From contig JAGLOY010000011.1 in assembly GCA_023138735.1 (NCBI GenBank), positions 40 through 64,039 on the forward strand: a stretch of 64,000 nucleotides of DNA, read 5' to 3'. The position numbers and the translations under genes are program-made. Below are positions 1-64,000 of this stretch, piece by piece; the stretch's first letter is position 1; each line of letters begins with the position of its first letter. The notes beneath the pieces are model-generated. The model worked only from the letters and a program-made list of their open reading frames with translations, did not search any database and was not told the origin of the DNA. This stretch comes from Candidatus Aegiribacteria sp. (GTDB lineage Bacteria; Fermentibacterota; Fermentibacteria; Fermentibacterales; JCC-6).

Positions 1-56
1 GCAACACAATTAAGACCTTTGAGTAAGTCAGAATGGTTAACAAGAAGTTTAATCAT
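1..56 (-). CDS. dnaN: DNA polymerase III beta sliding clamp, N-terminal 18 codons only (gene runs off the left edge)
   Basis: The reverse-strand ATG is at 54-56, preceded by GGAGG (plus-strand CCTCC at 64-68, 7-nt spacer). The translation is MIKLLVNHSDLLKGLNCV. It sits directly downstream of dnaA, the canonical dnaA-dnaN order. Only 18 aa are visible, so the identity rests mostly on synteny. Confidence 0.5.
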   Translation of the reverse strand, partial: MIKLLVNHSDLLKGLNCV

Positions 57-283
57 GGGATATCCTCCAGCTTTATGAATACAGTAATTTTAGAACAATA
101 ATGATAGTTATTATACATGTGGATATGTGGACATGTCACATGCGGAAAAGATACAGGCGAATTGTTCCTGTGGAAGAAATGTTGATAACATTATAGTGAA
201 AGTTGACTTATCCACAGAAGAAAGTTTTGAACACTCGTTATTAGGTTGTTTTACACGGTTCGAAAAGTTGTCGGACGACGTTT
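57..283. other. Candidate oriC (dnaA-dnaN intergenic region): DnaA-box cluster plus AT-rich unwinding stretch
   Basis: A perfect TTATCCACA box lies at 208-216. Reverse-orientation boxes are TGTGGATAT at 118-126 (rc ATATCCACA), TGTGGACAT at 126-134, TGTGGAAGA at 169-177 and TGTTGATAA at 180-188 (rc TTATCAACA). A strongly AT-rich run spans about 74-117 (tatgaatacagtaattttagaacaataatgatagttattatacat). Confidence 0.65.
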
Positions 284-1642
284 TCAGATTGAAACAAGCT
301 TACGTTTGATCTCCTCTATCTTTCTTTCAAGTTCAGGATCTTTAGCTTTGAGTTCCTTTATTCTGTCTATTGAATTCAGGACAGTGGAGTGATCTCTTCC
401 AGAGAAATAAGAACCTATCTCAGCGAGAGACATGGATGTAAGTTCACGAATGAGTGACATGGACACCTGTCTTGGTATTAGAACACTATGTTTCCTCTGT
501 TTTCCCTTAAGCTGGCTGGGAGAGACATCAAAACTCTCCGCAACGGTTGAAGCGATATTACCAGCTGTCAGCCTTCTTGTTATTGTGCCGAGAGAAGAGC
601 GTATTTCCTTCTGAGCTAGATCCATGTCTATTCTGCACCCCGTAAGTCTGGACATTGCTGCCAGTCTGTGAATTACACCGGAAAGCTGCCTTACATTCTT
701 CCTGATGGAAGATGCTATAAAATCAAGTACATCCAGGCTTACTTCAAGTTCCTCATCTCTTACAAGAAGCTGGAGTATAGCAAGACGTGTTTCGTATTCG
801 GGCGGTTTAATATCAGCAACAAGTCCGGACTGGAAACGGCTGATAAGTCGTTCAGGAAGATCGGGAAGTTCATGTGGCGGTCTGTCTGATGTAAGAACAA
901 TCTGTTTTCCCTGCTGATGGAGTTCATTGAAACGATGGAAGAACGCTTCCTGTGTTTCAACCTTACCTTTGAGGAACTGTATGTCGTCCATCAGAAAATA
1001 GTCAATACCATGGAAAAGCTTCCGGAACAAAGTATAGTCATTGAGAAGAACACATTTGATAAATGTTTCTACAAGGAGCTCAGTTGAAATATATCTGTAA
1101 GTTCTCTTTGAACCTTCCTGTCTGAGGTGATGTGCTATAGCCTGGATAAGGTGAGTTTTACCAAGGCCGACTCCTCCATAGATGAATAGAGGGTTGTAAT
1201 TTGTAGATCCGATATCGCGACTGACGGCAAGAGCTCCCGCGTGGGCCAGTTGATTACTCGGACCTACAACGAAATGCTCGAATGTATAGTTTGAACGAAG
1301 GAAGCTGTAGTCGGAGGAGGGGGTCTCTCTGTTGGGAGTTTGCTTTTCTGTGCTCGACGGACCTGGTTCGGCAGGATCTCCAATGAACTGAAGAGCGAGT
1401 TCGTTCCTCCGGGAAATAGTTCGGATAATCTCTTCCAGCATATCTCCGAAGCGGGACTTGGCGTGTCCTGCGACAAAAGAATTACGGAACCTTATAACAA
1501 GTCTTGTCCCATTGATGTCTTCATAGGTTGAATTCTTTAACCATGCTTCGAATTCGGTGGATTCAAGTCTACTTTCTGCCTCCAGCAGACAACGGTTCCA
1601 TAAGTCTGTGGGATTGAAATTATCCATAAGTGTTCCAATCAA
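284..1642 (-). CDS. dnaA: Chromosomal replication initiator protein DnaA
   Basis: The 452-aa ORF has an AAA+ Walker A (GGVGLGKTHL), a DDIQFL Walker B and a C-terminal DnaA-box binding helix-turn-helix region (SLAEIGSYFSGRDHSTVLNSIDRI). Confidence 0.97.
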   Translation of the reverse strand: MIGTLMDNFNPTDLWNRCLLEAESRLESTEFEAWLKNSTYEDINGTRLVIRFRNSFVAGHAKSRFGDMLEEIIRTISRRNELALQFIGDPAEPGPSSTEKQTPNRETPSSDYSFLRSNYTFEHFVVGPSNQLAHAGALAVSRDIGSTNYNPLFIYGGVGLGKTHLIQAIAHHLRQEGSKRTYRYISTELLVETFIKCVLLNDYTLFRKLFHGIDYFLMDDIQFLKGKVETQEAFFHRFNELHQQGKQIVLTSDRPPHELPDLPERLISRFQSGLVADIKPPEYETRLAILQLLVRDEELEVSLDVLDFIASSIRKNVRQLSGVIHRLAAMSRLTGCRIDMDLAQKEIRSSLGTITRRLTAGNIASTVAESFDVSPSQLKGKQRKHSVLIPRQVSMSLIRELTSMSLAEIGSYFSGRDHSTVLNSIDRIKELKAKDPELERKIEEIKRKLVSI

Positions 1643-1949
1643 TGACTTCAGCGTAAAGTAATAGCTTGCAGTAAAAAACGATGTTTATCAACAGGGATAT
1701 CAACAATCAATATATATAGTAACTTAATGAAAGATAATAATTTAACAAAAAACAGTGCGTCAAACGAATACTTACTGTTGAAAACCTTTCGGCACGTACA
1801 GAGTGTTGTCCCAAATACTTGACATAAATGATTATATTGGCTAACTTCCACAATCGTTGACTCCTGAGATAGATATTTACCTGATCGTTGAAACTGATGC
1901 AGTAATCCCACCGTCGTCAAGGTGGGGATTCAGGAAAGAGTGATGATTA
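1643..1949. promoter_or_regulatory. Divergent dnaA / rpmH-rnpA promoter region with DnaA-box-like sites
   Basis: This is a 307-bp AT-rich intergenic region. TTATCAACA lies at 1685-1693 and ATATCAACA at 1697-1705, each one mismatch from the consensus. It could serve dnaA autoregulation or be a second oriC half. Confidence 0.45.
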
Positions 1950-2416
1950 ATGAAAAGAACCTTTCAGCCAAGCAACCTGTCAAAGGCAAGAAGACATGGA
2001 TTCCGCAAAAGAATGTCGACAAAGAGCGGCAGAAGAACAATCAACGCCAGAAGGAGAAAAGGAAGAAAGAAATTGATTCCCTGATACGGAAAGAGAAAAC
2101 CCTGAAAAAAGGTTACCAGTTCAGAAAAGTTTTTAGAAAAGGTGTAGCTTTCAGGGGTGTATCATTCAGGGCCGTATATATTAAGAATACCCTGGGCAAT
2201 ATACGTCTGGGGTTTTCACTTTCCGCAAAAAGTGGAAACGCTGTGAAAAGAAACCTTATGAGAAGAAGGATCAAGGGACTTGCGGAACAGAAATGTAAAA
2301 GGCTCGGAGCGGATATAGTTATATTACCGGCAGGAAAGCTGCGGGATGCAAAGTGGACGGATATAAAATTGGATTTTGAGAAGATGGTGTCAACAATAGA
2401 AAACGATACCGACTGA
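1943..2416 (+). CDS. rnpA: Ribonuclease P protein component; the reading frame fully overlaps rpmH
   Basis: The RnpA-like core is [27 protein letters not shown]...[14 protein letters not shown]. The only canonical in-frame starts upstream of the core are ATG 1943, GTG 1940 and GTG 1922. From 1946 up to and including the LKKGYQF motif (about 2108-2128) there is no ATG, GTG or TTG, only CTG 2081, ATT 2072 and ATA 2084. The identity is firm; the start is uncertain. Confidence 0.8.
1950..2084 (+). CDS. rpmH: 50S ribosomal protein L34
   Basis: Not in the ORF track because it is shorter than 60 aa. The hand translation is [44 protein letters not shown], a near-canonical L34 sequence. TGA stop at 2082-2084. 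Confidence 0.93.
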
Positions 2417-2429
2417 AGAGAAAACATCC

Positions 2430-2693
2430 ATGAGAGAGAATGACTGCAGAATAAAAAAAGCGGCAGAGTTTTTACTGATATGTACAATCAAGGGATACAG
2501 GAGATTCATATCACCAGTGTTTCCATCGAGCTGCATATACAGCCCGACATGCAGTGTTTATGCTGAAACAGCTATCAGAAGGTACGGAGTCATCAGGGGA
2601 TTGAGGTTGGCGACATTGCGCCTGTTCCGATGCCATCCGTTCAGAAAAGGTGGATACGATCCTGTTCCGGACAAATGGGAGAAACGTAAATGA
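2430..2693 (+). CDS. yidD: Membrane protein insertion efficiency factor YidD
   Basis: The 87-aa ORF carries YRRFISPVFPSSCIYSPTCSVYAETAI...GGYDPVP, the YidD signature. Its stop overlaps the yidC start (ATGA). Confidence 0.92.
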   Translation: MRENDCRIKKAAEFLLICTIKGYRRFISPVFPSSCIYSPTCSVYAETAIRRYGVIRGLRLATLRLFRCHPFRKGGYDPVPDKWEKRK

Positions 2694-4279
2694 GTGATCA
2701 AAAGAGGCTCCTTATGGCTGCCGTATTAATGGCAGCTGTGCTGTTTATCAGCTGGCAGTTCATGGGGAAATCAGGAACACCCGAAAGCTCGCAGATATCG
2801 CAGCAGACAACCGACTATGTACAGCAGGAAGAACCGACGATGCTTGATGATTCCGTATCTGCTGGCAAGCAACACATTGAAATAATTCCTAATAAAGCAA
2901 ATAATGAAGATATAGAAACCGTATTACCTGATGAAAGAGTAATTAAGGTAATAATATTCGACGGCGATAATATCATTGTGGAAGCAGATATATCAACATT
3001 CGGCGGGACTGTAGTAGGGTGGAAACTACCTCAATACGAGGATATGCCAGGTGCGGAAAGCCATGGCAGCATCAATTTTGATGGAAACAGCTGGACTGCA
3101 ACTAGTGCTTATTATGAAACATTATCGGAAGATACAATCATTGTCAGTGAAAACCCGCAAACGCTTGTATTGATTGACCCGTCCGGCACGAGTGAAATTC
3201 AATATACATTCACACCCGGTCAGTACGGTTTTCTTTACGAAACCGAGGGGCTTACTGAAATAGCAGTACTGAACGCTGGAATACTCCCTGTAAGTGAAAT
3301 GAATTCCAACCTCTCAAGATATTTCAAAGCACAGTGGAACGCGGAGAAGGTTAAGAGTAGAGGTTCGAATAGTATTACAACTGATGATCAGGTAGGTAAC
3401 GTAGAGTGGATAGCTGCAAGATCGCAGTACTTCGCGATTATCATGCTGCCGCAGTCCTTTGATAGAGCATACGGATATCTTTACGCATCAGCAGAAGACG
3501 AATCGCCGTCAATAGGATTACAGGATAACAGAATATACGTTTATGCGGGACCCCTTGATTACGGAAGACTGAGGTCACTGGGCAGAGACACGAGCCGACT
3601 GGTTGATTTCGGATGGCCGATAATAAGGGATATAGGAAGACTGCTTTTCTGGTTCTGTACATCAGTACTGTCATTCGTCGGCAACTGGGGAATCAAGATC
3701 ATACTGCTGGCAATAGTGCTGAAACTTGTTCTCATGCCGCTTACTACGAAGAGTTTCAAATCGATGGCAATGCTTAAACAGGTACAACCTAAAATGAAGG
3801 AACTGCAGGAGAAGTATAAGAGCGACCCGAAGGCTCTGCAGAGCGCAATGCAGAAACTGTACCGGGAGGAGGGCGTGAACCCTCTGGGAGGGTGCCTTCC
3901 GCTTATTATGCAGATGCCTGTCTTCTTTGCTCTGTACCGTGTTCTTGCCAATTCTGTACAGCTGCGGGGAGCACCATTCATTCTATGGATTCAGGATCTG
4001 TCAAAACCGGAAATACTGATTCCATTCCAGTCTCCGATATTGGGCCTTCACGGCGTCGGCATACTTGCTCTTCTTATGGGAATAGCGATGTTCCTTCAGC
4101 AGAAGATGACCATGACCGATCAGAACCAGAAGGGTATGATGTACATGATGCCTATATTCATGACATTCTTGTTCATGAGGTTCCCCGCAGGCCTTACCAT
4201 GTACTGGTTCAGCAACAGCCTGCTGACAATATGGCAGCAGCAGCTCATCAAGAAAAAGCTTGAGGCCGGGCAGAACTGA
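2690..4279 (+). CDS. yidC: Membrane protein insertase YidC (long form with a large periplasmic P1 domain)
   Basis: The 529-aa ORF has an N-terminal TM segment and a periplasmic domain of about 300 aa. The conserved C-terminal core reads KSMAMLKQVQPKMKELQEKYK...GVNPLGGCLPLIMQMPVFFALY. Confidence 0.95.
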   Translation: MSDQKRLLMAAVLMAAVLFISWQFMGKSGTPESSQISQQTTDYVQQEEPTMLDDSVSAGKQHIEIIPNKANNEDIETVLPDERVIKVIIFDGDNIIVEADISTFGGTVVGWKLPQYEDMPGAESHGSINFDGNSWTATSAYYETLSEDTIIVSENPQTLVLIDPSGTSEIQYTFTPGQYGFLYETEGLTEIAVLNAGILPVSEMNSNLSRYFKAQWNAEKVKSRGSNSITTDDQVGNVEWIAARSQYFAIIMLPQSFDRAYGYLYASAEDESPSIGLQDNRIYVYAGPLDYGRLRSLGRDTSRLVDFGWPIIRDIGRLLFWFCTSVLSFVGNWGIKIILLAIVLKLVLMPLTTKSFKSMAMLKQVQPKMKELQEKYKSDPKALQSAMQKLYREEGVNPLGGCLPLIMQMPVFFALYRVLANSVQLRGAPFILWIQDLSKPEILIPFQSPILGLHGVGILALLMGIAMFLQQKMTMTDQNQKGMMYMMPIFMTFLFMRFPAGLTMYWFSNSLLTIWQQQLIKKKLEAGQN

Positions 4280-4318
4280 CGCTATCCTTGTAGTGCTTTT
4301 TTCATGGAAGTGTAGCAA

Positions 4319-5578
4319 GTGAATACAAAATCACCGGAGATCATCTGTGCAGTTGCGACACCTGAGGGAACATCCGCGCTCTCGGTAATAAGAGTCAGCG
4401 GAAGCGGATCCTTTGAACTCCTTGAAAATATAATGTCCCTTGAAAAGAACCGGCTGGCGGGAATGCGCAGAAAGGTCGGGAAAATAATTGAGGAGGGCAG
4501 AATCGTTGACGAGGTTGTTGCTGTATCGTGGCCGGAAGGACGAAGTTTTACGGGTGAGGAAATGGTTGAAATCATCTGTCACGGAATACCGCACTCCGTA
4601 AGAGAAATTATGGAGATACTGATCAGGAACGGAGCAAGGAGAGCCGAGCCGGGTGAATTTGCAAGAAGGGCATTTGGTAATGGAAGGTTGAATGCCGTTC
4701 AGATCATAGCTCTTGCCGCTCTGTGGGACACGGATAGAGGGTGGAAAGCCTTCGACAGCGTAACAGAGGAGTGCTGTAGAAAACTGCTGAGCGGAATAGA
4801 AAGCACCAGGGAAACTGTAGAGGGGATAATTGAATTCGGTGAAACACACCTTGACGGAAATGACAAGAGAGTCAGCAGTGTATTCGGTGATCTGATGGAA
4901 AGAGCACAGGATTTTATTAGAGAAGCTGCATCAATTGAAAAGAGCAGCAGAGTAATGATAATGGGTCCCGTCAATTCTGGAAAATCCACGCTTTTCAACT
5001 TGCTGACCGGAAAGGGAAGGGCTCTCGTCTCCGGTGAGCCGGGCACCACACGCGATGGTTCAACCTGTTTTATGGAAGTAAGCGGCAGGAAAATGCAGCT
5101 TTGCGATACAGCGGGAACAGACGGCCTTGGATTGGACAGGAGCGCGTCAGAAGCGGTTATCGATGGACTTGATGGTACTGAGAGAGTGATCTGGATGTCA
5201 GTTGGCGGAAAGACACCGCCTGGCGACGAGATAAAGGAAAAGGCAGGAGAGATAATAGAGATAGCAGCGAAGAGCGATCTGATCACCGAAAAAGAAACAG
5301 AAGGCGTACTGTGCGTATCCTCAGTCTCCGGAGAGGGTCTGGAGGAACTGAAATTGATACTGTCAAGAATCCCCGGGAGCATGTCTCTGGCAGGGGCCGC
5401 CGGGCGAATTTTTGAAAGCATAAAAGAGTCGTGCAGTTTTATCTCAAACGGAGAGTATGACCTGGCTGCAGAACATCTTAGCGAAGCCGAGATTGAAGCA
5501 AGAAGAATTATCGGCAAGGGAGAGAATATACGGTTGAGCGTAGAAAGAGCTCTCTCTGGTATGTGTGTTGGAAAATGA
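4319..5578 (+). CDS. mnmE: tRNA modification GTPase MnmE
   Basis: GTG start. G domain motifs GPVNSGKSTLFNLL and DTAG are present, and the C-terminus ends CVGK (compare the CIGK motif). Position is syntenic. At 419 aa it is somewhat short for the family. Confidence 0.9.
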   Translation: MNTKSPEIICAVATPEGTSALSVIRVSGSGSFELLENIMSLEKNRLAGMRRKVGKIIEEGRIVDEVVAVSWPEGRSFTGEEMVEIICHGIPHSVREIMEILIRNGARRAEPGEFARRAFGNGRLNAVQIIALAALWDTDRGWKAFDSVTEECCRKLLSGIESTRETVEGIIEFGETHLDGNDKRVSSVFGDLMERAQDFIREAASIEKSSRVMIMGPVNSGKSTLFNLLTGKGRALVSGEPGTTRDGSTCFMEVSGRKMQLCDTAGTDGLGLDRSASEAVIDGLDGTERVIWMSVGGKTPPGDEIKEKAGEIIEIAAKSDLITEKETEGVLCVSSVSGEGLEELKLILSRIPGSMSLAGAAGRIFESIKESCSFISNGEYDLAAEHLSEAEIEARRIIGKGENIRLSVERALSGMCVGK

Positions 5579-7380
5579 TGAACACGTGGGATGTAATAGT
5601 TGTCGGCGGCGGGCATGCCGGAATAGAGGCTGCGCTTGCAGCAACTCGACTCGGCTGCAGGGTAGTTCTGATATCAGCGAAGACGAGCCGTATTGGCGAG
5701 ATGTCATGCAATCCTGCAATAGGAGGAATTGCGAAAGGGACAATTGTACGCGAAATAGACGCGCTTGATGGTTCAATGGCACGGTCAGCAGATGCTACAA
5801 CACTGCATTTTCGAATGCTTAATAGGAGAAAAGGTCCGGCCGTTTGGGGACCAAGGGTTCAGTCGGATGCCGCGGAGTACGCTAGAGCACAGCAGTTGTA
5901 CATCAAATCCAGCGGAATAGAAATCATTGAAGACGAAGTAACAGCTCTCGATGGAGTAACGGATAGAGTAACAGGAGTAAAGTGCAGAAAAAGCGGAAGC
6001 ATCCGAGGGAAAACGGTGGTTCTCGCTGCGGGTACCTTCCTCGGAGGAAGGCTCTTCAGGGGAGAAGAACTATGGAAGGGCGGAAGAATAGGAGACCTGT
6101 CTGCTGAGGCGCTGGAGAAGGATCTTACAGAAAGAATGTTCCACGTGGAACGATTTAAAACAGGTACACCCGCCCGTATCGTTCGAAGCACGGTGAATAC
6201 TGCTGAACTGGAGGTGCAGCGGTCAGAACTTACGAAATTTACTTTCAGCTTCGGGAAATACAAGCCCAATGACAAAGAAGAGGTGTGCTATTTAACGTAC
6301 ACCGATAAAAATACAATGAATATTGCAAAGGACTTCCTTCATCTTTCCCCGTTGATGGCTGGAAGGATCGATGGAACCGGGCCAAGATACTGCCCAAGCT
6401 TCGAGGATAAGGTAGTCAAATTCCCTGATAGACAGAGACACAAGATCTACGTTGAGCCGATGGGGTACGGTTCAAGAGATTTTTACCTGAACGGACTTTC
6501 CACCAGCCTTCCAAGGGAAGCACAGCTAAAAATGGTGAGATCGCTTCCCGGGTTCGAGAAGGCAGAGATATCGGATTACGGCTATGCGGTTGAGTACTCT
6601 TACTTTCATTTCTCTGAAATTGATGAAACACTGAGGCTCCGAAGAACTGAAAACGTGTTTGCTGCTGGACAGATATGCGGAACATCCGGATATGAAGAAG
6701 CAGCTGGTCTGGGTTTGATTGCCGGCGCAAATGCCGGCAGGCTGGCAAAGAGCCTTGAGCCGCTCATAATGTCCAGAATGGATTCATATATCGGAGTAAT
6801 GATAGACGATATAGTAAGCAAAGGAGCAGACGAGCCATACAGAATGTTTTCATCAAGAGCTGAGAACAGGCTGTATTTACGACAGGATAATGCCGATAGA
6901 AGGCTTTATAGATCCGCAGACCGTTTCGGGATACTGTCAGAACAGAAGAGGGAACTTCTGACCGGCAACCTGAAGGAAGCGGATACTATATGGAATGTCC
7001 TCGAAGGCGAGACGGTCGACGGGACGCGCTTATCCAAGTGGTGTAGAAGACCCGGGGTCAGCGTCGAAGATGTTGTTACCAGGTCACGTAATCTTGTCAA
7101 CAGGGATGAGAGGGTTCTGGCGTCAGTGATTCTTGACGAAAAATACAGAGGGTACATTGAAAGAAACCTCAGAAGGCATGAATCACGTAGAGATCTGGAG
7201 AAAATCAGCCTCAGAAGGATAAGTTCTTACATGGAGATAGATGAAATATGCTGGGAGGCAAGGGAAGTTCTTGAAAGGGAAAGGCCGGAAACACTGGCGC
7301 GTGCGGAGAGAATACCGGGAATAAGACCCACAGACCTGAATGGTCTTCTGATATATCTGGGCAGGCAGCGTTCCACGTGA
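5575..7380 (+). CDS. mnmG: tRNA uridine 5-carboxymethylaminomethyl modification enzyme MnmG (GidA)
   Basis: An FAD fold motif (DVIVVGGGHAGIEAALA) sits at the N-terminus. The start is taken at the ATG overlapping the mnmE stop (ATGA at 5575-5578); the tracked ORF begins at 5563. Confidence 0.95.
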   Translation: MMNTWDVIVVGGGHAGIEAALAATRLGCRVVLISAKTSRIGEMSCNPAIGGIAKGTIVREIDALDGSMARSADATTLHFRMLNRRKGPAVWGPRVQSDAAEYARAQQLYIKSSGIEIIEDEVTALDGVTDRVTGVKCRKSGSIRGKTVVLAAGTFLGGRLFRGEELWKGGRIGDLSAEALEKDLTERMFHVERFKTGTPARIVRSTVNTAELEVQRSELTKFTFSFGKYKPNDKEEVCYLTYTDKNTMNIAKDFLHLSPLMAGRIDGTGPRYCPSFEDKVVKFPDRQRHKIYVEPMGYGSRDFYLNGLSTSLPREAQLKMVRSLPGFEKAEISDYGYAVEYSYFHFSEIDETLRLRRTENVFAAGQICGTSGYEEAAGLGLIAGANAGRLAKSLEPLIMSRMDSYIGVMIDDIVSKGADEPYRMFSSRAENRLYLRQDNADRRLYRSADRFGILSEQKRELLTGNLKEADTIWNVLEGETVDGTRLSKWCRRPGVSVEDVVTRSRNLVNRDERVLASVILDEKYRGYIERNLRRHESRRDLEKISLRRISSYMEIDEICWEAREVLERERPETLARAERIPGIRPTDLNGLLIYLGRQRST

Positions 7381-7384
7381 AACA
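7369..7384. promoter_or_regulatory. parS centromere-like site
   Basis: CGTTCCACGTGAAACA matches 15 of 16 positions of the TGTTNCACGTGAAACA consensus, counting N as free. It spans the mnmG stop / rsmG start and lies 0.7 kb upstream of parAB. Confidence 0.7.
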
Positions 7385-7991
7385 TTTCCCTCTTTCATTT
7401 CCACCGTTGAGCGCGATGGTCGAGGATATAAACGAACTCAGGGTTAGTGTTGATGAAAGACAGCTTGAGCTTTTTGGACAGTTTGCGGGGATTCTTCTTG
7501 ATAGATCAGCCAGAACAAACCTGATAGGGCCCGGAGAAAGGGTCAGGTTGTGGAGAAGACACTTCCTTGAGTCAATTCAGTATGCTCTACTGCTTGACCG
7601 GTACAGGACAGTGGTTGATATCGGAAGCGGTAACGGTTTTCCCGGAATGATACTTGCGATTATGGGGTTCCGCATGATACTTCTTGAACCAAGGAGAAAA
7701 AGGCATCTGTTCCTTGGCTTCGCGGCATCGGAACTTGGTCTTTCAAATTGCACAACAGTCCCGCTGAAGCTTGAGAATTTCGATCCGGAATACGGGGTGA
7801 AGCAATTCGTGGCAAGGGCCGTAGCCCCGCCTGCCTCGCTACTCGCGAGAATAGGTACAGTTGCCGGAAAAGGTTCTTCGCTCGTGTACAGACAGCCTGA
7901 GATATTGGAGAATGAGGAATTTGAAAGTTACATTGAACTCAACTGCCCTCCGCTTGACCGTAGTGGATTTCTGGTGCAGTATCGAGTCTGA
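7377..7991 (+). CDS. rsmG: 16S rRNA (guanine527-N7)-methyltransferase RsmG (GidB)
   Basis: The 204-aa ORF has a SAM-binding motif (VVDIGSGNGFPGMILAI). The GTG start overlaps the mnmG stop (GTGA). Position is syntenic. Confidence 0.9.
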   Translation: MKHFPLSFPPLSAMVEDINELRVSVDERQLELFGQFAGILLDRSARTNLIGPGERVRLWRRHFLESIQYALLLDRYRTVVDIGSGNGFPGMILAIMGFRMILLEPRRKRHLFLGFAASELGLSNCTTVPLKLENFDPEYGVKQFVARAVAPPASLLARIGTVAGKGSSLVYRQPEILENEEFESYIELNCPPLDRSGFLVQYRV

Positions 7992-8056
7992 TTCGAATTA
8001 CAGCCCTTATTGTATATGCAACTTCCTTCGATAAGATAACTCAGTAAAGGAATGTC

Positions 8057-8818
8057 ATGACAGCATCAAGGATAATAGCAGTTGCGAACCAGAAGGGCGG
8101 TGTTGGAAAAACAACTACTGTCATCAACCTCGGCGCAAGCCTTGCTATGAACGACTGCGATGTTCTTCTGATAGACTTTGACCCACAGGTGAACGCAACA
8201 TCAGGATTGGGGATTCGCCAAACTTCAGAAATGAATATCAGCTCTCTGATTCTCGGGAAAAACAAACTTGAGGACGTTATTCAACCCACTGGAGTAGAGG
8301 GACTTATGATTATTCCAGGATCCAGAAGCCTTGCCGGTCTGGAGATTGAGCTCGCGGGAGCTGAATACAGGGAATATTTACTTAAGGAAGCTCTTGAAGA
8401 AAATACCGGCATGTTTGATTACGTACTGATCGATTGCCCCCCGTCATTGGGTTTACTGACCATCAACGCCCTGGTTGCGTCTAATGAAGTTCTTGTTACG
8501 CTGCAAAGTGAATACTACGCCCTGGAAGGTCTTTCGCACCTGATGGATACGGTGAGGAATATAAGTCAGCTCTGGAATCCCGGATTGAAGATAAACGGGG
8601 TTGTTCTTACGATGTTCGATAGAAGGCTTATCCTCAGCCGCGAAGTTGAGGAGGAAGTAAGAGAATATATGGGGTCAACACTTTTCGAAACACACATTCC
8701 AAGGAACGTAAAGCTCAGCGAAGCACCGAGTTATGGTATTCCCGCGCTTTTGTACGACGCCAATTCGAAGGGAGCATTAAGTTATTTTGATCTGGCCAGG
8801 GAGGTGATGAACAGATGA
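8057..8818 (+). CDS. parA: Chromosome partitioning ATPase ParA/Soj
   Basis: It has the deviant Walker A (NQKGGVGKTTT) and typical length (253 aa). It overlaps parB. Confidence 0.95.
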   Translation: MTASRIIAVANQKGGVGKTTTVINLGASLAMNDCDVLLIDFDPQVNATSGLGIRQTSEMNISSLILGKNKLEDVIQPTGVEGLMIIPGSRSLAGLEIELAGAEYREYLLKEALEENTGMFDYVLIDCPPSLGLLTINALVASNEVLVTLQSEYYALEGLSHLMDTVRNISQLWNPGLKINGVVLTMFDRRLILSREVEEEVREYMGSTLFETHIPRNVKLSEAPSYGIPALLYDANSKGALSYFDLAREVMNR

Positions 8819-9681
8819 CAAAGCGAAAAAGAAGAGCGCTTGGAAAAGGTATGGAAGAGATCTTTCCAGGTCTCAGTGACGTTGATAAACTGAGCCCCAG
8901 GGAAGTTGATATAGAATTAATCGATACGAACCCTTTCCAGCCCAGGAAACAATGGAGGAAAGAGGAAATTATATCTCTGGCGCAGTCCATTATCTCTCAG
9001 GGAATACTTCAGCCGCTTGTGATAAGAAGGATCGAAGGAAGGTATCAGCTGATTGCCGGAGAGCGGCGCTTGAGGGCAGCTCGCGAAGCGGGTCTTAAAA
9101 AAGTTCCGGTTGTTGTCAGGGAAGCGGACGATCAGCAGATGCTTGCGCTTGCTCTTGTGGAAAACATACAACGGCAGGATCTGGGCCCCGTTGAGAAGGC
9201 TGAAGCCTTTCAACGGCTTTCTTCGGAATTTGACCTGACCCAGGAGGAAATGGGAGAAATAGTTGGTATAAGCCGATCCGCGGTGGCAAATTTTCAGAGA
9301 CTCCTGGACCTTCCTGAACAGGTGCTCGATATTCTCAGGACAGGTCAGCTGAGTATGGGACACGGAAGGGCTTTGCTTGGGCTTTCGAGTAAAACCATGA
9401 TATCCCGGATGGCGGCCTTCGCGGTTAAGCGAGGTTTATCTGTAAGGCAGATTGAAGCGAGGGTTCGAAAGCAGAATTCAGAAAAAGGGAAAAGAGCAAA
9501 CAGATCTTCCATAATGGAAACCGCTGAAATAAGAAGCCTTGAGGATAATCTGCAGAGAATTTTAAAAACAAAGGTCCGGATAAGCGGAAGAAAGAAGACC
9601 GGTAAAATAGAGATCAGTTATCACAACCTTGATGAGCTGGACAGGATTCTTGCTATTATCAAATCCGGGGTAAATGCCTGA
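8815..9681 (+). CDS. parB: Chromosome partitioning protein ParB/Spo0J
   Basis: It carries the ParB box GERRLRAAREAGL, an HTH region (TQEEMGEIVGISRSAVANFQRLL) and a QPRK motif near the N-terminus. Confidence 0.95.
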   Translation: MTKRKRRALGKGMEEIFPGLSDVDKLSPREVDIELIDTNPFQPRKQWRKEEIISLAQSIISQGILQPLVIRRIEGRYQLIAGERRLRAAREAGLKKVPVVVREADDQQMLALALVENIQRQDLGPVEKAEAFQRLSSEFDLTQEEMGEIVGISRSAVANFQRLLDLPEQVLDILRTGQLSMGHGRALLGLSSKTMISRMAAFAVKRGLSVRQIEARVRKQNSEKGKRANRSSIMETAEIRSLEDNLQRILKTKVRISGRKKTGKIEISYHNLDELDRILAIIKSGVNA

Positions 9682-9691
9682 TCGAAAAATG

Positions 9692-9720
9692 TTGACCATT
9701 ATTGATGAAGCGGATATAAT
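9692..9720 (+). promoter_or_regulatory. Sigma70-type promoter for the ferredoxin gene
   Basis: TTGACC lies at 9692-9697, followed by a 17-nt spacer and a perfect TATAAT at 9715-9720. It is 58 nt upstream of the ATG at 9778. Confidence 0.6.
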
Positions 9721-9777
9721 CGCTCAAATACAGTAATGAATAATATTGATTTATATGATGGAATGGAAGGAGAACTA

Positions 9778-9945
9778 ATGGCACACAAAATTAACGATGA
9801 GTGTATTGCCTGCGGAGCGTGTAAACCGGAATGTCCAGTTGACGCTATAAGCGAAGGAGATAAGTACACGATAGATCCCGACACATGTATAGACTGCGGA
9901 GCATGCGTTCCGGCCTGCCCTGTGGGAGCTATTGACGTTCCGTAA
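9778..9945 (+). CDS. 2x[4Fe-4S] ferredoxin (55 aa)
   Basis: Two CxxCxxCxxxCP motifs are present (CIACGACKPECP, CIDCGACVPACP). The start is taken at the ATG preceded by GGAAGGAG; the tracked ORF starts earlier, at 9736. Confidence 0.9.
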   Translation: MAHKINDECIACGACKPECPVDAISEGDKYTIDPDTCIDCGACVPACPVGAIDVP

Positions 9946-9970
9946 ATCGGATGTGAGTTTCAAGTAAATA

Positions 9971-10004
9971 AAACCGCCTGATGTTCGTGCCTCAGGCGGT
10001 TTTT
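9971..10004. terminator. Bidirectional intrinsic terminator between convergent genes
   Basis: Stem CCGCCTGA (9974-9981) pairs with TCAGGCGG (9992-9999). It is flanked by an A-run upstream and TTTTT downstream. Confidence 0.75.
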
Positions 10005-12817
10005 CACAGGCTGAAACCAGGCAGATCCGTCTCCTTCATTTCTTCCGCAAGTTCTCTTAACGTAATGCCCCTGTAGTATTTCAGTATCTTGCGCAGTTTT
10101 GAAATAGTGTTCTGACCGGAATTATGGTGCTGTCTGATCCTCTGAAAGAGGTTCATCCTGCCGGAAATGTTTATTGAATCGATCTCCCATGGATGAAAAT
10201 ATAGAACGGGAGTTCTCCTGGTCCTGGCTACCGATCGAAGCAGCATTCGATGTATGAACCCGGGATAGAATCTGAAATACGCCCCTCCTGCCACAGGCAC
10301 TTTCAATCCGGCGATGGATTTTGAAGCAAGAGGAAGTTCGATGATCGAACTCCTTTCTCCATTAAGGTAGAACGGGTTTTGGGGGGCTTCGGGTATTCCA
10401 TAGCGCAGCTTGAACATTGGGTATACGCTGCTATCGTATTTGAAACCCCGTGCAACGATTTCGTCAACCGCCCACGAAGTATCCCCCTTCATGGAAAAAC
10501 TGGGAGCCCTGAAACCGACAGGAGCAGGAATTGAAAGGGAATCTATCAGTTTGAGAAACCTGTCAAGGTTGCTGCTGAATTGTTCTTGTGTCAGTGATGT
10601 AAGCTCAACATGGTTGTACCCATGGTAACCAATTTCATGACCTTTGTTGACAATTTTGAGAACAAGTTCCGGATGACGCTCAACAATCCAACCCAGAAAG
10701 AAGAAAGTTGCATTGGCTTTATGGTCATCGAGGATCTGCAGTATCCTGTCGAGGACACAGTCTATTCTGCTGCTTATCTGATCCCATTTATCATTTGGGT
10801 ACCACTTCCTGGCAGCATATGTCTGGAACCATTCCTCCACATCGAATGATATTGCAACTTTTGAACGCTCACTTCTAACGCCGGTAATCTTCCCGCCCAG
10901 CCACTTGAATCGTTGTATGTCTTTCTTCGAGGGGAATGTATTCATTGTGGCTTCCGAAGATGGATTTGGATGGAGCGTATAGCCGCCCTCCTCAAGAAGA
11001 TCAAGACCTTCAGATACTACTTCAGCGGCGAGATGCTTGGTTCTGTCAAGGAGCTGATGCAGAGCAGTATCGTCTATTGAACAGTCAATGCTCCTCTGAA
11101 TCAGTATTTCACCTGCATCAAGCTCTGGAACCATTTTATGAAGCGTTACTCCAGGAGTATCTCCGTTGAGAAGCGACCAGAATGTCGGGAGCATCCCTCT
11201 GTTTCGCGGAAGAATGGCCGAATGCACATTCCAGGCTCCGAGCCTGGGAATCTTCAGGGTTTTCTTCCTCAATATCTGCGGGCAGGCTACCGATATAAAA
11301 ACATCCGGGTCAAGTGAGGTGAGATAGTCCCTGGACTTCTTTGAATTCAGCCTGCCAAGAGCAGCATACCCGGTATGTTCCCTCCTGGCAGTCTGCCTTA
11401 GGGAATGTGAGTATCGGGTTGGGAAAAGGAAGCTGCCGGATATCTTCAGAGCAGCGAACCTGAACAGTTGAAAGAAAAACCCGAAGCACCCGTAAAGGTT
11501 CATATATCGTCTTATATTCAGTACAGGTTTTGAAAGAGAACCATGACCATGGAGAGAAACCAGTGTATACGTATTGAAAGGTCTTCTCCTAACGATCCTT
11601 GCAATTGTTCTGGGAATGTTGAAAGGCTCATCGTCGCATAGGAAAACAACGTTGAGCGATGGTGATATCAGACGGGTATACAGCGAATAGAGGTCACTGA
11701 CCATCCGCTTAGCAGAGAAGGGTTCGATATCCTCATCTACATGAGCCATCATATCCCTCGTCATGTCTGGAAAGTCGAGGATTCTGTTGACATCAGCAGC
11801 CAGAGAATCGATGTCACCTTCATCGGAAAGAAAACCGTTGCGGCCACCATCTATCAGTTCATGTATTCCGCCAACATTTGTGGAAACAACAGGAACACCT
11901 GCTGCAAGAGATTCCAGAAGTGCTCGGGGAAGTCCCTCGGTACGGGAAGTGATAAGGAAAACATCAAAAGCGGGAAGTATGTCAGCGACATCATTTCTGC
12001 TTCCGAGCAGGATAATGTTATCCCTTAGTTGAAGCAAATCGATCAGATCCTCAGCCTGTTTTCGGAGGGGGCCGTCTCCAACAAGGATGAAGATACTTTC
12101 AGGCCTTGATTTTATAACCTGTGCAGCGACTTTGATGTAAATATCCGGAGCTTTCTCCGGACAGAATCGCATAACAGAACCGATTACTTCCGCGTCTGGA
12201 TTTATGCCCAGTTTCCTTCTGGCTTCAGAACCGCTGCCTCGTGCGGCACAAAACTCATCGAAGTCAACTCCACTGCGCACTATCCTGTAATCATCAAAAT
12301 GACCTAATCCGTGCCCCAGACCTTTGTCACGGTCTCTGGGGCTGACGCAGATATTTATATGAGCCAGATCAAAGCCTATTTTCTCGAGAGTTACATAGAG
12401 CATTTCCTTAAGAGGGTTCATTGAATCGTAAAACGGCCAGCCATGTGCAGTCTGTACTACAACGACATCTTTGGAGGCGGCGGCAGCAATCCTTCCCAGA
12501 AAGCGCGCCTTTGATCCATGTGTATGGACAATGTTGTATTTACCCTTGCGGATGATTTCTTTTATTTCGCAAAGGGCCAGAAAATCACTAAAAGGAGAGA
12601 TGTTCCTTTTGAGATGAGGAGCCGTAATGATATTAAGGTTCCACTTTTCCGCAAGGCCAAAGAGATCTCCCTCTGCAGGCTTCTCGGGACCTGTGAGGAT
12701 ATCGGAATGATATCCCTGCGCTGCTATATCTCTGGTAGAGATGAGAGTGTTGTACTGAGCTCCACCTACCGCGAGCTTGGTAATAATGTGGAGAATGCGA
12801 GGCTTTTTCTCCTGCAT
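10004..12817 (-). CDS. Tri-domain fusion: GT4 glycosyltransferase + formyltransferase-like domain + polysaccharide deacetylase (DUF3473-type)
   Basis: The ORF is 937 aa. Residues 1 to about 385 are GT4-like (ILHIITKLAVGGAQ, EGLPRALLESLAAGVPVVSTNVGG). Residues about 390-640 are Fmt/ArnA-N-like (WNVHSAILPRNRGMLPTFWSLLNGDTPGVTLHKMVPELDAGEIL). Residues about 650-937 are NodB/DUF3473-like (ISFDVEEWFQ, TFFFLGWIVERHPELV, GHEIGYHGYNH). Confidence 0.85.
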   Translation of the reverse strand: MQEKKPRILHIITKLAVGGAQYNTLISTRDIAAQGYHSDILTGPEKPAEGDLFGLAEKWNLNIITAPHLKRNISPFSDFLALCEIKEIIRKGKYNIVHTHGSKARFLGRIAAAASKDVVVVQTAHGWPFYDSMNPLKEMLYVTLEKIGFDLAHINICVSPRDRDKGLGHGLGHFDDYRIVRSGVDFDEFCAARGSGSEARRKLGINPDAEVIGSVMRFCPEKAPDIYIKVAAQVIKSRPESIFILVGDGPLRKQAEDLIDLLQLRDNIILLGSRNDVADILPAFDVFLITSRTEGLPRALLESLAAGVPVVSTNVGGIHELIDGGRNGFLSDEGDIDSLAADVNRILDFPDMTRDMMAHVDEDIEPFSAKRMVSDLYSLYTRLISPSLNVVFLCDDEPFNIPRTIARIVRRRPFNTYTLVSLHGHGSLSKPVLNIRRYMNLYGCFGFFFQLFRFAALKISGSFLFPTRYSHSLRQTARREHTGYAALGRLNSKKSRDYLTSLDPDVFISVACPQILRKKTLKIPRLGAWNVHSAILPRNRGMLPTFWSLLNGDTPGVTLHKMVPELDAGEILIQRSIDCSIDDTALHQLLDRTKHLAAEVVSEGLDLLEEGGYTLHPNPSSEATMNTFPSKKDIQRFKWLGGKITGVRSERSKVAISFDVEEWFQTYAARKWYPNDKWDQISSRIDCVLDRILQILDDHKANATFFFLGWIVERHPELVLKIVNKGHEIGYHGYNHVELTSLTQEQFSSNLDRFLKLIDSLSIPAPVGFRAPSFSMKGDTSWAVDEIVARGFKYDSSVYPMFKLRYGIPEAPQNPFYLNGERSSIIELPLASKSIAGLKVPVAGGAYFRFYPGFIHRMLLRSVARTRRTPVLYFHPWEIDSINISGRMNLFQRIRQHHNSGQNTISKLRKILKYYRGITLRELAEEMKETDLPGFSL

Positions 12818-13347
12818 CAGTCGGTTTTATCCATGGCTCCGTTACCTGTGCCGGATCTGCAGGAGAGAGCGAAAAGGTAGAAAAGCACCAGAATAAGAGT
12901 AAGACCCGAGTAGAAAAGCGGGCTTATGAAGATGCACCCCAGCGCCCAGAACGCGAGAAATGGCACCGATACGCATTTGAAATGACTGCCGATGGACCAT
13001 TTTTTGTCTGAACGGCATGTGGAAAAATCTCTGAAAAGGTCCTCCGAGATACTGAAAAGTACGATTGAGATAGCGACCAGCACAAGATGAACAGCCATTC
13101 CCCCGGTAAGGTGATTGCTGTTGATCACCGCGAGAATAGAGGTGAATGCGGGAAGGAAAAGCAGCCCGGCAAGAAGAAAGATCAGCCCGGTAACCAGCAT
13201 CCGGTCAGGTCCGAAGACTGTGTATCTGCTTCTGAGAGTTTTAATAAGTTGCTGCATCAGTATTCTTGAAAGCCTGAAAAGTCCGAAAACAATCAGTATT
13301 ACAATAGCAACCATCGCGTAGTCAATCAGTCTCTGACCCAAATGCAC
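12817..13347 (-). CDS. Multi-pass membrane protein, unknown function
   Basis: The 176-aa ORF has about 5 hydrophobic segments. Its stop overlaps the start of the GT fusion (TGATG), so it is read as the same operon. Confidence 0.6.
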   Translation of the reverse strand: MHLGQRLIDYAMVAIVILIVFGLFRLSRILMQQLIKTLRSRYTVFGPDRMLVTGLIFLLAGLLFLPAFTSILAVINSNHLTGGMAVHLVLVAISIVLFSISEDLFRDFSTCRSDKKWSIGSHFKCVSVPFLAFWALGCIFISPLFYSGLTLILVLFYLFALSCRSGTGNGAMDKTD

Positions 13348-13405
13348 CTCCTGCGAATGGAATAATCAGCACAATATGAAAAAATAAGCCTATCGCGATG
13401 CCTCT

Positions 13406-13984
13406 TCAAGCATTGATATCCCGCGTCTGGAACTTGTATCCCGTCAAAGCGAATATACCGGTCAGCACAACAACCAAGAGCGTTGCCGGATTTGAAGATA
13501 TCGAATGTATCCCGACTGCTCTGAGAAAACCGAATTCATTCATCATGATGACGGCAGAACCGGCAGCGATGTATGCCCCGGAGATGGCGGTAAGAAGAGC
13601 TATTACCGGTTCTCTGTAAAGATGCACGAGAATACCGCAGGTAATAGCGATTCCAGCGTGAGCTACTCCAGGTACGGAGGGCAGAAGACCCCTCACAACA
13701 AAGAGGCCGATTACAGTTCCTATCAGAAACATCGATAGTTTCCAGGCAACAAGCCCAAGGGCAGCTCCGACTATACCCGCCGCCCACGGTATCCAGGGAC
13801 TCGATGCCGTTGTCGTGCTCATAACATCTGCCAGGAGAAATGCTCCCCAGGTGTATCCAATGATAAATCCGAAAAGAATGACAATGAATCCCAGCATTTT
13901 TCTTCCAAGAAAACAGAATAACAGACCAGCGATAAAACTGACGTATGGTAATGTAAATATCTGCGCATCCAGAATAAGATTCAT
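13406..13984 (-). CDS. Multi-pass membrane protein, unknown function
   Basis: The 192-aa ORF has 6-7 Gly/Ala-rich hydrophobic helices. It overlaps the upstream HAD gene by 4 nt. Confidence 0.6.
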   Translation of the reverse strand: MNLILDAQIFTLPYVSFIAGLLFCFLGRKMLGFIVILFGFIIGYTWGAFLLADVMSTTTASSPWIPWAAGIVGAALGLVAWKLSMFLIGTVIGLFVVRGLLPSVPGVAHAGIAITCGILVHLYREPVIALLTAISGAYIAAGSAVIMMNEFGFLRAVGIHSISSNPATLLVVVLTGIFALTGYKFQTRDINA

Positions 13985-14682
13985 TGCAAACCCCTTTCGG
14001 TCAGAAGGTCAAGGATCGGCTGAATACTATCAATAACGAATTCACTGCTTATATCAAGCCCCCTGTTGTAACTGTTAAGTACCAGAACACTGGTGAAACC
14101 ACCCCTTTCGGCAGCGGTTACTCCCTTCTGGGAGTCCTCGAAGACAAGGGCTGACGAGGGCTCGACGTCAAGCAGCGAAGACGCCCTGAGGAATATGTCC
14201 GGGGAGGGCTTTTTCTCGAGATTATCTCCTCCGACTATCATCGGAACAGGCGCTCCTCCGCTGATGAGGATCTTCTGTATAAGCTTGCAGGGGGTGTTAG
14301 ATGCAATACAGAAACGCCAGCGGCATGCGATTCTATCTACAGACAGCATTTCAAGAAGCCTGGCGGACTGCGGAAACAGGGGAACCATGCCGTCGTTCAC
14401 AAACCCTTCGTAGATGTTCTTCTGCCGCTCCCTCGCGAGAGGAACGTCTATACTGCCCAGTCCGTATCTTCTGATCTCCCCCGCAAGACCCTCTCCAAGA
14501 GAAGACCAGTACTTCCAGTAATCCTCGGGAGAAATTTCATGACTCCATGGCTGCAACGCAATATTCCATGATCTTCTGAAGAGAGGTTCACTGTTCGCCA
14601 GTACACCGTCGAAATCAAAAAGAAATGCAGCAGAGGTATCCCAAGCCGAGATAAATTTGTGCTTAACCTTGTGTTTCGTCAT
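13981..14682 (-). CDS. HAD-superfamily hydrolase (beta-phosphoglucomutase-like subfamily)
   Basis: Motif I is FLFDFDGVLANSE and a later acidic motif is VFEDSQKGVTAA. The ORF is 233 aa. Confidence 0.85.
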   Translation of the reverse strand: MTKHKVKHKFISAWDTSAAFLFDFDGVLANSEPLFRRSWNIALQPWSHEISPEDYWKYWSSLGEGLAGEIRRYGLGSIDVPLARERQKNIYEGFVNDGMVPLFPQSARLLEMLSVDRIACRWRFCIASNTPCKLIQKILISGGAPVPMIVGGDNLEKKPSPDIFLRASSLLDVEPSSALVFEDSQKGVTAAERGGFTSVLVLNSYNRGLDISSEFVIDSIQPILDLLTERGLQ

Positions 14683-14838
14683 GATTTACCACCATACTGC
14701 GAAATATGACCTTGGCTACCGTAAGATCAATATACATAATACAAAAAATGACGGAACTGAGACCACTTCAATCGAATCTTTTCCGGATCAAATACTCGTA
14801 TTTCTGAAGAAGGGGTTTCGCATATCAGGGAGGTTCAC

Positions 14839-15741
14839 TTGTTCAAGAATTTCAATGAAATCAGGCAAGCTGCCAGAGGGATTTCGGACGCAAGAGTCGC
14901 TATTCCCATGGGACACGACGCTTCATCCATAGAGGCGCTGATAACGGCCTTCGAAGAAGAGATTGCATCAGCCGTGATAGTAGGGCCTGCATCCAGGGTG
15001 AGGGACACCCTGCGGGAACTTGGAAGAGAACTTCCGGACGGAATAGAGATCGTGAACTCTGATAATTCTGAAGAAGCCGCGCTGGAGGCCGTAAGACTTG
15101 TACGTTCCGGAGAAGCGAATATTCTGATGAAAGGTTTGCTGAAAACCTCTATCTTCCAGAAAGCGCTGCTCGATAAGGAAACCGGTCTGAGAACCGGTCG
15201 TATACTCAGCCATGTAGCGGTGCTGCAAGTACCCAGCCAGAAAAGGCTTGTTGCAATCTCCGATGGAGGTATGAACATCAGACCGGACAAAGAAGCAACC
15301 CGGCAGATAGCTTTGAACGCAGCTGGTGTCATAACGAAACTAGGGGCGTTCAAACCCCTTGTTGCGCTTCTTGCAGCTGTGGAGGTGCCGAACGAGAAAA
15401 TGCCCGAAACGGTAATGTTCGCTGAAATTGCCGCAGAGGGGATTCCCGGTCTTGATGTCGCGGGTCCTATTGCTGTAGATGGAGCGATGGACCCAGAGGC
15501 GGCAGCGATAAAGGGAATTACTGGAGAAGTTGCCGGAAAAGCCAACGTTCTGATAACCCCTGACATCGCGTGTGGAAACATTCTGGCAAAGGGACTCATG
15601 TACATGTCAGGAGCGGAGTTGGGCGGTCTGATAGCTGGAGCTGCAGCGCCTGTGGTTATGCTCTCAAGGTCTGATGTGCCGCGAACAAAATTAAATTCGC
15701 TGGCCCTTGGAGTTGTGGTATCAGGAGGTAACCATGGCTGA
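14839..15741 (+). CDS. ptb: Phosphate butyryltransferase / phosphate acyltransferase
   Basis: The 300-aa ORF has PTA_PTB-like sequence (VAISDGGMNIRPD, PVVMLSRSD). TTG start after GGGAGG. It lies immediately upstream of buk. Confidence 0.85.
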   Translation: MFKNFNEIRQAARGISDARVAIPMGHDASSIEALITAFEEEIASAVIVGPASRVRDTLRELGRELPDGIEIVNSDNSEEAALEAVRLVRSGEANILMKGLLKTSIFQKALLDKETGLRTGRILSHVAVLQVPSQKRLVAISDGGMNIRPDKEATRQIALNAAGVITKLGAFKPLVALLAAVEVPNEKMPETVMFAEIAAEGIPGLDVAGPIAVDGAMDPEAAAIKGITGEVAGKANVLITPDIACGNILAKGLMYMSGAELGGLIAGAAAPVVMLSRSDVPRTKLNSLALGVVVSGGNHG

Positions 15742-16816
15742 TAATGAAAGACTGATTTTCACGATAAACCCCGGAGGAACCTCAACTAAGGTAGGGTTAT
15801 TTCGCGAAACAGAGCTTGTTTTCGAGAAAAATATCAGACATCTGCCCGATGAGTTGAATGAATTTGATTCCACTTTCGACCAGCATGATTTCAGGCGAAA
15901 AATAATCCTTCAGATTCTTGACGAAGAAGGTTACAGTCTAGAGGACCTTTCAGCTGTTGTTGGTCGCGGAGGCGCGTTCAAACCCCTTGAAAGCGGAACC
16001 TACGAAGTTAACGAAGCTCTCGTTGAGGCTATAAGGGAAGGATCTACCCTGCAGGCTGATCACCCATCCAACCTCGGAGCTCTTCTCGCACATGGTATTG
16101 CGATGGCTGCCGGGATAAAACCTTATATAGTTGACCCAGTGTGTGTTGATGAGATGATAGATGAAGCCAGGCTGTCCGGTCTTCCCTCACTTGAAAGGAC
16201 CAGTCTCAGTCACGCACTCAATATCAGGATGGTCGCCTATAAGGCGGCGGAAATTCTGGGAGGGGAACTCAGCGAACTGAACCTCGTGGTTCTTCACCTA
16301 GGCAGCGGGATATCCGTCACCGCAATTAGAGAAGGCAGAATGATTGACACAAGTCAGGCTAACGACGGAGGACCTTTCAGCCCACAGAGGGTTGGATCTC
16401 TTCCGACAACAGGACTTGTGAAACTATGTCTGTCAGGTGATTACACCTGGAATGATATGAAAGTCATGCTTCTGAAGCGCGGGGGTCTTCTGGCGTATAC
16501 AGGCACCGATCATGTAGGAGAAGCTCTGGACCGGGCAGCGGCAGGAGATAAAGAATGTGATCTTGCCCTGCGAGCGATGGCATATCAGATAACAAAGGAA
16601 GCCGGATCGATGGGTGCTGCGCTTGCGGGAAAAGTCGACGCGGTTGTCATTACCGGAGGAATAGCGCATAACAAATGGATGACGGACAGACTGGAGCAGA
16701 GCCTTGAGTACCTCGGAAAAATCATTATCTTTCCCGGAGAAGAAGAGCTTGAAGCACTTATGAGAGGAGTTCTCAGAGTTCTTGATTCCGTAGAAGACGT
16801 AAAAGTGTATAGATAG
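15734..16816 (+). CDS. buk: Butyrate (short/branched-chain acyl) kinase
   Basis: The N-terminus reads IFTINPGGTSTKVGLF (ASKHA fold). The start is taken at the ATG after AGGAGG, overlapping the ptb stop by 8 nt; the tracked ORF begins at 15707. Confidence 0.9.
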   Translation: MADNERLIFTINPGGTSTKVGLFRETELVFEKNIRHLPDELNEFDSTFDQHDFRRKIILQILDEEGYSLEDLSAVVGRGGAFKPLESGTYEVNEALVEAIREGSTLQADHPSNLGALLAHGIAMAAGIKPYIVDPVCVDEMIDEARLSGLPSLERTSLSHALNIRMVAYKAAEILGGELSELNLVVLHLGSGISVTAIREGRMIDTSQANDGGPFSPQRVGSLPTTGLVKLCLSGDYTWNDMKVMLLKRGGLLAYTGTDHVGEALDRAAAGDKECDLALRAMAYQITKEAGSMGAALAGKVDAVVITGGIAHNKWMTDRLEQSLEYLGKIIIFPGEEELEALMRGVLRVLDSVEDVKVYR

Positions 16817-16832
16817 AAATGAAAGGCGGCAA

Positions 16833-18617
16833 ATGAGGAAGAAGCTGAACACGATAGAAGAAGGAACCATCCTTCTTTCGGGTAATGAAGCTGTGGCGAG
16901 AGGAGCATGGGAATACGGTGTTCACTTTGCCTCGGCCTACCCCGGAACACCTTCAACCGAAATTCTTGAAACGATCGCTGAAGAGTACGATGAGATTGAT
17001 GCTCAGTGGGCTCCAAACGAGAAGGTAGGGCTTGAAGTAATCGCTGGAGCTTCTTTCGCTGGAGCAAGGGTTCTATCGGCAATGAAGCATGTGGGGCTTA
17101 ACGTTGCCGCAGATCCGCTTTTCACACTCAGCTACATCGGAGCGACAGGCGGAATCGTAATTATATCAGCGGATGATCCTGGTATGCACTCAAGCCAGAA
17201 CGAGCAGGACAACAGGCTGATAGGAAAGGCCGCCAAGGTTGTCATCCTCGAACCCTCAGACAGCCAGGAAGCAAAGGATATGGTGGGAGAGGGCTTGAGG
17301 ATCTCCGAGGATTTTGACACTCCTGTTCTTCTAAGACTGACAACAAGGATCTGTCACTCAAAAAGCATGGTGAAGCTCGGCCCTCGAAAAGAGGAATCCG
17401 TAAAGGGTTATGTGGGAGATATAAAGAAAAGAGTGCCCATTCCCGCCCACGCAAGAGCGATGCACAGCAGGGTTGAGAAAAGGCTTAAAGATATTTCCGC
17501 CTGGGGTTCGGAGTACTCTCTGAACAGAATTGAAAAGGGAGATACGTCCCTGGGTATAATTACAAGCGGAATATCCTACCAGTACGTCAAGGAAGTGAGC
17601 CCCGAGGCCAGCGTTCTCAAGATAGGCATTTCTAACCCTTTGCCATGGAACCTTATAGAGAAGTTTATTAACATGGTGGACAGAGTCGTCTTCGTTGAAG
17701 AAAACGATCCCTACCTTGAGGAGAACATCAAAGCCCGGTTCCTCATCCAGGCTGACGGAAAGAACATCGTTCCCATTGAGGGAGAGTTGAATCCTGAGAT
17801 CGTAAGGAAAGCAGTTCACCCCGGCACATCCAGGGAGATAGCTTTCAGCGAGATAGAGCTCCCGGCGAGACCTCCGGCCCTGTGTGCCGGGTGTCCCCAC
17901 AGAGGAGCTTTCTACTGCCTCAGTAAACTTGGCGGCAGTTCAACGGGTGATATAGGCTGTTATACCCTTGGACTTATGCCTCCGCATAACGCGCTGGAAA
18001 CAACGGTATGCATGGGAGCATCCATCGGTGTCCTCGCGGGGATTGAAAAGGCTGTCGGCAGGGAAGGAATGGGAAAACTTGTTGCTGCCATCGGCGAGTC
18101 AACCTTCGTTCATTCGGGAATAACCGGGCTTATAGATATGGTGTACAACGGGAATACAGGAACAGTGATGATCATGGACAACAGCCTCACGGCGATGACC
18201 GGAGGACAGGAAAATCCCACAACAGGTAAGAATCTCCGTGGTGAACCCGCTCCCGTTCTTGATCTGGAGAAATTGGTTACAGCCTGTGGAGTCAAACATA
18301 TTCGCGTTGTCGATCCGCACGACCTTCCGGAAATGGAAAAGATACTGAAAGAGGAAATGAACCGTGATGAACTCTCCGTAATTATTACGAAGAGACCCTG
18401 TATCATGGCTTACAGGCCGATTCGCAAGGGTGTAGCGGAGGTTGACCCCGATAAATGTATAAGCTGCAAGCTGTGTATGAAGCTTGGCTGTCCTGCCATA
18501 AGCTGGGACGGAGAGAAACCGGAGATCAGCAGACATTTATGCTGGCCTGATTGTGATCTGTGCATGCAGGTATGCCCCGTTGATGCCATCTCCAAGGATA
18601 TGGGAGGACTGACATGA
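16833..18617 (+). CDS. iorA: Indolepyruvate:ferredoxin oxidoreductase alpha subunit
   Basis: The 594-aa ORF has a TPP-enzyme N-terminus (GNEAVARGAWEYGVHFASAYPGTPSTEI). Two C-terminal Cys clusters are present (CISCKLCMKLGCP and CDLCMQVCP). Confidence 0.9.
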   Translation: MRKKLNTIEEGTILLSGNEAVARGAWEYGVHFASAYPGTPSTEILETIAEEYDEIDAQWAPNEKVGLEVIAGASFAGARVLSAMKHVGLNVAADPLFTLSYIGATGGIVIISADDPGMHSSQNEQDNRLIGKAAKVVILEPSDSQEAKDMVGEGLRISEDFDTPVLLRLTTRICHSKSMVKLGPRKEESVKGYVGDIKKRVPIPAHARAMHSRVEKRLKDISAWGSEYSLNRIEKGDTSLGIITSGISYQYVKEVSPEASVLKIGISNPLPWNLIEKFINMVDRVVFVEENDPYLEENIKARFLIQADGKNIVPIEGELNPEIVRKAVHPGTSREIAFSEIELPARPPALCAGCPHRGAFYCLSKLGGSSTGDIGCYTLGLMPPHNALETTVCMGASIGVLAGIEKAVGREGMGKLVAAIGESTFVHSGITGLIDMVYNGNTGTVMIMDNSLTAMTGGQENPTTGKNLRGEPAPVLDLEKLVTACGVKHIRVVDPHDLPEMEKILKEEMNRDELSVIITKRPCIMAYRPIRKGVAEVDPDKCISCKLCMKLGCPAISWDGEKPEISRHLCWPDCDLCMQVCPVDAISKDMGGLT

Positions 18618-19195
18618 AATCCGTAACCAATGTTATCATCTGCGGAACCGGGGGACAGGGAATACTCCTTGCCAGCGAAGTCCTGTGTGCGGCTGCTCTT
18701 CACTCGGGGTATGATGTAAAAAAGAGCGAAGTCCACGGAATGTCTCAGCGAGGCGGAAGCGTTTCCAGCCATGTCCGTTTTGGAGAGAAGATTTACAGTC
18801 CTCTTGTGGAAAAAGGGTGTGCGGATCTTATCCTTGCGATGGAGAAGATGGAGAGCCTCAGATGGTCCAGCTACCTCGCTCCCCATGGTAAACTTGTGGC
18901 CTGCGACCTAGCTATTACTCCCATGACGGTTAATACAGGTCATGCTGAATATCCTGATGTTAATGCGATAATAGAAAGAGAGAATCTTCCTGTAACCCTC
19001 ATTCCCGCTGTTGAGATCGCCGGGGAACTCGGCAACCTCAGGGTTGTGAACGTTGTTCTGATCGGAGCGGTTTCAAGCCACCTGCCTATAGATGAGGATC
19101 ACTGGAAGAAAGCGATAGAGGAACGAGTGCCTCCGAAGGCACTGGAAGTGAACCTCGAGGCATTCCGGAAGGGACGTGAACTCTTCGGGAATTAA
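18614..19195 (+). CDS. iorB: Indolepyruvate:ferredoxin oxidoreductase beta subunit
   Basis: The 193-aa ORF has a gamma-domain-like GTGGQGILLASEVL motif. It overlaps iorA by 4 nt. Confidence 0.88.
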   Translation: MKSVTNVIICGTGGQGILLASEVLCAAALHSGYDVKKSEVHGMSQRGGSVSSHVRFGEKIYSPLVEKGCADLILAMEKMESLRWSSYLAPHGKLVACDLAITPMTVNTGHAEYPDVNAIIERENLPVTLIPAVEIAGELGNLRVVNVVLIGAVSSHLPIDEDHWKKAIEERVPPKALEVNLEAFRKGRELFGN

Positions 19196-19271
19196 CCTAG
19201 ATAATCAGTATTCTTCAGCCAATCAGAACGCGTCTTACCAGAGATTGTCCCAAATTCAAAGGAGTAGTTCA

Positions 19272-19793
19272 ATGAAAGCAGGAAAACCTTACGCTATGTG
19301 TCTATTCATGATAGTGTTCATGGTCGGAGTATTGCAGGGTGCTACACTGCCCTGCAACGAAGAGCTCGCATCACATGAGGGTTTGTATGCGGCCGATCCA
19401 ATGGTAAAAATATGCGCACTCCCCATTGACGGAGATGTGGACGAAGTTCTGGCGGGAATCAGCGCAGATGTCTCCAGAGATACCGGTATCGAAGAACAGT
19501 ACATTACTTATTACTGGGTGCCTATGACCAACGTCATCTGCATGGGCGAGAAGACAACAGATTATCCAATTCTTGTCGATCTTTATGTACCTGGTTTTTT
19601 TACGAATGAACTGATTGCCTCCATGATGACGTGCCTCGCTGCAGCAATTGAAGAACACGTTGGTATTGACAGGGAATGGGTATACATACAAGCACATTTT
19701 CCTAACCAGGGCCAGGTCTACATATCCGGGGAAGTGCAGACCTGGGATGATTACAAGGGTCCGGAAAACGCTGCCGAGTACTCCAACGAGTAG
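19272..19793 (+). CDS. Secreted hypothetical protein; possible tautomerase-fold (beta-alpha-beta) repeats
   Basis: The start is taken at the ATG after AAAGGAG, giving a signal-peptide-like N-terminus (MKAGKPYAMCLFMIVFMVGVLQG). The segment ILVDLYVPGFFTNELIASMMTCLAAAIEEHVGIDREWVYIQAHF resembles a 4-OT/MIF-type unit. No catalytic Pro-1 is seen. Confidence 0.5.
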   Translation: MKAGKPYAMCLFMIVFMVGVLQGATLPCNEELASHEGLYAADPMVKICALPIDGDVDEVLAGISADVSRDTGIEEQYITYYWVPMTNVICMGEKTTDYPILVDLYVPGFFTNELIASMMTCLAAAIEEHVGIDREWVYIQAHFPNQGQVYISGEVQTWDDYKGPENAAEYSNE

Positions 19794-19896
19794 TAATAAC
19801 TGGTTACCAACCAGATCCCGAGTTTAAGAACTGTGTAGATTTAATAGATATATTCTGTTTTCGGAAGGATCACCCCGTGATGGGAGTGGAGGCTGG

Positions 19897-20373
19897 ATGA
19901 ACGTAAGGTATGACACTTACTGTGGACTTAACTGCAGCGCCTGTCCCGTGGGTATGGCTAACCAGCAGGAAGATGAAAAACTAATCCGGGAGATGGCCAA
20001 CGACTGGGATCGGAATCCCGAAGACCTCAGGTGCGACGGGTGCAAAACGAGCGTTAACGCCTCCTTCTGCACAGACTGCCAGATTCGACGCTGTGCCCGG
20101 AAGAGGGGAGTGGAGTTCTGCATCGAATGCGAGATCTTCCCCTGTGAGATCATTACCCAGTTCCGCAATGATGATGCATCACACCACTCTGTGATTTTTC
20201 GAAACCTTGAACTTATAAGAAAACTAGGTGTGAAAACGTGGCTGGACACCGAGGAAAAGCGGTGGTCCTGCAAGGAGTGCGGCAGTCGATTCAACTGGTA
20301 TACTGAGACTTGTGATGATTGCGGTACTTCGCTTTACAATGCTGTTTCTGAGGAGAAGCACCTGGAGGTCTGA
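19897..20373 (+). CDS. Cys-rich DUF3795-like protein
   Basis: It opens with YCGLNCSACP and carries further CxxC pairs (CDGCK, CTDC, CIECEIFPC, CKECG, CDDCG). Confidence 0.7.
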   Translation: MNVRYDTYCGLNCSACPVGMANQQEDEKLIREMANDWDRNPEDLRCDGCKTSVNASFCTDCQIRRCARKRGVEFCIECEIFPCEIITQFRNDDASHHSVIFRNLELIRKLGVKTWLDTEEKRWSCKECGSRFNWYTETCDDCGTSLYNAVSEEKHLEV

Positions 20374-20807
20374 TGAGATTCATTATTACCATTGGCGTTT
20401 GCCTTGTTTCTGCTGCCGGAGCTGTCGATAACGGCTTCCCTGATGATCCGGCAGGAGTGGAGATAATCGACAGAGCATATTACAGAGACCCTTATGTCCA
20501 GGACGGAGTGCATCATTACTTCAGGCTTTTCAACGACGGGGATCAGGGCACTGTTGAACTGTTCAGCGGCACCTCAAACGGTCAGGAATATATCTGGGAT
20601 TGCGTATACACCTGGCAACCTAAATTATATACTGATAAGCCTTTCGCATTTCTTCCCGTATGTGTTATCAGCCTTCAGCCCGGAAACAGCAGTCTACTGG
20701 TCACCTGGATACAGAGACTGTTTACAGAATCTCATGAAGGCATAGGTTCTCTGTACCTGGAATACAATCTTGAAAGCGGCGTTATAGACGAATTCTGGAT
20801 AGATTGA
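20373..20807 (+). CDS. Secreted hypothetical protein
   Basis: The 144-aa ORF has a signal-like N-terminus (MRFIITIGVCLVSAAGA). Its start overlaps the previous stop (TGATG). Confidence 0.55.
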   Translation: MRFIITIGVCLVSAAGAVDNGFPDDPAGVEIIDRAYYRDPYVQDGVHHYFRLFNDGDQGTVELFSGTSNGQEYIWDCVYTWQPKLYTDKPFAFLPVCVISLQPGNSSLLVTWIQRLFTESHEGIGSLYLEYNLESGVIDEFWID

Positions 20808-20836
20808 ATACTCCTGATAAGCGATCTCAATAATCA

Positions 20837-22282
20837 TTAGAATATAATCCTGTCCACAGGGATGCTGTAACGGGTCATTATCTCTTTCTCTGCAGCGATA
20901 GCTTCCTCCCTGTTCAGGACGATGACGTTACCAAGACCTGTGGTCAGCTCGAGAAATTTGCCTGTACCACTGTCAATCACTTCAACAAATTGTGAGAAGC
21001 TTCTAACAGATGTGCCATCCACCTTATCGACTATTTCGCAGTTAATGCCTTCGTACCCGGTGTTGACTTCAGCGGGGAGCATGAAGGAGAGGATGACTAT
21101 ATCCTCCCGGTCTTCAGTCTGCCAGTTGTCGAACAGGAAGGGGTAGCTCAGGTAATCAACGGTATTCAGGTGCCAGTCTCTGCCCCATTCTTCAAGATAG
21201 TTGAGCGTGAGAGGCAGAAAGACCACTCCTCCGAAGATGAAGTACTCGGGCGGAAGGTCGTATATCTTGTCGGAGACCAGTATAAGATCGCCAAGCGTGC
21301 TGTTGAGAGTTATTTCGACCGTCTCCGAGAGACCATTCCTGACTATCTGGAGGGGAATGGTCTCACCTATCTGGCGTCGGTTCACCATATAATTCAGAGA
21401 GGTACGACTGCCGGACCTGAACTCAACTGTGCCGTCCCCAGCGATGGGTCTCCCGTCTATCATCAATACTATATCACCCTGCTGCAGCACCCCCGCTGCC
21501 GGGGAGCCAAAAGCCGTTTGTGTAACAATCACGCCGGCCTGTTCTTCTACAATGCCGTATCTTTCCGAAAAAGCCGGGTTACGAATGGTCTGGTAGCTGA
21601 ACCCGGCGGATGGAAATCCGTCGTAGCTCCCGTCCTCAATGTCCTCAAAAAAGTGCTCGATCACTGGAACAGGTATCACATATCCTATGTTGTCTGCCTG
21701 TGTATTTGTTTGCATCGCAACGCCGACAATCCTGTTGTCAATGATAGCTGGTCCACCGCTGTTCCCCGGATTAATCGCGGCGTCAATCTGTACCGTCAGG
21801 AGAGAGAGGCCGCTGTGAACGTAGCGGTAACTCTCGATCCTGGAAATAACTCCCTGGGTTGTACTGAGGGCATCTCCGCCCATGGGGTAGCCATAGACCG
21901 TTACCTGCTCTCTGGGGAAGGGAAGTTCTCCCAGCTCCAGAGGATCTATGCCCTGGAAGAAAGATTCGTCATTCACCGTTATCAGCGCCAGGTCGGCTTC
22001 ATGAGACAGAGCAACCACAAATGCCTGATACTTCCTTGGATCACCTTCTTTCCGAACCTGAAGATAGGTTTCGTTACTTACAACATGAGCGTTGGTAAGA
22101 ATCATGTTCCCTTCGATCACGCAGCCGGAGCCATAGCTTTCCGTGAGAGCATCGGTACTCCATGGGATGTAATAGTCGTAAGTAATGCTGTTTGTGTAAA
22201 TCTTAACCATCGCCTGATCTATATCTGTGGCCAGGCCGACAGCTGTGATAAGAAGAGCGGAAAGTATTGCCCAGAGTTTCAT
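20837..22282 (-). CDS. Secreted trypsin-like serine protease (S1C/DegP-like) with PDZ-like region
   Basis: The catalytic triad context is TNAHVV, DLALI and GNSGGPA. The start is taken at M17 of the tracked ORF, giving the signal peptide MKLWAILSALLITAVGLA. Confidence 0.88.
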   Translation of the reverse strand: MKLWAILSALLITAVGLATDIDQAMVKIYTNSITYDYYIPWSTDALTESYGSGCVIEGNMILTNAHVVSNETYLQVRKEGDPRKYQAFVVALSHEADLALITVNDESFFQGIDPLELGELPFPREQVTVYGYPMGGDALSTTQGVISRIESYRYVHSGLSLLTVQIDAAINPGNSGGPAIIDNRIVGVAMQTNTQADNIGYVIPVPVIEHFFEDIEDGSYDGFPSAGFSYQTIRNPAFSERYGIVEEQAGVIVTQTAFGSPAAGVLQQGDIVLMIDGRPIAGDGTVEFRSGSRTSLNYMVNRRQIGETIPLQIVRNGLSETVEITLNSTLGDLILVSDKIYDLPPEYFIFGGVVFLPLTLNYLEEWGRDWHLNTVDYLSYPFLFDNWQTEDREDIVILSFMLPAEVNTGYEGINCEIVDKVDGTSVRSFSQFVEVIDSGTGKFLELTTGLGNVIVLNREEAIAAEKEIMTRYSIPVDRIIF

Positions 22283-22478
22283 TGTAATCCTTACATCAGA
22301 GTTTTCATGGATGCGCTCGGTAATAGACATATTCTAACAAATGGTTGTTGTCTCCACCATTTTCATACGGATTATTTCTGATTCGGAATATAGGTTTCTT
22401 CAGTTGACAATTGTGCAGTAATAGTATAAGTATATAAAGTTGAAATAATTCAACGTGTAACAGGACGGGGAATAATAA

Positions 22479-23315
22479 ATGAAATACTTTATTCTGGTTC
22501 TGGTCTTAGCCGCTCTTACTTTTGCGGACGATGATGGATGCACCGAGATCGGTTCCGGTCCCGGCTCCACTTTGCCGGGTAGTGATGATATAACTCTGGT
22601 CCTGGTCAACGACTGGGTACTTGCCGAAAAAGCCCTTGGTCTTGATATTTTCGACGGTGTGTATATCCTTGGTGCGGACAATAATCTGGATATAGTTCAA
22701 GCGTACGACGCCGCCACTTGCGCACCCCTCGGCTCACTTCCTCTGGACGGAGGTAACGGATCTTGTTTCGGTGTGGCCTGGAACAACGATGCCACAAACG
22801 ATACCTACTATACAGACGACTGGCAAAGCAGTAACCTTTTCTTTACCGATGATTTCGGTTCAACCTGGTCAACGTATCCCAGCCCGGCTGGAACAAACGC
22901 AAGAGGTATGGATTTTGACGGAACTGATTACTGGACAACCAACGGTGACGGTGGAGGCCTGTGGCGCTTCCAGCCCGGTGTAGGAGAACAAAACATCGCC
23001 ATTCCCGAGATTCCCACACAGCCCAGCGGAGTTACTGTGTTCCCTAACGGAAGCAACGTCGGTGTAGCTGTAACCGCCTACGGTACGCTTAACATCTACT
23101 TCTACGATTGGAACGGCTCTACATTGTCCTTTATCGGATCAGCTCCTTGCCCTGCTTCCGGTGTTTCCAGCTCATACGGTCTTGCCTACTCCGAAGGTAA
23201 CGGTAACATTTTCTGGAGTTACAATGATGGCTCAAGTTACCATATCGCTGAGTTCTCCTTCGATCTTGTATCGCTCGAACAGTCAAGCTGGGGAGCAATC
23301 AAGACCAGTTTCTAA
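22479..23315 (+). CDS. Secreted hypothetical protein (repeat / beta-propeller-like)
   Basis: It has the signal peptide MKYFILVLVLAALTFA and Gly/Asp/Trp/Tyr-rich repeats. A terminator follows. TTGACA lies at 22404-22409 upstream. Confidence 0.65.
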   Translation: MKYFILVLVLAALTFADDDGCTEIGSGPGSTLPGSDDITLVLVNDWVLAEKALGLDIFDGVYILGADNNLDIVQAYDAATCAPLGSLPLDGGNGSCFGVAWNNDATNDTYYTDDWQSSNLFFTDDFGSTWSTYPSPAGTNARGMDFDGTDYWTTNGDGGGLWRFQPGVGEQNIAIPEIPTQPSGVTVFPNGSNVGVAVTAYGTLNIYFYDWNGSTLSFIGSAPCPASGVSSSYGLAYSEGNGNIFWSYNDGSSYHIAEFSFDLVSLEQSSWGAIKTSF

Positions 23316-23338
23316 ATCGGAATGATATTATCTGCAGA

Positions 23339-23374
23339 GAGGGAGGAGCAGTGCTCCTCCCTCCTTTGTGTTTT
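23339..23374. terminator. Intrinsic terminator between convergent genes
   Basis: An 11-bp perfect stem pairs GAGGGAGGAGC (23339-23349) with GCTCCTCCCTC (23353-23363) around a 3-nt loop. A T-rich tail follows (ctttgtgtttt). Confidence 0.75.
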
Positions 23375-23399
23375 CGCTTGAAAAAATCACTTCATTTGT

Positions 23400-25283
23400 T
23401 CAGTCCAGCACTACGAATTTTCCCGTTTCCACCTTGTCTCCCGCCTGAAACCTCAGGAAATAGACCCCTCCGGGAATGTGGCTGCTACCTATGGTGCAGG
23501 AATGATTTCCCGCAGGCATTTCCGAATCAAGCACATCTTCTACAAGTCTGCCGTAAATATCGTAGACGGTAAGATGAACATGGCATGTAGCCTGCAGCGT
23601 GAATTCTATCGATGATTGTGTTCTGAACGGGTTGGGGAAGACCGTGATATTCGTAGATACTGCAGGGGTCCCGGCTTCAATTCCGAGGCCCTCTCCCCAG
23701 ATGCTATCTCTGTAGTAAGCGTCCAGCAGGAGATCAGCGTTCATCCTGAGTCCATCAAGACCCAGCCCGGCAACCCAGCCTCCTACAACATGAAGAGAAT
23801 CACCATCGGCCAGCTCGACCGGGCCGAAGCAGATGAGGAACCTGTAATCGAAGACAGGATTGTTCAATGACAGTGGCATATCATATACGAACGGGAACGG
23901 ACCCGGGTTATCAGGAACTGTGACTTCCGGTGCATTCGGGTTGCCGACCCAGTCAAGCATGTAGGCCGGTCCACTGTGGAGCCCGTTCAGATCAGGATTC
24001 TTCCCCCACATGTAATCGTACTTCTCCGGATCTGTACCCGGATCGCTTTCCCAGTTCCACCACAGGTGACTGATTGGAATTGGATAGCCGTATACATCTA
24101 TCGGTCTTTCGATGGATTGGTCAGCTTTTACAATCCAGAAATCGAGAAGTCTCCAGCCGAGAAACCCGTTACAGGCAGGGCTCACGAGCGGATCACCCGA
24201 ATCATCCAATGAACTTGAGGGGCTATCGCCATCCCACATGTAACTGAGGTTCCTTGGAACTACAAGGTATGTAGTGTCGCCTACTGTATGGCTGTAATGC
24301 CAGTATGGCATGCCATCAGAAAACAGGGTCACACCGGATTCGGGGTCCTGCCTGTACAGTGTATCGGTACCGACTACCTTCGCCAGGACCGTGAAATGGT
24401 CGCTTACGCCATTCTGGTCCACATCGTTATCCGGAATCCCGTCTGCTCCGGGGTAGTTGTAGTGGTACCAGATATTCTCGGGATCACCTGGTGGAAGCGA
24501 ATTATCAGGATTCTGCTGGTACGTGTAATCATCCTGAGTACTCGCATTGACCGGTCCATCGAAAGCGTACTCGAACGTCGCATCGGGATCGTTGCACCAG
24601 ATAGCGTGTCCATCGTAGTAAACAAGATCATCCAGATTGCATTCCGTGACATCAGCGGTAGCAACGTCGCAGTCTCCCCTGATCCCTGCGACGAACGCGT
24701 CAAGCGGGACACCCGGGCTGCCCTGGTCACTCCAATGCGTGAAGATCATCTCCATGGCCATGAAGTTATCGTATCCTGCTATATCCCATGTGTAGTTCTC
24801 CACCCAGACTCCAAGTCCGTAGGGAGTATCATGATCCGGATCCCAGTCATCCATCCCGTACTGGGTCTGCTCGGGGGCCACGGACCCAGGCAACAGATAT
24901 TCCATTGGATACCCATCGCTCGGTTGGAGCTCCCAACCCCCGTAATCGCAGCAGACCGCCCACTTATCCGTTGAATCTGCAGCAGTGATGTTCCCATAGC
25001 AGCAGGTCCAAAGGTCTCCACAAAAGAGATAACTGCTGCCCAAACCAATCGGCCACTCCATGGATGCGTAATTGGCCCATGGGTCTCCCCACAGCCCTAT
25101 ATTCGTAACCGATGAGCTGATGTTGCCGATGGCGTGTACTTCAGTGACTTCAGGGGGGCGTACGTCTGTACCCGGTGATAAGGGTTGAGGCAACAGCTGC
25201 AATTCCCCGGCAGCAGCGTTTGAGAATAAGGCCAAAAAAATACATGTACTGATGAATACCGATGATTTGGTTTTCTTTATCAT
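23400..25283 (-). CDS. Secreted protein with T9SS-type C-terminal sorting domain, unknown function
   Basis: The start is taken at M13 (MIKKTKSSVFISTCIFLALFSNAAAG) after GGAG. The last ~80 aa read ITVFPNPFRTQSSIEFTL...GGVYFLRFQAGDKVETGKFVVLD, matching the Por/T9SS CTD pattern. The body is rich in Trp, Asp, Tyr and Pro. Confidence 0.75.
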   Translation of the reverse strand: MIKKTKSSVFISTCIFLALFSNAAAGELQLLPQPLSPGTDVRPPEVTEVHAIGNISSSVTNIGLWGDPWANYASMEWPIGLGSSYLFCGDLWTCCYGNITAADSTDKWAVCCDYGGWELQPSDGYPMEYLLPGSVAPEQTQYGMDDWDPDHDTPYGLGVWVENYTWDIAGYDNFMAMEMIFTHWSDQGSPGVPLDAFVAGIRGDCDVATADVTECNLDDLVYYDGHAIWCNDPDATFEYAFDGPVNASTQDDYTYQQNPDNSLPPGDPENIWYHYNYPGADGIPDNDVDQNGVSDHFTVLAKVVGTDTLYRQDPESGVTLFSDGMPYWHYSHTVGDTTYLVVPRNLSYMWDGDSPSSSLDDSGDPLVSPACNGFLGWRLLDFWIVKADQSIERPIDVYGYPIPISHLWWNWESDPGTDPEKYDYMWGKNPDLNGLHSGPAYMLDWVGNPNAPEVTVPDNPGPFPFVYDMPLSLNNPVFDYRFLICFGPVELADGDSLHVVGGWVAGLGLDGLRMNADLLLDAYYRDSIWGEGLGIEAGTPAVSTNITVFPNPFRTQSSIEFTLQATCHVHLTVYDIYGRLVEDVLDSEMPAGNHSCTIGSSHIPGGVYFLRFQAGDKVETGKFVVLD

Positions 25284-25559
25284 TTTATTTTCTCCAAGGA
25301 ATGCGACCACAGCTACCAAATACTACCCATTATTCCCCTAGAAAATGATAGTAACGCAATATGACAAAGTCAAGCAGTCATGTTTAGTATATATTCCTAT
25401 TAATCAAGTAGATAAATAGATCAAAATAATCGATTGTTCTCGAAACGATTGCAGATATCCGGAAAGCTTCTGAGAAAACAATTCCCGGCTTGACAGCAAC
25501 AGCAATGGAGACAATGTTTTAATATGTGAAGGTATGATTTACGGAAGAAAGGAGATAAA

Positions 25560-26579
25560 ATGAAGTTTATTCTGTTACTGGCACTGGTTCCCGCTGCATT
25601 TGGGGCCGGTGTTGTCCTTACCATCGATGCTCCGGATACAGGGATATCCGGGCTGGCATTCGGATCGGGCAGCCTGTGGGCAGTCGATGGTACTACCAGC
25701 TATGTATATGAGCTGGATCCATCCAACGGTGCCGTCCAGAGTTCCTTTTTCTTCCCTTACGGTACTCCCGCCGGATTGGCCTTCAGCGGAAGCGACCTCC
25801 ACATACTTCGAGTCGATGCGGGTACCTACTACGGCTACGTTTACAGATACTCCACCGCAGGAGCCCTGCAGGGTAACTACGACTCCACCTGTTGAGGAAG
25901 CGCACTATACCAGTCGGTGACTGGTATCGCTTCCAACGGTACTTACACTTACGTTCTCGGAGATGGTACTACCGGAGATCCTCTGGTAGAGTACTTCAAC
26001 AGTGCAGGTGCTGTGCAGACAAATCCATATATGGATGACCTTCCGGCGTTATCCACCCATTACGATATCGGTTACGAGGGCGGTAACAGTTCAGGTGATA
26101 TCTGGGTGGCATCTGATGCCGCCGACAGCCCCATCAAGGCTTATAACTCCAGCAGCCTGCTGGTGAACTACGTTCCGGAGACTGATCTCCCCGCAGGTAC
26201 CGAATGCAGGGGTCTTTGTCTCGATGCGGAAGGTTACCTCTGGGTCAGCGATGATAATGCCGATAAGATCTTCAAGCTCGACATCACAACCGGAATTGAA
26301 GGGGGTGTAGTTCCTCAGGAACAGCCTGGTCTTACAGTTTCCACCAATCCCTTCTCAGGCTCGGTCAATATTTCGGTGACCGGCGCTTCAGGGCCGGTTG
26401 ATATGGCAATCTATGATCTATCAGGCCGAACCATCCTCAGAGCGGAGTTGGCGATGGGCAGTTCCTTCACATGGGACGGAAGAACAACATCTGGTGAAAC
26501 TGCTCCTACCGGCACTTACCTGATTCATACCACAAGCCAGACGGGTCACATGATGAGAGCGCTGGTTACAAAACTCTAA
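25560..26579 (+). CDS. Secreted NHL/beta-propeller-like protein with T9SS-type CTD, interrupted by one in-frame TGA (codon 112): candidate selenoprotein, recoding site or pseudogene
   Basis: ORFs 25560..25895 and 25917..26579 are in the same frame and are separated only by the TGA at 25893-25895. The signal peptide (MKFILLLALVPAAFGAG) exists only on the first part. The T9SS CTD (LTVSTNPFSGSVNISV...TGTYLIHT) exists only on the second. Propeller-like blades (GLAF..LW..D / GLCLDAEGYLWVSDDNADKIFKLD) occur on both sides. Confidence 0.6.
25896..25934 (+). other. SECIS-like two-tier RNA hairpin immediately 3' of the in-frame UGA
   Basis: The lower stem pairs GGAAGCG (25896-25902) with CGCTTCC (25928-25934). 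A 5' bulge CACT follows. The upper stem pairs ATACCAGT (25907-25914) with ACTGGTAT (25920-25927), and the loop is CGGUG. All 15 base pairs are Watson-Crick. The upper stem begins 11 nt after the UGA. Confidence 0.55.
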
Positions 26580-26603
26580 ACCGAATCAGCGGGTATTACA
26601 TTG

Positions 26604-26634
26604 AATTGGGCCGGACTGAATGTCCGGCCCAATT
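26604..26634. terminator. Bidirectional intrinsic terminator
   Basis: A 13-bp stem pairs AATTGGGCCGGAC (26604-26616) with GTCCGGCCCAATT (26622-26634), followed by cctttt. It lies between convergent genes. Confidence 0.75.
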
Positions 26635-26661
26635 CCTTTTCAATGCGGATACTAACTGATC

Positions 26662-27132
26662 TTAATCCAGTTCGACTCCAATAACTCTCCTTGCACAGGA
26701 ATACCTTCGGGAGTAGTTCGAATGGCTCAGGGGAGTTATCACCACACCACGGTCAAGGTATGATGAACAGTGAATGAAATCCCCATCCCCCAGGTAAATG
26801 CCCGTGTGCTTCGGGTTGTTGAATATCAGCAGGTCTCCAGGCTGAAGGTCTTCCCGGTCAACCGCTATTCCCAGCGATTCAACAGCACTTACGGTTCGCG
26901 GCAGCGGAATACCGTTATCGTTGTACACCCTCCACGCCAGGCCGCTGCAGTCAAAGCCGCTACTGTCAGTGCCGCCGTATACGTAGGGTACTCCAAGATA
27001 AGAAACAGCATCTCTGAGAATACTCTCGACAACGGCAGATAAACTATCGTCCGGGCAGGGAGTGTCTCCCTCTTCACCCAGAACGGGCCATGTCAGGAGA
27101 AATGTGCATAACAGAATTAATGGCAGTCGCAT
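26662..27132 (-). CDS. NlpC/P60 (C40) peptidoglycan endopeptidase
   Basis: It has a signal peptide, the catalytic Cys context GFDCSGLAWRVY and the His context HTGIYLGDGDFIH. Confidence 0.88.
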   Translation of the reverse strand: MRLPLILLCTFLLTWPVLGEEGDTPCPDDSLSAVVESILRDAVSYLGVPYVYGGTDSSGFDCSGLAWRVYNDNGIPLPRTVSAVESLGIAVDREDLQPGDLLIFNNPKHTGIYLGDGDFIHCSSYLDRGVVITPLSHSNYSRRYSCARRVIGVELD

Positions 27133-27178
27133 GTTTCTTCTTTCTTAATTACAGACCTGCCCCCAAATACTAGGAATG

Positions 27179-27976
27179 TTAAGTTCCGGTGTCTGTCCCC
27201 AAATGTTTATATATCTCGTAGAGAAGTATTGACGCGCTGACGGCGGCGTTAAGGGATTCCACTCCCCCGGTCATTCGTAATGCCACTGTTCCGCTGCAAT
27301 GCTTCGCTGTCTCTCCCAAAATTCCATGAGCTTCCGAACCTATTACCAGACCAAGGCATCCTTCAATCCCTCGAAGTCTGTCAATGTCCTCACCCGAGGG
27401 ATTGGCTCCGATAAATTCAATTGCGTTTGAATTACTCTGCATGAAAGCGACAAGATCCGTATCGAATACTATCGGTACGGTTGAGTTCAAGCCGGCCGCA
27501 GCCCGGGTAACCCTGGGAGCAAACGGACAGCAGCTGCCCCGTCCTGCGATAATCGCTTTGCATCCGAAAGCGGCAGCGGATCTTATTATAGTTCCCATGT
27601 TGCCGGGATCCGATATTCCGTCCAGCAGCAGGAAAACGCCCTCTCTCGGTATCCCTTCGATATTAACCGAAGGAAGAGGGCAGACGGCCGCAATTCCCTG
27701 TGAGGTCTTCGTGTCCGAAATATCGCTGAAAAGCTTGTCCGGTATCTCCATCACGGGGACATTCATTCCGTCAGCCTCCGTTGCCACGGTCTCGGACAGC
27801 CTGCCGGCACTATCGGATATCAGTATCCACCGGGGAGTTCCCCTCGAAAGGTAATCGGAGATGAACCGTGGACCCTCCATAATGAACAGTCCGTTTTTCA
27901 GAATGCCGGACCTTGAATGAAGGCTCCTTGCGATTTTCAGCCTGGTATTCGAAGGGCTGATGATCTTACCCCTCAT
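27179..27976 (-). CDS. TrmH/SpoU-family RNA 2'-O-methyltransferase (RlmB-like)
   Basis: SPOUT motifs are present: GNMGTIIRSAAAFG, VIGSEAHGI and SLNAAVSASILLYE. Confidence 0.88.
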   Translation of the reverse strand: MRGKIISPSNTRLKIARSLHSRSGILKNGLFIMEGPRFISDYLSRGTPRWILISDSAGRLSETVATEADGMNVPVMEIPDKLFSDISDTKTSQGIAAVCPLPSVNIEGIPREGVFLLLDGISDPGNMGTIIRSAAAFGCKAIIAGRGSCCPFAPRVTRAAAGLNSTVPIVFDTDLVAFMQSNSNAIEFIGANPSGEDIDRLRGIEGCLGLVIGSEAHGILGETAKHCSGTVALRMTGGVESLNAAVSASILLYEIYKHLGTDTGT

Positions 27977-27980
27977 ATTT

Positions 27981-28949
27981 TCACTTACTGAGTATTTCCC
28001 GGATTATAGTGTCGATATCGGCTACAGGTGATTTCCCGGTCAGGGTTCGAAGAAGAGACACGTCGGGCGCTCTTCTGCGCATATCCTCGAAGTCATCGGG
28101 ATATGCTTCTTCGTATGGAATCAGAATTATCTCTGAACTGGAGCCTGAAATTATCCTGACCTTCTCTGCAAGATCTCTAATTGATATTTCCCCGGTTGAT
28201 CCGATATTGATGACTTTGCCCACAGCATCAGGGTTCTCAATCAGAGAAACTATAGCCTCAGCTATCTCATAGACAAGGCTGAAGCATCTGGTCTGTTTGC
28301 CATCGCCGAACACAGTTATTGGTTTACCACTTACCGCCTGCTCAATGAACCTTGGAAGGACCATCCCATACCTTCCCGACTGACGGGGACCTACGGTATT
28401 GAAAAGCCTTCCGATCACAACAGGCAGCCCTTTGGCTTTCCAGTATGCCAGAGCAAGAAACTCATCAATCGCCTTGGAGCAGGCGTAACTCCATCTGCTT
28501 CGGCACGTAGCCCCAAGAACGATGTCCCCATCCTCGCGGAAAGGAATGTTTTCGCTTTTTCCGTAAATTTCGGAAGTTGACGCGATGAAAACAGGTGTAC
28601 CGCAGGATTCAGCAGCCATCAGTACGTTCTCGGTTCCCTTTACATTTGTTTCGATGGTTTCCACAGGCTGTCTTATGATGTTCTCCACTCCAACTGCGGC
28701 TGCCAGATGGATAATGGATCCGCACTGATGTGCCAGACCCTTTGTCAGAGATTCATCAAGAACGGAACCAATTACCAGCCTGAACTGGGGATTGCCGGAA
28801 CATCCATCCAGATTGGAAAGACTTCCCGTTGAGAGATCGTCAAGCACAAGAACACTTTTTCCTCTTGAAACAAGCAGTTCACAGAGGTGAGAACCAATGA
28901 ATCCAGCTCCACCTGTTACAAGGTAATCGTATTCTCTGGGTCCGGACAT
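27981..28949 (-). CDS. NAD-dependent sugar-nucleotide epimerase/dehydratase (SDR)
   Basis: It carries VTGGAGFIGSHLCE and YxxxK (YACSKAIDE). The start is taken at M49 of the tracked ORF, after an AGGAAA SD, which avoids overlap with the upstream gene. Confidence 0.88.
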   Translation of the reverse strand: MSGPREYDYLVTGGAGFIGSHLCELLVSRGKSVLVLDDLSTGSLSNLDGCSGNPQFRLVIGSVLDESLTKGLAHQCGSIIHLAAAVGVENIIRQPVETIETNVKGTENVLMAAESCGTPVFIASTSEIYGKSENIPFREDGDIVLGATCRSRWSYACSKAIDEFLALAYWKAKGLPVVIGRLFNTVGPRQSGRYGMVLPRFIEQAVSGKPITVFGDGKQTRCFSLVYEIAEAIVSLIENPDAVGKVINIGSTGEISIRDLAEKVRIISGSSSEIILIPYEEAYPDDFEDMRRRAPDVSLLRTLTGKSPVADIDTIIREILSK

Positions 28950-28962
28950 CTGATTTCCTTTC

Positions 28963-30171
28963 CTAGTGTGGTACAATGCTGAGAAGAACTCCGGCAGCGA
29001 TGGCACTTCCGATAACTCCGGCGACATTAGGAGCCATTGCATGCATGAGAAGGTGGTTGTTCCTGTCATACTTCCTTCCCTCGATCTCCACAACCCTGGC
29101 GGAATCGGGAACTGCTGATACCCCTGCCGCCCCTATAAGAGGATTAATCTTGTTGTCTCCCTTGAGAAAAAGGTTCATGAACTTCGCGAAGAGAACTCCT
29201 CCGGCTGTGGCAATCGCAAAACTGATAGCTCCCAGTACGAAGATCTTCAGAGAATTCAGGGTCAGGAAATAAGTTGCCTGAGTACTGGTTCCCACAGCGA
29301 ATCCAAGAAGTATGACTACAATGTTATTAAGGCTTCCCTGTGCGCTTTTAGCCAGTCTGTCTGTTACTCCGCTTTCCTTCAGGAGATTTCCGAAAAACAG
29401 CATGCCAAGAAGAGCGATCGCTCCCGGTGCGATGAACGCCGTTATAAGGAAGGCGATTATGGGAAAAAGAATCTTCTCGGTCTGCGAAACCCGGCGGACT
29501 GGTTTCATCCTGCGCAGACGCTCTTCCTTTGTTGTAAGAAGCCTCATGATAGGAGGCTGTATAACAGGCACAAGCCCCATATAGGAATAGGCCGCGATCG
29601 CTATCACCCCAAGCAGGGCCGGGGACATCTGGCTGGCAACGAATATCGCGGTGGGACCGTCGGCACCTCCGATAATTCCAATGGCAGCAGCCTCCTGCAG
29701 AGTGAACCCGAGGAACAGCGATCCAAGCAGTGTAAGAAAGATGCCTATCTGGGCAGCTGCTCCGAGAAGCAGCAGTTTGGGGTTGGAGAGCAGGGCACTG
29801 AAATCGGTCATGGCCCCAATCCCAAGAAAGATCAGAGGAGGGAAAAGACCGCTCTTTACACCGAAATAGAACAGACCGAAGACGGACTGCTGTCCGCCTA
29901 GAACATCCTGATAACCGATCGGCATAAGCTCGGGATTGTATGGAATATTGCCGGCGATTATACCGAATCCGATAGGCACAAGGAGAAGAGGCTCGTAATT
30001 CTTTTTAATGGCCAGGTAAATCATTACAAGGCCGAGAATTATCATTACGATATTCCCTATCTCCACCTGGCCGAATCCGGTATCATCCAGGTACGACAGC
30101 AGGTCCAGTTGCTGGCTGTGGCCCTGGAGGCTTCCGGTGATCCACATGATGAGTTTGGAGGAAAAGGTCAT
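28963..30171 (-). CDS. mmdB: Na+-translocating decarboxylase beta subunit (OadB/MmdB/GcdB family)
   Basis: The 402-aa polytopic membrane protein has family-typical segments (IGIIGGADGPTAIF, GAAGVSAVP). It sits in an operon with the carboxyltransferase, biotin carrier and OadG-like subunits. Confidence 0.88.
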   Translation of the reverse strand: MTFSSKLIMWITGSLQGHSQQLDLLSYLDDTGFGQVEIGNIVMIILGLVMIYLAIKKNYEPLLLVPIGFGIIAGNIPYNPELMPIGYQDVLGGQQSVFGLFYFGVKSGLFPPLIFLGIGAMTDFSALLSNPKLLLLGAAAQIGIFLTLLGSLFLGFTLQEAAAIGIIGGADGPTAIFVASQMSPALLGVIAIAAYSYMGLVPVIQPPIMRLLTTKEERLRRMKPVRRVSQTEKILFPIIAFLITAFIAPGAIALLGMLFFGNLLKESGVTDRLAKSAQGSLNNIVVILLGFAVGTSTQATYFLTLNSLKIFVLGAISFAIATAGGVLFAKFMNLFLKGDNKINPLIGAAGVSAVPDSARVVEIEGRKYDRNNHLLMHAMAPNVAGVIGSAIAAGVLLSIVPH

Positions 30172-30174
30172 TTA

Positions 30175-30615
30175 TCAGCCTCCGACTTTCATGATGACCG
30201 CATTTTCAAGGATGCTCTCACCTTCGGATGCGAGAATTTCACCAACCTTCCCCGAGAGGGGTGACTCTATCTCGTTTTCCATCTTCATCGCTTCCATTAT
30301 AGCAACAGGCTGTCCCTTTTTAACATCGTCACCCTCTTTTACCAGGATCTTCAGGATAAGTCCGGGTAAAGGTGCTATTACGTCTCCGGGTCCGGCTGCA
30401 GTGCCCGGGGGGAATGTTCTATCGGGGACCTCAGCGGGATTATGAACCTGTCGATGCCTGTTTATAACAGGGGTTTTCGATGACTTTCTCATCGGGGCTT
30501 CAACCTTGATACGGTAGGTTTTGCCGTCGAGAGTCACATCCACCGTGTCATCAAGTATTCTTCCTAAATCAACAGTGTAAGTTCTGTCGTTGATCGTTAT
30601 TTTGTACTCAGGCAT
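30175..30615 (-). CDS. mmdC: Biotin carboxyl carrier subunit of the decarboxylase
   Basis: The biotinylation motif is EAMKMENEI. The start is taken at the internal ATG ([10 protein letters not shown]), overlapping the upstream stop by 8 nt. Confidence 0.85.
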   Translation of the reverse strand: MPEYKITINDRTYTVDLGRILDDTVDVTLDGKTYRIKVEAPMRKSSKTPVINRHRQVHNPAEVPDRTFPPGTAAGPGDVIAPLPGLILKILVKEGDDVKKGQPVAIMEAMKMENEIESPLSGKVGEILASEGESILENAVIMKVGG

Positions 30616-31027
30616 TCGGGCGACTCCTGACTCTGTTCTGCAGCGATCCTGACTCCTGAATATGCTCAGCCCTTCCAGCAAGCTTCCATGGAGTATAGGG
30701 CTTGTCATGAGCTTCCCAGGTCAGTTTCATATTCTCCACCTGATCAAGAAGGCAGAAGTGAGCATGAATCGCCGAAGTTACCGCAGCTACTTCCTCCGGG
30801 GTCATGGTTTTACTATCCTGCTGTGAAAGAGATGATCTATTCTTTGCTCTCCGGTTCAGACCGAACCTGTCTTTAATCCACCTCTCAAGGACGGGGAGCA
30901 TAAAGGCAAGAAGGACAAGCCCTGTGAATACGGTTGTCATTCCAACAAGGGCTATTCCAAAGCCCCCTTCAATATCAGCGGTACTGAATTGGATTATCGA
31001 GAGGATCACCGCTCCTGCCAAACTCAT
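30608..31027 (-). CDS. mmdD: OadG-like small membrane subunit of the decarboxylase (delta/gamma)
   Basis: A single N-terminal TM segment reads [27 protein letters not shown], typical of OadG. Operon context supports the call. Confidence 0.7.
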
Positions 31028-32574
31028 AACGGGATATTCCCATGCTTTTTGGGAGGCATCGTCTGCCTTTTCCCTGCAAGCATTTCAAGCGCCTTGATAA
31101 TACGGAACCTCGTATTTGACGCTATTATCACATCATCAAGATAACCTCTTGAAGCTGCGTCGTAAGGATTTGCGAATTTTTCCCGGTATTGGTCTACCAG
31201 CTCCTTTTTTCTGGCATCGGGATCCTTTGCCTCGTCTATATCACGCCTGAAAATGATCTCAACGGCCCCTTCGGGTCCCATCACTGCTATCTCAGCAGTG
31301 GGCCAGGCGTAGTTTATATCCGCTCTGATATGCTTTGAACTCATCACATCGTATGCGCCGCCGTACGCTTTTCTGATTATCACTGTAATCTTGGGCACTG
31401 TAGCTTCGGCATAGGCAAAAAGAAGCTTCGCTCCGTTCCTGATAATTCCGCCGTACTCCTGCGCCGTTCCAGGCATGAAACCGGGCACGTCCACAAGGGT
31501 TATCACAGGGATATTGAATGCGTCACAGAAACGGACAAAACGGGCAGCCTTTACAGAAGCGTCGTTGTCCAGAACCCCTGCAAGGTAGGAGGGCTGGTTC
31601 GCGACCAATCCAACTGAATTACCGTTCATCCTTGCGAATCCCACAACAATATTGGGAGCGAAGGCACGCTGAATCTCAAGAAATTCACCGTTGTCCACGA
31701 TGGCTTCAATTATAGTTCGTATCTCGTAAGGCTTGTTGGGATTGTCAGGCACGAACTCGTCCAGCCACATTTCCATCCTGTCAGGCGGATCAGTGCAGGA
31801 TACCCTTATGGGATCCTCCATATTGTTCTGCGGCATGTAACTGATGAGCTTTCTAATGATAAGAAGAGCTTCTCTCTCGTCTTCGCAGACAAGGCTGCAT
31901 ACACCGCTTCGTTTGCTGTGAATACCAGGGCCGCCAAGCTGTTCTTTCGTGACATCTTCACCTGTAACAGCTTTAACAACCGTAGGACCGGTAACGAACA
32001 TGTAGCTTATACCTTTAACCATTATCGTGAAATCGGTTATGGCAGGGCTGTAGACGGCTCCTCCTGCGCAGGGACCCAGTATGGCTGAAATCTGCGGTAT
32101 AACGCCGGAATAGAGTACGTTCTTCAGGAAGATCTTGCCGTACCCGGCAAGGCTCTCGATCCCTTCCTGTATCCTCGCCCCTCCGGAATCGTTAAGCCCG
32201 ATGAGGGGAGCGCCGTTCATGGCAGCCATATCCATGATCTTCAATATCTTCTCAGCGAAGGTTTCCGAAAGGCTTCCTCCGAATACAGTAAAATCATGTG
32301 AAAAGACGTAAACGTGCCTGCCGTCTATTGTTCCATAACCGGTGACCACGCCATCACCAGGGATCTTCTTCTTATCCAGCCCGAAGCTTGTAGCCCTGTG
32401 GGTAACAAGCATATCAAATTCTTCAAAACTCTCGTCATCGAGAAGAAGATCTATTCTTTCTCTTGCTGTCAGCTTACCTTTTTGATGCTGTTTCTCGATC
32501 TTTTGCTCACCGCCACCCGCAAATGCCTTTTCTCTGAGGGCATGGAGTTTATCGGCTTTTTCAAGAGAACTCAT
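31024..32574 (-). CDS. mmdA: Methylmalonyl-CoA decarboxylase alpha subunit / acyl-CoA carboxyltransferase
   Basis: The carboxyltransferase family sequence includes [22 protein letters not shown] and [14 protein letters not shown]. The start is taken at [11 protein letters not shown], right after the mce stop. Confidence 0.9.
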
Positions 32575-32575
32575 C

Positions 32576-33004
32576 TTAGTTTTCCTTTTCAGGTTTCGGA
32601 TGTTCACACAATTCGGTCAGAACCTTACCGCTTGCAGCGGGATGGATGAAGGCTATTGCAGTTCCTCCCGCCCCGTCCCGAGGAGTGTCGTCTATCATTC
32701 TTACTCCCTTGCGCTTCATTGAATCTATTTCCTCTTCAGCGCTGTCGACCGAGTAAGCGATATGGTGTATTCCCTGCCCGCGTTTCTCAATTGCCTTCGC
32801 GATAGGACTATCCTCCGAAGTCGGCTCAAGGAGCTCTATTCTTGATTCCCCAACGCTGAACATCCCAACGCGAACCTTCTGTGAGGGTACTTCCTCTATC
32901 CCCAGGAAAGTCAATCCCAGGTTATCCCGGTAGAACGGCATTGACTCTTCAAGGCTCTTGACTGCAATACCGATGTGATCAATCCCTTTTACACTCATTC
33001 TCAT
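32576..33004 (-). CDS. mce: Methylmalonyl-CoA epimerase (VOC fold)
   Basis: The 142-aa ORF carries [13 protein letters not shown]...IELLEP...GIHHIAY and has the matching operon context. Confidence 0.88.
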
Positions 33005-34031
33005 TCTCCCGTTTATTATTATGAAATCCGGAGAGCATTTCGCCTATCCAATAGGGAGTTGTCCTCCCCTCAAGAATAGATTCAATTGTCTCCTCAATAC
33101 TGCCGTACCTGTCCAGAAGCAGTTTTTGAGCAAGTTCCCTGCCCTTCTCCCGTACAATACTGTTGAGTAACAGCGCAGTCCTTCTATGTGCGGTGGCCTT
33201 CCGCCCGGCTCCCGAAGAAGTACAGCTGCCAATAGCATCCGTAAGTTCTGCAATACCTTCCCCGGTCTGAGCGGAACACCTGATAACAGGGGGCCTGTCA
33301 GCCTGGTCGGGAATGAGTTCAAGGCTTGCGTTCACTGACATTTCCAATTGTTCTATACCGGATCTGTCAGCCTTGTTAAGAACTAAAATGTCCCCTATCT
33401 CCATGATCCCCGCCTTCATGGTCTGCACTTCGTCACCCAGGCCGGGCACAAGAACCAGAAGAGTTATGTCCGCAAGGGATGCAATTTCAACCTCCGCCTG
33501 ACCAACCCCCATGGTTTCAACAAGTACCGGGTCATATGATGCTGCGGCAAGAACTTCAAGGGCATCTCTCGTGGTTCCGGAAAGCCCTCCAAGGTGACCT
33601 CTGTTAGCGGCGCTTCGGATAAACACTCCCGGGTCCGAAGCGTGCTCCTGCATCCTGACCCTGTCCCCCAGAAGGGCTCCCCCGGAGAAGGGAGAGGACG
33701 GGTCAACAGCAATTACGCCGACTCTATTTTTGTGCCGTCTATAGTACGATATAAGGCGGTTTGTAAGCGTACTCTTCCCTGCTCCAGGGGGACCGGTAAT
33801 ACCGATGGTAAGGGATGACCGCTGCGGATTGTAGAGGGAATGCAGTATCGAAGGAGCAAGAGGGTGGCCGTTCTCTACCATAGAAAGAACTCTCGCCAGT
33901 CCACGCTGGTCGAAACTCCGTACTTTACGCACGAAATGATCTGCCTCACTGGAAAGCAAGTCTACCTCCGGTCCGGCTGCTTCCACGGGTGGTTCAGCGG
34001 GTCTGGATTTCCTGCTCAATGAAATCCACAA
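32979..34031 (-). CDS. meaB: Methylmalonyl-CoA mutase-associated G-protein chaperone MeaB/ArgK
   Basis: P-loop [12 protein letters not shown], plus VETMGVGQ and NKAD. The start is uncertain: ATG at 34031 overlaps the upstream gene by 38 nt, and GTG at 33986 is an alternative. Confidence 0.88.
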
Positions 34032-34392
34032 CTTCGGTTGCGGGGGTTCCCGGTGTGAATATGGCTTTAAACCCCGCTTCTTTCAGACCGGGGATATCCT
34101 CCTCCGGGATAACACCGCCGCCAAAAAGGACTATATCCGAGCCGCCCTTCGATGCAAGAAGCGCTGCCACTTCAGGGAAGAGGTGATTATGGGCCCCGGA
34201 AAGAAGGGAGAGGCCTACAAAATCAACATCCTCTTGGATAGCCGCGTTGGCTATTGCCTCTGGTGTCTGGCGTATCCCGGTATAGATGACTTCCATACCG
34301 GCGTCTCTCAGGGCTCTTGCTATATATTTGGCTCCCCGGTCGTGTCCGTCGAGACCGGGTTTTCCTATCAGTACTCTTATTTTGCGATCCAT
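33994..34392 (-). CDS. Methylmalonyl-CoA mutase small subunit (cobalamin-binding domain only)
   Basis: The 132-aa ORF has the B12-binding DxHxxG motif ([13 protein letters not shown]). No catalytic TIM-barrel subunit gene is adjacent. Confidence 0.88.
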
Positions 34393-34573
34393 TGCCGCCT
34401 CCGGTTATTCTTAATGCGTCAATCCTGCTGGTTCGCAGCGGGAGACCCTGTCAATCAGTTTTCAAATTGCCTTCGTTTTGCCTTCATCCAAACACTTCCC
34501 GAAAGCTCTTTCAATCACCATAATATAATGTCTTTATTTTGTATGCATAACATAAAAATATGGAGGTACTGGT

Positions 34574-35035
34574 TTGAAAAATGTCCTTACTGTTTTGTTT
34601 GTACTGACAGCGGTTTCATTCGCAGAGGTAAGTGGCGATATAGTTCAGGGATACCTTGATCAGATCGGAGAAGATCTGATCTACGAAAGAGCTGAAGACG
34701 AATTCATGCTGCTGGCGGAAACAGAGGATGAAACCCAGATCCCCTATATGTATATTCTTGCGGACCCGGAGATGGAGGGGTGTCTTCTTGTTGCTCTTAC
34801 TCCTGGTGTAGTGCCCGAGTCCGGAGCCGAAAGAACTGCTGCTCTTGAAGTTGTTTCGCAGCTTAACTGGAACAATACATGGGTCAAGTTCGCAATAGAT
34901 CCTGAATCGGGGGATGTATCGGCAATGTACACATTCTCCACGGAGAACGGACTTGGTTACGAGTCCTTTGCTGTAATGCTCAACCTCTTGCTGGGTACTG
35001 TAGATGAAAATTGGGATACGCTTCTAGCTATCTGA
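34574..35035 (+). CDS. Secreted hypothetical protein (possibly YbjN-like fold)
   Basis: TTG start 8 nt after GGAGG. The signal peptide is MKNVLTVLFVLTAVSFA. The fold suggestion is weak and comes from sequence feel only. Confidence 0.5.
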   Translation: MKNVLTVLFVLTAVSFAEVSGDIVQGYLDQIGEDLIYERAEDEFMLLAETEDETQIPYMYILADPEMEGCLLVALTPGVVPESGAERTAALEVVSQLNWNNTWVKFAIDPESGDVSAMYTFSTENGLGYESFAVMLNLLLGTVDENWDTLLAI

Positions 35036-35059
35036 TTTCCTGCAACAGAGGGGAACCTG

Positions 35060-36100
35060 ATGTTCGGCAATATAGCCATATGCTGCGGTAGGGCCAGCCA
35101 GACTCTCGGATTACGTATATGTGAAATCCTTGGGATTGAACCTGAGCCTGTGGATTTTGTACAGTTCTCCAACGGAAATCTTATGGTGAATTTTGTTGGA
35201 GAAACCGTTCGCGAAAAGGATGTTTTCGTGATACAGTCCGGAGAAAGATCCATCTTTCAGGACAGGGACGGGGCTTTCGGTACGGTTTCTGGTGATATTC
35301 TGGAACTGCTGCAGATGATCTACGCTCTCAAGGACAGCGCTGGAAGGATAACTGCGGTAACGCCCTATTTCCCATACGCAAGAAGCGACAAGAAAGATAA
35401 GCCCAGGATCGCCATAACCGCAAAGATGATGTTTGACATGCTTGAATCGGTTCAGGCTGATCGTGTTCTTACCATGACACTCCACTGTCCCCAGAGCCAG
35501 GGTTTCAGCAATATCCCGGTTGATCAGTTGCATGCTGACGAGGTTTTTCTTGACAAAATAGTCTCCTTCGGTACGGACAAGCTCGCCTTTCTTGCTCCCG
35601 ATTCGGGCAGCATCATGAACAACGATTTTCTTGCCATGCATGTAGCCCGATCCCTCAAGGATGCCGGTCGATCTCCGGATATCGAAACAGGTTACGTCAA
35701 GAAGGTCAGGCTTGACGACAGCGAAACACCGCACATTAAAACTGTCGAGGGTATAGACGACCTCACCGGTAGAACGGTCATCATGAACGATGACGAGACT
35801 CTTTCAGGCAAAAGCCTTGTCATGTCCGCCAAAATAGCGCTTGAACGCGGAGCGGAAGCGGTCTACGCTTTTGTTACTCACGGCATTCTGTCCTGCAATG
35901 CTGTCCTGAGGATTGAGGACAGTCCCCTTACGAAGCTGTACGTAACCGATACGGTCGAATTCGATACTGAGGCCGCCCAGAAAATTATAGGGGGTCCTGT
36001 CACTAAAATTGAAACGCTCTCCGTCGCAAGAATATTCGCTGAGGCCATAAAACGAACACATGAAGGTAAGAGCCTGAGTTCTCTATTCCTTGGGAAATAG
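35060..36100 (+). CDS. prs: Ribose-phosphate pyrophosphokinase
   Basis: It carries PYFPYARSDKKDKPR, a PRPP-binding loop region (VIMNDDETLSGKSL) and an N-terminal pattern typical of Prs. At 346 aa it is slightly long for the family. Confidence 0.88.
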   Translation: MFGNIAICCGRASQTLGLRICEILGIEPEPVDFVQFSNGNLMVNFVGETVREKDVFVIQSGERSIFQDRDGAFGTVSGDILELLQMIYALKDSAGRITAVTPYFPYARSDKKDKPRIAITAKMMFDMLESVQADRVLTMTLHCPQSQGFSNIPVDQLHADEVFLDKIVSFGTDKLAFLAPDSGSIMNNDFLAMHVARSLKDAGRSPDIETGYVKKVRLDDSETPHIKTVEGIDDLTGRTVIMNDDETLSGKSLVMSAKIALERGAEAVYAFVTHGILSCNAVLRIEDSPLTKLYVTDTVEFDTEAAQKIIGGPVTKIETLSVARIFAEAIKRTHEGKSLSSLFLGK

Positions 36101-36144
36101 AATCCTCCCGGTAACCCCTTTCTGAATAAATTGGAAAAGGTCAG

Positions 36145-39123
36145 ATGGAAACAATCAGTTTTGAAGTATACACTAAGCTGAAAGCCGCTGCGGTTGCCAG
36201 AATGTGGTCCGAGAGCAGAGAGGGCTGGCCTCCTGGATTTCTCGGCGCATCTGAATTCACTGCGGATAGCATTGAGATGGAAGAAAATTCTTCCGGGAAG
36301 CTGTACACGGTGCTTGCTATGGAGGGCAGCAGGGTTGTGGGTTACTGCCGCACAACCCCCTACGGAGGCGAACCTGACGCAGCATATGTGGCGCTGCTGA
36401 ATGTTGTTCCGGACCTTCACGGTAAAAAACTTGGCAAAAAACTCCTTCTGGATGCTGTAAGAAGAACGGCTGAAGATGGGTACTACCGGATAGATCTCCA
36501 CACCTGGCCTGCGAACCTCAAGGCCATGCCCCTTTACAAAAAGACAGGGTTCTTCTGGGTACCCGACAGCATGGTCTACATGCAGAACTATATGCCCTTC
36601 CTTCTTGGCAGGACTGAATTCAGGGATTTCCTGGGGGATACAGACTGGTACGACTGCTTCGCACGAAAGCTGGAAGTTGAACCTGACGAGCAGAGAACAG
36701 AGAGCGGGCGGGAAATATTCAGTTACCTTTTCAAAATCGGAGATGACAGCTTCAGGGCTGAATTCGACCGCAGGGGAAGGGTGCTCTCCTCCCTTAAAAC
36801 CCCCACTATATCAGCATCATTTAAAAGAAACAGTGGCAAAATCTTCTATGGAAAAGCTGTCAGGGTCAGCATCGAAGGTAGTTCCCTTCCGCAGGAACTG
36901 CAGATAGAATCGCATGAATACCTCTCGGCACCAGAAGTGCTTTCACGCAATGAGGCATCGGGCGGTTTTGATATCATTCCCGAACCGGTTGAAGTTCCCA
37001 TTCCCGACAGGGACAGATCCCCAAGAGTTACAGCCGTTCTGCCCGGCTGCAACCCGCTTTCGATCGGAATAGGCATTAGAGCTGAGGAACCTGTTTCAAT
37101 TCTCTCTTCACCTGTACGCAGGCTTTCGCGGGGACAGAAAGAACTGTCATTGGATATCAGGAAGCTTACAGAGTCGGATTCCCTCAGGCTGGAGGCAAGC
37201 CTTGACGGTGAAGTTTTCCTGAACGAAACCTATACATTGGAAGAAAACATCTTTCAGCAGATTCGCATTCCCCTTCCAGAACTTACAGACGGATCGAACG
37301 AACTGGTGCTGACCCTGTTCCTGAACGGAAAGGCAGGAGCGGAGGAAAAGATCATCCTTGTCTCCGGTCCATATAGCGGCAAACCACAAGCTTTCCTTAC
37401 CCGGAAAATGGCGGTCATCGTGGGAAAGGACAGTACTCTTGGAATATCAAGAACGGGGGTTTGGGGAACGATATGGATACCTGGAGAAGATGACAGTGAA
37501 AAGATGGCTGGATCCATTAGAATCTCTGCGGGACCGCCTTACTGGAATTCCGATCTGCTCCACCAGGTGTACGATTTTGAACTGGGGGATGGCTGCGTTA
37601 AAGCTGAGACTAACTGGCCATCAAGACCGGGATTGAAGTACGTAATACGTTACAGGATCGACGTGGCCGGTTTCATGATGGTTGAGAGCAGTGTTATTAA
37701 CGAATCATCTTCCCGGCAGAAGGTAAGTTTCATAGCGAACTGGCGCGGGGGGGTCCCCTTTGCGACTGGAAAAAGGATTATCCCTCTGAAAAAGGGTCTT
37801 TTTGTTAGCCCGGAAGTCTACAATCAAATCCCCGATGTATCAGAGGACTATCCAAAGAACACGGAGGAACTGGCTGCCCCCTGGCTTGCGGTATCCAGCG
37901 AAAATATGACCCTGATGGCCTGGTTCCCCGGCTGGCAGAAATTGCAGTACGGCAGACCTGAAACCGAAAAACTGATCGCAGCTTCCGGAGAAAGGGCAGT
38001 CTCTCCCCCATTCAGAGTACTCCTGTCCAAAGGTGACCTGAAGGACCTTCTCAGCGAGGCGAGGATACTGGGCTGGGACACCGGTTCTGTATTGGAGAAG
38101 ATAGGGTTCATCGATCACAATATTGAACCGGTAATCGGGGAAGGTTACGAGCTGAAGCTTTCCCATAACCTTCTTGGAAAACGGAGTGGAGCCATATCCG
38201 TAAACGGTAAACTCATAGCCGAAGGTTCCATCAGCAGTGGAAGTTCCATATCGGCAGCGGTTCCCGGAGAGGGTGATGCTGAAATTTCGCTTGATATCGC
38301 AGGCAGACAGAGTGTTTTCCCTGTGAGGATTATCGGCGGCAGCACTTCTTCCGTCGAGCTTTCAGAAAAGGACGGAATTCTCACTATATCCGGCGGCAGG
38401 CTGAAAGCTCTGATCGATCCTTCGGAGTTCGGACATGTGTACAGCCTGCTACTGGATGGAGTTGAATATCTCATGTCTTCCCATCCGGGACCCTCCGATT
38501 TCGCCTGGGAAAAACCCTGGTTCGGAGGCATTCACCCAAGGATCAATGACCGCAACAAACCCTTCAGACTCGACTCCGTTGATTGCAGCTGGAGGGAGTT
38601 TCAAACTCCTGCCGGTGGCCTGCAGGAAAAGGGCTGGGAAATGCACTGGGCGGTGGATCACAAGAAGTACGGGTCTCTTGATCTAACATGGAAAGTCTCC
38701 ATGCTGCCGGATGTACCACTTCTGAAAACCAGTTTCTGCCCCCAAGCCGTTCACGATGTCTACCCGGGAGCTGAGTTCGATATCAGAGGATTCCTTACCC
38801 CTGGAGGAGAACATGACAAAGTGATACTGACTGCACAAAGTAACCCTCCGCTGAGGCAGGGAAGAAAGCATGCGGGTGCATGGCTCGATGCCGGTAGCTG
38901 GGGACGGGTGGAGACTCCGGGCAGGGGTTTCGTGGAAGTCCATTCCATCTCAGAAGATATCCTTTTCGCTGAGGATTATGCTGACAGCGGATGTCACTTT
39001 GCAATTTTCAACATGCTGGACAGAAAAAAGGAGATAGAAGTTCTCTGGATATTCGGGAACTGCAAGGATGATGAAGCACTATCGCGGATCTACAGGGCAC
39101 TGAAGCCAGATCTTTCCCATTGA
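36145..39123 (+). CDS. Large fusion protein: N-terminal GNAT acetyltransferase domain plus ~830 aa of unrecognised sequence
   Basis: Residues about 1-150 are GNAT-like (VVGYCRTTPYGG...ALLNVVPDLHGKKLGKKLLLDAV...LYKKTGFFWV). I cannot assign the remainder. There is no signal peptide and no TM segment. Confidence 0.7.
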   Translation: METISFEVYTKLKAAAVARMWSESREGWPPGFLGASEFTADSIEMEENSSGKLYTVLAMEGSRVVGYCRTTPYGGEPDAAYVALLNVVPDLHGKKLGKKLLLDAVRRTAEDGYYRIDLHTWPANLKAMPLYKKTGFFWVPDSMVYMQNYMPFLLGRTEFRDFLGDTDWYDCFARKLEVEPDEQRTESGREIFSYLFKIGDDSFRAEFDRRGRVLSSLKTPTISASFKRNSGKIFYGKAVRVSIEGSSLPQELQIESHEYLSAPEVLSRNEASGGFDIIPEPVEVPIPDRDRSPRVTAVLPGCNPLSIGIGIRAEEPVSILSSPVRRLSRGQKELSLDIRKLTESDSLRLEASLDGEVFLNETYTLEENIFQQIRIPLPELTDGSNELVLTLFLNGKAGAEEKIILVSGPYSGKPQAFLTRKMAVIVGKDSTLGISRTGVWGTIWIPGEDDSEKMAGSIRISAGPPYWNSDLLHQVYDFELGDGCVKAETNWPSRPGLKYVIRYRIDVAGFMMVESSVINESSSRQKVSFIANWRGGVPFATGKRIIPLKKGLFVSPEVYNQIPDVSEDYPKNTEELAAPWLAVSSENMTLMAWFPGWQKLQYGRPETEKLIAASGERAVSPPFRVLLSKGDLKDLLSEARILGWDTGSVLEKIGFIDHNIEPVIGEGYELKLSHNLLGKRSGAISVNGKLIAEGSISSGSSISAAVPGEGDAEISLDIAGRQSVFPVRIIGGSTSSVELSEKDGILTISGGRLKALIDPSEFGHVYSLLLDGVEYLMSSHPGPSDFAWEKPWFGGIHPRINDRNKPFRLDSVDCSWREFQTPAGGLQEKGWEMHWAVDHKKYGSLDLTWKVSMLPDVPLLKTSFCPQAVHDVYPGAEFDIRGFLTPGGEHDKVILTAQSNPPLRQGRKHAGAWLDAGSWGRVETPGRGFVEVHSISEDILFAEDYADSGCHFAIFNMLDRKKEIEVLWIFGNCKDDEALSRIYRALKPDLSH

Positions 39124-40689
39124 AGAGGGATCGAAATCGATGGGATACACCCAGGTTCCGAAATCTTCTCCTGCGGACCTGTACATATGTACAGATGCAA
39201 AATCATCCACGAGATAAAGAAGATCTATATCAACTGCCAGCTCGAGACACCATCTTCCATCTTCAACATTAACAACAGTATCAAACCCGTCCTCCCAGTC
39301 GATCAGCTCACCTTCAGAGGTGAAGATCAGTGCTTCCGACGAGCCGTCCCTGAATACTTTCAGCCACAGGATTGAACCATCAAGCGAGTTGAAAATGAAG
39401 CCCCCGTACTCTTCAGTCTCTTCCGTGCAGTCTACCATTTTCATGATGATGAAGAGCCGCTCTTCATCAGTGGCTGCAGCGAATACTGTTTCCGGAAGTG
39501 GCGTCGGTTGACCTGAGAGATCCGCGAAATTCGTATGGAATGGAACTCTGTATTCTCCGTCAGATCCCTCTCCGTCAAGTACGGGTTCCGAATAAAAAGC
39601 CTCAGCTGTGCGCAGAACCTGCCATGAATAATCGAACTGCAATTGCTTGTCCCGGCTGCCGTATTCCAGGATGACGGTGATTGCAGGTGAAGGGTATGGG
39701 CTGCCCTCGGGGGATTGGGTAAAGACCAGCTCCACTGGTTCTTCGTAGATTTCGATTTCCAGCGTTCCCGGCCTCAGATTCCAGGTACCCGGGTTAATGT
39801 CCAGAGTCACCCTGCGGGGTCTGTTCTCCTGTGGAGTCAGTGTCAGGATCGCGGATTCCAGCTCCTGTTCAAGGGGTCTCGCACTTATTAGCTGTTCCTC
39901 GTACAGGTACGCAAGGTTCATTTCCTCACCGGTATTGATGTTTTCAGAATAGATCCCTCTGGCGTCAACGACCGCGAAGGCAACCGAGTCATGCCAGACG
40001 GTCATCCACCCCAGCTGAGTGAAATAACCTCTTTCCGGTTCAGGTTCCGGAACAGCGCTGCCGGACGAGCCGGCTGATATATACAGGATCCCGTTTTCAC
40101 GCTGGGCGGCGAGAAGGTGAATATGTCCTCCAACAACAGCCAGGGGACCCGTTTCCTCCATTTTCCCCTTGAATTCACTTACAGCAGCCGAATCCTGCCA
40201 TGCCATGAACCAGAATGGTTTGTGTGTAACGAAGATCCAGGGATTATCGGTATCTATACCGTCTACGAGGTCATTTATAGTTTCCAGATTTTCTGCTGTG
40301 AATTCGCTTTCCATTGAGGAATTCCACACTACAAACGTGATGCCCAGTATATCTTCTATCCTTGAGGGTTCGGTTCCGGTGTACTGCCTCCAGAGCTCAG
40401 CGGTCTCCTCGTTCCAGATATCGTTATTTCCAGGTGTATAAACGAATGGAAAAACATTGGTAAGCCTTTGAAGTACAGGCAGCATGTTCTCCCAGTCCTC
40501 AACCAGTGTTTCAACATCCCCGTTGCCCTCGACAAAATCACCAACGGAAAGAACTATATCCGGTGACATCTCGATTATCGCGCTTACGGCTATTTCGAAC
40601 TCGGCATCATCTGGTCTGCCCGTTCTGTCCCCCAGAACAGCTATTCTAACCGGAAATGAAACCGACAGAATTAGAAGCATGCTGATCAT
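39079..40689 (-). CDS. Secreted calcineurin-like metallophosphoesterase with a C-terminal domain of unknown function
   Basis: Metallophosphoesterase motifs are present: IAVLGDRTG, VGDFVEGNG, GNNDIW and GGHIH. The C-terminal half of about 300 aa is unassigned. Its 3' end overlaps the convergent GNAT-fusion gene by 45 nt. Confidence 0.8.
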   Translation of the reverse strand: MISMLLILSVSFPVRIAVLGDRTGRPDDAEFEIAVSAIIEMSPDIVLSVGDFVEGNGDVETLVEDWENMLPVLQRLTNVFPFVYTPGNNDIWNEETAELWRQYTGTEPSRIEDILGITFVVWNSSMESEFTAENLETINDLVDGIDTDNPWIFVTHKPFWFMAWQDSAAVSEFKGKMEETGPLAVVGGHIHLLAAQRENGILYISAGSSGSAVPEPEPERGYFTQLGWMTVWHDSVAFAVVDARGIYSENINTGEEMNLAYLYEEQLISARPLEQELESAILTLTPQENRPRRVTLDINPGTWNLRPGTLEIEIYEEPVELVFTQSPEGSPYPSPAITVILEYGSRDKQLQFDYSWQVLRTAEAFYSEPVLDGEGSDGEYRVPFHTNFADLSGQPTPLPETVFAAATDEERLFIIMKMVDCTEETEEYGGFIFNSLDGSILWLKVFRDGSSEALIFTSEGELIDWEDGFDTVVNVEDGRWCLELAVDIDLLYLVDDFASVHMYRSAGEDFGTWVYPIDFDPSSMGKIWLQCPVDPR

Positions 40690-41174
40690 TACAGTCCCCT
40701 TTTTTCTGCATTCTTTTCTCTGCCAAGCCGGAAGAATTCCTTTAAAAGCCGGGAGGATTCATCACTGCAGCATCCTCCGAAAACTTCCGGGTAGTGGTTG
40801 AGTTCAGGCATTTTGAGAACATCAGTGACCGACCCGAATGCACCGAAGCGTTTGTCAGGAGCACCGTATACTATTCTGGGTATACGGGAGAGCACGGCCA
40901 GGCCAGCGCACATCAGGCAGGGCTCAAGCGTGGAATAGAGGGTACAGCCCTCAAGTCTCCAGTCCTCTCTATCCTCTGCAGCTGCCGTTATCACGAGATG
41001 TTCTGCGTGGGAGGTCGGCATTCCCGTCTCAGCTGTCCTGTTGCGGTCGGCAAAAAATCTACCTGACGATTCCACAAGAACTGCTCCTACGGGAACTTCT
41101 TCCGCCTCAAAGGCTTCCCCGGCCTTTTCAAGTGCGATTTTCATCCAGTACAGATCCATTTCAGTAAGTCCCAT
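40689..41174 (-). CDS. tadA: tRNA adenosine(34) deaminase
   Basis: Zn-binding deaminase motifs are present: HAEHLVI and PCLMCAG. The ORF is 161 aa. Confidence 0.9.
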   Translation of the reverse strand: MGLTEMDLYWMKIALEKAGEAFEAEEVPVGAVLVESSGRFFADRNRTAETGMPTSHAEHLVITAAAEDREDWRLEGCTLYSTLEPCLMCAGLAVLSRIPRIVYGAPDKRFGAFGSVTDVLKMPELNHYPEVFGGCCSDESSRLLKEFFRLGREKNAEKRGL

Positions 41175-41175
41175 T

Positions 41176-42429
41176 TCAGCCCTCTTCTGCCAATACGGCC
41201 TCTATCTCGCCGGGAGACTTGGGAATAGCCGCTGAGAGTACGATGTTCTCCTTATCACCTATAAGAACATCATCCTCTATCCGTATTCCTATTCCTTCCT
41301 CCTCCGAGTAGAAGCCTGGTTCTACTGTAAGTACCATGCCTGCTTTCAGCTCATCGCTTATTACGTTCTCGTCATGCGTATCCAGCCCAAGATGGTGGCC
41401 GATGTTGTGATAGTAATATTTCTCTATGTCCTCTTCGTTTTCAATGATACCCTTCTGCATGAGAACTCCCGTATAGAATTCCTTCACTTCGCGGTTCCAT
41501 TCGGAATGGAGTTTCCCCGGTCTAAGAAGGCGAATAGCCTCCTCCTGAATTCCGATAACCATTTCAACCAGTTCCCTCTGCCTTTTCGTATACCTGCCGT
41601 TCACAGGGAAGGTTCTTGATATATCCGCGTTGTAGTAATCCTTCCTTGCGCCGAAATCAAGAAGAACCAGAGTTTTGTTCGCAAGAGGTTTATCATTCTC
41701 CACGTAATGAAGACATGTGGCCCTGCTACCGCCAGCGATAATCGCCGAGAATGCTGGTGTCTTCTCACCGCTCTTCATAAATTCGTACAGTAGCTCCGCC
41801 TCGAACTCGTACTCGAGCATTCCCGGTTTCAGTGCTTTGAGGGCGCGTAGAAACCCCCGTCGGGTTATATCAATTGCTTCTTTCATGGTTTCCAGTTCTT
41901 CCGGACCCTTGATCATCCGAAGGCGGAAAATATCCCCCGAAAGCCTGGAGAATTTCAGGTAGGGGTAGGAGGATATCAGCATGTTGGCAAAGTTCAGGCG
42001 GTTACCATTGTCCCTTGTAATACCCGTTACAGGGAAATCAACCCATACATTCTCGATTCCCCAGCGCATTATTATTCTATCTATCCATTTCTCCACCGTG
42101 CTGTTGAATGAGATCTTTTCAATACCGGTCCGTTCGCAGGCTTCCTCCTTCGTAAGCACTGTCCCGATCCATTTGGCATGGGTTTCATCGTAAGCATCAA
42201 TGAAAAGATCCTCCCGGATATCCATGCCTTTTCTGCGATGGATGACAAGCCATGTTCCCGGCTGATCGACTCCTGTGAGGTAAACAAGGTTCATGTTGGG
42301 AGTGTATGGATAATTGCCGTCGGCACTGGTGGGCTTCGATCTGGATGGAGGAATAATAATCAGAAACTCCTCCGGCATCTTGTTGATAAGCATGCTTCTA
42401 CGTTGCGCATAAACTTCTGAACTGAACAT
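41176..42429 (-). CDS. pepP: Xaa-Pro aminopeptidase (M24B)
   Basis: The metal-ligand context is DFGARKDYYNADISRT, HNIGHHLGLDTHD and EPGFY...GIRIEDD. Confidence 0.88.
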   Translation of the reverse strand: MFSSEVYAQRRSMLINKMPEEFLIIIPPSRSKPTSADGNYPYTPNMNLVYLTGVDQPGTWLVIHRRKGMDIREDLFIDAYDETHAKWIGTVLTKEEACERTGIEKISFNSTVEKWIDRIIMRWGIENVWVDFPVTGITRDNGNRLNFANMLISSYPYLKFSRLSGDIFRLRMIKGPEELETMKEAIDITRRGFLRALKALKPGMLEYEFEAELLYEFMKSGEKTPAFSAIIAGGSRATCLHYVENDKPLANKTLVLLDFGARKDYYNADISRTFPVNGRYTKRQRELVEMVIGIQEEAIRLLRPGKLHSEWNREVKEFYTGVLMQKGIIENEEDIEKYYYHNIGHHLGLDTHDENVISDELKAGMVLTVEPGFYSEEEGIGIRIEDDVLIGDKENIVLSAAIPKSPGEIEAVLAEEG

Positions 42430-42440
42430 TCTGTCCTCCG

Positions 42441-43016
42441 TTATTCCTTCACTGGTACAATTAGATCATCAAGGGCAAGTTTAGGAACGTGGTGCCTGTC
42501 CTTCACATCTCTGTAATACCTGATATTTTCATCGGCTTCGTCAAGTACGGTTTCTTCACCGGGCACTCCAAGGGCGATTATCAGAAAGGGTTGATACCCT
42601 TCGGGGGTGCCTGCGACTTCTTCTATCATGTTTGCATCAAAGCTCATGATCATGCACGATCCGCAACCCGATTCTCTGGCAGAAAGTACAGTATATGCGG
42701 CTGCAATCCCAACATCCACTGGAAGATGCTTTCTTTCCCCTATCGGGGCATGAATGATGATGTAAGCGGGAGGTCTTTCGCCCTCTTCCGGACCATTCCA
42801 GTCTTCAAGGTAGCCCGCCCATTTCAGCGAAGGGAAAATTTGTGAGCAGTGTTTTTTGTCTGTGACCGGCGTAAAGCGAAGAAGCTGAAGGTTAGCACCG
42901 CAGGGGGCAAGACGGGCTGAATCTATGAAGCGGAGAAGATCTCTTTCCGATATGCTGATCTCCTGTCTGAAGCGTCGGACCGATCTGTTCTCCTTTGCGA
43001 GTTCATGTATTCTCAT
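42441..43016 (-). CDS. Nitroreductase-family flavoprotein
   Basis: The N-terminal motif is RSVRRFRQE...APCGANLQ. The start is taken at MRIHELAKE; the tracked ORF begins 11 codons earlier. Confidence 0.8.
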   Translation of the reverse strand: MRIHELAKENRSVRRFRQEISISERDLLRFIDSARLAPCGANLQLLRFTPVTDKKHCSQIFPSLKWAGYLEDWNGPEEGERPPAYIIIHAPIGERKHLPVDVGIAAAYTVLSARESGCGSCMIMSFDANMIEEVAGTPEGYQPFLIIALGVPGEETVLDEADENIRYYRDVKDRHHVPKLALDDLIVPVKE

Positions 43017-43067
43017 TCCGCTCTCCTCTACTGTGCCTGCCCCGCTCATTAACGAAGCTGCTGGCAG

Positions 43068-44378
43068 TTACTTTGCCGCTACACTTACATCATCAAGAAG
43101 GATTGAGGGGTACATACCTCCCGCGTAAGAATCGTGAAGACGGTTCTCCACGGATTCGATGTTATTCAGAACGTCGTATACGTTCCCGGATACCATTCCG
43201 TCTTTCACTCTTCCCTTTATCTCGCCGTTCTCAACGTAGAAACCCGGGTTGAGCCCCACTGAAAAATCTCCGTTCAGAATGTTACCGGAGTGAGCTCCAA
43301 GAACTCCCATCACAATCACTCCTCTATCGATACTTCTGACCATGTCCTCGAAGGAGATGTCTCCAGGGGCGATACGTTTACAGACAAGAGAAGGGACTGG
43401 GGAAAGCGCAACGGTTTCCCCTCCCCACATTCCTCCACGGTATCCTGTTCCCGTAGGTTCTTCTTTGAGTTTTTCGGCGTAATCGAGGTTCAGTACCAGA
43501 TTTTTAAAGATACCTTTCTCGAAGATAACGTGCTTCTTCGCGGGAACTCCCTCGTCGTCGATGAAATGCTGGTCGACCTCCAGCGGATCTGTCGGGTCTC
43601 CGTAAAGGGTAAATTTGTCAGAAAGAACCTTGTCTTCCCGCCTGTTCTGGAGAGGGGACACTCTGTTGTAGAAGGATTTACCCGATGCTGCCGCTGCAAG
43701 TCTCCAAAGTATGGTGTATATGGTATCCGGTGTGAAGACCACCTTCATTCTACCGGTTAGTATATCAACCTCTGGAAATCCGGATACATACAGATTAACC
43801 AGGCCATCCAGCTCACTTTCCGGAAAATCAACTGCTTTTCTGCTTTGGAATATTTTCCTGACGGCCGTCTCTGAGTTGGGATACAGCAGGGATGTAAAAA
43901 TGTACATGAAGGAGCTCTTTCGGGAAAAATCAAGCCCGCTTGTATTCATGATCGCCATATCCTGGATTCCTCTTCCGGAAGTGACGTCTATCTGTCCATC
44001 GACTTTTCCATTCAGGTAATTCAACACCTTGCTGGTGCGGGAATGGAGGTCATGGAAACCCATGCTGGAAACTGATTCGTCCGGCAGCCATGATTCAGGT
44101 ATCTCGGATGGCTCCGGGAAGGAGAAACCGGCATTCACGCTGCCCTTCAGAGAATCCAGAGCGTTTGACACCAGTTCATTCCTGTTCAAAAGGTTTTTCG
44201 TATAGGCGGTACCGATCCTGCCGTCCTTGAGGATCCTGAGGGCATAGCCGGATTGAATGGATGCCGACATATCGCTGGGTTTACCGTTTCTCATATCAAG
44301 GGAACCCGAATCGTTTCTGATCGAGAATACTTCCGCCTGATCGGATACTCTCGCAGCTATATCCAGTAGTTTTTTCAT
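43068..44378 (-). CDS. pmbA: TldE/PmbA-family metalloprotease subunit
   Basis: The 436-aa ORF has family-like sequence (GAHSGNILNGDFSVG). It is paired with tldD with a 1-nt overlap. Confidence 0.85.
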   Translation of the reverse strand: MKKLLDIAARVSDQAEVFSIRNDSGSLDMRNGKPSDMSASIQSGYALRILKDGRIGTAYTKNLLNRNELVSNALDSLKGSVNAGFSFPEPSEIPESWLPDESVSSMGFHDLHSRTSKVLNYLNGKVDGQIDVTSGRGIQDMAIMNTSGLDFSRKSSFMYIFTSLLYPNSETAVRKIFQSRKAVDFPESELDGLVNLYVSGFPEVDILTGRMKVVFTPDTIYTILWRLAAAASGKSFYNRVSPLQNRREDKVLSDKFTLYGDPTDPLEVDQHFIDDEGVPAKKHVIFEKGIFKNLVLNLDYAEKLKEEPTGTGYRGGMWGGETVALSPVPSLVCKRIAPGDISFEDMVRSIDRGVIVMGVLGAHSGNILNGDFSVGLNPGFYVENGEIKGRVKDGMVSGNVYDVLNNIESVENRLHDSYAGGMYPSILLDDVSVAAK

Positions 44379-45742
44379 TATGCACCTCCAACAACCATGT
44401 TGCGGATCAGAATATGAGGTGATCCCAGGGCGGATTTGATATTGAGCTGTCCCTTACCGCAACCGCCCCGCTCCGAAAGTTCCATATCATTGCCTATCGC
44501 TTCTATGTTCTGAAGTGTTGTGAAGAGGTTGCCCATTATGTTGATGTCGCGGATCATGGAACCTACTCTGCCATCCTTGACCTTGAAACCGTACTGTGCC
44601 CCGAATGTGAAATTCTCTCCGCTTGTCTGGCCGCCCTTGCCATCTATCAGATAAAGGCCGTCTCCCAGTTCTGCAAGGAGATCATCAAGAGTCAGTTCAC
44701 CTGGCTTTATGTAAATAGTTCCCATCCGGACGATGGGTTCGAAACGCATATCCTCTGCAACAGTATGACCGCTCACAGGTTCACCGAACGCACTCGCGGT
44801 TCTGCGGGAATGGAGCCTTCCAGTTAGAACCCCTCTGTCCATTAGTGTGACAGGTCTTACTGCAACACCCTCGTCATCGTACGCGTAGTAGCCGATCTGA
44901 CCGGGCATGGTTGAGTCCGCAATAATGGTTATTTCGTCAGAACCAAGCTGCTCTCCCAGTGACATCTTTTCTCTGAGGGAGGGATTGTCTTCTATTATGT
45001 CAGCTTCGCTGAAATGACCGAAGGCTTCGTGTGTAAAAACCCCGGCTAACATGGGACTGAGTACTACATTATAGGTGCCGCCCTTAACCGGTTCTGCATC
45101 CAGTAGCTGCGCTGCAATCTCTGCCCTTTTCACGAAAACATCTTCCCTTGAAAGCAGTCTGTTGTAACCGTCGGCCCCTCCGATGGCAACCCTGATGTTT
45201 TGAACAAGGTTATCGCGCTTCGCAATAACTTCACCGGCTATGTTGGTTGTCAATATCTCTTCTGAAACTGCTGTCCCTTCCGAATTCACATAGTGCTTTT
45301 CTCTGCCTATCTCTACGTAGTTGAGGTTAGTGGTCTCTATCAGGGGCTGCTCCAGCATGAGATCGTTGTACCTGCGGAGAAGCTCTATCTTATCATCGAT
45401 GCAGATCTCTCTGGGATCTCCATCAAGAACGAGCTTGACGTTCTCTATAACAACTGGAACGGAGGCGAGAACCGATTTTTTCCCTCCCGTGGCGACTATC
45501 GTTTCCGCCCCCTCAACAGCAAGCTCCAAACCACGGGGAACGTCTTCCTCCCTTGTTACGGTTGCAGAGGAAAAACCACCATTCTTTCCAACCCGGATAA
45601 CATATCCATCGGTTCTGTTCGAACCGACATTTCTGATTTCCCTGCCGGCAAAGCCGATCCTGGTTTCGGTTTTAATCTCATACCTGATATCAATGAAATC
45701 AGCTTCAACATCGCTTATCATTGACCTGAGTCTGTCAATCAT
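44378..45742 (-). CDS. tldD: TldD-family metalloprotease subunit
   Basis: The 454-aa ORF has an HExxxH-like motif (THEAFGHFSEAD) and GxC near the C-terminus (ERGGCGKGQ). Confidence 0.88.
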   Translation of the reverse strand: MIDRLRSMISDVEADFIDIRYEIKTETRIGFAGREIRNVGSNRTDGYVIRVGKNGGFSSATVTREEDVPRGLELAVEGAETIVATGGKKSVLASVPVVIENVKLVLDGDPREICIDDKIELLRRYNDLMLEQPLIETTNLNYVEIGREKHYVNSEGTAVSEEILTTNIAGEVIAKRDNLVQNIRVAIGGADGYNRLLSREDVFVKRAEIAAQLLDAEPVKGGTYNVVLSPMLAGVFTHEAFGHFSEADIIEDNPSLREKMSLGEQLGSDEITIIADSTMPGQIGYYAYDDEGVAVRPVTLMDRGVLTGRLHSRRTASAFGEPVSGHTVAEDMRFEPIVRMGTIYIKPGELTLDDLLAELGDGLYLIDGKGGQTSGENFTFGAQYGFKVKDGRVGSMIRDINIMGNLFTTLQNIEAIGNDMELSERGGCGKGQLNIKSALGSPHILIRNMVVGGA

Positions 45743-45955
45743 CAGAACTCCCTTCGAAATGAAAGTCTGTAATCCGCTTCACGTATTTTGCAATATAAGA
45801 TTAACATAATACAGGGTGCAAATTACGAGTCGGGTTCACTATACATTTATACTTGACCTTAACCTGCGATGAAAACATTGTAGTTAAACGAATATCCAAC
45901 TCATGTGTTTATCTTTATGAAACAGTTGAACATTCCTTTTCCGCTGGAGGCTATT

Positions 45956-47584
45956 ATGAGAACGCTCCTGTTCACTATTACTCTTTTACTCATGTTCACA
46001 ATCGTATCCGCCGATCCGCCATCATATTACGATCTTCGTGATGTCGGAGGAGTCAACTATGTAACCTCCGTTAAAAGCCAGCAGGGCGGCACATGCTGGA
46101 CGTTCGGGGCAATGTCTTCAATCGAGGGCAACCTGCTTATGACAGGCGCCTGGACTGCCGCGGGAGAAACCGGAGAACCGGATCTCGCTGAGTATCATCT
46201 TGACTGGTGGAATGGCTTCAACCAGTTCAATAACGATGACACAGATCCTCCAACAGGGGGCGGGCTCGAAGTGCATCAGGGGGGAGATTACCTCGTAACC
46301 TCGGCATACCTCACAAGAGGAGAGGGGGCAGTGCGTAATATTGACGGACAGTCTTTCGATACCCCTCCCGAACGCAGCCTGGATTCGTACCACTACTATT
46401 ACCCGCGGGAGATAATCTGGTACACAGCCGGTGCCAGCCTTGAAAATATCGATGTTATCAAGCAGGCCATCATAGATTACGGTGTAATGGGAACCTGCCT
46501 CTGTAGCAGTAGTTCGTTCATCAACGCTGAATACGAGCATTACCAGCCACCGTCGAGTTCTCTCGATCCGAACCATGCCGTATCAATTGTCGGCTGGGAT
46601 GATGCAAGGGTAATTGAGTCTTCTACACCCCCTCCTGGCCCTGGAGCCTGGCTCTGCAAGAACAGCTGGGGAACAGGCTGGGGATACGACGGCTACTTCT
46701 GGATCTCCTATTACGACAAGCACTGCGGCCAGAACCCGACCATGGGGGCCATATCCCTTCGGGACGTTGAATTCATGCAGTACGGCAATATTTACTACCA
46801 CGATTACCACGGCTGGCGTGATACCCTTACCACCGCTATCGAAGTGTTCAATACTTTCACGTCTGAACAGGACGAAGAGCTCAAAGCAGTGAGTTTCTTT
46901 ACAGTGGAAGACAATGTTGTTTATACAACGAAAATTTACGACTCTTTCTCCGGCGGACAGCTCACCGATGAACTTGCGTCAGTTACGGGAACGGCGCTTC
47001 TTACGGGATTTCACACTGTTGACTTCCCCAGCGCAGTAACACTGGATGAGACAGATGTTTTCTATACCTATCTTCATCTGTCCTCAGGAGGGCAACCATT
47101 CGACTGCACCTCCGATGTGCCTGTTCTTCTTGGCGCATCATCCAGAACTATCGTCGAATCAAGTGCAGACCCGGGGGAGAGTTTCTACCTTGATGGTTCA
47201 ACCTGGGTTGACCTGACCACGCTTGATCCTACCGCCAATTTCTGCGTAAAGGCGCTGACCAATCCAATAGGTACGTCCATTTCCGGGGAGGAGTGGGCAG
47301 CATTGCAGCCTTTGTCCGCAGATCCTGTTTATCCCAACCCCTTCTCATCACAGGTTACGGTTCCCTTCACGATCGCGGAAACAGGACTGATCAATATTTC
47401 CGTTTTCGACCTTTCGGGCCGGCAGATCCATACAATTACTTCGGAAGAGTTTGCCGCCGGTGCGCACACCGTTTCCTGGGAAGGAACAGACGATAGCGGT
47501 AACAGGGTAACATCAGGTATCTACTTTGTGAGGATATGGTCAAACGACTTGGTTGTAACCAGCAGAGTGGTTCTTACACAGTAA
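45956..47584 (+). CDS. Secreted papain-like (C1) cysteine peptidase with T9SS-type C-terminal sorting domain
   Basis: The catalytic contexts are [28 protein letters not shown] and [18 protein letters not shown]. The CTD reads [15 protein letters not shown]...GIYFVRIW. The start is taken at the ATG after GGAGG, giving the signal peptide [19 protein letters not shown]. Confidence 0.88.
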
Positions 47585-47598
47585 ACTTGAACGGAGTT

Positions 47599-47633
47599 GC
47601 CGGGGGTTACGTCTGTTCGTATCCCCCGGCTTT
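47599..47633. terminator. Possible intrinsic terminator overlapping the 3' end of the convergent gene
   Basis: Stem GCCGGGGG (47599-47606) pairs with CCCCCGGC (47623-47630), followed by TTT. The 16-nt loop is long, so this is a weak call. Confidence 0.35.
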
Positions 47634-48962
47634 CCCTATAAGCTCTCTTATCTTATCGAGTTTTTCATCAAGCAGTTCTGTAGTTTCCGCTTCGGCGACA
47701 AGGCGCAGATAAGATTCGGTATTCGAAGGGCGGATGTTGAACCACCATTGAGGATATTCTATTCTGTATCCGTCAAAATCGTAGAATGCGGCGGGTTTTT
47801 CAATTCCGGTGAAGTAATCCCTTACTCTGTCCATGGCGGATTCCTTATCGTCTATCCGGAAGTTTATTTCTCCTGAATTCGAATATGTGTTTATCGAATC
47901 AATGAGCCCGGAGAATGTTTCCCCGCGCTTCTTAAGTTCCGATAGGATATTCAGAACGAGAATCGCAGCGAGCATACCCGAATCACAGTTGAAGAATTCT
48001 CTGAAATAGTAATGCCCGGCCAGTTCTCCTCCGTAAATCGCATTCAATTCACGCATTTTCATCTTCGCGTGGGAATGTCCCACCTTCCACATGAACGGCC
48101 TGCCTCCAAGCTTCTCGATGAATTCGATTACTCCACGTGAAGTCCTTATATCGTGCAGGACTCGGCCTTTCTCCTCTTTGAGGAAGTGGATTCCGAGAAC
48201 ACCTGTGATCAGATCGGGCGGTACGAATCGCCCTCTGTCATCGATGAACATCACTCTATCACCATCTCCATCGAAGATCACACCCGCATCCAGACCGGCA
48301 CCAAGAACAAGTTCTTTAAGATCGGCGGTATTATTTTCATCAAGCGGGTTGGGGGGATGGCCTGGAAAGGACCCATCCATCCTGTCGTAAAGGTACGCAG
48401 GTTCGCTGCCGAAAACATCCTTGACAAGCAGTGAAGCCATTCCGTTGGAACAGTCGATTCCATATTGAAAATTCGAGTAATCCCCCCGGAACTTATCCAG
48501 GAAGGAGATGTATTCCGCTTTTATGCCTGGAAGCTCTTTTACCTCTCCCCTCCATACAGCCGGCTGGATACCACCTGTTTCAACGGTTTTCTCAAGCTCT
48601 CTCAGGCCGGTATCGTATCCTACCGGCAGGGCATTTGAGCGGGAGATCTTCAGGCCGTTGTATTCCGCCGGATTATGGGACGCAGTAATCTGCACGGATG
48701 CTCCAAACCCATGGACAGCAGTCGCGAAATAGACCATTGGCGTGGTAGAAAACCCGATATCGTAAACACTCGCTCCAGAGTCGGTTATTCCACGAATAAG
48801 GTGACTGAGAATATCGGGAGTGGATTCCCTGCAGTCGTAACCCACAAGAACCTTTTCGGTTTTGAGGAGCCGTGGAAGGAAGAAGCCGATCCTGTAAACG
48901 GTTTCTCCATCAAAATCCCTGCCGTATACACCTCTGATATCGTACGCCTTGAATGCCTTCAT
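47607..48962 (-). CDS. Phosphomannomutase/phosphoglucomutase (alpha-D-phosphohexomutase)
   Basis: The active-site Ser loop is TASHNPAEYNGLK and the metal loop is FDGDGDR. The start is taken at MKAFKAYDIRG. Confidence 0.9.
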   Translation of the reverse strand: MKAFKAYDIRGVYGRDFDGETVYRIGFFLPRLLKTEKVLVGYDCRESTPDILSHLIRGITDSGASVYDIGFSTTPMVYFATAVHGFGASVQITASHNPAEYNGLKISRSNALPVGYDTGLRELEKTVETGGIQPAVWRGEVKELPGIKAEYISFLDKFRGDYSNFQYGIDCSNGMASLLVKDVFGSEPAYLYDRMDGSFPGHPPNPLDENNTADLKELVLGAGLDAGVIFDGDGDRVMFIDDRGRFVPPDLITGVLGIHFLKEEKGRVLHDIRTSRGVIEFIEKLGGRPFMWKVGHSHAKMKMRELNAIYGGELAGHYYFREFFNCDSGMLAAILVLNILSELKKRGETFSGLIDSINTYSNSGEINFRIDDKESAMDRVRDYFTGIEKPAAFYDFDGYRIEYPQWWFNIRPSNTESYLRLVAEAETTELLDEKLDKIRELIGKAGGYEQT

Positions 48963-48987
48963 CTTACGTGTCTCCAAAAAAAGGTGT

Positions 48988-51723
48988 TTATTCCTGTGGC
49001 AGAACGGTTTTCAGTTCTTTCTTGAGTGTGGATATTCTGAATGGTTTGACAAGTCTTCCGCTGAAACCGTACTCAGAATACTTGGCTAACACTGTGTTAT
49101 TGGCGTACCCGCTGGAAACGATAGCTCTTACATCCGGATCGATCTTCTTCAGCTCGTTAATCGCTGCTTCCCCTCCCATTCCTCCCGGAACAGTAAGGTC
49201 CATGATTACGGCATCGAAAGGCTCTTCGGAAGTAAACCTCTCCCGGTAAAGATCGATAGCTTCAGCCCCTTCAGAAGATTCTATAACATCGTGCCCGAGA
49301 GCCTCCAGCATTCCCGAAAGAACCTCCCGTACACTTGGGTCATCATCCATGATCAGGATATGCGCCGAAGCGGAATGGATATCATTCTCCGGTTCCTCCC
49401 GAGAAACAGTCTTCGTTCCGTGGCTGTCGATAACTGGAAGGTATATTACGAACTCCGTTCCTTCACCCTCTTCGGAGTAGGCTCTTATGGCTCCGGAATG
49501 TCTTGATATGATGGAGTAGCTGGTTGAAAGCCCCAGACCGGACCCACCGAATTTCGTTGTGAAGTACGGGTTGAATATTTTTTTCAGATCACTCGGGGGG
49601 ATTCCTTTACCTTTATCCTTTATGGAAATAGTTACGTACTCTCCGATTCCCAGATGAGTTTCCGAATCCTCCCCTATCTCAACATTGCTGCAGCTGACAT
49701 TTATCCGTCCGCCACCGATCATTGCCTGGACGGAGTTCAGCGTAATATTATGAACTACCTGAGAGATCTGTTCTTTGTCGATCTCTATATTTTTTAGGTT
49801 TTCTTCGAAGTTGAAAACAACCTCCACATCCGAGCCTCTCAGGGCAAAAATAACGGCTTCCTGCACGAAACGAGCAACTTCAACAGGCTCCTTCAGCGGA
49901 ACTCCTCCTCTTGCGAATGTCAGAAGCTGTCTGGTAAGGATTGTGGCCTTTTCAGTGGAAGCTACAGCCTGTTCAAGACGCTCGATGAGCCTTGCGGGCT
50001 CTTCCTCTATCTGTGCAAGAGAGATGTTCCCCTGGATTGCCATGAGCAGGTTATTGAAATCATGCGCTATACCGCCAGCGAGAGTCCCAATGGATTCCAG
50101 GTGTTCTATCCTCGAAAGCTCCTCCTCTATTCGGCGCTGGTCTGTGATATCCCTTACTATCCCTTCAATGTACTCCTCTTGTCCCTCTCTTGTTGAAACT
50201 TTTCGAGCAGAAATGGAGGCAAGGAAAGTTGAACCGTCCAGCCTTTTCAATTCAGCCTCAAAACCGCGCACTTCTTTGTCCTTCGAAAGTATATCCAGGA
50301 ATTTCTTCCTGACTGACGGCTCAACGTAGAGATCCTTAACGGAAACATCGTCAAAATCACCTGTTTCTTCTCCAAAGAACATCCTTTGCATCTCGGGGTT
50401 GTAGAAAACGATTTTCCCTCCCGACTCGGCTGTCGTTCTGTATACTGCCACTGGTATGTTTCCGGTCAGTTCTCTGAACTGATTCCTGGTTTCGATCAAT
50501 TCAACCTGTGTCTTAAGCGACTCTGTTAAGTCAAGTGTAAGGATAACAACTTTTTCCACGTCACCGTTGTCATCCTTCAGAGCGTAGAAGTGATGAGAGA
50601 TATACTCGGCTCCATCGGGAGAGGGGTTGGTGATTTTCAACTTTGGAATGTACAGTTCCCCTCCCTTCAAGTAGACTTCCCTAACATCATCAATGTGTTT
50701 TCCCAGATAGGTATCCTTCTTATCCATCTGAAGTTTGGAACGGAGGATCATTCTATCCTTCAGATCTTCAATACTCCTGTTCCAGATGTTGCGCCATGAA
50801 GCATTAGCCATCAACAGGGTACCGTTCCTGTCATGCACGGAGATACCAACTGGAGAGTTGTCTACAATGGCTTTCATGAGCTTAAGGCTTTCTCTGAGTT
50901 TCTTTTCAGCTTCTTTCCGCTGCGTAAGATCCCTTACTGAAACTAGAAGAACCTCTGCATCTCTGTAGATCATGGGTGTTGAGGAGAGCTCAACGGGCAG
51001 GAATCCAGTTCTCTTTTTTATGAGGGTTTCGAATATTGTTGTATTTGTCGTTCTGTTCCCGGATTTCTGGAAAAGGGATTCTACAGTGTCTCTGTCAGCG
51101 TCATGGAATAAACTCAAAGGGGAAAAGGTGTAGATGTCCTCTCTGGAGTAATCTGTCATCCTGCAGAAACAGTTATTCGCAAAGAGAATTATGTCTCCGC
51201 TGCAAATAAGGATACCTTCTTTTATATTTTCTACTACAGTGCGGTAACGCTCTTCGGTTTCTGCCGTTTTCATCTGTTCTAACACCACAGGAGAGAGGTC
51301 CTTCATGATAACGATCCTGTCTTCGGTTCCGGGGATGAAACCCACATTCACACGCATGAGGCGGGATTCTTCTCCCGGCACATTAACTCTAAGCGTGTAT
51401 GTAGTCGGAGGGTTGCCTGTTCCCTTCGCCCTGTCATAGAAGTAACCGGTGATACGCTCTATGTCTTCATCGGGGACGAAGGTTTCCCATGATACTTTCC
51501 CGATGATTTGCTTGAGCGGAATCCCTGTGATTCTTTCGATCTGATTGCTTGCCTCGATCACGATACCGTCTTTGTTCAGCACAATGACAATATTCTCGCT
51601 GAGCTTCAGAATTGTTCTGAGGGTTGATCCGCTAAGCTGGAGCTTATCCTTGAGTTCCCTGATAAGGTCTGAGTCTCTGCTGGTATCCTTAATTGGCGGC
51701 ATATCGTTCTCCCGGGAAATCAC
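48988..51723 (-). CDS. Hybrid sensor histidine kinase (multiple PAS domains, HisKA, HATPase_c, C-terminal receiver)
   Basis: The H-box is AGGIAHDFNNLL and the G-boxes are DKGKGI and GGSGLGLS. The receiver region reads ILIMDDD...DAVIMDLTVPG...SSGY. About 4 PAS-like segments lie upstream. No TM segment is seen. Confidence 0.88.
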   Translation of the reverse strand: MISRENDMPPIKDTSRDSDLIRELKDKLQLSGSTLRTILKLSENIVIVLNKDGIVIEASNQIERITGIPLKQIIGKVSWETFVPDEDIERITGYFYDRAKGTGNPPTTYTLRVNVPGEESRLMRVNVGFIPGTEDRIVIMKDLSPVVLEQMKTAETEERYRTVVENIKEGILICSGDIILFANNCFCRMTDYSREDIYTFSPLSLFHDADRDTVESLFQKSGNRTTNTTIFETLIKKRTGFLPVELSSTPMIYRDAEVLLVSVRDLTQRKEAEKKLRESLKLMKAIVDNSPVGISVHDRNGTLLMANASWRNIWNRSIEDLKDRMILRSKLQMDKKDTYLGKHIDDVREVYLKGGELYIPKLKITNPSPDGAEYISHHFYALKDDNGDVEKVVILTLDLTESLKTQVELIETRNQFRELTGNIPVAVYRTTAESGGKIVFYNPEMQRMFFGEETGDFDDVSVKDLYVEPSVRKKFLDILSKDKEVRGFEAELKRLDGSTFLASISARKVSTREGQEEYIEGIVRDITDQRRIEEELSRIEHLESIGTLAGGIAHDFNNLLMAIQGNISLAQIEEEPARLIERLEQAVASTEKATILTRQLLTFARGGVPLKEPVEVARFVQEAVIFALRGSDVEVVFNFEENLKNIEIDKEQISQVVHNITLNSVQAMIGGGRINVSCSNVEIGEDSETHLGIGEYVTISIKDKGKGIPPSDLKKIFNPYFTTKFGGSGLGLSTSYSIISRHSGAIRAYSEEGEGTEFVIYLPVIDSHGTKTVSREEPENDIHSASAHILIMDDDPSVREVLSGMLEALGHDVIESSEGAEAIDLYRERFTSEEPFDAVIMDLTVPGGMGGEAAINELKKIDPDVRAIVSSGYANNTVLAKYSEYGFSGRLVKPFRISTLKKELKTVLPQE

Positions 51724-51759
51724 CTTACATTAGTTAGTATATACATACGGAGCATATTC

Positions 51760-52650
51760 TCACAACCCTGCAGAGCTTCGTACCTTACCCTGCTCTCTTG
51801 CTGACAATATCATCGCTGTTAACATTAGTGTACCGCCAGCCGTCCCCTGGATAGTTACAGGTTCGGAAAGCATGATCCAGCCGCCGATCAGGGCGAAAAC
51901 TGCTTCAAGGCTCATAATTATCGCTGCGTGAGCGGGGTGCGCCCGTTTCTGGGCAATAACCTGCAGTGTATATGCAATTCCGACCGAAACCAACCCGCCG
52001 TAAAGAATGGGAATGGCAGCCATACGAATACTGCTCAATGACAGATTCTCCATCAGAAGAGCCAGGACTGCGCTAAGAAGAGAACAGCATACAAACTGTA
52101 CTGCAGCCAGAGAAAGAGCTTCGTACTTCTTCATCAGCCTCGAGATAAGCTGTATATGAACAGCCCAAAAAATTGCTCCTGCGAATACGATGATATCTCC
52201 GGAAAACATACGGGATGACCCGGCTGTTGTAAGAAGGAACATACCCGAAACCGCAAGAGCAGTTCCGGCCCATGTTCCTTTTGAGCAGGACTGCCCCCAG
52301 AACAGTCCCAGAACGGGAACCATTACCACATACAGACCAGTTACGAAGCCGGCATTTCCCGCAGTTGTATAGACAAGCCCCACCTGCTGCAGTGATGCCC
52401 CGGCAAAGAGAATCAGCCCGGCGAGTATGCCATGCTTAAGCGGAACACGAGGAGCACGGGTCTTCTTTCTAGAGATGTAGATCAGGGGCAGAAGTACCAC
52501 AGCACCCAGAGCGAACCTGACAGCATTGAACAGGAACGGACCGACGTGCTCCATGCCTGCCCTCTGGGCAACAAAGGCAAAGCCCCATATGGCGGCCGTG
52601 AGAAGAAGGAGCAGGTCTGTTTTTAAATGAGCCCTGTTATCGGTGAACAT
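51760..52650 (-). CDS. EamA/DMT-family transporter
   Basis: The 296-aa ORF has 10 predicted hydrophobic helices and an EamA-like repeat pattern (LLLTAAIWGFAFVAQR). Confidence 0.85.
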   Translation of the reverse strand: MFTDNRAHLKTDLLLLLTAAIWGFAFVAQRAGMEHVGPFLFNAVRFALGAVVLLPLIYISRKKTRAPRVPLKHGILAGLILFAGASLQQVGLVYTTAGNAGFVTGLYVVMVPVLGLFWGQSCSKGTWAGTALAVSGMFLLTTAGSSRMFSGDIIVFAGAIFWAVHIQLISRLMKKYEALSLAAVQFVCCSLLSAVLALLMENLSLSSIRMAAIPILYGGLVSVGIAYTLQVIAQKRAHPAHAAIIMSLEAVFALIGGWIMLSEPVTIQGTAGGTLMLTAMILSAREQGKVRSSAGL

Positions 52651-52806
52651 TATACTTCAATCATATCCTTCAGAATATTTCGGTGGTTACAAAACAGCCT
52701 GAATATGCAATCACAAGCATGAAAGGCACAATCCACACTTGACGAAACGGATAATGCCGCAATCACTAGGTGCAGTATACATCTAGATGAAAGGGACACC
52801 ATGCCA

Positions 52807-52830
52807 GGAAGAGGAAGAGGAAGAGGAAGA
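52807..52830. repeat. Hexanucleotide tandem repeat (GGAAGA)x4
   Basis: A perfect 4-unit repeat was read directly from the sequence. It lies in two alternative small ORFs. One is 52787..52993, where it encodes a poly-Glu run. The other is 52801..52911, where it encodes (RG)4. Confidence 0.9.
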
Positions 52831-53090
52831 GGCGGAGCTCATAATCGTTCCGGCAGGAGACGGAACAAGATCGAGGGGCGACGGAGGTCGGCGCAGGTAT
52901 CCGCAGTATGACGGCCCTGTTTACACTCAGGAACCCGCAGAAACAGAATCCGAATTGGACGCCATCCCTTTCTGTCGCTATTCCAGACAATGATGAACGT
53001 GTATATATAGACTGCTTGTTTTACTGCGTTGACCTTCTTTGTACATTTTGTTTATCGTACAGAGGTATTCTCAGGCGATAGGAGCGGGAC

Positions 53091-55823
53091 ATGAAAAGCA
53101 AGAAGGATACTGGCAGGATAGCGGCAAGGCTGACAACCGCTGTTTCTTCAATGGAAAATCCAGAGGGTAGGATTGAGGCCCTGGCCAAATTTATCTCCGG
53201 CTACAAACCGGATGAGATAGGCCATGTTCTGGGTTCTGTTATAGTTGATGCCTGCCAGCGTATAGAAGCCAGTTTAACGTTCCTTTCATTAATAGACCGA
53301 CCTCTCCTTAAGAAAAGTTCTCCCGACTGGGACTGGGGTGCTCTGGATGACTGGTTCTCGAAAACAAAACTCGAAGAGGTATGGACCCTTTACAACCACA
53401 TTCCATCAGTTTCATCAAAACATGTTATAGCTAAGATATCCTTACTTATCGAGATTATTTTTGTGCTTATAGAGGACGACCTCCTCGACCCCGAATCGGA
53501 TATGGACTGTTCGGGCGCGGATATCGCCCTGACCATACTCAAGGGAGCCGGAAAAGAAGATCCAATTTTCAAGCTCTCTCTTACTTCCTTCCCGGTGGAG
53601 ATACGTAAATTTGTAAAAGACATTCTCGCAGAATTTGACTTCATAGAGAATACTCCTGGAATATGGCAATTCACTTTCAGCCAGACTGGACTGGATAACT
53701 TCGCTTCGGGAAACAATCTCAGGATTCATATGGGTTCCAGCCAAATGTCGATGGCAGTGGCCCAGAGAAACGCCGAAAATCTTGTAAAAAGACTAGAGCT
53801 TCTCGTGAAAGCTCTTCAGATGTTTCCATCCGGGCACCCGTCAATAGATCCCTCAACAGAATCCTTTCTTACCATCTTATCTAAATTCTACAAAGAGAAG
53901 GAACAGGTTACCCTTTCGGTAATGGGTGATACCGTCATGGTTAACGAAATAAGCGTGGAAAGAAAAACCACAAGCATGAGCAGTTTCGTCAGAGCCTTCA
54001 TAGAACGAAAAATGAGCAGCCTGACCTTCGATCCTGGAGTTACTGCTGAGGATGTGAAAACCTTTGCAAAGATATTCAACAGACCCCCTGCATACATTTC
54101 GGAACACGGCGGCATGGACAGACTTCTCGAGCTCAGAGGACTGAGTTCCATTTTCATAAACCGATTCCACTACCAGCTTATCTCCGAAGGTGGTGACACA
54201 GATCAAACTCTGGCGCGGGGAGAAGTCACCATTGAAGACGCCATCTTTTCCGAACTGATAGACAGGCTTGAGCGAGGGGAAAGCATAGATTCCCTTCCAG
54301 GAAGCAAAATCGGAGATGCCCTTAAATCAGTTCTCGCTGCCGCGAAGGAAAACAGGGAGGAACAGAGAGGGATGATAGCAAGATTCGTATTTGCCCTTGA
54401 TCCCACCCTGCTTGAAAAGGGTCTTCTTTCAAACCGTGTGATTCAGAGAGGAATGGCATGGAAAGCTGTCCGTAAGATAATAGACAGGCTTCTGGCCAGC
54501 CTTCCCTCTCCTGATCCGGATACAAGGCACAGGGCTGTGGGTAAGCTGCAGGACATGGCTCTCCTGGCCGTGGAGCGTGGAAAAGAGAACTCAACAATAC
54601 AGATAATCGAGTACGTTTCCAGGCTTATAAAGCGAGAACAGGATCCGGACGTTCTCTACAGGGGGGTAGTTCTCACAGCTTCCCTTATGGAAGCTCTTCT
54701 TGCCAGGGGTATGATGACCATAGCCCTTCAAGCCGGGAAGATTCTTCAGAACCTGGAGGCAATGCGGTTCTCAAGGACTGAACTTGAAGCGGCCAGAAAG
54801 CGCTCTCTGGGGGAGGCCCAGAGGAAGATGGATACAATAAACGCAGCGGAAGCCCTTGTTCAGAACATACTTTCCGATGATGAGATAGTTTCACGGGAGG
54901 CAACCAACCTTGCAATGATAATTCCCCCGGACAATCTGGTATCTCAGCTGGTGAATATTTTCCACGAGGATAGCAGAAGGCTCAGATCAAAAGCTTTCCG
55001 GATGCTTCTTAAAATGGGCAAGAGGGGACTCACAGCAATCCATGAAAGACTCACTGAGATAGTAACCGCTTTCAATTCAAAGGTGGGTGGAGGCACTTAT
55101 CTTCTGCCGGACATAGAATGGTACATGGCCAGAAACATGATACAGGTTCTTCGTGATCTGGGCTCTCCCTCGAGCGAGAGCATTCTTGCGGAACTCTGCA
55201 AGGTTCCCGATTCTAGGATAAGACGCGAATGTCTCCTGGCTCTTACACAAGTGTCCTCGACAACTGCGGAAAGTCTTTCCATGTACCTCATCATTGATAA
55301 GTCAAAGGAAGTTGCTGAGATAGCCCTGGATATTCTCACCAAACAGGCTATGATGAACCCCGCTTTCGTTCCCAGCATAACCGAGGCTTTCCGGAAGAAC
55401 AGTGATATCAGAACCGAGATTATGGAATCCTTCAGTATGCTTGGCAATCAAGCACCGGTCATCGCTTTTCTCTCTCGGAACCTTCAAGACGGCCCTTCCA
55501 GTATTCTTTTCGAAGACCAGAACCTTGTTTCCGGAGCTTTTAGAATCATCAGCAGATACGGAGGAACGGCTGAGTTGCCCGTACTGCAGAACCTTCTGGA
55601 CGAAGTAGAGGGAGGTTTTTTCAGGAAGCATAAAATTGAAAAATATCTGGTTCAGCAACTGAAGGAGACTATCGAGAAGCTGACGCTTTCAGAAAACGTG
55701 ATCGAAAGTAATGTCTCTCCAGAACTTCCATCTGACAGACCACGCAAACCACGAAAACCGCGTAAGCCGCCCGAAGATGACGAGATAACCATCCTTGGTC
55801 CCAATTACGGCATAGACAACTAA
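53091..55823 (+). CDS. Large cytoplasmic hypothetical protein, predominantly alpha-helical (HEAT/ARM-like by composition), with a C-terminal PRKPRKPRKP tail
   Basis: The 910-aa ORF starts after an AGGAG SD. It has no signal peptide and no TM segment. The Leu/Glu/Ala-rich periodicity suggests helical repeats. I recognised no catalytic motif. Confidence 0.65.
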   Translation: MKSKKDTGRIAARLTTAVSSMENPEGRIEALAKFISGYKPDEIGHVLGSVIVDACQRIEASLTFLSLIDRPLLKKSSPDWDWGALDDWFSKTKLEEVWTLYNHIPSVSSKHVIAKISLLIEIIFVLIEDDLLDPESDMDCSGADIALTILKGAGKEDPIFKLSLTSFPVEIRKFVKDILAEFDFIENTPGIWQFTFSQTGLDNFASGNNLRIHMGSSQMSMAVAQRNAENLVKRLELLVKALQMFPSGHPSIDPSTESFLTILSKFYKEKEQVTLSVMGDTVMVNEISVERKTTSMSSFVRAFIERKMSSLTFDPGVTAEDVKTFAKIFNRPPAYISEHGGMDRLLELRGLSSIFINRFHYQLISEGGDTDQTLARGEVTIEDAIFSELIDRLERGESIDSLPGSKIGDALKSVLAAAKENREEQRGMIARFVFALDPTLLEKGLLSNRVIQRGMAWKAVRKIIDRLLASLPSPDPDTRHRAVGKLQDMALLAVERGKENSTIQIIEYVSRLIKREQDPDVLYRGVVLTASLMEALLARGMMTIALQAGKILQNLEAMRFSRTELEAARKRSLGEAQRKMDTINAAEALVQNILSDDEIVSREATNLAMIIPPDNLVSQLVNIFHEDSRRLRSKAFRMLLKMGKRGLTAIHERLTEIVTAFNSKVGGGTYLLPDIEWYMARNMIQVLRDLGSPSSESILAELCKVPDSRIRRECLLALTQVSSTTAESLSMYLIIDKSKEVAEIALDILTKQAMMNPAFVPSITEAFRKNSDIRTEIMESFSMLGNQAPVIAFLSRNLQDGPSSILFEDQNLVSGAFRIISRYGGTAELPVLQNLLDEVEGGFFRKHKIEKYLVQQLKETIEKLTLSENVIESNVSPELPSDRPRKPRKPRKPPEDDEITILGPNYGIDN

Positions 55824-56034
55824 CGTAAGTACTTATACAACTTGACGAAAGTCAGGTTATGTATCATGTACTGAATAAGCAGGTCATCGATCATATTGTT
55901 CAAACCAACCGGGGAGGTTTTCTCTGAGTCTTATGTCCTTTCAGATGTGCATAACACAAGTGTGCGGACCAGCTTCCAGTCCTTCACGAAGGGAGTTTCT
56001 GTAATCCGCACAGGCTGAGAGGAAGGTTGACATC

Positions 56035-56541
56035 ATGAGAAGGCTGACTAACGTCGCACTCATACTTATATCACTATTCCTGATTATTTCCGGTTGCGGT
56101 TCAAGTAATCAGGAGATAATCATCGAGCCCTGGGATATTCTCCTTGCCGATCTTGAGTACGCCTGGGTTACCATGGATATTAACGCATTGGAGGATTGTT
56201 TCAGGGATGACTTTATGCACCATCTGCAAGAGGTGGACTGGGATGACTACAACGGTGACGGCGTTATAGACGAGTACTGGGGACTGGAGATTGAGCTGGA
56301 CTTTGCAGAGTTTGCTTTTGCAGAAGCGGATTCAATCTATTTCTCCCTTTCCGGAGGAGAGAGCTCCATATGGTCCGGTGACAGTACCGGTCAATCTATC
56401 GAAACGCCCAGAATACTGACAAGAGAGATCTTTTCCCCCGGTGATACGACACTGGAGGTTCGACCAGTTACTCTCATATGCAGGCCTGATTACCAGAATG
56501 AATGGTACATATGGCAATGGTTTGACGGGGAGGAACAGTAA
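56035..56541 (+). CDS. Lipoprotein, unknown function (paralog A)
   Basis: The lipobox is LFLIISGCGSS. It shares motifs with the next gene (LEYAWVTMD..CFRDDFMHHL; GDSTGQS; ICRPDYQNEWYIWQWFD). Confidence 0.7.
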   Translation: MRRLTNVALILISLFLIISGCGSSNQEIIIEPWDILLADLEYAWVTMDINALEDCFRDDFMHHLQEVDWDDYNGDGVIDEYWGLEIELDFAEFAFAEADSIYFSLSGGESSIWSGDSTGQSIETPRILTREIFSPGDTTLEVRPVTLICRPDYQNEWYIWQWFDGEEQ

Positions 56542-57146
56542 TGACCGACAGTAACAGCATCAGTAAGAAACACAATTCAATGGCTGCAATCGCGTCGGTA
56601 CTGACAGCGCTGCTTTTATCCATGGCTTGCCTTACCGGTCCGAGCAGCAGTGCACTTCCAAGTGCTCCATGGGAACCGGTCGACAGTGCCTGGAAAGCGA
56701 TCGAGAATCTGGAGTACGCTTACGAAACAAAGGATCTTGATCTCTATATGAGCTGCTTCAGGGAAGATTTTGAATTTCATCTGCTATGGTACAATCCTCA
56801 CGGTAGCTCCGCCAAACAGGACAGCTTCTGGGGATATGCAGCAGAGGAGCAGATCCATATGAACATGTTCGCTGCTGTACCCCTGATCGAGCTTATCCTA
56901 TCCGGCACTTCGGAGTATCCATGGACGGGTGATTCAACGGGGCAGTCATATCAGCTGGATCGAACTTTTAACCTCAAGGTGTACACCAGCATGTTTCCCG
57001 CTCAGGGTTACATGGCATCAGGCTCCACCCTTTTCATATGCCGACCTGATACCACTGATGACCAGTGGTACGTGTGGCATTGGTGGGACCTGTCGGATAC
57101 AAAGGAGAGTGTCACCTGGGCAACGTTAAAAATGATGTTTTACTGA
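56541..57146 (+). CDS. Lipoprotein/secreted protein, unknown function (paralog B)
   Basis: It has a signal plus LLSMACLTG. It shares motifs with paralog A (LEYAYETKD..CFREDFEFHL; GDSTGQS; ICRPDTTDDQWYVWHWWD). The start overlaps the previous stop. Confidence 0.7.
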   Translation: MTDSNSISKKHNSMAAIASVLTALLLSMACLTGPSSSALPSAPWEPVDSAWKAIENLEYAYETKDLDLYMSCFREDFEFHLLWYNPHGSSAKQDSFWGYAAEEQIHMNMFAAVPLIELILSGTSEYPWTGDSTGQSYQLDRTFNLKVYTSMFPAQGYMASGSTLFICRPDTTDDQWYVWHWWDLSDTKESVTWATLKMMFY

Positions 57147-57799
57147 ACGTAATAAGTCTCCAGGCTAACAGAAATCTCCTGTGTGTCACCAAGTTTTATG
57201 AAATCCCGTACAATGCCCGTTCCATCGTGGAAATACGAATCCCATTGATAAGTGGGCTCCGCAGTATCGGTCTGGGTTATAACTGCACACCCGCTGAATG
57301 ACCCTGCTGGAACGGTAACCGAAGCGCTCAGGCTGGTAACCTCACTTCCGTTAGTATTACCAGGCTGCGTCAGCCAGGATTCACCCAGCGTCAGAGGCAG
57401 CAAAGCAAACAGATCGTAGTCGGTTGACACTGTGTCCTCATATGCCCTTATCTCGTCACCTGTATTCCGTATGTAGACGAACTGGGTGTCTGCATAGGTC
57501 ATTGTTGTGTCTGGATTCGTGAGTATCATCTCCGTCTGTGACCTGAACTCGTATACCTCGAATCCTCCCTGGTGCGAGAGCAGAGCCGTCACTCTTCTTT
57601 CAGCGGATCCGCTTAAATCGAATGAGTCCAAACTTGTGCCAATAAATACGAATCCATCGTAGCCGTAGTTCCACCAGTTCCCAACTGTCATAGGCATCCA
57701 GTCTCCCTCGGGCGCAGGACCAGGTCCTGTTGTATCCCCGCCGCAAGCGAACAGGAATGCAATCACAAGAGCTACGGAAGCAAATGCAAATTTCCTCAT
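57140..57799 (-). CDS. Lipoprotein, unknown function
   Basis: The start is taken at M25 of the tracked ORF, after a GGAGAGGAG SD. This gives MRKFAFASVALVIAFLFACGGD, which contains a lipobox. Confidence 0.65.
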   Translation of the reverse strand: MRKFAFASVALVIAFLFACGGDTTGPGPAPEGDWMPMTVGNWWNYGYDGFVFIGTSLDSFDLSGSAERRVTALLSHQGGFEVYEFRSQTEMILTNPDTTMTYADTQFVYIRNTGDEIRAYEDTVSTDYDLFALLPLTLGESWLTQPGNTNGSEVTSLSASVTVPAGSFSGCAVITQTDTAEPTYQWDSYFHDGTGIVRDFIKLGDTQEISVSLETYYVQ

Positions 57800-57939
57800 A
57801 ATCCAAACTCCTCTCCTGGTAAAGAATCTCCTGAAGTAACAATAGTGCTGAAAGACTCCATCCGTCAACAAAGCTTATTGGGAGTAACGCAGTTGTGCTC
57901 AATCTGATCCTATTCTGTTTCTCTCTCGAATCGGATGAC

Positions 57940-57965
57940 TGTAACGAAAAGCATCATGTTCCGTC
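57940..57965 (+). promoter_or_regulatory. ECF-sigma-type promoter (TGTAAC-N16-CGTC)
   Basis: TGTAAC lies at 57940-57945, followed by a 16-nt spacer and CGTC at 57962-57965. It is about 50 nt upstream of the membrane protein-ECF sigma-anti-sigma operon. It resembles AAC/CGT-type ECF promoters, such as the B. subtilis SigX/SigW classes. Confidence 0.5.
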
Positions 57966-58019
57966 TGTTGGGGTGATGACATCGTATGATATACGCTCGA
58001 GAGACGAAGGGAGATGAAA

Positions 58020-58400
58020 ATGGGAGATACGGTGAGGCTTCTGGCGACATTGATCGTAATGGTCGGCGGACCGCTGGCCCTTGCGCTGGCAGTACTCATG
58101 AACAGACACCAGCTTGCATTGAAGAAGTACGAGAAGATCAATCAGGCTCTCGAATCGGGGAGGAGTCCGGAGGAGGTAGAGCAGATGATGAAGATCATGG
58201 AGACAACCAAAACCCCCAGGAGCAGAACCGGTTATTTCAGAGCCGGTTTCGTCATGATCGGTCTGAGTTTAGCTTCGCTCGTGGTAGGTCTCATTATCGG
58301 GGTTGAAGCATGTCTGGCAGCCGCTGGCGGCGGGCTGGTATTCGGACTGGCCCTCGTAGCCATCTGGTTCATTATGGATAGAAATTCGAAGACGGCATAA
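58020..58400 (+). CDS. Small membrane protein (3 TM) co-transcribed with the ECF sigma factor
   Basis: Hydrophobic helices flank a charged loop (ALESGRSPEEVEQMMKIMETTK). The ATG at 58020 has better SD spacing (AAGGGAG) than the ATG at 58014. Confidence 0.65.
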   Translation: MGDTVRLLATLIVMVGGPLALALAVLMNRHQLALKKYEKINQALESGRSPEEVEQMMKIMETTKTPRSRTGYFRAGFVMIGLSLASLVVGLIIGVEACLAAAGGGLVFGLALVAIWFIMDRNSKTA

Positions 58401-58403
58401 AGA

Positions 58404-58970
58404 TTGATTAACGATCCGGACAGGCTGGATGACGTCAGACTTGCCTGCGGAGGTGACAGGCAGGCCTTCGGCAGGCTGATAGATGATTACGGTGGGCTGG
58501 TATACACACTGTTGCACCGTATGGTTCAAGATCGGGACACTGCCAGAGACCTTGCGCAGGACACCTTCGTAAAAACCTGGACCAAACTCCGCAGTCTCCG
58601 GAAGCATGCGAGTTTTCCTTCGTGGATATGCTCTGTCGCCCGGAGGACAGCACTGGATCACCTGCGCAGAATAAAGGTCAGGAAGGAGGTCAGCATGCCC
58701 GAGGAAAGCTTTGTAGAAAACCCTGATAACTGCACGCAAGAACTCTCACCTGAAGGTATCGCCCTGCTCAAGCAGGCTGTATGCAAGCTCTCCGATCGGG
58801 ATAGACAGCTAATTACACTGGCGTACTGGAAGGAGTTGAATCTTTCGGATGTTGGACGTATCATGGGTATACCGGAGTCCAACGTACGTGTTTACCTTCA
58901 CCGGGCCAGGAAAAGGCTGAGAGAACACTTGAGAGGATACGAGAATGAGCTCCTGCAGCAGATCGACTAG
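58404..58970 (+). CDS. ECF-family RNA polymerase sigma factor
   Basis: Region 2 reads FGRLIDDYGGLVYTLLHRMV..DLAQDTFVKTW and region 4 reads LNLSDVGRIMGIPESNVRVYLHRARKRL. TTG start. Confidence 0.9.
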   Translation: MINDPDRLDDVRLACGGDRQAFGRLIDDYGGLVYTLLHRMVQDRDTARDLAQDTFVKTWTKLRSLRKHASFPSWICSVARRTALDHLRRIKVRKEVSMPEESFVENPDNCTQELSPEGIALLKQAVCKLSDRDRQLITLAYWKELNLSDVGRIMGIPESNVRVYLHRARKRLREHLRGYENELLQQID

Positions 58971-59415
58971 CGTACTATCCTACCTTCTGGATGAGCTGGA
59001 AGAGGATGATAAGGTTCTGTTCGAAAGGCACCTCGAGAACTGCCCCTTCTGCCGTGACGAGCTGAGGCTTGAGCGTATCCTGCAGAACGGGCTGTCCGAA
59101 TGCACGAAGCCGAGTGCAGCGCCACCTGAACTCAGACTGAACGTACTGAAGAGAACGCTGACAGCGCAGCAGCCCCGGTTCCCTTTCCTGCAGATCGCAG
59201 TCACGCTTCTTTCAGGCACAGCGGTTTTCATAGTCTTGCTGAAAGTCCTCCGCGGCTCAGGTCTGCTCGAAACAGGTTTCGGATTACTGATGCGTTTCGC
59301 CAATGGAATATTCGCAGCTCTCGAACCGGCAAACTCTCTTCCCCTGATGATCGGTTTAGGAATTGTACTGATAGGAATCGCCACGGGAGTGGCTTCGCTG
59401 TTACCGGAGAAGTAG
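58945..59415 (+). CDS. Anti-sigma factor (zf-HC2 type) with TM segments
   Basis: The HxxxCxxC motif is HLENCPFCRDEL. Hydrophobic helices follow. It overlaps the sigma gene by 26 nt. Confidence 0.85.
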   Translation: MSSCSRSTSVLSYLLDELEEDDKVLFERHLENCPFCRDELRLERILQNGLSECTKPSAAPPELRLNVLKRTLTAQQPRFPFLQIAVTLLSGTAVFIVLLKVLRGSGLLETGFGLLMRFANGIFAALEPANSLPLMIGLGIVLIGIATGVASLLPEK

Positions 59416-59453
59416 CCTCCGGTTCAAGTCATGCTAAATAGGAGAGGATCACC

Positions 59454-60572
59454 ATGAAATTCCCGATTATCTGTACGTTCTGCACGATGCTGATAGCCCT
59501 GGTTTCAGGATGCGGTAATGATTCCGAGGTAGTTGTCATTGAGCAGACGGAGGAGATGATAGAGCTGTCTGTAAAATTCAGTATCGGAGCAGAGACAGGA
59601 GACAGTACAGAAGCCTTTGGTTCAATAACGGATGCTTGTCATGACACTGCAGGACGGATACTCGTTCTCGATCAAACTCTCTGCGGAGTGCCGGTCTTCA
59701 GCAATGATGGTGAATATATCTGTCAGATCGGCCGCAGCGGTGCAGGACCTGGTGAATTTCTAATGCCGCTTTACGTCGCCGGCCTGAACGATGGCAGAAT
59801 TCTCGTTCACGACCCAATGAGTAACGCTTTCGTATCCTACGACAGCAGTTTTAGTTACATAGAGAACATCTCCCTCTGGGACAATGGTCCACCTCTTGAA
59901 ACCTGTGCTGTTGCCGAAAGCTGCTATGCGGGTATTGTTCTGGGATTTGACATGGAGACTGATCAGCCGATGATAGTCCGGAGCCTGGCAAAATACAGCG
60001 TTAACAGGGAACCTGATATGCTGTACTTCGAGGATGAAGTACCTTTCGATTTTTCTGACTTCACCAGTGTACTCAGCAACATGATGTTCTCCTTCTCCCT
60101 CACAGGAGACAGCTTTGGGAGATTCTTTTACTCTCCGACATCCAGCGAAACTTACGAAGTTTTCGCCTTCAATCATGATGGAAGCGAGCTCTTTCACATC
60201 TCAAGAGACCTTCCACGTGTCGAAAAGACCGAGCAGGAGATGGAAGATGAGATCATTTACATTGAGAGCTGGGCGAACAGAATAGGTATGCAGGGTGTCG
60301 TGATAGAATGGGAGCCGGACCCCTACAGAACATTCATCAAAGCTCTCGGTGTTGACAGCGCTGAACGCCTGTGGGTTGTCAGAGGGACCGAGCTTGAACC
60401 GGTTTTCGATGTTTTCGATATGTCCGGAACACACCTGTTCTCCGCACGGCTTCCGGTTGAAAGCGGCAGCTGGAAATTCCATATAGACAGCTTCGGCATA
60501 TTGGGCTGGGAAGAGGATCCTCCCGACGGATTCCAGAAGCTCTACATCATCGATTTCCCTGCAGTTTCATAA
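59454..60572 (+). CDS. Lipoprotein, 6-bladed beta-propeller (NHL-like) family
   Basis: The lipobox is LIALVSGCGND. It carries IGRSGAGPGEFLMP, a typical blade motif of this family. Confidence 0.7.
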   Translation: MKFPIICTFCTMLIALVSGCGNDSEVVVIEQTEEMIELSVKFSIGAETGDSTEAFGSITDACHDTAGRILVLDQTLCGVPVFSNDGEYICQIGRSGAGPGEFLMPLYVAGLNDGRILVHDPMSNAFVSYDSSFSYIENISLWDNGPPLETCAVAESCYAGIVLGFDMETDQPMIVRSLAKYSVNREPDMLYFEDEVPFDFSDFTSVLSNMMFSFSLTGDSFGRFFYSPTSSETYEVFAFNHDGSELFHISRDLPRVEKTEQEMEDEIIYIESWANRIGMQGVVIEWEPDPYRTFIKALGVDSAERLWVVRGTELEPVFDVFDMSGTHLFSARLPVESGSWKFHIDSFGILGWEEDPPDGFQKLYIIDFPAVS

Positions 60573-60573
60573 G

Positions 60574-62091
60574 TTACATATCCGTCTTAACGGATTCGGT
60601 GGTGAACAGGTAAAGCCCTTCAATAGGCTGGTAGTCGTAGTAGAATACGATACCGTGGGCTGCCGGCTGAGTCGCGTGCTCCGGGACAGAACTTATATAT
60701 ACTTTCACGTAATGACCATTTGAAAGTTCACAGAAGATAACGTCACCCGGAATGATGTATCCGGTAGTCCACCAGGATCCGGTAGGGTATCCGAATATGG
60801 AACCCGCGTCGGTCATATCGGTATGATTTCCGTTTCCGAAGGGGGCAACATCACCCGAATAGAAACCGCAGGGGCTCTCGGGCCAGCCGCCATCGAAACA
60901 GTAAATGTCCTGTATGAAGGAAATGCTTGGGGCCAGCCCTGTTGTTCCTGCTGTAGCACCGAAAATGAACGCCGAGTGTTCATTGGGCGGGGCATGGTTA
61001 TCCCAGATTGTGTAGGTAGCATTAATCTGGTTGGGCATAGTGCTGACTTCGTTGGAGTATCCGGCTGAGGAGCTGGTTCCCTTGTATGCTGTTACTACGT
61101 AGTACCCGGCGGAAGTTGCTGTATGGGTAAACGCGTTTGTTGTTACATCGCCAACCTCTGCCCAGTCGGCTCCCGAAGTCGCTTTGAACCAGACCTTGTA
61201 TCCGTCTATGTCAGTCATCGCTATCCAGGTAAGAACAACATCTCTTCCAATGGAAGCTGGGGCTATTGCCACACCCGCCACGTTATCAAGTGTTCCGCCG
61301 GTAGAATCCACGTAAACCGAGATCTCATTACTCCAGCTGAAAAGATACTTACTATTCGTGGTCATCAGTGCGTAGTAGTAGGTGAGATTCGGAGTAACGT
61401 CGCCGTCGGTATACGTTGTGTCCCAGGCTTGGGAGACAGTACAGATGCGCACGGCATATGAAGTATCATTCTGGATGTTCGGTGTTTGAGATCGGTAGAG
61501 CCTGTAGGAGTCAAAGTCATCGTCGGGACACGAGGACCAGTACAGATCGACAAAGCTGGATACTACGGAGTCAGCAGATAGAACCGATGCCGTCGGCGCT
61601 GTTCCGGAAGTACTGATCGAGTCTTCATTGCTCCAGACACCGTTATCATTGGTATCTGTCGTTTGCAATGCATAGTAGTACTGCGTGGCCCATTCTACAT
61701 CACTGTCAATGTATTCAGATTCGTTAACATCGCTGATGACTCTAAGAACAGTTGCAGAGGATGGGTCGGAAGAGATTCCAGAAGATTCGGAGCGATACAG
61801 AATATAGCTTTTGAAGGCTGCTTCACCGCAAATCGTCCATGATGCCGTTACTTCACAAACTCCCTGTGAATCAGTTTCATCTTCCCGGGAAACAGCTATT
61901 GACAGAGCCGTATGGGATGAAATCCCTGTGGTAGAATTCTCTCCGGCTTTGGACGAATCTCCTGTAAATTCCAGTGAAAGTGTGGATGGGGTTACATCAG
62001 CACCCGATGGCCCTGTACTGTCTTCTCCACAAGAAATTATCAGTACAAATGCAGTTACTAACGGCAGGATTATTCCTGTTTTCATCTTCAT
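60574..62091 (-). CDS. Secreted/lipoprotein with three FN3-like repeats and a C-terminal domain of unknown function
   Basis: The start is taken at MKMKTGIILPLVTAFVLIISCGED. Three repeats have the pattern (F/I)xSY.LYRS...YYYAL.TT...WSNE.S. Confidence 0.7.
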   Translation of the reverse strand: MKMKTGIILPLVTAFVLIISCGEDSTGPSGADVTPSTLSLEFTGDSSKAGENSTTGISSHTALSIAVSREDETDSQGVCEVTASWTICGEAAFKSYILYRSESSGISSDPSSATVLRVISDVNESEYIDSDVEWATQYYYALQTTDTNDNGVWSNEDSISTSGTAPTASVLSADSVVSSFVDLYWSSCPDDDFDSYRLYRSQTPNIQNDTSYAVRICTVSQAWDTTYTDGDVTPNLTYYYALMTTNSKYLFSWSNEISVYVDSTGGTLDNVAGVAIAPASIGRDVVLTWIAMTDIDGYKVWFKATSGADWAEVGDVTTNAFTHTATSAGYYVVTAYKGTSSSAGYSNEVSTMPNQINATYTIWDNHAPPNEHSAFIFGATAGTTGLAPSISFIQDIYCFDGGWPESPCGFYSGDVAPFGNGNHTDMTDAGSIFGYPTGSWWTTGYIIPGDVIFCELSNGHYVKVYISSVPEHATQPAAHGIVFYYDYQPIEGLYLFTTESVKTDM

Positions 62092-62274
62092 CCCCCAAGC
62101 TATATGCATATTCAAACAACGCTGGAATAGTTTTATAGTAGTTATATAGTCAATCCTCCTCACCATCGACACCTGCGGAACAGAGAACTTAGCAGTCTTG
62201 ACTATTAACTGAAAATATACGTAGAATAGTCACTTACTTAGAGTATCTGACGAGTAAAAATTGGAAAGGACAAT

Positions 62275-62790
62275 ATGACAGGAATTATTCTGTCGATTCT
62301 CATCCTCACCGGTATCAATCCTCGAGTTGCTCCAGACAGAATGAGCACGTTCACATTTTCCGGGGGGTATGGCAACAGAACCGGAAGTAACGTTGTATCC
62401 GGTTCTATCGCTTTAAGAACTAATCTTGTAGTACATCTCTCAAATTCACTGGAAATCGGGCTTAATGGAGGATTGTATTGCATTGAACAGGAACAATACC
62501 CCGGAGGGGAAGATTATCCTCTAAAAAATGGCATCATTCATGCAGGGGTCATCGGGCGTTATATATCTCAGGGTTCCAGATGGAGGTTCTTCATGGAAAT
62601 CGGTTCCGGATACTACTCGTGGAATCAGAATTTTCTTGGATATAGCACTGGAGGGGGAATACGATACTATCCTGCCGGATCAAATTATTTCTATTGCCTT
62701 GAGGGTAAATGGCACGACAACATTCAGAATTTGTCTGAACCGTCTCCAGGATTTTATACAATAACTGCAGGGCTTGGTTTCTCTTGGTAA
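62275..62790 (+). CDS. Possible small outer-membrane beta-barrel protein
   Basis: The 171-aa ORF has an alternating hydrophobic pattern and a C-terminal aromatic terminus (...ITAGLGFSW). A candidate promoter lies upstream: TTGACT at 62198-62203, an 18-nt spacer, then TAGAAT at 62222-62227. Confidence 0.5.
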   Translation: MTGIILSILILTGINPRVAPDRMSTFTFSGGYGNRTGSNVVSGSIALRTNLVVHLSNSLEIGLNGGLYCIEQEQYPGGEDYPLKNGIIHAGVIGRYISQGSRWRFFMEIGSGYYSWNQNFLGYSTGGGIRYYPAGSNYFYCLEGKWHDNIQNLSEPSPGFYTITAGLGFSW

Positions 62791-63293
62791 CATGCAAGGT
62801 TATTCTGCGTACAGTATCGTTATCCCTGATTGTTATCCTGCTGGTCTCCTGCAGTAGCAATACTCTTGTCCAGCTGCCATCAACTCCCGAGCAAAAACTG
62901 TCTGTGATTTTATCGCTTGATCCCGGGAATACAATACAATATTCTACAAATGGATCCGATAATCTAGTTGAAGGCGTGCTCCAGGAAGTGACAGAAGACA
63001 GTTTATACATATGGTGCAATGATACCGAAATCGGTGCTGCATCCAATGAGATAGATTCCCTCTGGATCAGGCAGCGATCTGTAAGATCAGGTATTAAAAC
63101 AGGAGCGATAATCGGTTGGTCCGCCGTTACCGGTTACGCCATTCTAGCAATTCTCTACATCGATGCGACAGGTGACAGGAGTTACTCCAATCTTCTCCTG
63201 GCTCCACTTATTGGTGTTGTCGGGGCTGTTGGAGGCGGAGGAATCGGAGCCTGTGCTGGGGCAGCCATAACTAAATGGGAGCGGCTATTCTAG
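62784..63293 (+). CDS. Lipoprotein with a C-terminal Gly-rich membrane segment
   Basis: The lipobox is LLVSCSSN. The C-terminal glycine-zipper-like segment reads GVVGAVGGGGIGACAGAAI. Confidence 0.6.
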   Translation: MVTCKVILRTVSLSLIVILLVSCSSNTLVQLPSTPEQKLSVILSLDPGNTIQYSTNGSDNLVEGVLQEVTEDSLYIWCNDTEIGAASNEIDSLWIRQRSVRSGIKTGAIIGWSAVTGYAILAILYIDATGDRSYSNLLLAPLIGVVGAVGGGGIGACAGAAITKWERLF

Positions 63294-63413
63294 ACAGCCG
63301 GGAGGAAGGCGTAAAGATTGCCATCAGTGGCTGCGATATACATGACCCCATCCGAATTAAGCTATAGTTTGTTGTGAAGCAACACTCATAGCAAAGTTTG
63401 AGAGGATTGAGAT

Positions 63414-63785
63414 ATGGCAAACGTTAACGTAAAAGGATTGCAGGTATTAAGCTCGTATGTTTCAGATCTGGAGAAATCAGTTAAATTCTACAAGGAGATT
63501 CTAGGATTCAGTCAATTGGGCGAAGTACCTCCGGGACTTACATTACGTGCAGGTGACCTCACTCTTTACTTAGAGCCAGGTCGGAAATCAAAAGTAGCAG
63601 AGCCTGGAATTCATGCTGAGTTCAGTCCCTGTTTTGAAACGGATAGCGTAAAAGCTACGTACATAACACTGAAAGAACTTGGAGTTCCTATTTTCGAGGA
63701 TTACCAGGAGTATTCACCGGACTTCGCAATGTTCAAAATCACTGATCCAGATGGTAATGTGATTGAGTTTGCGGGTACTCCGTGA
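63414..63785 (+). CDS. VOC/glyoxalase-family protein
   Basis: The 123-aa ORF has a beta-alpha-beta-beta-beta pattern. It begins LQVLSSYVSDLEKSVKFYKEILGF and ends DPDGNVIEF. Confidence 0.75.
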   Translation: MANVNVKGLQVLSSYVSDLEKSVKFYKEILGFSQLGEVPPGLTLRAGDLTLYLEPGRKSKVAEPGIHAEFSPCFETDSVKATYITLKELGVPIFEDYQEYSPDFAMFKITDPDGNVIEFAGTP

Positions 63786-64000
63786 ATCATGAAGCAACCT
63801 AATTCTACTCAGTCTGTGCTTGAATTGAACTGATATTGAAAATGTAACATGGCAGACAATGAATCAATCTTGAACTGGTTAAGAGGAAAACACTCCAAAT
63901 TGAGTTTGAGGACTTATCTATCAGCAAGAAGGAGAGTCTTGCATTCGAGAGTTGCAATTCCCCACAAAGTATATTAGCTTCAAATATGAACAATTAGCTT

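Follow-up and report, generated by a model that had tools for sequence, protein, structure and literature searches.

The window analysed here, that is, the whole stretch of 64,000 nucleotides, carries two open reading frames, 25560-25895 and 25917-26579, that lie in one and the same frame. A frame check bore out the original observation that the TGA at 25893-25895 is all that parts them: it is the sole stop between the two, and the frame is open from 25896 on. Read through this codon, the two frames make up one coding sequence, whose features are collected in Table 1. While a Shine-Dalgarno-like motif precedes the upstream ATG, direct reading of the sequence found no motif comparable to AGGAG in the region before the GTG at 25917, as had been claimed for the downstream frame. 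Annotation currently splits this propeller gene into two "hypothetical" genes. The related loci, when compared, showed no conserved operon around it.

Table 1. Features of the propeller locus, in window coordinates
Feature	Position	Strand	Details and basis
Shine-Dalgarno-like AGGAG	25550..25554	+	5 nt before ATG 25560; read directly from sequence
Read-through coding sequence	25560..26579	+	339 codons, UGA is codon 112, ends with TAA 26577-26579; layout kept in homologs
Probable Sec-type signal peptide (MKFILLLALVPAAFGA)	25560..25607	+	Inspection; conserved in homologs; low pLDDT
Five-bladed beta-propeller, residues 17-241, spans the UGA	25608..26282	+	AlphaFold, Foldseek, Pfam DUF6923
Cys codon TGT adjoining the UGA	25890..25892	+	TGT in 11/11 close sequences
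In-frame UGA, proposed selenocysteine codon (residue 112)	25893..25895	+	TGA in 23/23 junctions
SECIS-like two-tier hairpin	25896..25934	+	Fold, silent-site freeze, covariation, bacterial SECIS criteria
Hairpin lower stem	25896-25902 with 25928-25934	+	
Hairpin internal loop CACU	25903-25906	+	
Hairpin upper stem	25907-25915 with 25919-25927	+	
Hairpin apical loop GGU	25916-25918	+	
C-terminal beta-sandwich, T9SS type-A sorting domain, residues 257-339	26328..26576	+	Profile matches, Foldseek
Intrinsic-terminator-like hairpin with T-run, after the true stop codon	26603..26635	+	Only terminator-like site in 25300-26750

The read-through product starts with a signal-peptide-like n-h-c pattern with AFG-A, judged by inspection, which is conserved and present on the upstream part alone; the low pLDDT of the N-terminus is as expected for a cleaved leader. 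At the other end, the sorting domain matches FlgD_ig with 35.2 bits (cut-off 27) and Por_Secre_tail/TIGR04183 with 22.7 bits, borderline below the cut-off of 23. Most homologs carry a precomputed PF18962, and PorZ is the top Foldseek match, with the beta-sandwich modelled over about residues 257-339. The neighbouring ORF 23400-25319 matches Por_Secre_tail above the cut-off (36.9 bits), and the related loci also encode proteins with this domain.

Between the two ends, AlphaFold, given the read-through sequence with X at the selenocysteine position, modelled a propeller with a mean pLDDT of 84, reaching 95-97 over the N-terminal blades. The Pfam DUF6923 repeat matches with 29.4 bits, and Foldseek places the propeller close to the five-bladed glutaminyl cyclases 3nol and 3mbr (TM 0.72-0.74). 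In the model, the last blade is completed by residues 17-23, the N-terminal strand, which interlocks the two halves; both are predicted to be needed for one continuous propeller across the UGA, and the product has a single-domain architecture over this junction. The Cys111-UGA112 site is modelled in the loop leading into the innermost strand of blade 3. The sequence-only reading had confined the signal peptide to the upstream part and the T9SS sorting domain to the downstream part, and had the blades continue past the stop; all three assignments agree with these results. No curated selenoprotein family of NCBIfam r20 or Pfam matched the protein, the only hits being T9SS/FlgD-Ig sorting-domain models and DUF6923, and the family tables of PMC13188914 make no mention of a propeller or secreted selenoprotein family.

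Conservation of the UGA and of the preceding Cys

The stop at the junction is TGA in 23 of the 23 related junctions with DNA, a set that includes two tandem paralogs and reaches relatives down to ~35% protein identity. At their true ends, these genes use differing stops (TAG 9, TAA 7, TGA 5). In dozens of clusters the N-terminal halves stop, and the C-terminal halves begin, at one shared column. Cys is the last residue before the stop in 33 of 34 close N-terminal halves, and among 11 further 50%-identity cluster representatives nine have C at this end and two have CGG. Conservation across the Fermentibacteria/Aegiribacteria lineage extends to the UGA, to the Cys before it and to the hairpin described below, and both halves of the gene are under purifying selection.

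When 1.84 billion representatives were searched exhaustively, no sense codon replacing the UGA was present among the listed best matches, and none was found in a search of a 5.8-billion-cluster database. A full-length Cys form was likewise absent from the listed best matches of the exhaustive search and from the relatives of the N-terminal half. Four distant relatives without the interruption, P0033, P0035, P0053 and P0152, show unrelated residues rather than Cys at the UGA column. For this column comparison we excluded a MAFFT alignment mixing N-terminal and C-terminal halves, which had put blade 2 onto blade 3. Cys homologs aligned to the UGA are usual for selenoproteins but not strictly defining. 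Of the two outcomes anticipated for an alignment of homologs, a UGA with a conserved hairpin was found across the lineage, whereas a Cys at the column was not, and the uninterrupted distant homologs differ.

Taken alone, one window could not rule out a pseudogene, or an assembly or sequencing error at 25893-25895 next to a chance hairpin. Against this, three independent assemblies have the identical two-ORF split, TGA occupies the 23 junctions of diverged species with purifying selection on both halves, and the hairpin covaries, leaving such an explanation with a negligible likelihood. The TGA common to the three assemblies and more than 20 diverged relatives rules out that a nonsense mutation arose recently or that the sequence is in error here.

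TGA is otherwise an ordinary stop in this DNA, as had been noted for rnpA, mnmE and mnmG: it terminates 27 of the 56 long ORFs in the window, and the TGA-ended genes with full-length Pfam coverage are rnpA, mnmE, mnmG, dnaA, yidC, rsmG, parA and parB. A genome-wide reassignment of UGA was rejected, TGA being the normal stop of dnaA, mnmE, mnmG, parA, parB and others.

The hairpin downstream of the UGA

A perfect two-tier hairpin abuts the UGA, with its upper stem starting 11 nt on, exactly as the sequence-only reading had described it. Its minimum free energy (MFE) is -26 kcal/mol, compared with -13.9 +/- 2.7 in 200 shuffles, none of which was as good (z = -4.5). The gene is constrained here at the RNA level. 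Where two sequences have the same residue, their codons disagree at a rate of ~0.45 over the gene as a whole, but of 0.10-0.13 from codon +4 to codon +15. Of the 8 positions in the stem and loop, 7 use a single codon, compared with 7 of 100 outside them (Fisher p = 9e-7), and the hairpin contains a run of 6 frozen codons (permutation p = 2e-4). Codons +3 and +4, in the internal loop, show free variation.

The stem also covaries, with a score of 0.419 against 0.150 for shuffles (0/500 reach 0.419) and compensatory double changes at 5 of 9 stem pairs (24 cells). Cells are paired in 90% of cases, compared with 31-66% when the partners are slid. One stem pair is AU, CG or GC in the alignment and UA in the tandem paralogs, and at locus L031 the top two stem pairs are swapped with the GGU loop kept. 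Changes in the stem sequence and in the encoded residues leave this loop in place; it is GGC in 2 sequences. Covariation and silent-site constraint together argue that the structure of the hairpin is under selection.

The bacterial SECIS consensus (PMC13188914, summarising Zhang and Gladyshev) has a loop of 3-9 nt, an upper stem of 4-16 bp, a G in the first two loop positions, a spacing of 16-37 nt from the UGA and an MFE of -7.5 kcal/mol or lower. Hairpins of the family have a 3-nt loop starting with GG(U/C), an upper stem of 8-9 bp, a spacing of 17-20 nt and an MFE of -14 to -23 kcal/mol, and the hairpin agrees with all four of these published criteria. A covariance model of the hairpin matches each family gene at the UGA site alone, and it detected no similar element elsewhere in the scanned DNA, where there was also no independent evidence of other SECIS elements. 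That the hairpin is a dispersed repeat or mobile palindrome was rejected, the model matching nowhere else, and a terminator scan rejected a terminator. Rfam, at gathering thresholds, gave no match in the window.

The hairpin might instead serve a split gene, with translation stopping at the UGA and restarting at the GUG 25917 in the loop, two chains forming one propeller and the hairpin tuning the coupling. In most relatives gene callers do put a start, GTG or ATG, at this position of the loop, and the stop-to-start distance is constant at 19-22 nt. Yet the start codon is not conserved, loci L014 and L015 having GCG and L031 GUU, all with the TGA and the hairpin. Moreover, an ordinary stop would change between TGA, TAA and TAG over time, like the terminal stops, instead of being TGA in 23 of 23 cases. 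The downstream part has neither a ribosome-binding site nor a signal peptide and yet carries the T9SS sorting domain; lacking a signal peptide, it could not cross the inner membrane alone. Together with the strand of residues 17-23 that completes the last blade in the model, this makes the split arrangement highly improbable.

Decoding of the UGA and its implications

We searched for the selenocysteine (Sec) machinery in the window and the related loci by tblastn with E. coli SelA, SelB and SelD and, for tRNA-Sec, by ARAGORN. The ~380 kb reached, which include duplicate loci and ~74 kb of the source organism, contain no selA, selB, selD or tRNA-Sec, a result that is uninformative rather than negative. 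ARAGORN found one tRNA-Asn only in the window and all loci, and the 10 kb past the window end hold no sel genes. In 287 kb, the only other TGA-split ORFs with hairpins are tandem paralogs of the propeller family, and no known selenoprotein was found. A literature search returned nothing linking Fermentibacteria, Hyd24-12 or T9SS with Sec use, and the Fermentibacteria lineage does not appear in the supplements of deep-Sep and BSepDB.

The UGA could also be read through without Sec, by a near-cognate or suppressor tRNA (e.g. Trp, Cys), with the hairpin acting as a kinetic roadblock or as the site of another factor and with a mix of truncated and full-length protein as the outcome. A conserved UGA and hairpin would fit any structure-dependent recoding, no Cys homologs turned up in the searches, and the sel genes are absent from the ~380 kb reached, which is uninformative on whole genomes. 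On the other hand, the GGU loop fits the SelB-type consensus and is kept despite changes in the stem and in the encoded residues, and its retention amid a changing stem points to a sequence-specific binder. The strictly conserved adjacent Cys is predicted by a Cys-Sec dyad and would have no role in generic read-through; sense-codon variants, none of which was found in the searches, would be expected if an ordinary amino acid sufficed. To our knowledge, moreover, no bacterial mechanism of conserved hairpin-programmed UGA read-through is established besides that for Sec. We regard read-through without Sec as quite unlikely. A more radical reading, in which the genomes lack selABCD and the hairpin directs another, novel kind of UGA recoding, is less likely.

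By far the most probable reading, in our judgement, is that 25560-26579 is one gene for an exported protein in which UGA codon 112 is read as Sec by way of the downstream SECIS, and the propeller gene most likely represents an unrecognised candidate selenoprotein family in Fermentibacteria. The proposal, made from the sequence alone, that the gene of an exported T9SS-type propeller holds a UGA for Sec with a SECIS right beside it gains support from the conserved UGA, Cys and hairpin, the covarying stem and the frozen silent sites. The product would have ~339 residues, comprising the signal peptide, the five-bladed beta-propeller and the T9SS C-terminal sorting domain. A bacterial SECIS would be formed by the hairpin directly 3' of the UGA: SelB carrying Sec-tRNA(Sec) would bind the GGU of its apical loop, 20 nt past the UGA. 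With the ribosome paused at the UGA, SelB would compete with release factor 2 to bring in this tRNA, and codon 112 would be decoded as Sec. The protein would then hold an adjacent Cys111-Sec112 pair (Cys-x-x-Sec in one subfamily), which may work as a redox or metal/metalloid-binding dyad, and would be exported through SecYEG and then the T9SS. What we infer here is binding by SelB, insertion of Sec, export of the protein and the dyad's chemistry. With the candidate Sec written as U, the predicted junction peptide (tryptic context) is ...NYDSTC-U-GSALYQSVTGIASNGTYTYVLGDGTTGDPLVEYFNSAGAVQTNPYMDDLPALSTHYDIGYEGGNSSGDIWVASDAADSPIK, and the motif around the UGA is T-C-U-G-S, internal, in a propeller loop.

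A more specific reading, to which we give somewhat less than an even chance, would make this an obligately Sec-containing, Fermentibacterota-restricted, T9SS-delivered propeller enzyme or binding protein whose dyad performs extracellular chemistry beyond that of sulfur, with no Cys form in ~15 billion predicted proteins. Polysulfide, elemental sulfur and metal(loid)s are examples of candidate substrates of such a protein, with delivery to the cell surface or the medium.

If Sec is indeed inserted, the gene would define a new selenoprotein family that every pipeline now splits into two "hypothetical" ORFs, and the split would be a systematic annotation error across a whole candidate phylum. Sec use would extend to Fermentibacterota, as its first sign in this candidate phylum, and the protein would be the first selenoprotein among T9SS cargo. 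A selenol on a T9SS-exported protein would imply selenium chemistry outside the cytoplasm, in anoxic sediments and digesters. No Cys forms having been found in the searches, the family would offer a clean case for why Sec is kept over Cys, which a 2026 review describes as an open question. Covariation resolves the hairpin unusually well for its short length, and the element could be used to train or benchmark bacterial SECIS models in non-model phyla.

Comparison with known systems

The best structural matches of the propeller are glutaminyl cyclases of the bacterial/plant type, which are five-bladed (3nol, 3mbr, 2iwa; TM on target 0.72-0.74, rmsd 3.2-3.5 A). Sequence identity is only 13-16%, however, Pfam Glu_cyclase_2 does not match, and those enzymes have no Cys-Sec site; the shared fold does not imply the same activity. 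The protein also resembles PorZ (PDB 5m11) in its layout, with a probable signal peptide at the N-terminus, then the propeller and, at the C-terminus, a sorting domain with an Ig-like beta-sandwich. PorZ differs in having two propellers and no Sec, and outside the sorting domain the likeness is at the level of the fold (TM 0.32 on query).

Mammalian thioredoxin reductase has Gly-Cys-Sec-Gly, in which an adjacent Cys-Sec pair, followed by Gly, can form a selenenylsulfide. The propeller protein shares the adjacent Cys and candidate Sec followed by Gly, and the likeness to GCUG drawn by the sequence-only reading holds for this tripeptide and no further. In thioredoxin reductase the motif is at the flexible C-terminal end of a flavoenzyme, whereas in the propeller protein it is internal, in an inter-blade loop, and Pfam finds no pyridine-nucleotide-disulfide oxidoreductase domain. 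The SECIS of thioredoxin reductase is a eukaryotic 3'-UTR element, while the hairpin of the propeller gene is bacterial and intragenic.

Periplasmic formate dehydrogenase and [NiFeSe] hydrogenase are exported bacterial selenoproteins. Further examples are an outer-membrane MtrB/PioB-type selenoprotein listed in the 2026 review and SaoB, SaoX and SaoC, which have signal peptides or lipoprotein signals and CC or CU sites (Haft and Gwadz 2022, bioRxiv 10.1101/2022.07.06.499078). According to the same study, the Sao proteins are usually truncated at the CU site in databases, their S/Se atoms are predicted to make up a binding site for a metal or organometal, and they are ABC-transporter substrate-binding folds or small lipoproteins from a nine-gene operon, mostly in Firmicutes, with Cys-Cys forms. 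Like them, the propeller protein has a (probable) signal peptide, a candidate CU site and database entries ending there. Unlike them, it is a propeller that stands alone, bears a T9SS sorting domain and comes from Fermentibacterota, without a conserved operon and with no Cys form found, and the NCBIfam models of the Sao families do not match it. The view that an exported Sec protein would be unusual has therefore to be narrowed: exported bacterial selenoproteins have precedents in SaoB, SaoX, SaoC and the MtrB/PioB type, but a literature search found no known T9SS cargo described as a selenoprotein.

As in the E. coli fdhF paradigm and in bacterial SECIS elements generally, the in-frame UGA is followed by an intragenic stem-loop with a strong stem and a small apical loop that starts with G-G/U and lies 17-20 nt from the UGA. 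The propeller protein differs from fdhF in that it belongs to no known kind of selenoenzyme, formate dehydrogenase included, and in that it comes from a lineage without documented Sec use. The minimal fdhF element shares the distance of ~11 nt from the UGA to the upper stem-loop. The E. coli fdhF SECIS has a bulged U in the upper stem and a G-U in the loop ~23-24 nt from the U of the UGA, whereas the upper stem of the propeller hairpin is a perfect 8-9 bp helix without a bulged U; its G-U is close, at +25/+26 (+22/+23 in the short class). Rather than copying the fdhF type, the hairpin fits the general bacterial SECIS consensus.

An ancient in-frame TGA

The frame counts 340 codons with its terminal TAA and contains one internal stop, the TGA at codon 112. 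An AGGAG lies 5 nt upstream of the ATG at 25560, and direct reading found no such motif ahead of the GTG at 25917, the position from which mechanical ORF calling begins anew. The sequence-only reading, which saw two same-frame ORFs parted only by this TGA, the second without an SD sequence, and a hairpin behind it, proved right in all these details.

Coordinates of the features discussed (window positions unless a related locus, L, is named)
Feature	Position	Strand	Source
Frame with internal TGA	25560-26579	+	ORF reading
Internal TGA	25893-25895	+	ORF reading
Terminator-like site, past the TAA	26603-26635		terminator scan
Tandem paralog TGAs	L014:10992; L015:1578	+	
Read-through ORF without sorting domain (TGA 9827)	L008:9428-10195		
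Neighbouring predicted T9SS cargo gene	23400-25319	-	
Methylmalonyl-CoA pathway cluster	28963-34031 (also L017:13047-18476)	-	
Origin-type chromosomal cluster	284-9681		

TGA ends 27 of the 56 long ORFs in the window, including dnaA, rnpA, yidC, mnmE, mnmG, rsmG, parA and parB, with Pfam domains reaching the ORF ends. Since TGA is the normal stop of these genes, genome-wide reassignment of UGA is excluded, as had been argued from some of them. The same genes (dnaA on the minus strand) make up an origin-type cluster in which all end with TGA, and the window therefore probably contains the replication origin region.

With the read-through product as query we retrieved 24 homologs (55–100% identity), each of ~220 residues and all starting with (M/V)TG(I/V)ASNG. 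Junction DNA came from genomes of species representatives, from metagenomes and from single contigs of Candidatus Fermentibacteria/Aegiribacteria relatives, down to ~35% identity. In all 21 distinct junctions and two tandem paralogs this column is TGA; at their real ends these genes stop with TAG (9), TAA (7) or TGA (5). Because TGA occupies every junction and the split into 111 and 220 residues is identical in three independent assemblies, a sequencing or assembly error, a pseudogene or the recent nonsense mutation considered earlier is excluded: the interruption is ancient, not accidental.

Of 34 close N-terminal halves, 33 have Cys directly before the TGA and the remaining one is a truncated fragment; 11 more diverged cluster representatives end in C (nine) or CGG (two, giving C-x-x-U). 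Among the best 150 matches of an exhaustive HMMER search, run against 1.84 billion representatives, none was a full-length protein reading a sense codon at the UGA column, and a finer 5.8-billion-cluster database likewise yielded none. The homolog alignment proposed with the sequence-only reading shows UGA and hairpin kept at this column, and the Cys-for-Sec homologs usual for selenoproteins were not found in these searches. The uninterrupted proteins P0033, P0035, P0053 and P0152 are more distant paralogs entirely lacking the C-U linker.

Some genomes carry tandem paralogs: at L014 and L015 a further copy immediately follows the first family gene (context ...FTVNC*GSQLLSVTGL). Every copy has a TGA and a hairpin of its own, CCUGUC-GGU-GACAGG. 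A subfamily with Cys-Gly-Gly-UGA in place of Cys-UGA occurs at L008 and L025 and in cluster representatives P0060 and P0092; the L008 ORF stops 121 codons past the TGA, without a C-terminal sorting domain.

Selection on the hairpin

Directly 3' of the TGA lies the predicted two-tier hairpin (a lower stem of 7 bp, a 4-nt internal loop, an upper stem of 9 bp, a GGU loop). Its MFE is -26 kcal/mol, whereas shuffles give -13.9 ± 2.7 (z = -4.5). Among 11 close sequences, ~45% of same-residue pairs differ in codon gene-wide, dropping to 10–13%, the gene minimum, at codons +4 to +15. Codons +5 to +10 (TAC CAG TCG GTG ACT GGT) show no silent variation; the two internal-loop codons vary freely. Invariant-residue columns use a single codon at 7 of 8 stem/loop codons versus 7 of 100 elsewhere (Fisher p = 9e-7), with six such columns in a run (permutation p = 2e-4).

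When 21 sequences are aligned without gaps and anchored on the loop, 90% of stem cells are paired, versus 31–66% with partners slid. Both sides have changed in 5 of 9 stem pairs (24 cells), and the covariation score of 0.419 was reached by none of 500 shuffles (0.150 ± 0.024). At one stem position the alignment contains A-U, C-G and G-C, and the tandem paralogs have U-A; in several lineages a 5'-arm Gln to Ser change (CAG to UCG) has a silent counterpart in the 3' arm (ACU to ACG). The loop is GGU in 19 of 21 sequences and in both tandem paralogs, and GGC in two; at L031 the top two pairs are replaced, yet the GGU loop and the spacing are retained. The hairpin is an RNA structure under selection.

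A covariance model matched only the hairpin site of family genes, including the two untrained tandem paralogs (E ~1e-6), and nothing elsewhere in 287 kb, so a dispersed repeat is rejected, as is a terminator, the sole terminator-like site lying beyond the gene.

The predicted protein

The first 16 residues resemble a signal peptide. The last ~80, where a T9SS sorting domain had been proposed, match FlgD_ig (35.2 bits) and, as a borderline hit at 22.7 bits where the cut-off is 23, the T9SS type-A sorting domain (TIGR04183). An AlphaFold model built from the alignment (mean pLDDT 84.3; 95–97 over the N-terminal blades) predicts a single all-beta domain (residues 17-241), a disordered linker (245-255) and a beta-sandwich (257-338). 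Its strand pattern suggests five four-stranded blades, the N-terminal strand (17-23) completing the last, and the domain spans residue 112, in agreement with the earlier view that blades continue across the stop. On its own, the downstream part would carry a T9SS sorting domain but could not pass the inner membrane; the protein needs both halves.

The best structural matches were the five-bladed glutaminyl cyclases 3nol and 3mbr (TM 0.72–0.74, rmsd 3.2–3.5 Å), and the best E-value went to PorZ, a T9SS component. In the model, Cys111 and the proposed Sec112 come after the final strand of blade 2 (103-107) and before blade 3's first, innermost strand (116-125). Propeller D-to-A loops border the central-channel face, the usual place of active or binding sites, and the pair would probably lie on that face.

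The gene often adjoins other predicted T9SS cargo genes (Por_Secre_tail, FG-GAP, Peptidase_C25), in the window and at L025, L027, L030 and L031, with no conserved operon around it in the window or related loci. At L025 a gene of Glu_cyclase_2, the family of the best structural match, lies two genes upstream. The methylmalonyl-CoA cluster, with a sodium-pumping decarboxylase (OAD_beta, biotinyl carrier, OAD_gamma, carboxyltransferase, glyoxalase-type epimerase, MeaB, B12-binding mutase subunit), fits a propionate-type fermentation.

Probable selenocysteine and known systems

The frame most likely encodes a new selenoprotein family. It is highly probable that the UGA is decoded as Sec by way of SelB bound to the hairpin, which would be the mechanism usual in bacteria. 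None of selA, selB, selC and selD occurs in ~74 kb of source-organism DNA or in short flanking stretches from relatives. Read-through without Sec is a weaker explanation, as it accounts neither for the conserved GGU loop and neighbouring Cys nor for the lack of sense-codon variants. Termination followed by reinitiation at the start codon in the loop fails, because L014, L015 and L031 keep TGA and hairpin without that codon and the internal stop never drifts to TAA or TAG.

The upper stem-loop begins 11 nt past the UGA, as was correctly noted for this hairpin and as in the minimal E. coli fdhF element, but the bulged U of fdhF is missing here; the hairpin thus fits the general consensus and is not an fdhF-type copy. 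That consensus comprises four criteria in a 2026 review (PMC13188914), and the hairpin falls within all published values.

Published bacterial SECIS values and those of the hairpin
Property	PMC13188914	Here
Apical loop	3-9 nt	3 nt (GGU)
Upper stem	4-16 bp	8-9 bp
G in first two loop positions, usually G[G/U]	required	GGU or GGC
UGA-to-loop spacing	16-37 nt	17-20 nt
MFE	<= -7.5 kcal/mol	-14 to -23 kcal/mol

The protein matches no selenoprotein model of Pfam or NCBIfam (June 2026), the family tables of PMC13188914, BSepDB and deep-Sep hold no propeller, secreted protein or Fermentibacteria entry, and a literature search found nothing linking the Fermentibacteria lineage or T9SS with Sec. Database records of named members all read "hypothetical protein" and come from Ca. 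Aegiribacteria or Fermentibacteraceae. The sequence-only reading had considered an exported selenoprotein unusual. This stands for T9SS cargo, and the propeller fold, the new phylum and the lack of any Cys form found are unusual too, but exported CU selenoproteins have precedent in SaoB, SaoX and SaoC (Haft and Gwadz 2022), which the candidate resembles in its predicted export and its proposed CU site.
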